A stretch of DNA of 64,000 bases, from the NCBI RefSeq assembly GCF_963678635.1, contig NC_087064.1:45921437-45985436 (forward strand). The letters are read 5' to 3'. Under the pieces are notes generated by a model, which saw nothing but the letters and a program-made list of their open reading frames with translations, ran no database searches and was not told the origin of the DNA. A program made the position numbers and the translations under genes. The DNA comes from Symsagittifera roscoffensis (Eukaryota). This document shows positions 1 through 64,000 of this stretch, piece after piece (within the stretch, counting starts at the first letter, position 1; each line of letters starts with the position of its first letter).

Positions 1-1600
1 TTTGGGGAAAAATTCGTTAAGAAAGTTGGATGATATTAAATTGCCAATTTTTGACGAAGAATTTCTTTCGTATGTCTCAAAACAATAAGTGACAAAGTTT
101 ACTCAAAACTCAGAACTAACGGAGCTCAGCCTGCTGAGTTATACGGTTTGGGTAGAGTACATAAAAAAGAAATACTACTCCGTCCGGTTCTATCATTTTT
201 TGGCAGTAGTTCTCTAAACTGAAGAGCTTTTTGACCCTCCTTTTTGAAAAATTTTCTGGCGCAAACATCGAAACATCTAAGTTAGACGCTCGAGAAAAAC
301 TCGAAAAATTAATACTCGACGAAAATGAACAAACTGTTTCACTAGACGTTAAGAGTCCCGTATTGGAAGCAATTGAGATTGCCTTACGTAAATTGTATAG
401 AACTGATTACCCACCAGATATTAAAGTGCTGCTTAAGTTAGCCGTGATAAAAGTTTATTTCGAAAGCAACGGAAAAGGGTATTGCCAGAAGGATGGGTTA
501 GCCATGGGTGCATCACTGGTAGTAATTTCGGCTAATTTATGGATGCAATCGTATGAACAAATAATGAACGATAAAAACGAAGGCATAAAGCAAATAACAA
601 AAAATAATCTCAAAAAAGTCCAAGAGGCAGCAAAAGTTTTGGATGAAACAGCAAAGGTGTTGAACAGTGAAAAATGTGAAAAATGGTTTCATGCTAATTG
701 CCAAAACATCAGTAAAGACGAATACCAAAAAATGGGTGATATAATGGTACTGGGAATTCTGTCGTAATTTACCAGACATTTCAACTTGTGTTAAGGAAAG
801 AAAACTGTTCGAAAGATACAAAGACGACAAAGTTTGCGCAGTCAAAGGGGACTCAAACACGTAACTTAATAGGGTGAACTGGTTGCATTAGAACTTACCA
901 TTTACTATAAAAAAGCCAACGAAAAAGAAAAACTTGTTTTTTTGGACATGAATATTGTCCAAAAATCAACTGATACTGAAACTACTTTGAGCTTTCATAG
1001 GTGCGAACCACTCCAGTACAAAAAAAAACCTTACGGAAGGAAAACAACATAGGTTGTTTCGATATACCATTAACTGGAAGAAACTCGACAAAGCGTTAAA
1101 AACCAACGAGGAAATTGAGAAGAAAAATCAGTACCCAGAACCCTGGACATCAAAAAAATAAAAACGACATTGAAAAGAAATCACAAACAAAACATCAAAA
1201 ACTTCACAGAAAGCAAAAACAGAAAGCAGTCGCGAGAAAATTGACAAAATGATATTTTTTCTACAGCATCGAGGAAACTAAAGTTTGAAATCGACAGAAA
1301 AATTTCAAAGATCACAAGCCCGGTATTGATCATTTCACGACGCGCAAAAAAATGCCTGCCGTCGCTTAAGTCAACTTTTGACTGCAACCTGAAGTCTCAT
1401 GTGGTTTATGAAACAAAATGTAAGGAACATAGTGCCACTTATGTTGGGCAAACATGCCGACATCTAACCATACGCATAACAGAGCATCAAAAGAATGATT
1501 CGCCAGAAAGACAGCATGTCGCAGAATGCTGTGGACAATCTAAGGCTTTTGAATGGAGATTAATTGACAAAGGCAATGATTCTGAAAATTACTAACCTTA
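1..1600 (+). mobile_element. Penelope-like element PLE-1, copy a. It is partial at the window edge: RT plus GIY-YIG, with a ~395-bp internal deletion of N-terminal-domain sequence relative to copies c and d.
   Basis: Translation of 130-230 gives LYGLGRVHKKEILLRPVLSFFGSSSLN, the RT motif YGLPKIHK...RPIVS. ORF 231-767 carries SLDVKS (the RT motif A, sfDVksLFTnIP type) and GYCQKDGLAMGASLVVISANLWM (motif B). 1326-1595 encodes VVYETKC...YVGQTCRHLTIRITEH...H, a GIY-YIG endonuclease. Confidence 0.7.
1283..1595 (+). pseudogene. GIY-YIG endonuclease domain of PLE-1 copy a
   Basis: ORF 1326-1595: HVVYETKCKEHSATYVGQTCRHLTIRITEHQKNDSPERQHVAECCGQ. It has the GIY/YIG-type V-Y and Y-V-G motifs, a conserved Arg and the EH. 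The same domain is at 23,760-24,007 and 29,848-30,095. Confidence 0.7.
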
Positions 1601-1974
1601 TAATAAGATATGTAAACGCAAGCCATGTGAACATTAGGCATTTTAGCTTGATTCAAATTTTATTGTTCCAAATTAAAACATACAGATTGACTTAACTAAA
1701 TAATTTAATCCTAGGAATAACTTTAAAAAGGTGATAAAATTGGAAAAAAATTCGTCAATGACAAACTATAACCAAAAACGAATTTCCGAAAAAACGTTTT
1801 AATGATTATGTGATACTCTTAGATACTCATAAGCTTTAATCTCAATCAATTTGATTTAAAAAAGTTTTTTAACTGTAAATACTTTGAATTTCAGTCGTAT
1901 AGACTTGATGATGCTAGTTATTATTAAAACTTTACTGACTTATGAATAAGAAAAACATTAATTTCCAATAAGCT

Positions 1975-2301
1975 TCAGTTGTTTCCGAGATGTTTGTCCA
2001 TAGACTGCCATAGAGAGGTTTTCACTGAAGATTGATAGAAAAAATTCTTTAACTTTAATTTCATAGTCAAATAAGTTAAACTGCTGTTGGTAAGGATTGC
2101 ATTTGTGCTTTCAATTTGATTCCATTCAAAGACTAATATTTTGAAAAAATAGTTTTCGATGAAATGAACGCTGAATTTTTCAAGGAAGAGTAATTTGATA
2201 GCTCTCCTGTTCCCATCACTTGTGAGGTTCTCGTAATTGATTCTCGTATTGCTGGTAGTAGATTGTCTTTCACTTTCTAAAGACGACATACTAATTACCA
2301 A
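1975..2301 (-). other. ORF of unknown function, conserved in all three P-unit copies (also ~24,336-24,704 and the ~30,4xx equivalent)
   Basis: 108-aa ORF with no recognisable motif. Its conservation only reflects the recent duplication. It may be non-coding. Confidence 0.15.
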
Positions 2302-2595
2302 TTACGAAATCTTGAAATTGGTATTACATAGTGTTTAAGACTCAGATCAGCTGATGCATCATTTTATTTCCGAAACACAAGAGGGCTTAATTGTCCAGTT
2401 TAGTTGTTTCTCAAGTGATATTTTCAATTACTTTATTATACCACTTAGAAGTATTGCTGGGTAACACAAATGGCATATGACTAAAGCATTCATAAATAGT
2501 ATTTGTTTCAATTTGTTAGCGGTCATTGGAGGTAATGCTTTGATACCGCTGGCCATTTTTTCTAATATAAATTTAACTTCACCTTGAAATTTGGC

Positions 2596-2790
2596 ATATC
2601 CACAAAGTCATAATAATAATCTTAACAATAATCATAATAATAAAAAAAGATTATATCCACTGGCATATCCACAAAGTCATAATGATAATCATAATAATAA
2701 TAATAATCATAATAATAATCAAAACAATAATCATAATAAAAAAAAATTAATATCGCAAAAATAGTAATAATAATAATCACATTAATCATG
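2596..2790. repeat. AT-rich minisatellite of (ATAATAATC/ATAATAATAATC)-like units. Other copies at 25,163-25,285 and 31,236-31,335.
   Basis: Direct reading: cataataataatcttaacaataatcataataataa... repeated. Confidence 0.8.
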
Positions 2791-3538
2791 ATAAAAATAC
2801 TCGTAGTAACCCTAATATTTACAAAAAAGAGTCATAAATTTTCCATATATTTAGAAAAATTGTTTGATTAATTACAAAAAACGAAAAACATGTTGATTCT
2901 TAGGTCGAGAGTTTGACCGTAAGAAGCATAACAAAACATACTTGAATTCAATTTTTATTTCACTGAGATGCAGAGTAACGAATTTTAAACTAAGAGTGTA
3001 TAATCTGGCAAATTTTTGCTTAACTTTTTCTAAAAAGCGTTAAAATTGTAAAGTCAAGCAAACGCTTTTGCTTATTTTTTTTGCATCTTCAGATTTCAAA
3101 AAACTAAACTACTCTGTACAAAATGATCAAAAATCCTGAAAAGTGTCATTTGAGTCATTTCTTTCAAATTTAAAAAAATTAAGCAATCAAATTTCACAGA
3201 TATAACTAAAATTTTGTTAGAAGCATGATGTAACAATTTCAATAATTTACAATTTCTTTTTGTTGCTAATTTCATGCTAACAAGTAAGTGATTTAAATAC
3301 TTTTGGTTTCAGCCGAATTTTATCAATTCTAGAACAATGGCCTTAGTGTAAACTCCCTACTTCAAACTCATCGAGCGCAACAATTGCCGGTCTCCCATTC
3401 CTATTGTTACAATACTAGTTTGTGCAATCAGAAATGCCAATTTTCGAGATGTGTTTGGTGTCTATATTGTGAACTGTAAAATATGATGTAGTAATTTTGC
3501 TGCCCGCAGCACCTCTTCAGGATCACCCTTTACTGTTT

Positions 3539-4871
3539 TCATAATATCTTTAATGTAACGGAGAAAAAGTTAGCCTGCTGCACTGAATTGTTTTTCTCCC
3601 TTATCGCGGTGCATTTTCTGCAGTACCAGTCGGTTTCACTTATATTTCGATGCTCATCATCTGATATATCACCGCATTTTACGTGATACGAGTTCAAACA
3701 GCATTCGCATCCCACACCTTTTGACACGTACGTGACTTTCTTATTGCACTCGAGACATATTCCATTAGGTTCTTTTTCGGGCATAAACTTTTCACGAATA
3801 TCCCCCCGGAAGTTCAGTTTCGTACTGCTTCAGCCAAAGGTTTGCTATAAAACGACAATAGTTGCCCCTTTTGCCGAACCATTTTTTCTGAACATACTAT
3901 GTTTCACTGCACTTGAAATGGACTTGACTAACTACCATGTTCAACCGTCTCTTCATGGTTTTCCTAGCACCTGACGGCAGTTCATCTTGCTGATACAGCT
4001 TTCTCAGAGCTATGTTTAGTGCTTCTTTGAGTGAATCAATTGTATACAAACTCTTCACATCTAGAGATAGCAAGATTTCCTTTAGCTCAAGACTAATGAT
4101 CTCTCAGATTTTTCTTGCTTCTAGTGAGTTGGTTTTGATGTTTGCGCCCTCAATTTTTTCGGAAATTTTTGCAAGAACCTTGTTCAGGTTAAACTAACAG
4201 CTACCAGGCAATGAGAGGACCGGTCTTAATAGGGTTCTCTGTTTACGCACCTTGGTTTACCCAAAAAGCCTGGCGGGCTGCCTCCGAGTACACCTCATTC
4301 TTGTGTAGAGATTCTCACTTTTTTTCGTCTTTTTGCTCGTAGCCAACAAATCCTTATTGATATGTTTTTCTATCTTCATAATGATCGAATCACATGTTCC
4401 TTTGCTTTCGCTGACCTTGATTTAAATCTAACAAATCCGATAGTTATTTCTCGTAGGTAACCCTCCTCATTACGCAAAAACCAACGCCCATGTCATACGG
4501 TACCCCAACCAATCCATTACTCCTCAGATAATTTCGGGCCTTCCGAACGCCCTTGTCAGCTGGTGTTGGTTTCCCGCTTTTAGAATAGGCTTTTGCCACT
4601 GCTTCGATTTCACAAAGAGCCTTCCCAGGGACTTTTTGATATTTGAGATCCGAAAGAAAGATGTTAACATCGGCGAGAAAGTGTGTCTCACTAAATTTAT
4701 CCCTGACAGGATGTTTCGGCTCTAATTCCAACAGTTGTTGTACCCAATAAGGTAATCCAACATCATCAAGAGCTTTTAATGAACCCTTTTAATGAGGTCG
4801 ATCCTGCCTTTCTGATGGTTTAATTAGTTTTTTTTCATGGTTCTCTGTAACTTCTGCTGTTGTTGTTGTTA

Positions 4872-4927
<56 letters not shown>

Positions 4928-4929
4928 GC

Positions 4930-4966
<37 letters not shown>

Positions 4967-5022
4967 GCTGTTGTTGTTGTTGTTGTTGTTAATGTTGTTG
5001 TTGTTGTTGTTGGTGGTGGTGG

Positions 5023-5077
<55 letters not shown>

Positions 5078-5491
5078 GGTGGTGGTGTTGTTGTTGTTTT
5101 CTGTCCCCTGAGACTTGGGTATTTCATTACCGAAGGCCAAAACTTCTCATCTACACCCCTCTGTACTGCGCCTTTCGCCTTTTCCAGTTTTCTCTTGAAG
5201 TTTTTCTCATCTGTCCTTGCCTTGGTTAATCTCCGTTTCTAAAAGTCTTGTCTGAAAATTATGTACCGCTTGGTCCAAAAACATCCCATTTTCCGGTTCC
5301 CTCAACCTCAAAAAATTATGTATATTGTCGTTTTCAAAACATCCTCTCGGAAATTTACCACGCTGGTGGCAGTTGATAAATATAAAATATATGGATGCAT
5401 AATCACAGACTAATTTCAAAGTGCGTTTCTTTTTAAGGTCCAAATCAAGTTTGGAGGTTCGAGGCCTCGAGGAATAAACCTCATGTGACAC
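3539..5491 (-). mobile_element. Penelope-like element PLE-2, a diverged paralogue of PLE-1, on the minus strand. It has an N-terminal domain, an internal (AAC)n microsatellite, a 5' RT fragment, then a deletion to the C4HC3 zinc-finger linker. No GIY-YIG remains.
   Basis: Minus ORF 5207-5491 reads FPRGCFENDNIHNFLRLREP...FLDQAVHNFQTRLL. This matches the PLE-1 N-terminal CLNNDIIPHFLEFRVP...FSEQAVLNFKKRLL. Minus ORF 4444-4731 (EPKHPVRDKF..THFLADVN...LCEIEAV...PTPADKGVRKAR) aligns to PLE-1 VPKHAIKDML..IHFLADID..LCGIVA..PTDRALLRM. Minus-strand translation of ~4,150-3,960 gives RPVLS...ISLDVKSLYTIDSLKEALNIALRKLY (RT motif A). Minus ORF 3539-3784 has CLECN..x11..CECC..SYHVKC..x17..CRKC. This is homologous to PLE-1 C.KWFHANCQNISKDEYQKMGD.YW..C. 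Confidence 0.6.
4856..5097. repeat. (GTT)n, read as (AAC)n on the PLE-2 sense strand. A ~80-unit microsatellite with a few CTG/ATT/GGT variants.
   Basis: Direct reading. The ORF-track poly-L, poly-N and poly-T proteins across 4789-5140 are its six-frame images. Confidence 0.95.
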
Positions 5492-6419
5492 AATTCAAGA
5501 CAAATAACACAAAATTAACTCACCTGCTCCGTTGAAGTCTCCTCGTCAGTTTGTCCAACTATTTCCTCTCCTCTGTCCACTGTCTTTTTTCTCCACCCTC
5601 CTTCTCGTTTGCTAGTTCTTTTTCTTGTTTGAACGAAGCTTTGACAAATCAGCTGGTAGGTTGTCTTGGTGTTCGATCACAATCCGCAAAGATTTTTTTT
5701 AGCTCCAGCTGGATGTCCTGGTGTAGTCCCTGATATTCGTTCACCAGCTCCGTTCTTCTCATCCCCTTTGAAATCAGACACCCTGTAATGGAAATGACAA
5801 GAATACCCGAGCTGATGCGCTGGTTCCTGATATCTGGTGTACCGTTTCTCTGACAGTATACATTTGCGCTGATATTTGTCATTGTCTTCAAGATTTATGT
5901 CAATTCCTCTGGAGTGCAAGCTCTGTAAGTGTTTGTGCGATGGATGTTGATAGAATTACTAATAATGTCGTGCCACACCACCTTTTGACGTTTTTCCACT
6001 CCTGCAGAGTATGTTTGAGAGGTTTTTCTGCGAGTTCGTGGTATTCGAGTTTAAGGAAAGTCCCGGATTAGCCAATTTTTTGGGAAAAAAGTGTTCGTTT
6101 TTTGGGTTGCTAAGTTGTTCCAGGCGCTACAATGTACACCATTTCAATTCTAACAGGCTATTCTAACAAATCATAATTCTAACCAGGGCTCCATACAAGA
6201 ATAGAGAGATCAAAAAATCTTACAGTTCACACAGACTTTTTTGAAACGTGGACAACAACGCGGCAACAACGTGGACGGCTTTATCCTAGCTCAACATTCA
6301 AGAAAAAATAGAAAACGAAGTACGGTCTCTGATTGACCAGGGACACATGACTCGCTGAAAAAATGAAGTGACCAGCAGTTTTTTAGTCACATTGTAATAA
6401 CTGTAAAAAACTATCCAAC

Positions 6420-8700
6420 ATTGAAATTGGCAATGAATTCAAAACAAGTAAGCAAATCGTTCTATGAAAACAAGCATCGAATGCCTAACATTGACGTTTT
6501 GCTTGACAAAATTGAACACTTGCCCATGAAGTTTGAAACAAACCAAATACAACATACTTTTTCAACAATAGACGTATGCTACGAACACAGACAACTGACA
6601 ATAGACAATGACAGCCGGCTGCCATCAGACACAAAAACACATACGCATTGTAATTTTAGTTTTATCAGTGGTAGAGCTACAAAAAACTTTCAGTTCCAAA
6701 CGGGACCCTACGGGCTTACAGATATGTGCGCATAATTGTAAAAAACGAATACAGCACAATCCCTATGCAAAAGATAACATAGGAAAATTACAAAACCCTA
6801 CAGCCTTCAAATGGCTCAAAAGCTTCATTGGCTCCATTCATCATTTAAATAATTCCTACCAAACTTAGCCCAATAGTGTAGGGCCATTTTTACCTACAAC
6901 AAATTAATTCCACTGTGGATGAAACGCTGATCGCAAAAAAGCATTTAAAAAAACATTACATGCAGTACAAAACATCACCGAAAGCAGAATTTTTGTAAAT
7001 GATAGGGAGACGCGTATTGTATGCAACGCAAGTCGAGAAGGAAGAGAGGCGACTCTCGAACAAATTACACTGCACGGCTGGGCAACAATTGCATATGCGT
7101 CGCGCTTCCTAATCTCTTATGAACACAAACATTCAATCAACGAAGTGGAACTCTTGGCAGCAGTCTGACAGATTTTTCACACTAAATACAGACCACTAAG
7201 CAATAGTAAATGCTTTAGAAAGTAACAGGGGAAACAAAACCTATCAAAACCGTTGAATCAGGTGGATCGACAGACGTTTTTTGTTCAATTTTGATATAAA
7301 AACAGCTAGGAGGCAGTAAAAAGGGTATCTTTTACGACTACGAGAGGAAAACTTCTCCCCAGCAAACTGGGAAGAACATTTTGTCATTACATTAATCCCC
7401 GACTTCGTCAATTGTTTAGAATTTGAAAATAGCAGTGCTGCAAATATTTTATTGAACAATTCTCTAACCGGATATTTCGGCACGAAGAAGTCAACCTGAA
7501 CGAAATATTTAAACCTTCACATTCGATTCAAATGCAAACAGCATTCACCGTTAAAATTCAATCTTTACACACTAGACGCTCAATAGCCTTGCAACATTCC
7601 GTTCCAAGTTCTTTTGAAATTCTAAAAAAGCGATAAAATGCACAGACCTTTTATACAATGATTGCCATTAACACCGTTCAAAAGAGTCACATAAAAATGC
7701 CACAAAGGCAGTCAAGCACAATTATCAATCGCACAAACCAATTACGCCTCTTTATTGAGTCTCTTGCCAAATAACCTCCGCCCAAACTAACAATCAGCGA
7801 AGTCAAACACCAAGCGATCCCTGCGGTCGGAACCTTCACCTTCTGAAGAGTCCAGAATGAGAAAGCGGACGCGACTTGCCAAAGATTAGAGGAGGGGAGC
7901 GCTGTAGGAAGAAGACATTCCACTCTTCTGGAAAACTTGTGAAGAGTAATAGACATAGACTTCATTACAGCGGCCACAAAAAAGCTGGAGTTTTGTCTCC
8001 AATCGTCAACATGGTCAAGCAGCAGAAATGGGACAACCAAGGATTGTTATAGAACCTACTTTTACAACGTGCGGCACCGCCTGTCGTTTAGGGACAACAT
8101 CTTACTTAACGACTATAGGGTCGTGATACCGAGGGCTATACTAGTGGATGCAATGCATTCAACCCACCTGGGAAAAAATTGATGGCAGCCAAACACGTGT
8201 GGTAGCCATTCTTACACCGCGACGTAGTCTCCACCACTTAAAACTGTAAAAACTATCGAGACAAGGGTAAGGACTTTGAAGTGATATCAGACAAGCAACA
8301 CTATACCACGCTTGGCATGTTGGTAGAACCTAACAAAGAATACCAATTGGATTTCGCGGGAACTATCCGAAACAAGGAAAAGGATTTATAGTGGTTGTAG
8401 AATAATTCTCCTGTTTCCATTCGGTCAAGGTGCTTACAAATAATAATGCGGATACAATCATCTGATTTGTGCAAAATCACCTTATCAATCATCGTGTGAA
8501 CAGGCACAAAACATACGGTGCGACCAGGCACAAAACTATAGGGCCAAAAAATGTGTTTTTCACTGTAAAATTAACAAGAACAAAACTAATATATATACCA
8601 TTAGATGACCATAAGTCAATGGGTTTGTTGGAAAGGCTTATTAGAACTGTGAAACCAAGATTATAGGTAATAAGAATCGACAAAACAAACAGGTCGTATA
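6420..8700 (+). pseudogene. Ty3/gypsy-like LTR-retrotransposon pol remnant (RT, RNase H, integrase) with frameshifts and stops. Identical copy at 14,431-16,711. A ~95%-identical copy sits at 34,049-36,330.
   Basis: ORF 6421-6735: PNIDVLLDKI..FSTIDVCYEHRQLTIDNDSRLPSDTKTHTHCNFSFISGRATKNFQFQTGPYGLTDMCA (the RT P.IDDLLD..FSKLDL..GYHQI and Y.F..MPFGLTNAP block). 6608-6868 gives LKSFIGSIHHLNNSY (the FLGL.GYYRRFI block). The 35,305-35,700 copy gives VQNEKADAICQRLEE (the RNase H-end ..ADALSR motif). 8,090-8,270 gives the integrase HH..C..C region. 8,330-8,400 gives IGFRGNYPKQGKGFIVVVE.FSCF (the IDFIGPLP.S.G..YILVVVD.FSK block). 8469-8666 gives DHKSMGLLERLIRTVK (the HPQTDGQTERLNRTL block). Confidence 0.7.
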
Positions 8701-9934
8701 AACTTGCGTCGGAAGTGGCAGAGCTGATTTAAACACTTCAAATTACGCGACCACTAAGATTACGCCATTTGAAGCCCAAAATGTCAGAAAACACACCACT
8801 GAGTAACATCAGCGCCTCACCAAAACTTTCAAACCTTTAATGCTAAAACAAGAAACTTTCATATTTACATTCAAAAATAACTAATAAAGCCGGCATTACC
8901 AGCGGAGGCCAGGCGGGACCGAGAGAAAAACAGCGAGGACGTTCTAGTCCTGATGTACAGAGATACATATGCGCCAGAACCCAGAGAGCATACATACCTA
9001 CCAGAGCCAACATATAACCCACCCAATGAGAAGACTGCCACAACGACTATGGAGGACACAGTTGAAAACAGTCACAAAATAAATGCGACAACGAAACCTG
9101 GGAAAAAAGAATTCAAAGGACCAATCAAAACGTGGATGCGCACCTTAAAAAATTTCCGGTGGGTGCGTAGCTTTCATTTTCTAACCAGCCTTATGACCTG
9201 AAAAATTTTAAGCACGCCTTCTCAAGTGAAAATATATTAAACGACAAAGGACCTAGAAAAGCCAAAAGGGCGCAAACCAATAAAACACTCACAGAACAAG
9301 AAAAGCAAAACCTCGAAATAGCACCACTAGTTTTCCTACAGGATCGCTTCAAAGGTCCAGCGCACACGATTGACCCAAAAACGGGACATTGAATAGCCAG
9401 GAAAACGAGACCAGTTCCACGAAAAACGAAAAATCAAGGCACATTTGAAACTCAAATTAAAATATCCAAACGGGTCAAAATTAACTACTCAACACACCGC
9501 GTGGATCAGGGCAGACGGCAAACAACCGCGAGTAATTAGACACGATGGTCTTGCATTCATACGAGACGCAAGCGTCTACGGAAAATGAAGACCTGTGACG
9601 CTGATGGATTTTGTAGTTTATAAACATCAACCAAGAGCCAAATCTCATGTCTTAGGAGAGCGCAAACTTGCTGACAGGTGACCCTCCAAACAGACCGCCA
9701 CAACCACCAGTCCTGTGCGACCACCCCCAAAATCTATCTGAGAAGTCATTCAGCAATCGATTAACCGCAGGGCATTGGATCCACAAAAGTTGTTCGAATC
9801 TTTTGTATCGAAGACAAAACGGCCCCAAAAAAACCCAAGGACGACGAATCACAAATAAAACAACAACAAACCATACTACGAGGAAAAATGAGCCCCAAGA
9901 AGCAATCCAGAGTACTCATCAGTCAAATTGAGTT

Positions 9935-11620
9935 CCTTATCTTCAGATTCTGAAAAGAAAAGAAAAACGCCATCTCCACAGAAACCGGCCGCAAAGAGAT
10001 TAGACATAAAGCACCCCAGAACAAAACTCACCAGAATCTAGACGTTCTCCTAGGACTAGAAAAAGCGCACTCACTATAAAACTAGAAAATCTCAATCCGA
10101 TTAGCCAAATGTCGGAATCGAAAACGTCCGCAATAGTTGTATGCAGCATCGAGGAAACCGACACGCATAACAACATGCCCAACGAGACCAACAAAAACCA
10201 AGACACCCAAACAACTGATACGAAGAAGAACACAAAAGGACAAATCCTTTCGGATGGAATCACGTGTACAAAAAAAACAAGTGGATACTTCCAAGTCAGA
10301 AAATACAAGATCCAAAGAACCAAATACGCCGCATTTACACTCTCTCACCACAAAGACAAACAAATTCTTTATACATTCTCGACAGACCGAAAACGACAAA
10401 AAAATCCATTTAGCAAAAATTTTGAAACAGAAATGAATATTCTGCCTTCTATCTCCCCGGTCCGGGGTAACTCGATGACGTTCCAAAGAGAACGTGAAAC
10501 TCATATAGGACAATAACGTATCCAGAAAAAGAACCACAACAAACAAAAAACATCAATAGAGCCCCAATTAACGTGGACAAAACGTCAGACGCTAAAAAAT
10601 ATAACGACACGACGAAGAAAAGAGAGCAAAATTGATAGACTCAATTGTTCAAAAAGAGGGAAACCTTGTCCATCCCGATTTTACAGAAATACAACTAATG
10701 ATTATGAACCATACTAAAACACCAATTGGTAACTCTACTTTATTTATAGGTTTTATTGATTAGCGTATAGAAGTATGATGGTTAAATAAGTATAGACAAA
10801 AGTACTAGTTCTTGTAAGAGACTGTCTCTCAAATGAGTCGAGATCAGTGTCACCCAGACTTAAGCAGATAAGTGAGTTTAAATTGCTATTTAACCTGTTT
10901 TATTCAATCAAAGTTAGATGTTGCCAACGTAACTATGGCTTACCCTCACCTAACTGATGAGAGTATAACATGGCGCAGCCAGCAGTTTTGAAAAACACTC
11001 TCGAAAATACTCCACTGCGGCAAAAAGCCTCGGTAGAAACATTAACTGTGGGGGATATTTGCAATCAGCTGTTATTTCTGGTAATCATAGCCAAAGATGG
11101 TAGTAATCTGCAGAAATTTCATGGACCAGCAACACCAACACAAAAATCTCAGCAACCAGGTAACAAACTACCATTCAACGGGGAACCAAAACACAAGTTA
11201 GAGGTTGAGACCTGGGAAATTAGGAAAAAAGAATACAAGGGGAGAATCAATGTCAACTTCTGGACAATCTAGGACCAACTGTAGACGATTTACCGTGGGA
11301 ACAAGCGGACATGAAAAATCGCAGCTATTTTTATTTGTGTCTAGGGACAGAGGCCAAAGGCGGCAAAAAAAACCTCACTCGAACCTGAAGATACAAAATC
11401 TAACAACTAGATTTCTATGTACAGACTAGAAACAATGTCTTTAAAAAACCGAAAAAAGTATCATTTGACAGATATGAAGCGTTCACGCGCAAGCAGGGAA
11501 AAACGGAAACATTGGAGCAGATCCCCTGCGGCTTAACAGAACTCGTAGTAATAGGAAACTTCAAATGCACAACTTGTAGCGACGGAGGACGTGAGGCAGA
11601 AATTGACAGAGACCTATTCA
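9935..11620 (+). repeat. 1.68-kb sub-repeat, the founder unit of the 37.6-41.3-kb tandem array. The identical copy is at 17,946-19,631. It contains a purine tract at 9,952-9,967 and a CA|TGGCGCAGCC junction at 10,969-10,980.
   Basis: Array junction ...gaaattgacagagac|tttatcttcagattctg joins the equivalents of 11,620 and 9,935. The embedded ORFs (MSESK..., MAQPAV..., MRPGKL...) are T-poor compositional artefacts. Confidence 0.7.
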
Positions 11621-13559
11621 CAGGCAATGTGTTCAACGATGAAGTGCAAAAAGATCTGCTAGCGGAAAAGAATCTCCCGAACAAGCGTTATTTGTCAGTG
11701 TCTTCAGAATTTCTGTCAATTCCTCTGGAGTGCAAGCTCTGTAGATGTTTGTGCGATTGCTTTTGATAGAATTACTGATAATATCGTGCCACAACACCAC
11801 TTGACGTTTTTCTGCTAGAGATGCCCTGCATAGTGGGTTTGAGAGGTTTTTCTGCGAGTTCGTGGTGTTCGAGTTAAAGGAAAGTCACGGAATAGCCGAT
11901 ATTTTGGGCAGAAATTGTTCCTTCTCCGGGTTGCTAAGATATTCCAGGCTGTGGTAGAAGGAATTAGCCGCTACAATGTAGACCATTTCAATTCTAACAT
12001 TTTTTTAAAAAACCAAAAATCCAAAGGAAAAATTAAATTTACAATTCTTTGTAGGAGAGACTGTAATTGAGACTTGGCTCAACGCCGTAGAGTTTTAGAA
12101 TTTTACAACTAAATAAGTTGAGACCTACATCTAAATAAATTGTCTGACAGAGTTTTTGAAAAAATATAAATTGACTCAGTTTACTCTATTTTTGCAATTT
12201 CTTCGTGGTCTTGCAAAAAAAATTTAGCAATATAATCATGTTAACTATCTTTTGCTTAAAACTTAGACGATGCTTTGTGGTACATTCCTAAGTTTTAAAA
12301 GCAGAACTAAACAACTACAAAAAACAATTTGGTAAGCATTAAATTGAAAAAAATTGAAAAATGAAAAATATCTTTTACAATACCGCGTGAGTTTATTTCA
12401 GTTCAATTGAAAAACTCCCAGCCGATTGCAACTAAAACTCCTAATCTTTCTTATTCTCAATATTTCCCATCAAAAAGAATAAAAAATAATTACATTACTC
12501 TGAAATTTTTGCTGCAAAGCCGCGTGAATTTAACTCAATTCGATTGAAAAACTCCTAGCCGATAGCTTTCATAAAACTATTTTGGATTAACTGCAAAGTT
12601 ATCCGGATAAAAAACCAAACTGCTGTATTGTTTTTTGTGGCTCTCATTATCTTTTTCAATGGTCTATTATGTTTCAGCGCAATTGCTTTTGTTTTTTTTT
12701 GAAATTTGGTAATGAAATTTTGAATTTAGTTTTATAATGAAATAAATTAACGTGACTCTTTAGCACTTTTCTCTAATTTTCTTAATTTTTTTTATAAAAG
12801 TGTGCTTTCTTTGAAAAACTATATATACTTCGAAATAATTAACTTCAGTAAATAGCAAGGCTAGCCGGTAGTTATGCAAGTAAACTAAGCAATTCCGCAG
12901 AAAATTTGCGTCTACAAAAAAACTTGAAAACAGTTGTTTCTGTTAGGTAATGAGCGAATCTATACAAAAACCTAAGAAATAAGCATATTTTGAGGTTAAT
13001 GTAGAATATGCGTTTCTGATAACGTTTTTTTCGAAATTTTTAACAAAAAAAAACAAATAAAAAAAAACAAAAAAAAAAACAAAAAAAACTTCAATAACTC
13101 ATAATATTGGAGAAAAATGCAGTTTTTTTATTTTTTTTGCGTATTACATTTTCGGATTAAGAAGATACGACGATATGTGCCCATACTAACAGAGTCTTCT
13201 CGCGGTGTAATGTTTCAGCTGAAACGATCTAAACGCCTGAAAGCTGAACAAAATTTCTTCTATCAAAATTGCATACTGGTCAATACTTTAAAGATAGACG
13301 TGAGGGTTTATTGTGGTCTCAAACAGCTACTACTGAGGAAATTCTGGTTGAAATTTGGAGAATTTAATGAAAATGACAAGTGCACGTGGAAAATTGGGTG
13401 CGATTGTGCGGCGAACAACTGCCAGGACCCCACGTGGAAACACAGAAGCCATCCCACTACTACTACTACTAATTTTTACGGACGTAGTTGTGCATAGTTC
13501 TGATAACTTTTCAAACCATGCATCGAATCGCTGCGCTAATTCTACCTAGGAGATGGCTA

Positions 13560-13918
13560 CGCACACTTCTTACAAGAACTGATGTATGGCGACCTCTGTT
13601 AAAATATTTGAATTACTTCAAAAAAAGGTAAGAATGGCATTTGTCGAGCTTTTTTTTATTGATAAATGCTTGAATAATGATATAATTCCCCATTTTCTTG
13701 AGTTCCGTGTTCCCAAAACTGATTTTTTCTCTGAGCAAGCCGTTCTAAATTTTAAGAAAAGACTACTGAGAGATGAGATGAGAAAGTCGAAAGCTAATTT
13801 GGTTCAGCTACTGTAAAAGTTGTTGATGAAAGTAGTATCGTTTTATCCAAAAAAGTGATAAAAAGTGGCTGCCATCGGTAGTTTTCAATTTACGTCAAAA
13901 TGTCAGCACAATCATTGT
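13560..13918 (+). pseudogene. PLE-1 N-terminal-domain fragment, cut by the tandem-duplication junction. The intact continuation is at 21,570 onwards.
   Basis: ORF 13586-13816: MATSVKIFELLQKKVRMAFVELFFIDKCLNNDIIPHFLEFRVPKTDFFSEQAVLNFKKRLLRDE. This motif block is shared with the PLE-2 N-terminus. Confidence 0.55.
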
Positions 13919-16900
13919 AACAAACAAAAAGCTCTGTAAGTGTTTGTGCGATGGATGTTGATAGAATTACTAATAATGTCGTGCCACACCACCTTTTGAC
14001 GTTTTTCCACTCCTGCAGAGTATGTTTGAGAGGTTTTTCTGCGAGTTCGTGGTATTCGAGTTTAAGGAAAGTCCCGGATTAGCCAATTTTTTGGGAAAAA
14101 AGTGTTCGTTTTTTGGGTTGCTAAGTTGTTCCAGGCGCTACAATGTACACCATTTCAATTCTAACAGGCTATTCTAACAAATCATAATTCTAACCAGGGC
14201 TCCATACAAGAATAGAGAGATCAAAAAATCTTACAGTTCACACAGACTTTTTTGAAACGTGGACAACAACGCGGCAACAACGTGGACGGCTTTATCCTAG
14301 CTCAACATTCAAGAAAAAATAGAAAACGAAGTACGGTCTCTGATTGACCAGGGACACATGACTCGCTGAAAAAATGAAGTGACCAGCAGTTTTTTAGTCA
14401 CATTGTAATAACTGTAAAAAACTATCCAACATTGAAATTGGCAATGAATTCAAAACAAGTAAGCAAATCGTTCTATGAAAACAAGCATCGAATGCCTAAC
14501 ATTGACGTTTTGCTTGACAAAATTGAACACTTGCCCATGAAGTTTGAAACAAACCAAATACAACATACTTTTTCAACAATAGACGTATGCTACGAACACA
14601 GACAACTGACAATAGACAATGACAGCCGGCTGCCATCAGACACAAAAACACATACGCATTGTAATTTTAGTTTTATCAGTGGTAGAGCTACAAAAAACTT
14701 TCAGTTCCAAACGGGACCCTACGGGCTTACAGATATGTGCGCATAATTGTAAAAAACGAATACAGCACAATCCCTATGCAAAAGATAACATAGGAAAATT
14801 ACAAAACCCTACAGCCTTCAAATGGCTCAAAAGCTTCATTGGCTCCATTCATCATTTAAATAATTCCTACCAAACTTAGCCCAATAGTGTAGGGCCATTT
14901 TTACCTACAACAAATTAATTCCACTGTGGATGAAACGCTGATCGCAAAAAAGCATTTAAAAAAACATTACATGCAGTACAAAACATCACCGAAAGCAGAA
15001 TTTTTGTAAATGATAGGGAGACGCGTATTGTATGCAACGCAAGTCGAGAAGGAAGAGAGGCGACTCTCGAACAAATTACACTGCACGGCTGGGCAACAAT
15101 TGCATATGCGTCGCGCTTCCTAATCTCTTATGAACACAAACATTCAATCAACGAAGTGGAACTCTTGGCAGCAGTCTGACAGATTTTTCACACTAAATAC
15201 AGACCACTAAGCAATAGTAAATGCTTTAGAAAGTAACAGGGGAAACAAAACCTATCAAAACCGTTGAATCAGGTGGATCGACAGACGTTTTTTGTTCAAT
15301 TTTGATATAAAAACAGCTAGGAGGCAGTAAAAAGGGTATCTTTTACGACTACGAGAGGAAAACTTCTCCCCAGCAAACTGGGAAGAACATTTTGTCATTA
15401 CATTAATCCCCGACTTCGTCAATTGTTTAGAATTTGAAAATAGCAGTGCTGCAAATATTTTATTGAACAATTCTCTAACCGGATATTTCGGCACGAAGAA
15501 GTCAACCTGAACGAAATATTTAAACCTTCACATTCGATTCAAATGCAAACAGCATTCACCGTTAAAATTCAATCTTTACACACTAGACGCTCAATAGCCT
15601 TGCAACATTCCGTTCCAAGTTCTTTTGAAATTCTAAAAAAGCGATAAAATGCACAGACCTTTTATACAATGATTGCCATTAACACCGTTCAAAAGAGTCA
15701 CATAAAAATGCCACAAAGGCAGTCAAGCACAATTATCAATCGCACAAACCAATTACGCCTCTTTATTGAGTCTCTTGCCAAATAACCTCCGCCCAAACTA
15801 ACAATCAGCGAAGTCAAACACCAAGCGATCCCTGCGGTCGGAACCTTCACCTTCTGAAGAGTCCAGAATGAGAAAGCGGACGCGACTTGCCAAAGATTAG
15901 AGGAGGGGAGCGCTGTAGGAAGAAGACATTCCACTCTTCTGGAAAACTTGTGAAGAGTAATAGACATAGACTTCATTACAGCGGCCACAAAAAAGCTGGA
16001 GTTTTGTCTCCAATCGTCAACATGGTCAAGCAGCAGAAATGGGACAACCAAGGATTGTTATAGAACCTACTTTTACAACGTGCGGCACCGCCTGTCGTTT
16101 AGGGACAACATCTTACTTAACGACTATAGGGTCGTGATACCGAGGGCTATACTAGTGGATGCAATGCATTCAACCCACCTGGGAAAAAATTGATGGCAGC
16201 CAAACACGTGTGGTAGCCATTCTTACACCGCGACGTAGTCTCCACCACTTAAAACTGTAAAAACTATCGAGACAAGGGTAAGGACTTTGAAGTGATATCA
16301 GACAAGCAACACTATACCACGCTTGGCATGTTGGTAGAACCTAACAAAGAATACCAATTGGATTTCGCGGGAACTATCCGAAACAAGGAAAAGGATTTAT
16401 AGTGGTTGTAGAATAATTCTCCTGTTTCCATTCGGTCAAGGTGCTTACAAATAATAATGCGGATACAATCATCTGATTTGTGCAAAATCACCTTATCAAT
16501 CATCGTGTGAACAGGCACAAAACATACGGTGCGACCAGGCACAAAACTATAGGGCCAAAAAATGTGTTTTTCACTGTAAAATTAACAAGAACAAAACTAA
16601 TATATATACCATTAGATGACCATAAGTCAATGGGTTTGTTGGAAAGGCTTATTAGAACTGTGAAACCAAGATTATAGGTAATAAGAATCGACAAAACAAA
16701 CAGGTCGTATAAACTTGCGTCGGAAGTGGCAGAGCTGATTTAAACACTTCAAATTACGCGACCACTAAGATTACGCCATTTGAAGCCCAAAATGTCAGAA
16801 AACACACCACTGAGTAACATCAGCGCCTCACCAAAACTTTCAAACCTTTAATGCTAAAACAAGAAACTTTCATATTTACATTCAAAAATAACTAATAAAG

Positions 16901-19900
16901 CCGGCATTACCAGCGGAGGCCAGGCGGGACCGAGAGAAAAACAGCGAGGACGTTCTAGTCCTGATGTACAGAGATACATATGCGCCAGAACCCAGAGAGC
17001 ATACATACCTACCAGAGCCAACATATAACCCACCCAATGAGAAGACTGCCACAACGACTATGGAGGACACAGTTGAAAACAGTCACAAAATAAATGCGAC
17101 AACGAAACCTGGGAAAAAAGAATTCAAAGGACCAATCAAAACGTGGATGCGCACCTTAAAAAATTTCCGGTGGGTGCGTAGCTTTCATTTTCTAACCAGC
17201 CTTATGACCTGAAAAATTTTAAGCACGCCTTCTCAAGTGAAAATATATTAAACGACAAAGGACCTAGAAAAGCCAAAAGGGCGCAAACCAATAAAACACT
17301 CACAGAACAAGAAAAGCAAAACCTCGAAATAGCACCACTAGTTTTCCTACAGGACCGCTTCAAAGGTCCAGCGCACACGATTGACCCAAAAACGGGACAT
17401 TGAATAGCCAGGAAAACGAGACCAGTTCCACGAAAAACGAAAAATCAAGGCACATTTGAAACTCAAATTAAAATATCCAAACGGGTCAAAATTAACTACT
17501 CAACACACCGCGTGGATCAGGGCAGACGGCAAACAACCGCGAGTAATTAGACACGATGGTCTTGCATTCATACGAGACGCAAGCGTCTACGGAAAATGAA
17601 GACCTGTGACGCTGATGGATTTTGTAGTTTATAAACATCAACCAAGAGCCAAATCTCATGTCTTAGGAGAGCGCAAACTTGCTGACAGGTGACCCTCCAA
17701 ACAGACCGCCACAACCACCAGTCCTGTGCGACCACCCCCAAAATCTATCTGAGAAGTCATTCAGCAATCGATTAACCGCAGGGCATTGGATCCACAAAAG
17801 TTGTTCGAATCTTTTGTATCGAAGACAAAACGGCCCCAAAAAAACCCAAGGACGACGAATCACAAATAAAACAACAACAAACCATACTACGAGGAAAAAT
17901 GAGCCCCAAGAAGCAATCCAGAGTACTCATCAGTCAAATTGAGTTCCTTATCTTCAGATTCTGAAAAGAAAAGAAAAACGCCATCTCCACAGAAACCGGC
18001 CGCAAAGAGATTAGACATAAAGCACCCCAGAACAAAACTCACCAGAATCTAGACGTTCTCCTAGGACTAGAAAAAGCGCACTCACTATAAAACTAGAAAA
18101 TCTCAATCCGATTAGCCAAATGTCGGAATCGAAAACGTCCGCAATAGTTGTATGCAGCATCGAGGAAACCGACACGCATAACAACATGCCCAACGAGACC
18201 AACAAAAACCAAGACACCCAAACAACTGATACGAAGAAGAACACAAAAGGACAAATCCTTTCGGATGGAATCACGTGTACAAAAAAAACAAGTGGATACT
18301 TCCAAGTCAGAAAATACAAGATCCAAAGAACCAAATACGCCGCATTTACACTCTCTCACCACAAAGACAAACAAATTCTTTATACATTCTCGACAGACCG
18401 AAAACGACAAAAAAATCCATTTAGCAAAAATTTTGAAACAGAAATGAATATTCTGCCTTCTATCTCCCCGGTCCGGGGTAACTCGATGACGTTCCAAAGA
18501 GAACGTGAAACTCATATAGGACAATAACGTATCCAGAAAAAGAACCACAACAAACAAAAAACATCAATAGAGCCCCAATTAACGTGGACAAAACGTCAGA
18601 CGCTAAAAAATATAACGACACGACGAAGAAAAGAGAGCAAAATTGATAGACTCAATTGTTCAAAAAGAGGGAAACCTTGTCCATCCCGATTTTACAGAAA
18701 TACAACTAATGATTATGAACCATACTAAAACACCAATTGGTAACTCTACTTTATTTATAGGTTTTATTGATTAGCGTATAGAAGTATGATGGTTAAATAA
18801 GTATAGACAAAAGTACTAGTTCTTGTAAGAGACTGTCTCTCAAATGAGTCGAGATCAGTGTCACCCAGACTTAAGCAGATAAGTGAGTTTAAATTGCTAT
18901 TTAACCTGTTTTATTCAATCAAAGTTAGATGTTGCCAACGTAACTATGGCTTACCCTCACCTAACTGATGAGAGTATAACATGGCGCAGCCAGCAGTTTT
19001 GAAAAACACTCTCGAAAATACTCCACTGCGGCAAAAAGCCTCGGTAGAAACATTAACTGTGGGGGATATTTGCAATCAGCTGTTATTTCTGGTAATCATA
19101 GCCAAAGATGGTAGTAATCTGCAGAAATTTCATGGACCAGCAACACCAACACAAAAATCTCAGCAACCAGGTAACAAACTACCATTCAACGGGGAACCAA
19201 AACACAAGTTAGAGGTTGAGACCTGGGAAATTAGGAAAAAAGAATACAAGGGGAGAATCAATGTCAACTTCTGGACAATCTAGGACCAACTGTAGACGAT
19301 TTACCGTGGGAACAAGCGGACATGAAAAATCGCAGCTATTTTTATTTGTGTCTAGGGACAGAGGCCAAAGGCGGCAAAAAAAACCTCACTCGAACCTGAA
19401 GATACAAAATCTAACAACTAGATTTCTATGTACAGACTAGAAACAATGTCTTTAAAAAACCGAAAAAAGTATCATTTGACAGATATGAAGCGTTCACGCG
19501 CAAGCAGGGAAAAACGGAAACATTGGAGCAGATCCCCTGCGGCTTAACAGAACTCGTAGTAATAGGAAACTTCAAATGCACAACTTGTAGCGACGGAGGA
19601 CGTGAGGCAGAAATTGACAGAGACCTATTCACAGGCAATGTGTTCAACGATGAAGTGCAAAAAGATCTGCTAGCGGAAAAGAATCTCCCGAACAAGCGTT
19701 ATTTGTCAGTGTCTTCAGAATTTCTGTCAATTCCTCTGGAGTGCAAGCTCTGTAGATGTTTGTGCGATTGCTTTTGATAGAATTACTGATAATATCGTGC
19801 CACAACACCACTTGACGTTTTTCTGCTAGAGATGCCCTGCATAGTGGGTTTGAGAGGTTTTTCTGCGAGTTCGTGGTGTTCGAGTTAAAGGAAAGTCACG

Positions 19901-21947
19901 GAATAGCCGATATTTTGGGCAGAAATTGTTCCTTCTCCGGGTTGCTAAGATATTCCAGGCTGTGGTAGAAGGAATTAGCCGCTACAATGTAGACCATTTC
20001 AATTCTAACATTTTTTTAAAAAACCAAAAATCCAAAGGAAAAATTAAATTTACAATTCTTTGTAGGAGAGACTGTAATTGAGACTTGGCTCAACGCCGTA
20101 GAGTTTTAGAATTTTACAACTAAATAAGTTGAGACCTACATCTAAATAAATTGTCTGACAGAGTTTTTGAAAAAATATAAATTGACTCAGTTTACTCTAT
20201 TTTTGCAATTTCTTCGTGGTCTTGCAAAAAAAATTTAGCAATATAATCATGTTAACTATCTTTTGCTTAAAACTTAGACGATGCTTTGTGGTACATTCCT
20301 AAGTTTTAAAAGCAGAACTAAACAACTACAAAAAACAATTTGGTAAGCATTAAATTGAAAAAAATTGAAAAATGAAAAATATCTTTTACAATACCGCGTG
20401 AGTTTATTTCAGTTCAATTGAAAAACTCCCAGCCGATTGCAACTAAAACTCCTAATCTTTCTTATTCTCAATATTTCCCATCAAAAAGAATAAAAAATAA
20501 TTACATTACTCTGAAATTTTTGCTGCAAAGCCGCGTGAATTTAACTCAATTCGATTGAAAAACTCCTAGCCGATAGCTTTCATAAAACTATTTTGGATTA
20601 ACTGCAAAGTTATCCGGATAAAAAACCAAACTGCTGTATTGTTTTTTGTGGCTCTCATTATCTTTTTCAATGGTCTATTATGTTTCAGCGCAATTGCTTT
20701 TGTTTTTTTTTGAAATTTGGTAATGAAATTTTGAATTTAGTTTTATAATGAAATAAATTAACGTGACTCTTTAGCACTTTTCTCTAATTTTCTTAATTTT
20801 TTTTATAAAAGTGTGCTTTCTTTGAAAAACTATATATACTTCGAAATAATTAACTTCAGTAAATAGCAAGGCTAGCCGGTAGTTATGCAAGTAAACTAAG
20901 CAATTCCGCAGAAAATTTGCGTCTACAAAAAAACTTGAAAACAGTTGTTTCTGTTAGGTAATGAGCGAATCTATACAAAAACCTAAGAAATAAGCATATT
21001 TTGAGGTTAATGTAGAATATGCGTTTCTGATAACGTTTTTTTCGAAATTTTTAACAAAAAAAAAAACAAATAAAAAAAAACAAAAAAAAAAACAAAAAAA
21101 ACTTCAATAACTCATAATATTGGAGAAAAATGCAGTTTTTTTATTTTTTTTGCGTATTACATTTTCGGATTAAGAAGATACGACGATATGTGCCCATACT
21201 AACAGAGTCTTCTCGCGGTGTAATGTTTCAGCTGAAACGATCTAAACGCCTGAAAGCTGAACAAAATTTCTTCTATCAAAATTGCATACTGGTCAATACT
21301 TTAAAGATAGACGTGAGGGTTTATTGTGGTCTCAAACAGCTACTACTGAGGAAATTCTGGTTGAAATTTGGAGAATTTAATGAAAATGACAAGTGCACGT
21401 GGAAAATTGGGTGCGATTGTGCGGCGAACAACTGCCAGGACCCCACGTGGAAACACAGAAGCCATCCCACTACTACTACTACTAATTTTTACGGACGTAG
21501 TTGTGCATAGTTCTGATAACTTTTCAAACCATGCATCGAATCGCTGCGCTAATTCTACCTAGGAGATGGCTACGCACACTTCTTACAAGAACTGATGTAT
21601 GGCGACCTCTGTTAAAATATTTGAATTACTTCAAAAAAAGGTAAGAATGGCATTTGTCGAGCTTTTTTTTATTGATAAATGCTTGAATAATGATATAATT
21701 CCCCATTTTCTTGAGTTCCGTGTTCCCAAAACTGATTTTTTCTCTGAGCAAGCCGTTCTAAATTTTAAGAAAAGACTACTGAGAGATGAGATGAGAAAGT
21801 CGAAAGCTAATTTGGTTCAGCTACTGTAAAAGTTGTTGATGAAAGTAGTATCGTTTTATCCAAAAAAGTGATAAAAAGTGGCTGCCATCGGTAGTTTTCA
21901 ATTTACGTCAAAATGTCAGCACAATCATTGTAACAAACAAAAAAATG
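13919..21947 (+). repeat. 8,011-bp tandem duplication, copy 2. It runs straight on into PLE-1 copy c.
   Basis: As above. The junction aacaaacaaaaa|gctctgtaagtg at 13,918 corresponds to aacaaacaaaaaaatgaacgctgaattgc at 21,947. There the sequence continues into the P unit instead. Confidence 0.9.
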
Positions 21948-24010
21948 AACGCTGAATTGCTAAAATTGTCAAATTTCTAGGGAAAAATTCGTTAAAAAAG
22001 TTGGATGATATTAAATTGCCAATTTTTGACGAAGAATTTCTTTCGTATGTCCCAAAACATGCGATTAAGGATATGCTTAATCAAATTCATTTCCTAGCCG
22101 ATATTGACAAATTAGTTAGAAACCTGCGTGAGAATGGAATAGAGGAGGAAAAACTCTGTGGAATAGTAGCCTCCTAAAATTTGTACGCAAGGAACAACAG
22201 AGAAACACCAACTGATCGTGCACTTCTAAGAATGGTGAAATGTTTGAACGAAAATGATTTTTTTAGGTACCTTATGATAAAGGCAAGGGTATTTGTGTTA
22301 TGAAAAGGAAAACTTAAGACAAAAAACTACAAGAAATATTGAATAGTCAACAGTTTACAGAAATCGAAACTGGCACTGATATTTTGATTGTGAAAGTAAA
22401 AGAAGATATTAATAACACACTACTCGAATTGGAAAAAAACGCAGAACTAACTTAAAAATAAGTGATAAAGTTTACTCAAAACTCAGAACTAACGGAGCTC
22501 AGCCTGCTGAGTAATACGGTTTGGGTAGAGTAAGTAAAAAAGAAATACCACTCCGTCCGGTTCTATCAATTTTTGGTAGTAGTTCTCTAAACTGAAGAGC
22601 TTTTTGACCCTCCTTTTTGAAAAAAAACTTTCTGGCGCAAACATCGAAACATCTACGTTAGACGCTCGAGAAAAACTCGAAAAATTAATACTCGACGAAA
22701 ATGAACAAACTGTTTCACTAGACGTTAAGAGTCCCGTATTGGAAGCAATTGAGATTGCATTACGTAAATTGTATAGAACTGATTACGCACCAGATTTTAA
22801 AGTGCTGCTTAAGTTAGCAGTGACAAAAGTTTATTTCAAAAGCAATGGAAAAGGGTATTGCCAGAAGGATGGGTTAGCCATGGGTGCATCACTGGCAGTA
22901 ATTTCGGCTAATTTATGGATGCAATTGTACGAACAAAGAATGAACGATAAAAACGATGGCATAAAGCAAATAACATAAATAAACTCAAAAAAGTCCAAGA
23001 GGCAGCAAAAATTTTGTATGAAACAGCAAAGGTGTTGAACAGTGAAAAATGTGAAAAATGGTTTCATGCTAATTGTCAAAACATCAGTAAAGACGAATAC
23101 CAAAAAATGGGTGATATATATTGGTACTGGGAATTCTGTCGTAATTTACCAGACATTTCAACTTGTGTTAAGGAAAGAAAACCGTTCGAAAGATACAAAG
23201 ACGACAAAATTTGTGCAGTCAAAGGGGACTCAAACACGTAAATTAATAGGGTGAACTGGTTGCATTAGAACTTACCTTTTACTATAAAAAAGCCAACGAA
23301 AAAGAAGAACTTGCTTTTTTGGACATGAATATTGTTCAAAGGAAGATCACCAGCAAATGGTATCAAAAAACAACTGATACTGAAACTACTTTGAACTTTC
23401 ATAGCTGCGAACCCCTCCAGTACAAAAAGAACCTTACGGAAGGAAAATAACATAGGTTGTTTCGATATACCATTAACTGGAAGAAATTTTACAAAGCGTT
23501 AAAAACCAACGAGGAAATTGAGAAGAAAAATAAGTACCCAGAAGCCTGGACATCAAAAAAATAAAAACTACATTGAAAAGAAATCACAAACGAAAAATCA
23601 TAAACTTCACAGAAAGCAAAAACAGAAAGCAGTCGCGAGAAAATTGACAAAATGATGTTTTTTCTACAGCATCGAGGAAACTTAAGTTTGAAATCGACAG
23701 AAAAATTTCAAAGATCAAACCCGGTATTGATCATTTTCACGACGCGCAAAAAAATTGCCCGCCGTCGCTTAAGTCAACTTTTGATTGCAACCTGAAGTCT
23801 CATGTGGTTTATGAAACAAAATGTAATGAACATAGTTCAACTTATGTTGGGCAAACATGCCGAAATCTAACCATACGCATAACAGAGCATCAAAAGAATG
23901 ATTCGCCAGAAAGACAGCATGTCGCAGAATGCTGTGGACAATCTAAGGCTTTTGAATGGAGATTAATTGACAAAGGCAATGATGTTGAAAAATTACTAAC
24001 CTTATAATAA
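21590..24010 (+). mobile_element. Penelope-like element PLE-1, copy c. This is the most complete copy: N-terminal domain, RT, zinc-finger linker and GIY-YIG. It is degraded by stops and frameshifts.
   Basis: 21,599-21,829 is the N-terminal motif ORF. 21,975-22,140 reads FVKKLDDIKLPIFDEEFLSYVPKHAIKDMLNQIHFLADIDKLVRNLRENGIEEEKLCGIVAS. 22,508-22,594 reads YGLGRVSKKEIPLRPVLSIFGSSSLN. ORF 22,604-22,978 has SLDVKS and motif B. 23,014-23,241 has CEKWFHANC...YWYWEFC. 23,804-24,007 is the GIY-YIG. Confidence 0.7.
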
Positions 24011-25162
24011 GATATGTAAACGCAAGCCATGTGAACATTAGGCATTTTAGCTCGATTCAAATTTTATTGTTTCGAATTAAAACATACAGATTGACTTAAC
24101 TAAATAATTCAATCCTAGAAATAACTTTAAAAAGGTGATAAAATTGCGAAAAAATTCGTCAATGACAAACTATATCCAAAAACGAATTTCCGAAAAAACG
24201 TTTTAATGATTATGTGATACTCTTAGATACTCATAAGCTTTAATCTCAATCAATTTGATTTAAAAAAGTTTTTTAACTGTAAATACTTTGAATTTCAGTC
24301 GTATAGACTTGATGATGCTAGTTATAATTAAAACTTTACTGACTTATGAATAAGAAAAACTTTATTTTCCAAAAAGCTTCAGTTGTTTCTGCGATGTTTG
24401 TCCATAGACTGCCATAGGAGGTTTTCACTGAAGATTGGTAGAAAAAATTCTTTAACTTTTTTTTCACAGTCAAATAAGTTAAACTGCTGTTGGTAAGGAT
24501 TGCATTTGTGCTTTCAATTTGATTCCATACAAAAACTAAAATTTTGAAAAAACAGTTTTCGATAAAATGAACGCTGAATCTTCGAAGGAAGAGTAATTTG
24601 ATGGCTCTCCTGTTCCCGTCACTTGTGAGGTTCTCGTAATTGATTCTCGTATTGCTGGTAGTAGATTGTCTTTGATTTTCTAGAGATGACATACTAATTA
24701 CCAATTACGAAACCTTGAAATTGGTAGTGCATAGTGCTTAAAACTCAGATCAGCTGATGCATCATTTTATTTCCGATACACAAGAGGGCTTAATTGTCCA
24801 GTTTAGTTGTTTCTCAAGTCATATTTTCAATTACTTTGTTATACCACTCAGAAGTATTGCTGGGTAACACAAATTGCATATGACTAAAGCATTCTTAAAT
24901 AGTATTTGTTTCAATTTGTTAGCGGTCAATGGAGGTAATGCTTTGATACCGCTGGCCATTTTTCCTAATATAAATTTAATTTCACCTTGAAATGTGAGGA
25001 ATTGATCAGCAGTTAACCCTAGATTCAGATGAAAAACCATTTTGTTCTCTTCCCGAAGCATTAACCCTGGCAGATGGACTTTTATTTGTATTCGTAAAAA
25101 AATGTCGTGCAAACCCTAAATTTAATATGGTGAGGTGAACACCCCACTGGCATATCCACAAA

Positions 25163-25285
25163 GTCATAATAATAATCATAATAATAATAATCATAAAAAT
25201 AATTATAACAATAATCATAATAATAAAAAAATTAAAATCACAAAAATAGTATTAATAATAATAATCACATTAATCATGATAAAAA
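25163..25285. repeat. AT-rich minisatellite, the same family as 2,596-2,790
   Basis: Direct reading. Confidence 0.8.
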
Positions 25286-25369
25286 TACTCATAGTAACCC
25301 TAATATTTACAAAAAGGAGTCAAAAAGTTTCCGTATATTTAGAAAATTTGTTTGATTAACTGTGGCTTA

Positions 25370-27554
25370 CCCTCACCTAACTGATGAGAGTATATAATGG
25401 CGCAGCCAGCAGTTTCGAAAAAAACTCTCGAAACATTTCCATCGCGGCAAGAAGCCTCGGTAGAACCATTAACCGTGGGGGATATTTGCAATCAGCTGTT
25501 TTTTTTGGTAATCATAGCCAAAGATGGTAGTAATCTGCAGAACTTTCTTGGACCAGCAACACCAACACAAAAACCTCGGCAATCAGGTAACCAAATACCA
25601 GTCAACGGAGATCCAAAACACAAGTTAGAGATTGAGACCTGAGAAATTAGGAAAAAAGAATACAAGGGGAGAATCAATGTCAACTTCTGGACAATCTAGG
25701 ACCAACTGTAGACGATTTACCGTGGGAACAAGCGGACATGAAAAATTGCAGCTATTTTTATTTGTGTCTAGGGACAGAGGCCAAAGGCGGCTAAACAAAC
25801 CTCACTCGAACCTGAAGATACAAAACCTAACAACTAGATATCTATGGACAGACTAGAAACAATGTCTTTAAAAAACCGAGAAATGTATCATTTGACAGGT
25901 ATGAAGCATTCACGCGCAAGCAGGGAAAAACGGAAACATTGGAGCAGATCCCCTGCGGCTTAACAGAACTCGTAGTAATAGGAAACTTCAAATGCACAAC
26001 TTATAGCGACGGAGGACGTGAGGCAGAAATTGACAGAGACCTATTCACAGGCAATGTGTTCAACGATGAAGTGCAAAAAGATCTGCTAGCGGAAAAGAAT
26101 CTCCCGAACAAACGTTATTTGTCAGTGTCTTCAGGATTTCTGTCAATTTCTCTGGAGTGCAAGATCTGTAAATGTTTGTGCGATGGCTGTTGATAGAATT
26201 ACTGATAATATCGTGCCACAACACCACTTGACGTTTTTCTGCTAGAGATGCCCTGCATAGTAGGTTTGAGAGGTTTTTCTGAGAGTTCGTGGTGTTCGAG
26301 TTTAAGGAAAGTCACAGAATAGCCGATATTTTGGGCAGAAATTGTTCCTTTTCCGGGTTGCTAAGACGTTCCAGGCTGTGGTTAGCCGCTACAATGTAGA
26401 CCATTTTAATTCTAACATAATTTTCAAAAAACCAAAAATCCGAAAAACAAAGGAAAAATTAAATTTTTAATTCTTTGTAGGAGAAACTGTAATTGAGACT
26501 TGGCTCAACGCCGTAGAGTTTTACAATTTTACAACTAAATAAGTTGAGACCTACATCTAAATAAATTGTCTGACAGACTTTGAAAAACTATAAATTGACT
26601 CAGTTTACTCTAAGTTTGCAATTTCTTCGTGGTCTTGCTGTATTGTTTTTTATGGCTCTCATTATATTTTTCTATGATGTATTATGTTTCAGCGCAATTG
26701 TTGTTGTTTTTTTTTGAAATTTGGTAATGAAATTTTGAATTTAGTTTTATAATGAAATAAATTAACGTGACTCTTTAGCACTTTTCTCTAATTTTCTTAA
26801 TTTTTTTTATAAAAGTGTGCTTTCTTTGAAAAACTATATATACTTCGAAATAATTAACTTCAGTAAATAGCAAGGCTAGCCGGTAGTTATGCAAGTAAAC
26901 TAAGCAATTCCGCAGAAAATTTGCGTCTACAAAAAAACTTGAAAACAGTTGTTTCTGTTAGGTTATGAGCGGATCTAAGCAAAAACCTAGAAAATAAGCA
27001 TATTTTGTAGTAAATGTAGAATATGCGTTTCTGATAATGTTTTTTTTCGAAATTTTTATCAAAAAAAAACAAATAAAAAAAAAAAAAAAATTTCCATTTT
27101 TTGGCAGTTTTTTCAAAAGTTTTAAAAATGAGTTCAAAAAACTTCAATAACTCATAATATTGGAGAAAAATTCAGTTTTTACATTTTTTTTGCGTATTAG
27201 ATTTTCAGATTAGGAAGATACGACGATATGCATGTAAATGTGCCCATACTAACAGAGTCTTCTCGCGGTGTAATGTTTCAGCTGAAACGACCTAAACGCC
27301 TGAAAGCTGAACAAAATTTCTTCTATCAAAATTGCATACTGGTCAATACTTTAAAGATAGACGTGAGGGTTTATTGTGGTCTCAAACAGCTACTACTGAG
27401 GAAATTCTGGTTGAAATTTGGAGAATTTAATGAAAATGACAAGTGCACGTGGAAAATTGGGTGCGATTGTGCGGCGAACAACTGCCGCAGCAAGACGTAC
27501 ATGTGACGATACAATGAAGGGGCCAGGACCCCATGTGGAAACACAGAAGCCATC

Positions 27555-27599
<45 letters not shown>

Positions 27600-28037
27600 A
27601 TTTTTACGGACGTAGTTGTCCATAGTTCTGATAACTTTTCAAACCATGGCGCGAATCGCTGCGCTAATTCTACCTAGGAGATGGCTACGCACACTTCTTA
27701 CAAGAACTGATGTATGGCAATCTCTGTTAAAATATTTGAATTACTTCAATAAAAAGTAAGAATGGCATTTGTCGAGCTTTTTTCTTGATAAATGCTTGAA
27801 TAATGATATAATTCCCCATTTTCTTGAGTTCCATGTTCCCAAAACTGATTTTTTTCCCTGAGCAAGCCGTTCTAGTAAGCCGAGATGAGAAGGGCAAAAG
27901 CTAATTTAGTTCAGCTACTGTAAAAGTTGTTGAAAAAAAATATCGTTTTATCCAAAAAATTGATAAAAAGTGGCTGCCATCGGTAGTTTTCAATTTACGT
28001 CAAAAGGTCAGCACAATCATTGTAACAAACAAAAAAA
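25370..28037 (+). repeat. Diverged (~90%) copy of the Y-Z part of the 8-kb unit (equivalent to ~10,935-13,918). It replaces the distal half of P-unit copy A.
   Basis: ORFs 25,397 (MAQPAVSKKTLE), 25,632, 25,939 and 27,228 are paralogous to 10,970, 11,205, 11,512 and 13,117. 27,600-28,037 matches 13,480-13,918. Confidence 0.75.
27556..27597. repeat. (TAC)14 microsatellite. The paralogous sites 13,456-13,473 and 21,469-21,486 have (TAC)5.
   Basis: Direct reading: ctactactac... Confidence 0.9.
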
Positions 28038-30100
28038 ATGAATGCTAAATTGCTAAAATTGTCAAATTTCTAGGGAAAATTTCGTTAAAAAAGTTGGATG
28101 ATATTAAATTGCCAATTTTGACGAAGAATTTTTTTCGTATGTCCCAAAACATGCGATTAAGGATATTTTTAATCAAATTCATTTCGTAGCCGATATTGAC
28201 AAATTAGCTAGAAACCTGCGTGAGAATGGAATAGAGGAGGAAAAACTCGGGGGAATAGTAGCCTCCTAAAATTTTTACGCAAGGAACAACAGAGAAACAC
28301 CAACTGATCGTGCACTTCTAGGAATGGTGAAATGTTTGAATGAAAATGATTTTTTTTAGGTACCTTATGATAAAGGCAAGAGTATTTGTGTTATGAAAAG
28401 GATAACTTAAGACAAAAAACTACAACAAATATTGAATAGTCAACAGTTTACAGAAACTGGCACTGATATTTTGATTGTGAAAGTAGAAGAAGATATTAAT
28501 AACACACTACTCGAATTGGAAAAAAACGCAGAACTAACTTAAAAATAAGTGACAAAATTTATTTCAAAACTCAGAACTAACGGAGCTCAGCCTGCTGAGT
28601 TATACGGTTTGAGTAGAGTACATAAAAAAGAAATACCACTCCGTCCGGTTCTATCAATTTTTGGCAGTAGTTCTCTAAACTGAAGAGCTTTTTGACCCTC
28701 CTTTTTGAAAAAAAACTTTCTGGCGCAAACATCGAAACATCTACGTTAGACGCTCGAGAAAAACTCGAAAAATTAATACTCGACGAAAATGAACAAACTG
28801 TTTCACTAGACGTTAAGAGTCCCGTATTGGAAGCAATTGAGATTGCATTACGTATATTGTATAGAACTGATTACGCACCAGATTTTAAAGTGCTGCTTAA
28901 GTTAGCAGTGACAAAAGTTTATTTCAAAAGCAATGGAAAAGGGTATTGCCAGAAGGATGGGTTAGCCATGGGTGCATCACTGGCAGTAATTTCGGCTAAT
29001 TTATGGATGCAATTGTACGAACAAAGAATGAACGATAAAAACGATGGCATAAAGCAAATAACATAAATAAACTCAAAAAAGTCCAAGAGGCAGCAAAAAT
29101 TTTGTATGAAACAGCAAAGGTGTTGAACAGTGAAAAATGTGAAAAATGGTTTCATGCTAATTGTCAAAACATCAGTAAAGACGAATACCAAAAAATGGGT
29201 GATATATATTGGTACTGGGAATTCTGTCGTAATTTACCAGACATTTCAACTTGTGTTAAGGAAAGAAAACCGTTCGAAAGATACAAAGACGACAAAATTT
29301 GTGCAGTCAAAGGGGACTCAAACACGTAAATTAATAGGGTGAACTGGTTGCATTAGAACTTACCTTTTACTATAAAAAAGCCAACGAAAAAGAAGAACTT
29401 GCTTTTTTGGACATGAATATTGTTCAAAGGAAGATCACCAGCAAATGGTATCAAAAAACAACTGATACTGAAACTACTTTGAACTTTCATAGCTGCGAAC
29501 CCCTCCAGTACAAAAAGAACCTTACGGAAGGAAAATAACATAGGTTGTTTCGATATACCATTAACTGGAAGAAATTTTACAAAGCGTTAAAAACCAACGA
29601 GGAAATTGAGAAGAAAAATAAGTACCCAGAAGCCTGGACATCAAAAAAATAAAAACTACATTGAAAAGAAATCACAAACGAAACATCATAAACTTCACAG
29701 AAAGCAAAAACAGAAAGCAGTCGCGAGAAAATTGACAAAATGATGTTTTTTCTACAGCGTCGAGGAAACTTAAGTTTGAAATCGACAGAAAAATTTCAAA
29801 GATCAAGCCCGGTATTGATCATTTTCACGACGCGCAAAAAAAATGCCCGCCGTCGCTTAAGTCAACTTTTGATTGCAACCTGAAGTCTCATGTGGTTTAT
29901 GAAACAAAATGTAATGAACATAGTTCCACTTATGTTGGGCAAACATGCCGACATCTAACCATACGCATAACAGAGCATCAAAAGAATGATTCGCCAGAAA
30001 GACAGCATGTCGCAGAATGCTGTGGACAATCTAAGGCTTTTGAATGGAGATTAATTGACAAAGGCAATGATGTTGAAAAATCACTAACCTTATAATAAGA
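27690..30100 (+). mobile_element. Penelope-like element PLE-1, copy d. It is ~98-99% identical to copy c, with a ~21-bp deletion in the N-terminal motif region.
   Basis: ORFs 28,692-29,066 (RT), 29,102-29,329 (zinc finger) and 29,892-30,095 (GIY-YIG), all at +6,088 from copy c. Confidence 0.7.
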
Positions 30101-31235
30101 TATGTAAACGCAAGCCATGTGAACATTAGGCATTTTAGCTCGATTCAAGTTTTATTGTTTCGAATTGAAACATACAGATTGACTTAACTAAATAATTCAA
30201 TCCTAGAAAGGTGATAAAATTGGGAAAAAATTCGTCAATGACAAACTATATCCAAAAACGAATTTCCGAAAAAACGTTTTAATGATTATGTAATACTCTT
30301 AGATACTCATAAGCTTTAATCTCAATCAATTTGATTTAAAAAAGTTTTTTTAACTGTAAATACTTTGACTTTCAGTCGTATAGACTTGATGATGCTAGTT
30401 ATAATTAAAACTTTACTGACTTATGAATAAGAAAAACTTTATTTTCCAAAAAGCTTCAGTTGTTTCTGCGATGTTTGTCCATAGACTGCCATAGGAGGTT
30501 TTCACTGAAGATTGGTAGAAAAAATTCTTTAACTTTAATTTCACAGTCAAATAAGTTAAACTGCTGTTGGTAAGGATTGCATTTGTACTTTCAATTTGAT
30601 TCCATACAAAGACTAATATTTTGAAAACACAGTTTTCGATAAAATGAACGCTGAATCTTTCAAGGAAGAGTAATTTGATGGCTCTCCTGTTCCCATCACT
30701 TGTGAGGTTCTCGTCACTGATTCTCGTATTGCTGGTAGTAGATTGTCTTCAATTTTCTAGAGATGACATACTAATTACCAATTACGAAACCTTGAAATTG
30801 GTAGTGCATAGTGCTTAAAACTCAGATCAGCTGATGCATCATTTTATTTCCGATACACAAGAGGGCTTAATTGTCCAGTTTAGTTGTTTCTCAAGTCATA
30901 TTTTCAATTACTTTGTTATACCACTCAGAAGTATTGCTGGGTAACACAAATTGCATATGACAAAAGCATTCTTAAATAGTATTTGTTTCAAATTGTTAGC
31001 GGTCAATGGAGGTAATGCTTTGATAACGCTGGCCATTTTTCCTAATATAAATTTAATTTCATCTTGAAATGTGAGGAATTGATCAGCAGTTAACCCTAGA
31101 TTCAGATGAAAAACCATTTTGTTCTCTTCCCGAAGCATTAACCCTGGCAGATGGACTTTTATTTGTATTCGTAAAAAATGTCGTGCAAACTCTAGATTTA
31201 ATACGGTGAGTTGAACACCCCACTGGCATATCCAC

Positions 31236-31335
31236 AAAGTCATAATAATAATCATAATAATAATAATCATAATAATAATCAAAACAATAATCATAATAAT
31301 AAAAAAATAAATATCACAAAAATAGTAATATTAAA
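31236..31335. repeat. AT-rich minisatellite, same family
   Basis: Direct reading. Confidence 0.8.
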
Positions 31336-32058
31336 AATAATCACATTTATCATGATAAAAATACTCATAGTAACCCTAATATTTACAAAAAAGAGTCAAA
31401 AATTTTCCGTATATTTAGAAAATTTGTTTGATTAATTACAAAAAAAACGAAAAACATATTAATTCTTAGGTCGAGAGTTTGACCGTAATAAGCATAATAA
31501 AACATAATTGAATTCAATTTTTGTTTCACTGAGATGCAGAGTAACTGACTTTAAACTAAGAGTGTATAATCTGGCAAATTTTCGCTTAACTTTTTCTAAA
31601 AAGCGTTAAAATTGTAAAGTCAAGCAAACGCTTTTGCTTATTTTTTTTGCATCTTCAGATTTCAAAAAACTAAACTACTCTGTACAAAATGATCAAAAAT
31701 CCTAAAAAGTGTCATTCGAGTCATTTCTTTCAAATTTAAAAAACTTAAGCAATCAAATTTCACAGATATAACTAAAGTTTTGTTAGAAGCATGATGTAAC
31801 AATTTCAATAATTTACAATTTCTTTTTGTTGCTAATTTCATGCTATCAAGTAAGTGATTTAAATAGTGTAAACTCCCTACTTCAAACTCATCGCGCGCAA
31901 GAATTGCTGGTCTCCCATTCCTATTGTTACACTACTAGTTTGTGCAATCAGAAATGCCAGTTCTCCAGATGTGTTTGGTGTCTTTATTGTGAACTGTATA
32001 ATATGATGTAGTAATTTTGCTGCCAGCAGCACCTCTTCAGGATCACCCTTTACTGTTT

Positions 32059-32517
32059 TCATAATATCTTTAATGTAACGGAGAAAAAGTTAGCCTGCTG
32101 CACTGATTTATTTTTCTCCCTTATCGCGGTGCATTTTCTGCAGTACCAGTCGGTTTCACTTATATTTCGATGCTCATCAAATGATATATCACCGCATTTT
32201 ACGTAATACGAGTTCAAAAAGCATGGGCATCCCACACCTTTTGACTTGTACGTGACCTTCTTATTGCACTCGAGACATATTCCATTAAGTTCTTTTTCGG
32301 GCAAAAACCTTTCACGAACATCCCCCCGAAAGTTCAGTTTCGTACTGCTTCAGCCAAAGGTTTGCTATAAAACGACAATAGTTGCCCTTTTTGCCGAACC
32401 ATTTTTTCTGAACATACTATGTTTCACTGCACTTGAAATGGACTTGACTAACTACCATATTAGTTTTTTTTTCATGGTTCTCTGTAACTGCTGTTGTTGT
32501 TGTTATTGTTGTTGACG

Positions 32518-32603
<86 letters not shown>

Positions 32604-32614
32604 ATTGTTGTTGC

Positions 32615-32657
<43 letters not shown>

Positions 32658-32659
32658 GC

Positions 32660-32705
<46 letters not shown>

Positions 32706-33131
32706 GCTTTTGTTGTTGTTGTTGGTGTTGTTGTTGTTTTCTGTCCCCTGAGACTTGGGTATTTTATTGCCGAAGGCCAAAACTTCTCATCTACACCCCT
32801 CTGTACTGCGCCTTTCGCCTTTTCCAGTTTTCCCTTGAAGTTTTTCTCATCTGTCCTTGCCTTGGTTAATCTCCGTTCCTAAAATTCTTGTCTGAAAATT
32901 ATGTACCGCTTGGTCCGAAAACATCCCATTTTGCGGTACCCTCAACCTCAAAAAATTATGTATATTGTCGTTTTCGAGACATCCTCTTGGAAATTTACCA
33001 CGCTGGTGGCAGTTGATAAATATAAAATATATGGATGCATAATCACAGACTAATTTCCAAGTGCGTGTCTTTTTAAGGTCCAAATCAAGTTTGGAGGTTC
33101 GAGGCCTCGAGGAATAAACCTCATGTGACAC
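32059..33131 (-). mobile_element. PLE-2 copy in P-unit B. It has the N-terminal domain, the (AAC)n tract and the C4HC3 finger. It lacks the 860-bp 5'-RT segment that is present at 3,940-4,800.
   Basis: Minus ORFs 32,847-33,131 and 32,059-32,304 are paralogues of 5,207-5,491 and 3,539-3,784. The sequence at 32,440-32,490 joins directly to the microsatellite. Confidence 0.6.
32491..32737. repeat. (GTT)n microsatellite, the paralogue of 4,856-5,097 with different length and variants
   Basis: Direct reading. Confidence 0.95.
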
Positions 33132-33554
33132 AATTCAACCCAAATAACACAAGTTTAACTCACCTGCTCCGTTGAAGTCTCCTCGTCAGTTCGTCCAACA
33201 ATTTCACCTCCTCTGTCCACTGTCTTTTTTTCTCCACCCTCCTTCTCGTTTGCTAGTTCTTTTTCTTGTATGAACGAAGCTTCGACGAATCAGCTGGTAG
33301 GTTGTCTCTGTGTTCGATCACAATCCGCAAAGATTTTTTTAGCTCCAGCTGGATGTCCTGGTGTAGTCCCTGATATTCGTTCACCAGCTCCGTTCTTCTC
33401 ATCCCTTTGAAATCAGACACCTCGTAATAGAAATGACAAGAATACCCGAGCTGATGAGCTGGTTCCTGATATCTGGTGTACCGTTTCTCTGACAGTATAC
33501 ATTTGCGCTGATATTTGTCATTGTCTTCAAGATTTATGTCAATTCCTCTGGAGT

Positions 33555-36500
33555 GCAAGCTCTGTAAGTGTTTGTGCGATGGCTGTTGATAGAATTACTA
33601 ATAATGTCGTGTGACACCACCTTTTGACGTTTTTCTACTATAGATGCCCTGCAGAGTAGGTTTGAGAGGTTTTCTGCGAGTTCGTGGTATTCGAGTTTAA
33701 GGAAAGTCCCGGATTAGCCAATTTTTTGGGAAGAAATTGTTCGTTTTTAGGGTTGCTAAGTTGCTCCAGGCGCTACAATGTACACCATTTCAATTCTAAC
33801 AGGCTATTCTAACAAATCACAATTCTAACCAGGGCTCCAAACAAGAATAGAGGGATCAAAAAATCTTACAGTTCACACAGAATTTTTTGAAACGTGGACA
33901 ACAGCGCGGCAACAACGTGGACGGCTTTATCCTAGCTCCACATTCAAGAAAAAATAGAAAACGAAGTACGGTCTCTGATTGACCAGGGACACATGATTCG
34001 CTGAAAAAATGAAGTGACCAGCAGTTTCTTAGTCTCATTGTAATAACTGTGAAAAAAGATCAAACCTTGAAATTGGCAATGAATTCAAAACAAGTAAGCA
34101 AATCGTTCTATGAAAACAAGCATCGAATGCCTAACATTGACGTTTTGCTTGATAAAATTGAACACTTGCCCAAGAAGTTTGAAACAAACCAAATACAACA
34201 TACTTTTTCAACAGTAGACGTATGCTACGAATATAGACAACCGACAATAGACAATGACAGCCGGCTGCCATCAGACAAAAAAACACATACACATTGTAAT
34301 TTTAGTTTTATCAGTGGTAGAGCTACAAAAAACTCTCAGTTCCAAACGGGACCCTGCGGGCTTACAGATATGTGCGCATAATTGTGAAAAACGAATACGA
34401 CACAATCCCTATGCAAAAGAAAACATATTAAAATTACAAAACCCTACAACCTTCAAATGGCCCAAAAGCTTCATTGGCTCCATTCATCGTTTAAATAATT
34501 CCTACCAAACTTAGCCCAATAGTGTAGGGCCATTTTTACCTACAACAAATTAATTCCACTGTGCATGAAACGCTGATCGCACAAAAGCATTTAAAAAAAC
34601 ATTACCTACAGTACAAAATATCACCGAAAACAGAATTTTCGTAAGCGATAGGGAAACGCGTATTGTATGCGACGCAAGTCGAGAAGAAAGAGAGGCGGCT
34701 CTCGAACAAATTACACCGCACGGCTGGGCAACAATTGCATATGCGTCGCGTTTACTAAACTCTTATGAACACAAACATTCAATCAATGAAGTGGAACTCT
34801 TGGCAGCAGTCTGGCAGATGTTTCACACTAAATACAGACCACTAAGCAATAGTAAATGCTTTACAAAGTAACGGGGGAAATAAAACCTATCAAAACCGTT
34901 GAATCAGGTTGACCGACAGACGTTTTTTGTTCAACTTTGATATAAAAACAGCTAGGAGGCAGTAAAATGGGTAGCTTTCACGACACACGTGAGGAAAACT
35001 TCTCCCCAGCATACTGGGAAGAACATTTTGTCATTACATTAATCGACGACTTTGTCAATTGCATAAAGTTTGAAAATAGCAGTGCTGCAAATATATTATT
35101 GAACAATTCTCCAACCGGATATTTTGGCACGAAGAACTCAACCCGAACGAAATATTTAAATCTTCACATTCGATTTAAATGCAAACAGCATTCACCGTTA
35201 AAATTCAATCTTTACACACTAGACGTTCAATAGACTTGCAACATTCCGTTCCAAGTTCAATTGAAATTCTAAAAAAGCGATAAAATGGACAGACCTTTTA
35301 TACAATGATTGCCATTAACACCGTTCAAAAGAGTCACATTAAAATGCCACAAAGGCAGTCAAGCACAATTATCCTTCGCACAAACCAATTACGCCTCTTT
35401 ATTGAGTCTCTTGTCAAATCACCTCCCCCCGAAATAACAATCAGCGAGGTCAAACACCAAGCGATCACATCGGTCGGAACCTTCACCTTCCGAAGAGTCC
35501 AGAATGAGAAAGCGGACGCGATTTGCCAAAGATTAGAGGAGGGGAGCGCTTTAAGGAAGAAGGCATTCCACTCTTCCGGAAAACATGTGAAGAGTAATAG
35601 ACATAGACTTAATTACAGCGGCCACAAAAAAGCTCGAGTTTTTTCTCCAATCGTCAACATGGTCAAGCAGCAGAAATGGGACAACCAAAGCTTGTTATAG
35701 AACCTACTTTTACAACGTGCGGCACCGCCTGTCGTTTAGGGACAACATCTTACTTAACGACTATAGGGTCGTGATACCGAGGGCTACACTAGTGGATGCA
35801 ATGCATTCAACCCACCTGGGAAAAAATTGCATGTTAGAGGCAGCCAAACACGTGTGGTAGCCATTCTTACACCGCGACCTAGTCTCCACCGCACAAAACT
35901 GTAAAAAATATCGAGACAAGGGTAAGGACTTTGAAGTGATATCAGACAAGCAACACTATACCACGCTTGATATGTTGGTAGAACCTAACAAAGAATACCA
36001 ATTGGATTTCGCGGGACCACTATCCGAAACAAGGAAAAGGATTTATAGTGGTTGTAGAATAATTCTCCTGTTTCCATTCGGTCAAGGTGCTTAAAAATAA
36101 TAAAGCGGATACAAGCATCTGATTTATGCAAAATCACCTTATCAATCATCGTGTGAACAGGCACAAAACGTACGGTGCGACCAAGCACAAAACTATAGGG
36201 CCAACAAATGTGTATTTCGCTGTAAAATTAACAATAACAAAACTAATATATATACCAGTAGATAACCACAAGTCCATGGGTTTGGTGGAAGGGCTTATTA
36301 GAACTCTGAAACCAAGATTATAGGTAATAAGAATCGACAAAACAAACAGGTCGTATAAACTTGCGTCGGAAGTGGCCGAGCGGATTTAAACACTTCAAAT
36401 TACGCGACCACTAAGATTACGCCATTTGAAGCCCAAAATGTCATAAAACACACCACTGAGTAACATCAGCGCATCACCAAAACTTTCAAACATTTCATGC

Positions 36501-37594
36501 GAAAACAAGAAACTTTCATAATTACATTCAAAAATAACTAATAAAGCCGGCATTACCAGCGGAGGGCAGGCGGGACCGAGAGAAAAACAGCGAGGACGAG
36601 CTAAACTTGATGTACAGAGATACATACGCGCCAGAACCCAGAGAGCGTACATACCTACCAGAGCCAACATATAACCCACCCAATGACAAAACTGCCACAA
36701 CTACTATGGAGGACACAGTTGAAAACAGTCACAAAACAAATGCGACAACGAAACCTGGGAAAAAAGAAGGCAAAGGACCTATCAAAACGTGAATGCGCAC
36801 CTCAAAAAATTTCCGGTGGGTGCGCAGCTTCCATTTTCTAACCAGCCCTAAGACCTGAAAAATTTTAAGCACGCCTTCTCAAGTGAAAATATAATACACG
36901 ACAAATGACCTAGAAAAGCCAAAAGGGCGCAAACCAATAAAACACTCACAGAACAAGAAAAGCAAAACCTCGAAAGAGCACCACTAGTTTTCCTACAGGA
37001 CCGCTTCAAAGGTCCAGCACACACTATTGACCCAAAAACGGGACATTGAATAGCCCGGAAAACGAGACCAGTTCCACGAAAAACGAAAAATCAAGGCAAA
37101 TTTGGGGCTCAAATTAAAATTATCCAAACGGGTCAAAATTAACTACTCAACACACCGCGTGGATCAGGGCAGACGGCAACCAACCGCGAGTAATTAGACA
37201 CGATGGTCTTGCATTCATACGAGACCCAAGCGTCTACGGAAAGTGAAGACCTGCGACGCTGAAGGATTTTGTAGTTTATAAACATCAACCAAGAGCCAAA
37301 CCTCATGTCTTAGGAGAGCGCAAACTTGCTGACAGGTGACCCTCCAAACAGACCGCCACAACCACCAGTCCTGTGCGACCACCCCCAAAATCTATCTGAG
37401 AAGTCATTCAGCAATCGATTAACCGCAGGGCATTGGATCCACAAAAGTTGTTCGAATCTTTTGTATCGAAGACAAAACGGGCCCAAAAAAACCCAAGAAC
37501 AACGAGTGACAAAGAAAACACCAACAAACCATACTACCAGGAAAAATGAGCCCCAAGAAGTAATCCAGAGTACTCTTCAGTCAAATTGAGTTCC
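33555..37594 (+). repeat. X' segment. It is a ~95% copy of 5,908-9,935 and includes the gypsy-like pol remnant at 34,049-36,330.
   Basis: ORFs 34,049, 34,254, 35,305 and 36,126 are paralogous to 6,421, 6,608, ~7,660 and 8,469. Confidence 0.8.
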
Positions 37595-40500
37595 TTATCT
37601 TCAGATTCTGAAAAGAACAGAAAAACGCCATCTCCACAGAAACCGGCCGCAAAGCGATTAGACATAAAACACCCCAGAACAAAACTCACCAGAATCTAGA
37701 CGTTCTCCTAGGTCTAGAAAAAGCGCACTCACCATAAAACTAGAAAATCTCATTCCGATTAGCCAAATGTCGGAATTGAAAATGTCCGCAATAGTTGTAT
37801 GCAGCATCGAGGAAACCGACAAGCACAACAACATGCCCAACAAGACCAGCAAAAACCAAGACACCCAAACAACTGATACGAAGAAGAACACAAAGCGACA
37901 AATTCTTTCGGATGGAATCACGTGTACGAAAATACAAGTGGATACTTCCAAGTCAGAAAATACAAGATCCAAAGAACCAAATACGCAGCAAACCATACAC
38001 ACTCTCTCACCATAAAGACCAACAAATTCTTTTTACATTCTCGACAGACCGAAAACGACAGAAAATCCAATTAGCAAAAATTTCGAAACAACAATGAATA
38101 TTCTGCAATCTATCTCCCCGGTCCGGGGTAACTCGATGACGTTCCAGAGAGAACGTGAAACTCATGCAGGGCAACAACGTATTCAGAAAGAGAACCACAT
38201 CAAACAAAAAACATCAATAGAGCCCCAGTTAACGAGGACAAAAAGTCAGACGCTAAAACATATAACGACACGACGAAGAAAAGAGAGCAAAATTGATAGA
38301 CTCAATTGTTCAAAAAGAGGGAAATCTTGTTCATCCCGATTTTACAGAAATACAACTAATGATTATGAACCATACTAAAACAACCAATTGGCAACTCATA
38401 CTTTATTTATAGGTTTTTGTGATTAGCGTATAGAAGTATGATGATTAAATAAGTATAGACAAATGTACTAGTTCTTGTAAGAGACTGTCTCTCAAATGAG
38501 TCGATGTCAGTGTCACCCAGACTTAAGCAGAGAAGTGAGTTTAAATTGCTATTTAACCTGTTTCATTCAATCAACGTTAGATGTTGCCAACGTAACTGTG
38601 GCTTACCCTCACCTAACTGATGAGAGTATAACATGGCGCAGCCAGCAGTTTCGAAAAACACTCTCGAAATTACTCCATTGCGGCAAAAAGCCTCGGTAGA
38701 ACCATTAACCGTGGGGGATATTTGCAATCAGCTGTTATTTCTGGTAATCATAGCCAAAGATGGTAGTAATCCGCAGAACTTTCTTGGACCAGCAATACCA
38801 ACACAAAAACCTCAGCAACCAGGTAACAAACTACCAGTCAACGGAGAACCAAAACCCAAGTTAGAGATTGAGACCTGAGAAATTAGGAAAAAAGAATACA
38901 AGGGGAGAATCAATGTCAACTTCTGGACAATCTAGCACCAACTGTAGACAATTTACCGGGGGAACAAGCGGACATGAAAAATCGCAGCTATTTTTATTTG
39001 TGTCTAGGGACAGATGCCAAAGGCGGCTAAGCAAACCTGACTCGAACCTGAAGATACAAAACCTAACAACTAGATATCTATGAACAGACTAGAAACAATG
39101 TCTTTAAAAAACCAAGAAATGTATAATTTGACAGGTATGAAGCGTTCACGCGCAAGCAGGGAAAAACGGAAACATTGGAGCAGATCCCCAGTGGCTTAAC
39201 AGAACTCGTAGTAATAGGAAACTTCAAATGCACAACTTGTAGCAACGGAGAACGTGAGGCAGAAATTGACAGAGACTTTATCTTCAGATTCTGAAAAGAA
39301 CAGAAAAACGCAATCTCCACAGAAACCGGCCGCAAAGAGATTAGGCATAAAGCACCCCAGAACAAAAGTCATCAGAATCTAGACGTTCTCCTAGGACTAG
39401 AAAAAGCGCACTCACCATAAAACTAGAAAATCTCCTTCCGATTAGCCAAATGTCGGAATCGAAAATGTCCGCAATAATTGTATGCAGCATCGAGGAAACC
39501 GACACGCATAACAACATGCCCAACGAGACCAACAAAAACCAAGACACCCAAACAACTGATACGAAGAAGAACACAAAGCGACAAATCCTTTCGGATGGAA
39601 CCACGTGTACGAAAATACAAGTGGATACTTCCAAGTCAGAAAAAACAAGATCCAAAGAACCAAATACGCAGCAAACCATAGTCACTCTCTCACCACAAAG
39701 ACCAACAAATTCTTTTTACATTCTCGACAGACCGAAAGCGACAGAAAATCCAATTAGCAAAAATTTCGAAACAGCAATGAATATTCTGCAATTTATCTCC
39801 CCGGTCCGGGGTAACTCGATGACGTTCCAAAGAGAACGTGAAACTCATGCAGGACAACAATGTATCCAGAAAGAGAACAACATCGAACAAAAAACATCAA
39901 TAGAGCCCCAATTAACGAGGCAAAAAAGTCAGACGCTAAAACATATAACGACACAACGAAGAAAAGAGAGCAAAATTGATAGACTCAATTGTTCAAAAAG
40001 AGGGAAATCTTGTTCATCCCGATTTTACAGAAATACAACTAATGATTATTAACCATACTAAAACAACCAATTGGTAACCCATACTTTATTTATAGGTTTT
40101 ATTGATTAGCGTATAGAAGTATGATGAATAAAGAAGTATAGACAAATGTACTAGTTCTTGTAAGAGACTGTCTCTCAAATGAGTCGAGGTCAGTGTCACC
40201 CAGACTTAAGCAGAGAAGTGAGTTTAAATTGCTATTTAACCTGTTTCATTCAATCAACGTTAGATGTTGCCAACGTAACTGTGGCTTACCCTCACCTAAC
40301 TGATGAGAGTATAACATGGCGCAGCCAGCAGTTTCGAAAAACACTCTCGAAATTACTCCATTTCGGCAAAAAGCCTCGGTAGAACCATTAACCGTGGGGG
40401 ATATTTGCAATCAGCTGTTATCTCTGGTAATCATAGCCAAAGATGGTAGTAATCTGCAGAACCTTCTTGGACCAGCAACACCAACACAAAAACCTCAGCA

Positions 40501-41340
40501 ACCAGGTAACAAACTACCAGTCAAAGGAGAACCAAAACACAAGTTAGAGATTGAGACCTGAGAAATTAGGAAAAAAGAATACAAGGGGAGAATCAATGTC
40601 AACTTCTGGACAATCTAGGACCAACTGTAGACGATTTACCGTGGGAACGAGCGGACATGAAAAATCGCAGCTATTTTTATTTGTGTCTAGGGACAGAGGC
40701 CAAAGGCGGCTAAACAAACCTGACTCGAACCTGAACATACAAAACCTAACAACTAGATATCTATGGACAGACGAGAAACAGTGTCTTTAAAAAACCGAGA
40801 AATGTATCATTTGACAGGTATGAAGCGTTCACGCGCAAGCAGGGAAAAACGGAAACATTGGAGCAGATCCCCTGCGGCTTAACAGAACTCGTAGTAATAG
40901 GAAACTTCAAATGCACAACTTGTAGCAACGGAGAACGTGAGGCAGAAATTGACAGAGACTTTATCTTCAGATTCTGAAAAGAACAGAAAAACGCAATCTC
41001 CACAGAAACCGGCCGCAAAGAGATTAGGCATAAAGCACCCCAGAACAAAAGTCATCAGAATCTAGACGTTCTCCTAGGACTAGAAAAAGCGCACTCACCA
41101 TAAAACTAGAAAATCTCCTTCCGATTAGCCAAATGTCGGAATCGAAAATGTCCGCAATAATTGTATGCAGCATCGAGGAAACCGACACGCATAACAACAT
41201 GCCCAACGAGACCAACAAAAACCAAGACACCCAAACAACTGATACGAAGAAGAACACAAAGCGACAAATCCTTTCGGATGGAATCACGTGTACGAAAATA
41301 CAAGTGGATACTTCCAAGTCAGAAAAACGGAGAACGTGAG
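37595..41340 (+). repeat. Tandem array of the 1.68-kb sub-repeat. It has two full 1,683-bp units (37,595-39,276 and 39,277-40,959). The third unit (40,960-41,340) carries an internal ~1.3-kb deletion.
   Basis: ORF-track entries recur at +1,683 (37,767 to 39,450 to 41,133; 38,633 to 40,316; 38,868 to 40,551). At 41,326 the sequence jumps from the equivalent of ~10,300 to ~11,590. Confidence 0.85.
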
Positions 41341-43180
41341 GCAGAAATTGACAGAGACCTATTCACAGGCAATGTGTTCAACGATGAAGTGCAAAAAGAT
41401 CTGCTAGCGGAAAAGAATCTCCGGAACAAGCGTTATTTGTCAGTGTCTTCAGGATTTCTGTCAATTCCTCTGGAGTGCAAGCTCTGTAAATGTTTGTGCG
41501 ATGGTTGTTGATAGAATTACTGATAATATCGTGCCACAACACCACTTGACGTTTTTCTGCTAGAGATGCCCTGCATAGTGGGTTTGAGAGGTTTTTCTGC
41601 GAGTTCGTGGTGTTCGAGTTAAAGGAAAGTCACGGAATAGCCGATATTTTGGGCAGAAATTGTTCCTTCTCCGGGTTGCTAAGATATTCCAGGCTGTGGT
41701 AGAAGGAATTAGCCGCTACAATGTAGACCATTTCAATTCTAACATTTTTTTAAAAAACCAAAAATCCAAAGGAAAAATTAAATTTACAATTCTTTGTAGG
41801 AGAGACTGTAATTGAGACTTGGCTCAACGCCGTAGAGTTTTAGAATTTTACAACTAAATAAGTTGAGACCTACATCTAAATAAATTGTCTGACAGAGTTT
41901 TTGAAAAAATATAAATTGACTCAGACTACTCTAAATTTGCAATTTCTTCGTGGTCTTGCAAAAAAAAACGTTTAGCATTATAATCATGTTAACTATCTTT
42001 TGCTTAAAATTTAGACGATGCTTTGTGGTAAATTCGTAAGTTTTAAAAGCAGAACAAACAACTACAAAAAACAATTTGGTAAGCCTTAAATTGAAAAAAA
42101 TTGAAAAATGAAAAATATCTTTTACAATACCGCATGAGTTTATTTCAGTTCAATTGAAAAACTCCCAGCCGATTGCAACTAAAACTCCTAATCTTTCTTA
42201 TTTTCAATGTTTCCCATCAAAAAGAATAAAAAATAATTACATTACTCTGAAATTTTTGCTGCAAAGCCGCGTGAATTTAACTCAATTCGATTGAAAAACT
42301 CCCAGCCAGTAGCTTTTGAAACTATTTCAGATTAACTACAAAAAACAATTTGGTAAGCATTAAATTGAAAAAAATTGAAAAATGAAAAATATCTTTTACA
42401 ATACCGCATGAGTTTATTTCAGTTCAATTGAAAAACTCCCAGCCGATTGCAACTAAAACTCCTAATCTTTCTTATTTTCAATGTTTCCCATCAAAAAGAA
42501 TAAAAAATAATTACATTACTCTGAATTTTTGCTGCAAAGCCGCGTGAATTTAACTCAATTCGATTGAAAAACTCCCAGCCAGTAGCTACTAAAACTATTT
42601 CGGATTAACTGCAAATTAATCCAGATAAAACACCAAACTGCTGTATTGTTTTTTATGGCTCTCATTATATTTTTCCATGATGTATTATGTTTCAGCGCAA
42701 TTGTTGTTGTTTTTTTTTGAAATTTGGTAATGAAATTTTGAATTTAGTTTTATAATGAAATAAATTAACGTGACTCTTTAGCACTTTTCTCTTATTTTCT
42801 TAATTTTTTTATAAAAGTGTGCTTTCTTTGAAAAACTATATATACTTCGAAATAATTAACTTCAGTAAATAGCAAGGCTAGCCGGTAGTTATGCAAGTAA
42901 ACTAAGCAATTCCGCAGAAAATTTGCGTCTACAAAAAAACTTGAAAACAGTTGTTTCTGTTAGGTTATGAGCGGATCTAAACAAAAACCTATAAAATAAG
43001 CATATTTTGTAGTAAATGTAGAATATGCGTTTCTGATAAAGTTTTTTTCGAAATTTTTATCAAAAAAAAAAAATTCCATTTTTTGGCAGTTTTTTTAAAA
43101 GTTTTAAAAATGAGTTCAAAAAACTTCAATAACTCATACTATTGGAGAAAAATTCAGTTTTTACATTTTTTTTGCGTATT
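41341..43180 (+). repeat. Copy of the Y-end and Z segment (equivalent to ~11,590-13,150). It contains an internal ~190-bp direct duplication at 42,020-42,590.
   Basis: 41,161-41,511 and 41,520-43,150 match 11,512-11,766 and 11,770-13,150. The block ttggtaagc(a/c)ttaaattgaaaaaaattgaaaaatgaaaaatatc... occurs twice. Confidence 0.75.
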
Positions 43181-43993
43181 ATAAGCCCACTCGATTCATA
43201 AGACAATTACTTGTGGTACTTGATTTTTTATAGAAAAAAAAAACAAAGTAAAAAATATTAAAACACACGCGAATACGACAAGTTTTGAGCCAAAAATGAT
43301 TTTGTAAGTCTTTTCAAAAATTTCATACCCCCTAAAACTGCCTGTAATAGCACTACCCAACCAATAGTTAATAGTAATTTAACACACTCAGCAATTACCC
43401 ACCCATACGTGATACGACTAACTTTTTTAAACTAGTTGATAACCCGAAAAAAGTCTGGATTTCATTTGATAACGCTTGCTAATCGCATGCTTGAGAAACC
43501 AGATGAGTTTAGTTTATCGAAAGAATTTAATAATTGTCAGACTTAAAAGCTCCTGAATTTTACAAAAAGTTATAGCCGGTTATACTCTCTTGACTTCATG
43601 GCTCTCATTGTTAAATTGAAGTTTTCTAAGAGGTATAGAATTGTCCACATTCTTGCAGTAAATTTTGCACAAATTTGTTTTAACTTGTGGGTTAGACTTC
43701 ACAAAAATAAACAATCTGGAGGTGTAATTTTACACTAGAAAGCTTGTTTGTGTACATAACATTAATAAAAAATCAAACCTTTTAGTAGTTCGAGCGACTG
43801 ACAAACTGTTTGTGCAAATTTCAGCTTTTAGTTTTTAGTCAGATTATAGTTTTTCAGCTTTTAGTTTTCAGCTTTCAAGTTTTTAGTCAAACAGACCAAA
43901 AATGATCATTAAGCGATATTTATGGCCAAGAGTGACTGGTGGCGTAAACTTAATTCAGAATATCTTGATTAAGGATTGTTAAATGCATGCTTG

Positions 43994-44012
43994 CCCCCCC
44001 CCCCCCCCCCCC
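43994..44012. repeat. Poly-C tract (C19). It reads as a G19 run on the minus strand.
   Basis: Direct reading. Confidence 0.95.
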
Positions 44013-44275
44013 AGAAAATAAATCGAGTCTTTTCTTAACTGAGTCAGCGGCGGATTTAGATCGATAGTTAAATATATAATTGTTGGCTCGCACTCCAGGA
44101 AGAAAAGGCACGCATGTGAATCAGTTTCTCCAGATAAATTTGAAATTTATGAAATTGAAAACAAACTGATGTCCTTGAAACTCTTAGAATTTCTAACTTA
44201 TGATTGACACTTTTTGATAAATATAACCCGGTTTAAGAAAACTATCAATCGGCAAACTTTTCATTCTGCTGGCGA

Positions 44276-44420
44276 ATCTGAAAACGAAAATCCAACGTCG
44301 GAACTAAAAGTTGATCACATTTATCTTGACCTTTATACTTTTGCTGTTCGATAGTGGAGTTAGCGTTGATTTAACAAGGGAACTTTAAAATGAACAATTT
44401 AAGTTCAGAAATCAATTCAG
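44276..44420 (+). mobile_element. SINE-like short interspersed element, copy A (head region)
   Basis: It shares the core gaatctgaa...gatcac...ttttgctgttcgata(g/c)tggagtt.g...ttttaacaa(a/g)gaa...gaactgaa with 49,800-50,075, 55,495-55,640 and 61,845-62,115. Confidence 0.55.
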
Positions 44421-45432
44421 TTTTCCTGAAAAAAAAAAAGAAACATCATGACCTTAATAATAGTCAGAACTATCTCAATCGAAGTAAGTTTTAGTCGCCT
44501 ATTCGCACTTTTGACGGATTTCATGTGTTTTTTGCCCTTCTTTTTAAATTGATCAGAAATTCAACAAGATGAGCTTACCTTGCAGCTCAAATCAAGTATG
44601 AGAAGGCTTCAATATGACAAATCAATGAACTCTATCTGAAGTTTATTTGTGGCTTCTGGAGTTGAGTTGAGAATACATGCGAGAACTCAACAATATGCGT
44701 AAGCGTAACCCAACAATATGCGAGAATACAATATACGTAACCCAACAATTCTTGAACCAACTTGAAACTAAATGAAGCAAAAATTTTGATGTCACTTACA
44801 CTTTGCAGAAAAAAAATTATGGGGGAGGAAAATTTTCTGATTAAAGCGACCGTGAAAACTCAAGCCAATAACCTAAAAAAGTAAGTGCGAAAAATTATTA
44901 CCTAAATAAGTGTCCCTCATCACTCAGATATGCATATTTGAGTCCAAGGTTAGAAAAAAAATGGTGCAGTAAATTTTTATTAATTATTTATTAATCTTTC
45001 ATCAATTAAAGGTATGCCTAATTTACCATGCATTAATCTTTGAATTTCAAATTAACATTTCTATAGCAGTTAATGTCCAGTTAATGAATAGATAAAGAAT
45101 GTTTTATAGATAAATCTTGAGGGAGTATACATTTCCCAGTTTATCTGCAGCAGATATGTTCGACAGTTTCACACGCGTGTCTTCGTTTCTTGAAACTGTT
45201 AGGCAGGAGACAGGTCCACTACATGAAAATTGGCCAACCTGAAAAACAACGTAAATAAAGACAAGTTAGAACAACAGCCTTAAATAACCATCTTACATAC
45301 TGTTAGATTTAACACTTGTTTTAAAAAAATCAATTTTTTAAATCGGAAATAAAAGTTTGCAAGTTTTGTTTCAAGAAGTTAAATCTAAAAGCAACTGAAA
45401 TCTTTCGTAAGCTGAATTTTAATTCATTCTTA

Positions 45433-45615
45433 CTAACTTCTCCATTTTTTTACATGCACGAAATGTATTAAGGAGCTTGCCTGTATCAGACGTCTTTCTT
45501 TTGTACCATCTTTGTCAACTTCTTCTTTTCTCCACACTCTGATCTCGCAGTCGTCCCCAGCAGTTACTAGCAGGGCATGCGCCAATGAAATACACCTAAC
45601 TGCTCCCTCGTGTGC
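45433..45615 (-). CDS. WD40-repeat protein gene, terminal coding exon (E10). The stop codon is at 45,433-45,435.
   Basis: Acceptor aattgttgcag|GCACACGAG in phase 0. The translation is AHEGAVRCISLAHALLVTAGDDCEIRVWRKEEVDKDGTKERRLIQASSLIHFVHVKKWRS*, a WD blade with the ...AGDDCEIRVW motif. Confidence 0.55.
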   Translation of the reverse strand, partial: AHEGAVRCISLAHALLVTAGDDCEIRVWRKEEVDKDGTKERRLIQASSLIHFVHVKKWRS

Positions 45616-45766
45616 CTGCAACAATTATTATCTCAAATCCGCACGTTCGAACAACCGTTAAGTTCAAAAAAACTTACACGCAAATTAGAGCACACTACAA
45701 ATACAATGACCAGAAATAGTAAACGTGACTATGAGACAATGAACAAAGATTACTCGTGACAGGTAC

Positions 45767-45910
45767 CTTGGTAGCCATTGTTTGTTCAACTTTCCACACC
45801 GAACTATTTCTCTTTTCGTACTCCTTCGGGCAGATCATGTGGACGAATCCATTCGCATCTCCAATGTAGAACAAGCCCTGTTCTCGTGCATCCACTTCAA
45901 AACAAGTCCA
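45767..45910 (-). CDS. WD40-repeat protein gene, exon E9. The donor is firm. The acceptor is ambiguous, with alternatives up to ~45,945.
   Basis: Donor ACCAAG|GTACCT in phase 0 joins in frame to E10. The translation includes DAREQGLFYIGDANGFVHMICPKEYEKRNSSVWKVEQTMATK. Confidence 0.45.
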
Positions 45911-46273
45911 CTGAGAAGAAGAGAATTCGTGACAAGTTTCTATTCTGTAACCTAGAAGAAAAATAAATATTTCAACACTGGGGCCAAATAAGATGACAGA
46001 GCGTTAAAAAACAGATTTAAGCCGGTTACACTCAAAACAATTCATTAATTTTAAAATTTTAACTTATCTGACAAAAAAAAGAACAGCCAATCGAGGATTG
46101 CAAAAGACTAATGAACGCAATTAAACATAAAAAAACACTGTTGAAAAAATCTCAACTTTTGAATTTCAAAGTAAAAAATAGATGCCCTTTAAGCTCTTTG
46201 AATTTCTAGAACAATTTATGATTGCCGCTTTTTTGATAACATTAACCCAAATTGAGAAAACTGGATCAACAGG

Positions 46274-46634
46274 CAGGGGCGGATTTAGGGGGGCGGACGC
46301 CCCCCCCCCTCAGGGATTCGACCCCCTGCCGACCCAAAGGGTCCCCCCTTTGATACTTTTTCAGAAATCCATTTTTGGCCGACCGACCGTAAAATTTTTT
46401 TAAAGGCTCTTTCGGCGCCAATATATATTAACTTTGAGGGGGAGCGCGCGCCAAAAAAACGCGATTTTTTTGTGAAAGTTTTTCCAAAAAGTGCCCAAAA
46501 TAGGGGCAAAACAGTGCTTTGGGAGAGCTCGAAAAATCAATTTGATCGACCTAAAAAAAAGGTCGTCAAAATTTTGGAAAATTTTTTGAAAATCCGCCCC
46601 CCCTCCCCTCGAGAAAATCCTAGATCCGCCCCTG
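46274..46634. mobile_element. hAT-like MITE of 361 bp with 16-bp imperfect TIRs (CAGGGGCGGATTTAGG / CCTAGATCCGCCCCTG). It is flanked by an 8-bp target-site duplication TCAACAGG at 46,266-46,273 and 46,635-46,642.
   Basis: Direct reading. The TIR begins CAGGG, matching the hAT YARNG rule. An 8-bp TSD is the hAT hallmark. The element is a GC-rich island in an AT-rich intron. Confidence 0.65.
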
Positions 46635-46899
46635 TCAACAGGTAAAGTTTTTTTCCGCTGGGAAATCTTTAGAAACAAATTCTACTTTCGAAACTAGAAA
46701 ACGCTCACGAATTTTTGCGCCAACTGCACGTTCGTTTTTGGAGAGTGCTATTTACGTCACTTTCAGCAGATGAATTTCAATTGATCTCAAAAAATGCATT
46801 ATACCTAAGTGCATCAATATTTTAAGATTTACCTGAAAAAAAATCAGTAGGACCTATATGATAGTCTTCACTACGTTCATTACTCTTAATCATTTAAAT

Positions 46900-47250
46900 T
46901 TGATCAGATTGATTGAACTATCATTGCTTTGCACAGTCGTCAACCATAGTTTACCGGCTCTTCGGTCCGGAGTCTGGAACAAAGCGTTCGATGAGCTAAC
47001 AAAACAATCGCGTTCATCCATACTACAGTGCAGGTTCCAGAAAGTCTTATTTGGCCCCTTCACTACCAGCCAATCAGTACGCCAGGGCTCATCTTTCAAA
47101 GATGGAGAGGCTGTGCTCCACAGATTCATTACGTTCTCTGGTCTGGAGACGCTTCGAGCTAATGCAGTCAATGAACCGTCCCAGCAACAGAACAATATTG
47201 GGTTCTTTTTGTCAATAAGGGACGACACTTTGCGTATATTGGCCACTGGA
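46900..47250 (-). CDS. Candidate additional exon (E8) of the WD40 gene. Boundaries are unresolved.
   Basis: Minus ORF 46,890-47,297 (135 aa, no stops) contains ...PILFCCWDGSLTALARSV...NLWSTASPSLKDEPWRTDWLVVKG. The overlapping plus-strand ORF 46,858-47,307 is probably the mirror artefact. The 3' end overlaps SINE-like tail sequence. Confidence 0.25.
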
Positions 47251-47601
47251 GATCCTAGATCAGTTGTCGACAACAAACTAGAACGCAACATTATCAAGTT
47301 TTCGTAAAAATTTCAGACACTTACTCAGCTTCATTAAAATAAAAATATTAAATTAGGCAACTTTTAAGGCTGAATTCATGATGCTTAATATGGAGTTGAT
47401 CTATAATTCTCTCAATCTCCCCCTAATTCCACCCCGAGTAGAAAGAATAAAAGAATTTTTGTAAAAAAAGAAACACTTTCGAAGAAAGAACGACACACTC
47501 AATTCGCAGGTTGATCGCTTATAGTTTAAGTATACTTCCAGTCAGTCTCATTTTATTGCTCACAAAACCTCTCGAACATTTCTTCAACATTCCAGACTCA
47601 C

Positions 47602-47940
47602 AGTAGAAATGAGAACAAACCTCAGTGATGCAATGGACCCGTAGGCCCCATTGTTTGCTTCCGTTATCTCCCAATTGTGCACTTTGCCATCACGTCCCGC
47701 ACTCATCACGAACACTCTCTTTGCGTGCACAGCCACATTCACCCCACTCACAAACCCCTTGTGGTGCTTCGGGTGGACCGAATGGTTCATTGTGAGCCGT
47801 CTCCCCGAGGAGTGTTCGACTACTTGTAATTCACCAGCCACGTCTCCCACAACTACACGTGCAAGTGAGCTGACGACGTAGAAGTCAATAGCGGAGATCG
47901 TGACGTCACAGCATTTATTCACGCTTTTAGCACTGTCACT
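47602..47940 (-). CDS. WD40-repeat protein gene, exon E7
   Basis: Acceptor tttcgtatag|AGTGAC in phase 0, continuing from E6. Donor TCTACT|GTGAGT. An alternative donor at CTGAG|GTTTGT lies ~24 nt upstream. The translation includes VFVMSAGRDGKVHNWEI (a WD motif). Confidence 0.55.
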
Positions 47941-48217
47941 CTATACGAAATTTTTTTCAACCTTAATTGGAATTTTTTAATATTCTTTTTTTAATCTTTG
48001 TTTTCAATTTAAAAGATAATCAGCATCAAATTAGAATTTGAACTTCATTTTCTGATTCCACAACACTCTTTCTGCTTTGAAGACATTTGAAAACAGATTT
48101 TCGTAATAATCATATTGAATCCAACTAAATGAATGGCAGTGAACGTTGTTCAGTCTGAAGTGCTCATAAAACCTTGTTCAGTCTTATCATTCGTTGTTAT
48201 TATTTAATGATATATAC

Positions 48218-48501
48218 CTGAACTTTCAGGTCCCATTTGATCACGTTCGAATCACTCGCGCCTGAAAACACGCTCGAATCCTTGCTCTGTTCACATACAC
48301 AATTGACCACTTCTGAGTGACCGACAAGAGACGAGGTCTGATCCCCGACCATGGGGTCAACGACAGTCGTGTGTCCATCTTCGTGTCCAATCACCAAATG
48401 CACTTCTTTTTTCGACTCTTCTTTCTTAGTCGGGATTTCTCTCTTGCTCTGAGCAGAAATTTCTTCATCCTTTTCTACTTCAGCAGCCCAATCTGCAATC
48501 T
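48218..48501 (-). CDS. WD40-repeat protein gene, exon E6
   Basis: Acceptor tttgtctgttcag|AGATTGCAG. Donor GTTCAG|GTATAT. 1 nt from E5 plus AG forms GAG, so the frame is kept. The translation includes LVGHSEVVNCV...SGASDSNVIKWDL (a WD blade). Confidence 0.65.
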
Positions 48502-48826
48502 CTGAACAGACAAACATGTTTCGGACTTCGATAACAGTGTTTTTGTTCCGATTAACCAAAAGCAGTTTTAAATTTTTAGTAACTTCAAGGGCAGTCAAGT
48601 TTAGCCGATAGGCGTGCTACTCTGGAGTGGATTAATTTTTGAATTTGTTTATGGATTTAACTAAACATGTCTCAGCTTTTCGAAATAATAACTCGAGCGG
48701 ACTTCGAGTTAGGGAAACTTCGCTTGATGTTGTTTTTGTTGGAAAATATGGCATTTATAAGATATTCTTGAAACATTTTTGGAGCTTTCTGAAAACTTTC
48801 AATAATTAAGTCTTATTTGAACTCAC

Positions 48827-49010
48827 CCAGATTCATAACAGGTGAGTCCTCATCTGCCTCAGCTTTTATTCTGGCCTCACATACAAGCGTAGATATGCTT
48901 GCACTTGCCGGCGAAGTGAATTGATTGGACGCCAATATGGACCCTGTGGAGTATCTCCAGCACTTCACAACGCCTTCGCTGTCACTCGATACAATCAAAT
49001 CAGCATCGTT
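48827..49010 (-). CDS. WD40-repeat protein gene, exon E5
   Basis: Acceptor ttttttag|AACGATGCT. Donor AATCTGG|GTGAGT. The translation is NDADLIVSSDSEGVVKCWRYSTGSILASNQF... Confidence 0.65.
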
Positions 49011-49799
49011 CTAAAAAACATTTCAGAATGACCCATCAACAAACATATGCTGAAAACATCTGTAAAATGCTTGTTATGTTGTTTTTCCAACCCGACAGAG
49101 CAGCTGTCACATTTTAAGGAAACGAAATGCGAAATGCTTCAGCCGTGCAAAGTGAAAGCACTAATCAAATTAAAACTAGCGAACAGAGACAGCTGGAAAA
49201 GTGTTTATGAATTACAAGAAACCAAAAAATATATCTTTTTTTCTGATCATTTCAAGGGAAAGCATATCACGGTAAATCTCGTTGAATTTCGCAATATTGA
49301 CACTTTTTTGATAAAAACTGACCCATATTTTGCGCACTATTTACACTTTTTTTCTTGGAGAGCTTCATGTGCATTCCTTACCACTGTCTGACCTGGAAGT
49401 CAAAGAATCAGTTCACTTCCGCTTATAAACTAGCCAAATTTTCCGCTTGCGCCACCTAATCCTCGAAATACCGCTCTTATCGATGTCAAAACCATCATTT
49501 ATAACTACCTAGATCTGTGTAATAAAATGGAGCTAATTAGATAATGAATACAAAAATTCAGTTCCTTTTTGCAATCTTTTTTTCAATGCAATGGCTCGTT
49601 TATGCAATAGTCAGGCGTTGAGAAAATAAAACATCAACTGATATTGGAAATTACCTCTTTTAAATCACAGTAATTTGCTTCTTGCTAGTCCGCCCATACC
49701 CAATAAAGCGAAGGAACTAAGACATAGGATCGATTGTTTCAGCGCTATTTTAAGCATCTCAAAACCACAGGGAATATACTTATGTCGGCAAAATAATGT

Positions 49800-50075
49800 G
49801 GGAATCTGAAATCCTTTTTCGAAACTAGAAGTCGATCACGCGCATTTCGTGACCCTTACATTTTTGCTGTTTGATACTGGAGTTTGCCTTCCTTTTAACA
49901 AAACAAATGAACTGAACTCAAAAACAAATCAAAAGACAAACCTCGAAAAATTAAATTTGAGCTAAACAAAAACAAAATTTGAACTATTTCTGAAAAAAAA
50001 AACGTAAATAAAAATCATTCACGTTCATCGACTCTTGAAAAAACTTCGCTTTGTTGAACGGAAAAATTAAATGTT
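49800..50075 (+). mobile_element. SINE-like short interspersed element, copy B. Full-length: head plus tail ...cttcactacgttcatcgactcttgaaaaa...ttgaacggaaaaatt.
   Basis: See copy A. The tail is shared with copy D (61,990-62,115) and with 46,858-46,900. Confidence 0.55.
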
Positions 50076-51835
50076 TGATTATTTATTTAAATGAGGCAAG
50101 ACGCCATATTTACAAACCGCCATACCATATCTTGGAGCCGAAATTACATCAAAATTATGTAACAAATGCATAACACCAGTGACAATCTGTTGTTATGTTA
50201 CATAAAAATGTTTATGTTCAGCTTGTTGAAATGGTAATATTATTTTCGGCTTGTTAGCTGACCACCATAATTTCGATTAGCTAAAATATAAACAACTAGG
50301 GTTGACGAGAAAAAGTTGAAACACTTCACTATTTAGACATTTTGTAAGACAAACTTTCACTAAGCTTGGCTCAATTAGCTTGTTTACGCACATTTTACAA
50401 TCCAGCTTCAGTATTAATTAACATACGGGCCACCGACAAATCAAATTTCAGAAAAAAATTTCGTATTCAAGCGTATTTTCTTTATTTACTTTCAAATCTG
50501 GAACCATAAATGATTATCAGATGAAATCGAGTGATGCATCATCATATTAAAATCATTTCAACCAAATTTGAGCAGTAGTTTCAAAGTTTATCCGATGTCA
50601 AGAAAAATCGAGTAACAATTTTTGGTTATATTTTCCACAAAAAAACGAAGTTAAGGCCAACGCCAGCCAAAACCGCTTCAAGTCAATAAAATTCCACGCC
50701 GCAGCCAGACCTTTGCAAGCTTCTTGCTCGGAAACAGTCTATTTTAGTTTTTTTTTGATAAAATGTTTCCAAAAAACGGACAACAACTGCTAACTTTATT
50801 TTTTTTTGGCCTCATCATACTGGCTCAATGAATTCAATCGTATTCTATTTATTAAGTTTCAAAACTGCATAATTCATTCGAAGTGCAGTCCATTATGTAA
50901 ATGCCCTCCAGTTAATTTTTTTTTGCAAATCACGGCGGCTAAATCATTCGCATTACAGACTTGAAATTTTATTTCAGCGACAATGCATAATGGGCTTAAT
51001 ACATATCTATTTTGTAAACAAATAGCGTGCAAAGCTTCAGAAAAATCATTTAGCTAGCAAATGATATTCTAATTCCCTAAATTATAATCCTCACTTTCCC
51101 AGGAGCAATATGTCCCTATGAAATTTCGATTGAGCGAATTGATGTTAAATTCCAATTAAAAAATAGTCAATGTGATTTTGACTTAGAGACATAAGTCTGA
51201 TAGCGATACTCTGTACTTTAAGTGCCCTTAAGCTCAACGTCATTTCATTGCTTTAAAAACTTCTCTCTAGATTTGGATCAACAGATTCAACCCAACTGAA
51301 ACCAAATTACCATGACTAATTAAACCCTTTTATCGCATTTAGCCCATGAGGGAGATTTATGCAAATGTCTGCAAACAGTCCTAGCGCTGACTAATGCTAT
51401 TTAGATATTATCATCGGTATTTTTCAACCAAATTAAAACTATTTGGTTACATTCAACTATCTGTGGAATTAAATTCAGATAAGATTCAGAAAAAAGGATT
51501 CACACGTGATTTCAATTATCAACATCATATCATGTTATGTTGGGTAGGAAGTGGTGTAAATAGCGTCTTCTAACCAATTAGTAAGACCAAAAAAGCTCGT
51601 ATAATAATAACAAGACTGCTCGTATCAGGGCGAAGCCCTGAATGTTCCGACTGCCTTTTAAGGTTTATGGAGCAGCAGTAAAAGCATTAAAAAAATAAAA
51701 TAAAATAAAATGAAAATTTTTTCTAAAATTTGAAATTTTTTGTGAAAATCATCCCCCCACACGCCATATAGAGTACAAAAAGAGAGATTTCGTTCCTTGT
51801 AACAAATCAATTATGGCAAATAAGCTTCTTTTAAC

Positions 51836-52145
51836 CAATTTGGAACGATTATAAGACGGATTAACTCTCCGCTTACGCGTTAATAGCGCGAAATATATCG
51901 CGCGTTAATTGTCCCAAATTGGCCAAAATGGCAATCTTTAAACCCCCATAACTTTACGAAAAATGATCACAGGTGAAATATCTTTTCAAATTTAAGCTCA
52001 GGACAACAATAACTTTTGAAGGATATAAAAAAATTCCGTCAAAAATGGCTAGTTAAAAAGTCGAAATTTGTCTGAAGAAAAAAAACCCACCCCGAGCACA
52101 AATATTCCGTTACTTTCGTATCGAAAGTCGGAACAATAAATGTAA
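51836..52145 (+). repeat. ~300-bp interspersed repeat, copy 1. A partial copy is at 52,866-52,960 and another copy at 53,196-53,465.
   Basis: Shared blocks: gacggattaa(c/a)tctccgctt...cccccataacttt(a/g)c(g/a)aaaaatgatca...caacaata...ccgagc(a/t)caaatattccgt. Confidence 0.6.
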
Positions 52146-54038
52146 GTTTCTGCGATTCGCAGAGGCTCTATGATAGGCTTTGCAGCCTGTGTAAGCGTAG
52201 TCCGTTTCTCTTATTTCCTCACATTCCAGACTGAGTTATTTCGTTGAGCGGAGTCCTTTTTTTTGCGATTGTGGATTATGGGTCAATTTTTGCGTCTAGA
52301 ATTTACATGTGGTAGCACTATTACAGCCGGAATTGGTCAAGCTGTGGTAGACCTGCAGCTAGAGGTCAAGTGAGAGCTCGTCCTCTTCATCTATCATTGC
52401 CATGGCAGTGAATCAATTACACGAATTGAACGCCTAGCCACTATACTAAGTCGAACTGGTAAGGCGTTCAATTTGCATAGGAATGAAAACCTGATTGTTC
52501 GAACTGATCTTTAGCGTCGATGAAAAAGTTTTTCTTAGAAAAAACTGTGGGAAACATGAAAAAATTTCAAAATGTTTGTTTTTTCAGTACCATCTCTTAA
52601 TTTATCCTTCTACACGCTATGTTAAGTACAGAGTGATACAAGTTGGTATGGTAATTGATTAATAAAAGCAATTTAGTGATTTCAATCCAACTTGAAATGA
52701 TTTGATTTGCTGGTGACACATTGGAAAGGGCAAAATATATTGCGCGTTTATTATCTCACGTTGACATATTATGATCAAAGTAGCCCCAAATTCAATCCCC
52801 AATAACCTTAGAACCAAAATTTGCTAGAAAAATTTAACACAAATCGAAACAGATCAGCTAAAAAACCTGGAATTAAAATTTGTCTGGAGAACAAAAAATC
52901 CCGAGCACAAATATTCTGTCACTTTGTTGAAAAATCGGAACGAATAGCTTGCGTCAAGACATTTCACAATAATTTCTGCGCCATATTTAATAGCCGGTTT
53001 ACGTGTGAACACGACGAAGTGCAGCGCGTGTTTATGGTCCCAAATATGCAAATCAGCATTAAATTTTTAAAACAAAAATTTCTGAAATATAAATTTTTGA
53101 AAAACACCCTTCACATTCTATAAAAAGTACAAAAGTACAAAGTGATATATTTCGCATATAGCAAAGTACTAAATAGACTAAATAGAAAGCTTCAACTCAA
53201 TTTCGAACGATTTCTAAGACGGATTAAATCTCCGCTTTATTAGCAAGAAATAGATCGCACGTTAAATGTCTCAAATGGTCAAACTTTGAACCCCCATAAC
53301 TTTGCAAAAAATGATCAGAAGTCAAATATCTTTTTCAATTTCTCAAGACAACAATACATGTTGAATGATTTTTAAAGATTCCGTAAAAAAATTGCTGGAG
53401 AAAAAACCACCCTGAGCTCAAATATTCCGTCTCTTTCTTAAGTCAGAACAATTAGGATCAATCAAGATAAAAACGTCGTAGTCAAGTTCATTAATGACGT
53501 TTAAATCTTCATATACCAGTAAAATTCACGATTCAAGGAAACAAATTTTCAGAGCGTAAAGAAGTGATATGAACTTTCAACAAACAGAATTTTTTCGATA
53601 GAAATTTGATAGGCTAATTAATCGACCACGAAGTGGTAAGGAACTATGTGCTTTGTATGTTTTCTTCTCAATTCTGACGGCTAAAAAAAGTTTGAAGGGA
53701 GTCCAGGGTTGCATCATATTCAATCCCTATAATCGTAATTCGGATACCAAAAAACGAGAGATTGAACTAGACAATTTTATAAGTCTGCAATTTTTTCATT
53801 AATCTAGTAATTATTACCTCTCATTTGGCAGCGTTTTACGTAACTCAATCGCATTTAGGTAAAAAATAAACGACAAATATTTCAGCAAAAGAAAAACAAT
53901 GTTCTGTATCTTATTTGCTTTACTCCAATGGCTGAGGTCCGCATATTCTGTACTATTTCTACAATATTAGTCAGATCAAACACTTCAACATTTAAAATAA
54001 AAATTCAACAAAACTAGTTGGGTAAGATTTGGACTAAC

Positions 54039-54320
54039 AAAATACTTGACGTATTGTATAGCCGAGTTGTGGCCTGTCAATGTGTATGCAGCACAATTAG
54101 CATCAATCACTGCTCTTTCTTCTTTCCCTTTCTTGTCGCCCTCTTTCATCACCAGGTGGTTTATCCTCTTCCAAACTCTGATTGAGTTGTCTGCCGAGCC
54201 AGTGACGACTACTTCTTCACTGGCATCCAGACACGTGACCCAGTCTTCATGAGCATTTTGGATCACTTGCACTGGTCCTTTGCCGTTTTTGATTTTCTTC
54301 ATGTCCCAAAGAGCCACTTT
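54039..54320 (-). CDS. WD40-repeat protein gene, exon E4
   Basis: Acceptor aaatgattgcag|AAAGTGGCT in phase 0. Donor TATTTT|GTTAGT. The translation is KVALWDMKK...VVVTGSADNSIRVWK...LTGHNSAIQYVKYF (WD GH and WD-type motifs). Confidence 0.6.
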
Positions 54321-55494
54321 CTGCAATCATTTAGCACATTTATTATTAAGTCAGTTAAGGTATAAAGGATATCCAAGCATTAAGGTACTTTATTAACCTA
54401 AATTGCAAAAGTATATCGAAATTTAGATGCCCGGCAGCTGATATCAAACTCAATGCCGACATACGTCTTTGCGGTTAATGAAACGTTTTTATTACGGTTT
54501 TTTTTTCATAAAAATTTAGGTGATAAAAATAGGTGATCATTTCTTAATCACTGATTTGAAAATCGATGGGTCTTTTATGCTTATTCGATGTTTGACGCAG
54601 AGGCGAGACAGCTTCGCAACACTTGCGATACAAGGCAAGTTGTCGACAGAAAATGAATGAACACAGAGGCGAAGCTGCGCTTCGCAAACACTTGCGACAA
54701 CACGACCAAAAAGCAGCTCTATCTATAAAAAGTAGAAATAAGCGTCGAATTACCAAAAACTCGGATACGTGTCGGATTCAAATCTGCGATCTACTGCAAT
54801 CAAATGATTTTGAGTCTCACGCACTATCCACTCAGCTACGCAAGCTTAACAACCAAGAAACAGTAGTCACGAATAAAGCCGCTACATATGCTAATAAATT
54901 GCCAATGCCATTTAGCAAAAATGGCACCAAATACAAATAGACACAATGCTGCAAATAATAATTTGGAATATAAAAAACTGAAGGCAACCACACTAAATTT
55001 GCATCACAACAATCACGACCACAACAAATCGCAAAGCACAAAGCCACATTATGTATAAATTACGCATTTCAAAAAATTGCTTGATACATTAAGTTAGAAA
55101 AATTCTGAAATCGAGTTTTCATTATTGTTATGTTGTTTGAAACAAATCACCTTTACGGTTCATTTGATGAATTAAAAATGCATCAACTGTGTTAACTTAT
55201 CATCATTCGAATGTCAAAGCAGATGCTATGAAAAAGCTGTCAAGGCGTCACCAAAAGTGGCACCAATATTTCTGACTTAGGCTGGAAAAAAAAAGAAAGT
55301 TCGCACTAATACACATGGGTTCGCAAGTTTAAAAAACGTTCAAAACAGCAACATAGCCAACAGACAGTCGGAAAAAAAGCCAATAACGCAAAAAAGAGAA
55401 AACAATTTTCGAACTTCCAGGAAAACAGATTGATTAAATTAACACAATGAGAAAACAGGATCAATAGCTAAAATTTTTAATTCGCTTGGAAACC

Positions 55495-55640
55495 TGAAAA
55501 TTAAATTCCATTTTCGAAAATTCTGCTGTTCGATAAAGTACTGCTGTTGGATAAACGACACTTTTGCTGTTCGATAACGGAGTTGGTCTTCCTTTTAACA
55601 AAGGAAATGAGCTGAATTAAAAAAAAATCAAAAGCCAAAC
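55495..55640 (+). mobile_element. SINE-like short interspersed element, copy C (head region), within a WD-gene intron
   Basis: See copy A. Confidence 0.5.
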
Positions 55641-55858
55641 TGCGAAAAAAAATCATCCCGAAAAAAATCTCACCGCCTATACATGAGTCTTGAAGAAGTT
55701 AATTTTGAGATAAACATTACCAGGAAAACAATTTCCAGTATCCACAGTTGAATTAATATCGAAACAAAATTGCGCAAGGGTAACTATGCCGATAACATTA
55801 GTTTAATATTTAAGGTTCAATACAGAGGCGAAGCTGCGCTTCGCAAACACAAGCGAGG

Positions 55859-57105
55859 AAAATGTAAAAAAGCTTTGAACGGGAAAATCAAAGTGAAATA
55901 AGACAGATTCAAAATACACCTTGAAAAAAAATTGTTGAGAGTAGAAGTTTTATTTTCTCACATCTGCTCTACGACCGTTTGTTATTTTTCTAACATTAGC
56001 AACTAATAAAGCAGCTACAGTTTTTATCAAATGCAAATTGCCAATGTTATGCAGCAAAAATTCGACCAAAAAAATACTTAAATGTTCTGGATTTGAATAT
56101 CAGACCTGTTGATTAGGAGTCTCACGTCCTCGCATCTGCCCTACGGTCGCTCGGAAGTAAACTAGTGGCCAAACTAATTTTGGATCTACCAGCTCTAATA
56201 ATTCAATCACATATTTTACGGACACGGAAATGCATAATTTTCAAAATAAGGGACTTTATGTTAACCCTAGAGTTTCTCTGCTTATCTATGGGATGAAAGG
56301 CAAATTTAAAAGAAAAAAATACTATTCGCTTTTCCAATTGAAGTCTATCTCAGGTTAAGCTGGGTAGTTTTTGAAAAAGTGAAAAAGGTTCCATAAATCG
56401 ATCGAAAATTCAAAAATCGAACTTTTCCTAAATCCAAAAAAAAATCGCTAAATAAGCATGGAACTAGCTTCTGATTTCTACACCCGGGTTTTCAGATAGA
56501 AGATTTCGACACCCTGATTTTTTAGATGGAACCCTTAATATCAGATTTAGCTAGAAGTTTTCGATAATAGTGACAAATTTTCTAAAAGGGTAAAAACTTA
56601 AAAACGAATTTTTCCGAAGTCCATATCAGCTTTTCTACAGAAGAGTAACAGGGTAAAACAGATAACGCAGGGAAAGTCTAAGCACCATGTCAGTTTTATT
56701 GATCTATTAACATCAGAATCAGCAAATTCGTTTTTCGAAAAAAGAAAAGCTTTCCAAAAAACGGGCATACTGTTTTTCAAAATGCAGGGCATAGCCGTTT
56801 GCACAGATAAGATCGGATTAACTGATTTTTTTTGGTTAAACACAAACACTCAAAAAAGTTTCAAAAATAAACCAATATGTCAAAAATGGGCTTGTTTGAG
56901 GCATGCCGAATTTAGGGATTAGCCTCTTGAGAGATCCCTCTATATTGTTCTTTTGATTGACACCTACATCTCAAGTTTGTGCGTTCAATATTTGCGTTCA
57001 AAAATGAAAAGAAAAAAATCAAAAAATAGGCCAAAATCTCCCTATTGAAACTTTCGAAGGCTGCAGTGAGTAAGGTAACATAAAAGAAGACTAGCGAAAT
57101 ATACA
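55859..57105 (+). repeat. 1.2-kb dispersed repeat, copy 1, in the E3-E4 intron. Copy 2 is at 62,756-64,000.
   Basis: Near-identical sequence over >1.2 kb from ...tgtaaaaaagctttgaacgggaaaatcaaag to ...ctgcagtgagtaaggtaacataaaagaagactagcgaaatat. Confidence 0.85.
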
Positions 57106-58025
57106 GGCACAAAGAAAAGCAGCCGGCTTTTCCATTGTTACCAATTTTTTGAAAATCGGTACAGTAGTTTGAGAAAAATTGAAACTTCTGCAAAAAGTGC
57201 AAAAATTTTCCAAAGTGTTGCAAAAAACAACGAAAAACAACATATCCCATTTATGTTCATTATACATGTTTTTTTTTCAAATCGAAACTAACACTAGCCA
57301 AAAAAAGCAGCAACATATGCCATTAAATTGGTTATGCTTAAATATGATTAAATTCAAATATACCAAAAAAGCCACCAAGTGAGTACTTTTATTAGCGACT
57401 TAGGTGATAAACAATTCTTCGTAATCATACACTACGCTTCGCTTATGTTAAAGCTATGAAACGTTTGAAAACTCCAAGTTTTTAGGTCTCCTCAACACAG
57501 AGACGCCAACAAACTTTTTCGCCCGTTAAATAAGGCAATCAGAGGCAGCTAAGCCAATATAGTATAATCGGAAACCTTTCAAGTCATTGAGTAAATCAAA
57601 ACAATGAAATCGGTCAAAGCAATTTTACAGGCAATGAAAAAAGAACATAGTACCAGTAAATAACAGTAATAACAACTATTAGCTAATTTTGAATTTTCCA
57701 GAAATTGTGCATATCAGCACAAATAATACAGTGATTCTGTTTCACAAAATTTTTTTTCGAAAGAAGTCAATATTCCAACTTTATCACGCTTGCTACTCGC
57801 AAGCGTAGACAACTTAAAATTAAATTTTCAACTATTTACAGAGTACCGTTGTTGTTTTCTGGTTAAAACTTAAGACTTTTCCCGGATTTTTTAACTTCAG
57901 GCGGTGGGCATCAAGCCACTTCAAGAAACCCGGCGTTTCTTTTCTCGGCTGATTTTACCTAGTGTACTATTATCAATTTCAGGCGGTTTGCCGGCTCCTC
58001 CGAGCTGCTTGAAATTTGCACTTAC

Positions 58026-58158
58026 CCTGTCTTTAGCTGCTGAGAAGAGAGTACGGTCCACAAATGCTAAATGGGTGAGGGGTCCCTCATGGGCGCTCTG
58101 CACAGTGAACAGTCTCTCGAGGTGTACAGGTGCAAAATGATCACTCGCATCGCGACTT
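58026..58158 (-). CDS. WD40-repeat protein gene, exon E3
   Basis: Acceptor tttttgtgcag|AAGTCGC with a 1-nt phase start. Donor GACAGG|GTAAGT. TC from E2 plus A forms TCA, so the frame is kept. The translation is SRDASDHFAPVHLERLFTVQSAHEGPLTHLAFVDRTLFSAAKDR. Confidence 0.6.
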
Positions 58159-58318
58159 CTGCACAAAAACTAACTATTAATCGTCCATAATCCTTCCATA
58201 GATTATCGTTATAGCGTCAAATTTAAAGGAGTTTAATGACCGATAAAGAGTCTATAAAAAATCGATGCTCGACAAACAATCCTAGTCCAGCGAACCCTAA
58301 GAAGAACTGCACGCTTAC

Positions 58319-58714
58319 GAAATTTGGCTAGACTCCACTTTGAACAAGTCCACATTTCCATACTCGGATCCCACACTCACAACCCAGAAAATTTTCTCTT
58401 TAACTGGTACTATTCCAACACCCAGACAAGTTTGCTTCTCAGAGGAGTAGAAATCATACTGGACACCACTGAAGGAGCTTTTTTTCTTCGTTTTCTCTGT
58501 AGCCACGCCTATCTTCTCAACAGTGAACTTAACATCTGAGTTGAAATGCCACGTAGAAATAGGCCGTGAAGCGGTTTTAGGATAACAGTATGCAATGAAG
58601 AGACGTCTTTCGCTTACGACTAAAAGCGAGTTATCAATCCACTCTATAAATTGAAGAATGGCTTTGAAATCCTGTGGGAATCGGGTAGACTTGAGTATCT
58701 TGTAAGTTGAGCCA
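58319..58714 (-). CDS. WD40-repeat protein gene, exon E2 (396 nt)
   Basis: Acceptor tttgtgtttttag|TGGCTCAAC. Donor ATTTC|GTAAGC. The frame is open for 131 codons: GSTYKILKSTRFPQDFKAILQFIEWIDNSLLVVSERRLFIAYCYPKTASRPISTWHFNSDVKFTVEKIG...GVGIVPVKEKIFWVVSVGSEYGNVDLFKVESSQIS. The ORF track shows only the part after an internal GTG. Confidence 0.55.
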
Positions 58715-58950
58715 CTAAAAACACAAATGTAAGTTTAAGTCAAGTATTTTGGATGTCAACCGTAAGTCTAGTCAACTATGCAACCTTTATTATAGTTAAA
58801 CCTTTTACAGGCTATTTATGAAATTGCGAAGCGTTTAATTTATAACAGCTGATTGCAAAATCCTGTTTGCTGAGACTTAAAAAATGTCAGATCAAAACAC
58901 AGAAAATGAACATTTGAAAAGCAGGGAAAATTTCTCTTGCAAAGTTTGTA

Positions 58951-59201
58951 CCATGCAACTGAAATGTTCCCGTCAGCTAGAAGCACAGCAAATAGCGTCT
59001 GGTTTTTACAAAATGCAACACTCTTCACGGAGACATCCTGAGTGTCCTCTCGTCTACTACTCTTCGAAACAATCGCATTAGACGGATTGTCTTCAGTCAG
59101 AGTTTGTTGTCTCACGTCTAGAGCTGTGATCTCTTTGCCCAGGTCACTTCTCCATACCCTTAATTGACCGTCACTGCCAGTTCCCACCAACATTTGGCCG
59201 C
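58951..59201 (-). CDS. WD40-repeat protein gene, exon E1, the most 5' exon I could find. It starts with an acceptor, so at least one further upstream exon exists.
   Basis: Acceptor ctatttcag|GCGGCCAA. Candidate donor GCATG|GTACAA, weak but phase-compatible with E2. The translation is GGQMLVGTGSDGQLRVWRSDLGKEITALDV... (a WD motif). Confidence 0.4.
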
Positions 59202-61844
59202 CTGAAATAGATTAAAAAATTAACAATCTGGGCAAAAACTACGAGGCAACAAATTGTAGAAAAATCATGAATTTAACTATGCATCGTGATGATAAAACAA
59301 AAATTCAGCAGCGGCACCAGGCTTGACATAAATATGCGGCGCATAACCCCGCATAATTAGCCTTCAATTCGAAATCGAAGAATACCGCAGAAATTTTGCA
59401 TAATTGAAGGATTTCGAGCAAACTTTTCGAATTTTTCCGAAAATTTTATAGAGATGGCATTGAATTTTTTGACGCTTCAAAAATTCGACGCTTAAAAAGC
59501 TCAAGTACCCAAAAAAAATCAAAATTAAATTAAAGGAAAATTTTTGGGTTTAATTCTGTTGGGAGGGTGGTCAAAATACTTATTTGGCAAAAATCTGAAT
59601 TTTTTGGCTAAAATTTTCATACTTTTTTCCCGTGGAATTTTATATTTGTAGAAATGCCCACATAATTAATAAAAACTACCCGCAGTCCGAACTGCATAAT
59701 TTAACTACTTATGCCCGCTGATTTTTGCCAAGCCTGTTGGCAGCATTATTCTTGATTGTTTACTTCATATCGCGTGTTTTTCAGCCGTATGGATAACGGA
59801 GCTGTAATTGTTTCGAATTCTTGTAATGATACAATAATATGGGCAGTATCTTATAAATACCAGTTTCTTTTGAATAAGCAGAGGATCAAATTTCTATCAT
59901 ATCAACATCTTCCTAGAATTAAATCGAAAATTATGTCTGATCCGAGCATAGAAAAGAATTCAAACTGATTTTGCAAGAATTAATTGGAAAGACTAAGATC
60001 TTGCTCAAAAAGATTATCATGTCCGATTTAAGCAGATCAGGCAAGACAGAGGAATCTGTTCGACTAGATAACATCGATTAAAATCACGCTTAGTCCTGAT
60101 TGACACCTGAATAAAATCTAGATTGCTAAACTTAGCAAATTCGAATTAAGAAATAAGCATCAGATTTTTCCGTTGCATCAGATCCTGCAGCAATTCTTAG
60201 CATTCACTTAATTCAACGCAGATTTTAATTAGTGGGAAGGGATGGAGGAGGATGTTGGACACTCTCAACGCCCACAGGGACTCTTGCAACACTCATTTTG
60301 GCCAAACCCTGTTTTGGCCGAATTTTCAGCAGCGCAGGCAAAATTTTGAAAAACAGGTTTAAAAAAGCCGTTTCACCCCCTAAATTGGCCTCTGCTTTAT
60401 AGAGTGTCCAGAGAGCTCCAAAATTATGTTTAGTCGACTCAAAAAATAGTAGATGAAATAATCAATCTCTGAAATTAAATTTTGATGTAATGGCGAGAAA
60501 AGGTAAGACTTGACGAATCAAGTTTTAATAACAAAACTAACAGAAATTTTCATTGGCAAATTCGGATCTAATTCAAATTCAAAAAAGCAAAAAGAAGCAA
60601 GATCTTTGCAAGAAGCACAGAAAATTCCAAATACAACACAGTAGAAAGTACCTGAGCAGAAACCATTTCAAAAAATACAAAGTTTTGAAGCCCCCTTCTT
60701 GTCAAAACACACGCGCAAACGAACACTTTCTTTGCTGATGAAACGACGCAATATAACACTATTTAGCCGATAAATATAGGCCAAAATCATTTGAGCAGAA
60801 TAAAACATGTGAGCGAAAAAAAAGAATATACGAAGTCAACGTCAGTCAGTAAATTACAAACCGCAGAAAAAATCAAAACACTAAAAGCAAATAAAATAAA
60901 AATAACGTAGAGCAAAACAAATTCTGCGATGTCGCAACTATGCTGACAAAACATAAGCAGACAAATCATAAGCCGCCATTTTTTTTTAAACGAATTAATT
61001 CCAGTTTAAAAAAAAGCAGTCAGGTTCGAACCCAGAGTTTCTGCCGTCGCAGATTATTCCTTGCCTCCAAACCAATTGTGCCGGAGAAGGAAAAAAACTG
61101 AATTCATGAACTGAACATGAAATTACCATTTCCAATTTTTCCCTTTCTGTGAAATAAGTTATTTAGAGGAAAAAAGTCTCGTACCCAGTTGCAGCACACT
61201 TGCAAAAGCAACAACCAAGTAAAACAAAAAAGGCCGTTTTTCTATGAGAATTTTTGCTCAACTTCGAGTCATGATTGAACCTTTTTATGTCGATCCCACC
61301 CAACTTTTAATCTCAAAAATAGTCAACAGACTTTTAAAAAAGTGTCAATGAACGCAAAACGAGAATGAAAAAAGGCCAATGTACTATCAAAAAATAACTC
61401 TAAAAGAGCTTAAAAAACACAAAAATTCGCAATAACAGAAGAGCCATAGATACCGAACAAATGATTGAACTTTTTCCAAATAAGGAATTTCGGAGAAGAT
61501 ATAGTATATTTAATCTCCGAAACTTTTTTCGTCAGAATTTATCAAGAAACATTTACAAAAACTAGGCCAAAAAATAACTTTTTTATTTCGCTGGGAATTA
61601 TTACAAATGGATTTTGTTTTTGAAATTAGGCCAGTCATAATTTTGGCGCGAATTGCACTTTTGCTACTGGAGAGCGTAATTTGTCTTTTTTAACAACTGA
61701 GTTAGAATTGTTTGGACAAAAAATTAAGAAATGTATGGCTTTTAACATTTTTTAATTTTAAGAACTAACTAAGATTGACTCTTTTTTTTGATAAAAAAGT
61801 CATTAAGAACAATGGATCAAAGTAATTTTATTATTCGGCTGAGA

Positions 61845-62115
61845 AATCTGAATACTTCAACCCAATTTCGGAAATAGAATTCGATCACGTTTTTTGCACG
61901 TTCTATTCGATAGTGGAGTTTGTTTTTCTGTTAACAAAGGAAATAAAGTGAGCTGAAAAAGAAATCAAGTCAAACCTTGAAAAATCAAGTTAAGCGTGAG
62001 CACTTTTCAAGAATTTTCCTGAAAAAATCTTCAAGACCTATTTCAGAGTCTTCACTACGTTCATCGACTCTCGAAAAATTTTTATCGAGAACCTGAACGG
62101 AAAAATTCGACTCCG
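61845..62115 (+). mobile_element. SINE-like short interspersed element, copy D (full length)
   Basis: See copies A and B. Confidence 0.55.
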
Positions 62116-62755
62116 ATGACGAGAACACTTTTAACATAAATCCACAAGTTGGATCAATTTAGGATGCAAGACAAAATACAGCCAGAAGAAATTCGGAAAA
62201 TATTCGATGGATGCAAAAGGATAATGAAAAAAAAGAAGATGTACTATCGAAAAAAAAATTAAAACTGGAGCTTTGAAAAGAACACAAAATTGCCACACAC
62301 ATAATAAAACCATAGAAACCGAAAAAAATTGAACATCTCTGAGAATAATTGAGAATAATTTTCCTTTTTTAGCAATTAAAATTTAATTGAACATTAAACA
62401 TAAAAATTAACCTAGAAAAATTGAACTTAACCCTTAACAACTTCTACCATACCAAAAACTCTTTCGTATAAAAAAACATAATCACTTCACTTCGTTCACT
62501 TACACTAGAACAGAAACTTTAACAAGTTTTAGATTAATTCAAAAAAGAAGAGGCGTAATTACGGGCACAATTACTTAAAATATTATATTCATTCACCATG
62601 AGAAACATAGCCAACATACAGCTGAAAAATATTCGATAAAAACAAGCAAACAATTTTTTTTAAATAACTCAACTTTCGAATTTCAAAGTAGAAAAAACAT
62701 GACCTTAAAGCTCTTTAAATTTCAAGAACATTTTATATTTGACACTTTTCTGATA

Positions 62756-64000
62756 AAATGTAAAAAAGCTTTGAACGGGAAAATCAAAGTGAAATAAGAC
62801 AGATTCAAAATACACCTTGAAAAAAAATTGTTGAGAGTAGAAGTTTTATTTTCTCACATCTGCTCTACGACCGTTTGTTATTTTTCTAACATTAGCAACT
62901 AATAAAGCAGCTACAGTTTTTATCAAATGCAAATTGCCAATGTTATGCAGCAAAAATTCGACCAAAAAAATACTTAAATGTTCTGGATTTGAATATCAGA
63001 CCTGTTGATTAGGAGTCTCACGTCCTCGCATCTGCCCTACGGTCGCTCGGAAGTAAACTAGTGGCCAAACTAATGTTGGATCTACCAGCTCTAATAATTC
63101 AATCACATATCTTACGGACACGGAAATGCATAATTTTCAAAATAAGGGACTTTATGTTAACCCTAGAGTTTCTCTGCTTATCTATGGGATGAAAGGCAAA
63201 TTTAAAAGAAAAAAATACTATTCGCTTTTCCAATTGAAGTCTATCTCAGGTTAAGCTGGGTAGTTTTTGAAAAAAGTGAAAAAGGTTCCATAAATCGATC
63301 GAAAATTCAAAAATCGGACTTTTCCTAAATCCAAAAAAAAATCGCTAAATAAGCATGGAACTAGCTTCTTATTTCTACACCCTGGTTTTCAGATAGAAGA
63401 TTTCGGCACCCTGATTTTTTAGATGGAACCCTTAATATCAGATTTAGCTAGAAGTTTTCGATAATAGTGACAAATTTTCTAAAAGGGTAAAAACTTAAAA
63501 ACGAATTTTTCCGAAGTCCATATCAGCTTTTCTACAGAAGAGTAACAGGGTAAAACAGATAACGCAGGGAAAGTCTAAGCACCATGTCAGTTTTATTGAT
63601 CTATTAACATCAGAATCAGCAAATTCGTTTTTCGAAAAAAGAAAAGCTTTCCAAAAAACGGGCATACTGTTTTTCAAATTGCAGGGCATAGCCGTTTGCA
63701 CAGATAAGATCGGATTAACTGATTTTTTTTTGGTTAAACACAACTACTCAAAAAAGTTTCAAAAATAAACCAACATGTCAAAAATGGGCTTGTTTGAGGC
63801 ATACCGAATTTAGGGATTAGCCTCTTGAGAGATCCCTCTACATTGTTCTTTTGATTGACACCTACATCTCAAGTTTGTGCGTTCAATATTTGCGTTCAAA
63901 AATGAAAAGAAAAAAATCAAAAAATAGGCCAAAATCTCCCTATTGAAACTTTCGAAGGCTGCAGTGAGTAAGGTAACATAAAAGAAGACTAGCGAAATAT
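62756..64000 (+). repeat. 1.2-kb dispersed repeat, copy 2. It runs off the window end.
   Basis: Matches 55,859-57,105 at an offset of 6,897. Confidence 0.85.

Follow-up and report, generated by a model that had tools for sequence, protein, structure and literature searches.

A probable non-autonomous hAT element with Tip100-like ends, inserted into a dispersed repeat and likely located in an intron of a predicted WD40-repeat gene

The window analyzed here is a stretch of 64,000 nucleotides, and the element under study is located on its plus strand at positions 46274-46634. It is 361 bp long, non-coding, and flanked by two exact copies of the octamer TCAACAGG, one at 46266-46273 and the other at 46635-46642. 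This target site duplication (TSD) is exactly 8 bp long and cannot be extended; the adjoining bases differ at both sides. The left terminal inverted repeat (TIR), CAGGGGCGGATTTAGG (46274-46289, plus strand), is of the kind called the G-type end below and resembles the TIR of Tip100. The right TIR, CAGGGGCGGATCTAGG (46619-46634, minus strand), represents the AT-type end and is followed inward by ATTTTCTCGAGGGGAGGGGGGG. Both TIRs comprise 16 nt, start with CAGGG, and are identical to each other at 15 of the 16 positions, and the element as a whole has CAG...CTG termini. Coordinates, size, TSD, and TIRs had all been given correctly in a preceding sequence-only reading of this DNA.

The minus strand on both sides of the element contains segments with Pfam signals for WD40 repeats or beta-propellers, i.e., 49010-48816, 48616-48203, 47940-47587, and 45624-45436, and, farther upstream, 54326-53988 and 59211-58843. 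The element itself sits between two minus-strand open segments, 47312-46893 and 46003-45698. A splice-site scan combined with frame arithmetic predicted an intron, GTAAAC...TTCTAG, at 45952-46954 on the minus strand, which would separate two coding segments near the WD40-repeat exons and has a length of 1,003 nt, or 634 nt without the insertion. The donor GTAAAC at 46954 is frame-compatible with the strong acceptor TTTCTTCTAG at 45952, and the joined exons 47312-46955 and 45951-45767 are translated without a stop. A search of 5.8 billion protein clusters revealed no homologue of the host WD40-repeat protein at E <= 1e-3, which is unusual for a beta-propeller protein (segments 45436-49010 on the minus strand, 53988-54326, and 58843-59211).

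Runs of G and C characterize both ends of the element. On the left side, G6 (46288-46293) and C10 (46300-46309) form, together with the intervening CGGACG, a palindromic G/C tract (46288-46309, plus strand) that abuts the left TIR, and a second, inward-facing copy of the motif GGGGCGGA is present at 46290-46297. On the right side, a subterminal module (46590-46612, plus strand) consists of an inward-facing second copy of the TIR core, AAATCCGCCCC (46590-46600), and the subsequent run CCCCCCCTCCCCTCG; a C7 run is located at 46597-46603. This module is the counterpart of the G-run in the consensus of AT-type ends, CAGGGGCGGATCCAGGAATTTTGGAAAGGGGGG. The three homopolymers had been noticed before and are indeed present, but their description as an odd internal feature was not upheld, because most of the G/C runs lie in terminal modules common to the whole TIR class described below. 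The GC content of the element is 47.9%, compared with 36.4% for the 64-kb window and 27.5-35% for the 200-bp flanks. The GC-rich island noted before is not unique locally, as exons in the vicinity reach 44-53% GC.

[quoted passage not shown] In addition, it has hairpin potential: the single-strand DNA fold had an energy of -70.7 kcal/mol (z = -4.2), and the ends and the subterminal motifs were paired. The AT-rich interior of MITEs is absent (48% GC versus 36% for the host). A stop-free frame of 118 codons (46289-46642, plus strand) covers nearly the whole element; it had no Pfam match and probably arose by chance, for which our own rough estimate is about 3% over six frames. An Rfam search of the element yielded no family, and a match to mir-3940 was rejected as noise (21 bits versus a gathering score of 84). 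A tRNA scan of the window revealed no tRNA gene.

The whole window was scanned for TIRs with up to two mismatches in 14 nt, and the 361-bp element was the sole pair in which such a TIR was joined to an exact 8-bp direct repeat (null expectation 0.09 per window). At the stringency actually observed, i.e., a TIR of at least 15/16 and an exact 8-bp TSD, none of 400 first-order Markov windows contained a match. Copies of the element had been proposed to be counted genome-wide; the count was made for the 64-kb window, in which the element is present in a single copy.

The element was found to interrupt an older dispersed repeat (46122-46886, plus strand), which is thereby split into 46122-46273 and 46643-46886. 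The empty site was reconstructed by deleting the element together with one of the two octamers, and it was searched against the window. It aligned without interruption over the junction to four paralogues, at 61721-62071 (65% identity, E = 8e-28), 44136-44472 (63%, E = 6e-24), 61558-61724 (67%, E = 4.6e-14), and 55430-55519 (77%, E = 3.4e-13). A multiple alignment revealed that the target is present once in the paralogues. The paralogue at 55430, for example, reads GGATCAATAGCTAAAA, compared with GGATCAACAGG/TAAAG at the MITE locus, and a longer extract reads GAGAAAACAGGATCAATAGCTAAAATTTTT, compared with GAGAAAACTGGATCAACAGG/TAAAGTTTTT. Because the paralogues span the junction and contain the target once, they serve as empty sites and identify the 361-bp element as an insertion. 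A search for empty sites had been suggested for alleles; carried out on paralogues, it gave the anticipated result. The dispersed repeat is unclassified and about 350-500 bp long, occurs also at 62637-62759, and has the same orientation in every copy, with identities of 63-78%.

TIRs of hAT elements start with CAG or TAG (YARNG motif), and the Ac family of this superfamily has the target preference nTnnnnAn. The superfamily is defined by 8-bp TSDs and TIRs of 10-25 bp, and Tip, named after Tip100, is its third major family, with members in plants, Cnidaria, and insects (PMC3942097). Tip100 of Ipomoea purpurea has the 11-bp TIR CAGGGGCGGAG and 8-bp TSDs, also when it is used in medaka (PMC12511174); the original description, cited in both PMC12511174 and PMC3942097, is that of Habu et al. 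1998. For the Buster family the target preference nnnTAnnn has been described (PMC3517528). The element has both a TSD of the hAT length and short TIRs of the hAT type with regard to length and start. Its end CAGGGGCGGAT agrees with the Tip100 TIR at 10 of 11 positions and its first bases agree with the TIR of a further Tip-type element, L098 (see below), at 10 of 12; this likeness supports membership in the Tip family but does not define it, because the ends of BuT2, which belongs to the same family, are unrelated, and the ends are thus not a reliable marker. Membership in the Tip family is decided by transposase phylogeny, in which Tip100, BuT2, and hAT-4_BM group together, while the 361-bp element encodes no protein. 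The octamer TCAACAGG fits neither the Ac nor the Buster preference, which is a statement about one insertion only.

A hAT domain was not detected in the window among the scanned open reading frames (ORFs), which were a subset of those with at least 75 aa, and a six-frame search for the hATC motif, which covered the window as well as the 74 metagenome loci described below, was also negative. As an independent test of the link to Tip100, a protein collection was searched with the ZMYM1/Tip100-type dimerization motif, and every match listed carries PF05699. Twelve sets of contigs encoding Tip-type hATC fragments were retrieved, and two of them contained complete-looking elements, L098 (4327-8454, TIR CAGGGCCGGCTC, perfect TSD TTTATTAG) and L104 (1422-8940, TIR CAGGGCCGGCCTT, perfect TSD CTATAGCT). 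Both have CAGGGCCGGC ends and perfect 8-bp TSDs and enclose ORFs with DUF4371 and hAT dimerization domains; the transposase of L098 is plant-like. In a third element, L095 (2315-5851), the end is CAGGGCCGGCTCCAGG, which agrees with the TIR of the window element at 13 of 16 positions, and its TSD is unclear. Judged from these examples, Tip-type hAT elements typically end with CAGGG(G/C)CGG and generate 8-bp TSDs.

The exact TIR CAGGGGCGGA was not found around a transposase in the twelve contig look-ups, and an animal transposase with exact CAGGGGCGGAT ends was not recovered from the contigs fetched. L098 and L104 have CAGGGCCGGC instead of CAGGGGCGGA. The closest ends located beside transposases were CAGGGCCGGC in L095, L098, and L104, and the CAGTGGCGGATCCAGG ends of MITEs adjoining a transposase remnant in L094 (JGI 3300056599). 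On the latter contig two MITEs end in CAGTGGCGGATCCAGG (7231-7800 and 9331-10130); one of them is nested in a decayed Tip-type transposase gene, and the other is located 1 kb downstream and has the TSD GCTAGGAG/GCTACGAG.

Metagenome contigs were scanned for the pattern CAGGGGCGGAT-N(324-354)-ATCCGCCCCTG, and 74 loci with such ends and a similar size (346-376 bp) were retrieved. At 27 of the 74 loci there was an 8-bp TSD with no more than one mismatch, and these 27 represent about 21 distinct sites according to our own de-duplication; an exact 5-bp TSD was present at ten. The rest had no TSD, including one bacterial locus that had been sampled three times. The 74 elements fall into many families, and their likeness to the window element is limited to about 20-35 terminal nucleotides. 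When the 74 loci were compared by BLAST with the element and with the entire window, no copy of the same family and no shared sequence other than the ends was revealed. As only the ends match, the hosts of these loci are unrelated to the organism from which the window stems. In 596 Gb of prokaryotic genomes the pair CAGGGGCGGAT...ATCCGCCCCTG occurred at nine loci, none of which had a TSD; eight of them were chance-like, without extension of the TIR past the required 11 nt, and the ninth is L084 (see below). In viral contigs there were no matches to the pattern, and three matches to the 16-mer of the TIR, each without a partner TIR, were discarded as chance. Multiple homogeneous copies are the usual criterion for a MITE; as a family, the 361-bp element matched nothing in the window or in the viral, metagenome, and prokaryote collections.

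The ends of the class are asymmetric and conserved. G-type ends have the consensus CAGGGGCGGATCCAGGGGGGGG..ccc, i.e., a G-run followed by a C-run, while AT-type ends have the consensus given above, and the left and right ends of the window element follow these two class-wide patterns. The MITE families with CAGGGGCGGATCCAGG ends (L004-L077) share with the window element the terminal 11-16 nt, the asymmetry, and the size. The inward double motif was rejected as a class-wide rule, because the enrichment of additional inward GGCGGA motifs in the metagenome MITEs was just weak (8 observed versus 3.2 expected). A logo of the TSDs of the metagenome copies with 8-bp duplications, based on our own tally, showed no clear preference for nTnnnnAn or nnnTAnnn. 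The exact 5-bp duplications, which are atypical for hAT elements, were found with the same CAGGGGCGGATCCAGG ends in L018/L033, L026, L040, L049, L051, L053, L056, L073, and L077. Repbase contains 'hAT5' groups with 5-bp TSDs. A MITE of the TIR class is also present in L084 (1042-1404 of CBDBMG010000003.1, a 932-kb contig labeled 'MAG: Nitrosopumilaceae archaeon'), in a stretch that includes a (CA)n microsatellite and has almost no ORFs. This stretch is eukaryote-like DNA in an archaeal MAG, probably due to host contamination or mis-binning.

In the searchable open-access text, no paper outside those on Tip100 mentions the end CAGGGGCGGAT(CC/CT/TT)AGG, and other matches were unrelated, e.g., PCR primers. 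The recurrence of this end together with two subterminal modules in many unrelated small elements, some of them with 5-bp TSDs, is a side result of modest interest. It is conceivable, though rather doubtful, that the window element belongs to a very widely distributed and hitherto undescribed group of MITEs whose ends are of the CAGGGGCGGATCCAGG type. The asymmetric end modules of such a group, about 35 nt long, would be conserved in many host genomes that are not related to each other, the interiors would be entirely different, and sub-lineages would have 5-bp TSDs. If this were true, either a Tip-like transposase lineage would have to be strongly conserved and variable in the stagger of its cuts, or the elements would have to have spread horizontally more than once.

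Tip100 itself differs from the window element in several respects. The CAGGGGCGGA terminus of the latter is identical to the Tip100 TIR over the first 10 of 11 bases, and both have 8-bp TSDs and cut-and-paste movement. In contrast, Tip100 is an autonomous element of 3.8 kb with a transposase of 808 aa, while the window element comprises 361 bp, is non-coding, and has TIRs of 16 nt. The host of Tip100 is a plant, whereas the window looks animal, judged from its fragments of Penelope-like and LTR retroelements. The closest described analogues are the BuT2 MITEs and Mar, both from Drosophila. The BuT2 MITEs resemble the window element in that they are short, have retained only the ends, have 8-bp TSDs, and often lie near or in genes (PMC3942097). 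Their TIR CAGTGCTGCCAA is different, and they are deletion derivatives of 532-927 bp of a known master copy, while the window element is without a known master copy. Mar, a hAT MITE of the Buster family from Drosophila willistoni, is similar in that it is a MITE with 11-bp TIRs of the form CAG(G/A)GG... and 8-bp TSDs (PMC3517528). The Mar TSDs follow nnnTAnnn, in contrast to TCAACAGG, and the TIRs part after CAGGGG. In the way it works, the 361-bp element resembles hAT MITEs with Tip100-like ends, and it very probably is one of them.

Taken together, the 361-bp element is best explained as a non-autonomous MITE of the hAT superfamily with Tip100-type ends, which would have been inserted by a transposase into a pre-existing dispersed repeat, most likely within a minus-strand WD40-repeat gene, in one of its introns. 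The probability of this reading is estimated to be about 0.85. The earlier identification as a hAT-like MITE is supported by the 8-bp TSD, the TIRs, the paralogous empty sites, and the Tip100-like end. Against it stand that no transposase is directly tied to the element, or to its exact TIR in an animal genome, that 5-bp TSDs accompany the same 16-nt TIR in some of the metagenome elements, and that the L098 transposase is plant-like instead of animal. The missing link to a transposase would also be compatible with a MITE of another superfamily with duplications of about 8 bp (P element, Mutator/MULE, Merlin, Zisupton, or Novosib), as would be a TSD of a length that is not unique to hAT and that misfits the Ac and Buster preferences. 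Such an origin is improbable, because the CAGGG... start and the 16-nt TIR fit hAT, the likeness to Tip100 extends over 10 of 11 positions, and in L098 and L104 hATC and DUF4371 occur together with CAGGGCCGGC TIRs and perfect 8-bp TSDs. P elements start with CATGATG, and MULEs usually have longer TIRs and TSDs of 9-10 bp. The idea that an inverted and a direct repeat came together by coincidence in GC-rich low-complexity sequence, and that no mobile element is involved, has hardly any probability left. The ends are G/C-rich and the octamer occurs four times in the window (2.0 expected), but the combined structure was not produced in any simulated window, TSD-flanked elements with these ends are found again among the 74 public-contig loci, and the empty-site alignments effectively refute a coincidence.

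The location of the hAT MITE in an intron of the predicted gene, which the sequence-only reading had also assumed, is likely, as the predicted GT...AG intron keeps the frame open. Alternatively, the element might be intergenic or might lie in a 3' UTR or promoter, the downstream WD exons being part of a second gene. This would agree with the in-frame stop (46892-46890) at which the open segment 47312-46893 ends, with the donor CCG/GTAAAC, which matches the consensus at just 6 of 9 positions, and with the lack of a homologue at E <= 1e-3 that would back the gene model. It is nevertheless the clearly less likely arrangement, because the downstream segment lacks a start codon and opens directly at the strong acceptor TTTCTTCTAG/GT, so that it must be preceded by an intron, and because the 46954/45952 junction leaves the frame open. 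A further explanation differs from the favored one solely in age and activity, and its probability is only slightly below even: the element would be an old, fixed, and immobile relic of a hAT MITE, with a TSD that has stayed perfect by chance and no compatible transposase left. The probability that a TSD pair of 8+8 bp stays perfect is 0.72 at 2% divergence, 0.44 at 5%, and 0.19 at 10%. In addition, the element is present once in 64 kb that are otherwise very repeat-rich, the scanned ORFs of the window contain no transposase, and there are possible degraded relatives at 43998-44060 and 60379-60449. Direct evidence against a relic is lacking; the intact TIRs, subterminal copies, and TSD mildly favor youth. 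The perfect TSD and the near-perfect TIRs had been taken to imply recent mobility, which does not follow given the probability of TSD survival at 5% divergence, and no family copies were found that would allow the dating of the TIR mismatch. Equally, an active autonomous hAT element in this genome is not entailed by one intact MITE, since all that the structure shows is the activity of a compatible transposase at the time of insertion.

The alignment scores of the two possible relatives were barely above those of shuffled sequences, i.e., marginal, and they were not counted as copies. At 43998-44060, 21 consecutive C and the subsequent AGAAAAT are similar to the right subterminal module, and the TIR-like sequence CAGCGGCGGATTTAGA follows 26 nt further on; the site is possibly what is left of a related element. 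At 60379-60449, a TIR-like sequence (reverse complement CAGAGGCCAATTTAGG) lies next to a stretch of 39 nt that is identical to element positions 249-288 at 30 of 39 positions, but the order is not colinear.

For the hAT MITE, the following mechanism of insertion is proposed. The element encodes nothing, is passive, and is not able to move on its own. A Tip-like hAT transposase supplied in trans would bind to the 16-nt inverted ends and the adjoining inward GGGGCGGA copies, as suggested by the TIRs, the subterminal repeats, and the class-wide conservation; the end modules with their G/C runs presumably represent the transposase-binding region. hAT transposases make cuts that are staggered by 8 bp, and the enzyme would have cut the target TCAACAGG in this way. 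Repair of the staggered cut then duplicated the octamer on both sides, as is seen from the sequence and the empty sites. The insertion adds 369 bp to the predicted host intron, including G-rich runs on the sense strand, and an effect on host splicing is a matter of speculation. The locus would represent a routine intronic MITE insertion, which should be masked in repeat annotation and might be used as an insertion-polymorphism marker.

Several other repeats were observed in the window, and nested repeats make up nearly all of its first 43 kb. A unit of 8,012 bp is present twice in head-to-tail orientation (5918-13930 and 13929-21943) with 99.96% identity, and a third copy (32459-39276) has about 94.5% identity. 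The unit contains ORFs for an LTR-retrotransposon RNase H (PF17919) and an integrase-like protein, and the tandem arose either by duplication in the very recent past or as an artefact of assembly. Fragments that resemble Penelope-like retroelements were found at 210-764 and 1245-1592 on the plus strand, at 3542-3829 on the minus strand, and in repeats at about 22.4-25 kb and 28.5-31 kb. They include a reverse transcriptase-like ORF, PHD-finger ORFs, and a GIY-YIG-like ORF with a sub-threshold match to PF01541 (E = 0.006, 17.3 bits versus a cut-off of 22.6). In the region of the WD-repeat gene, a segment of 1.25 kb is doubled (55859-57102 and 62755-64000), and the two copies are 98.9% identical.
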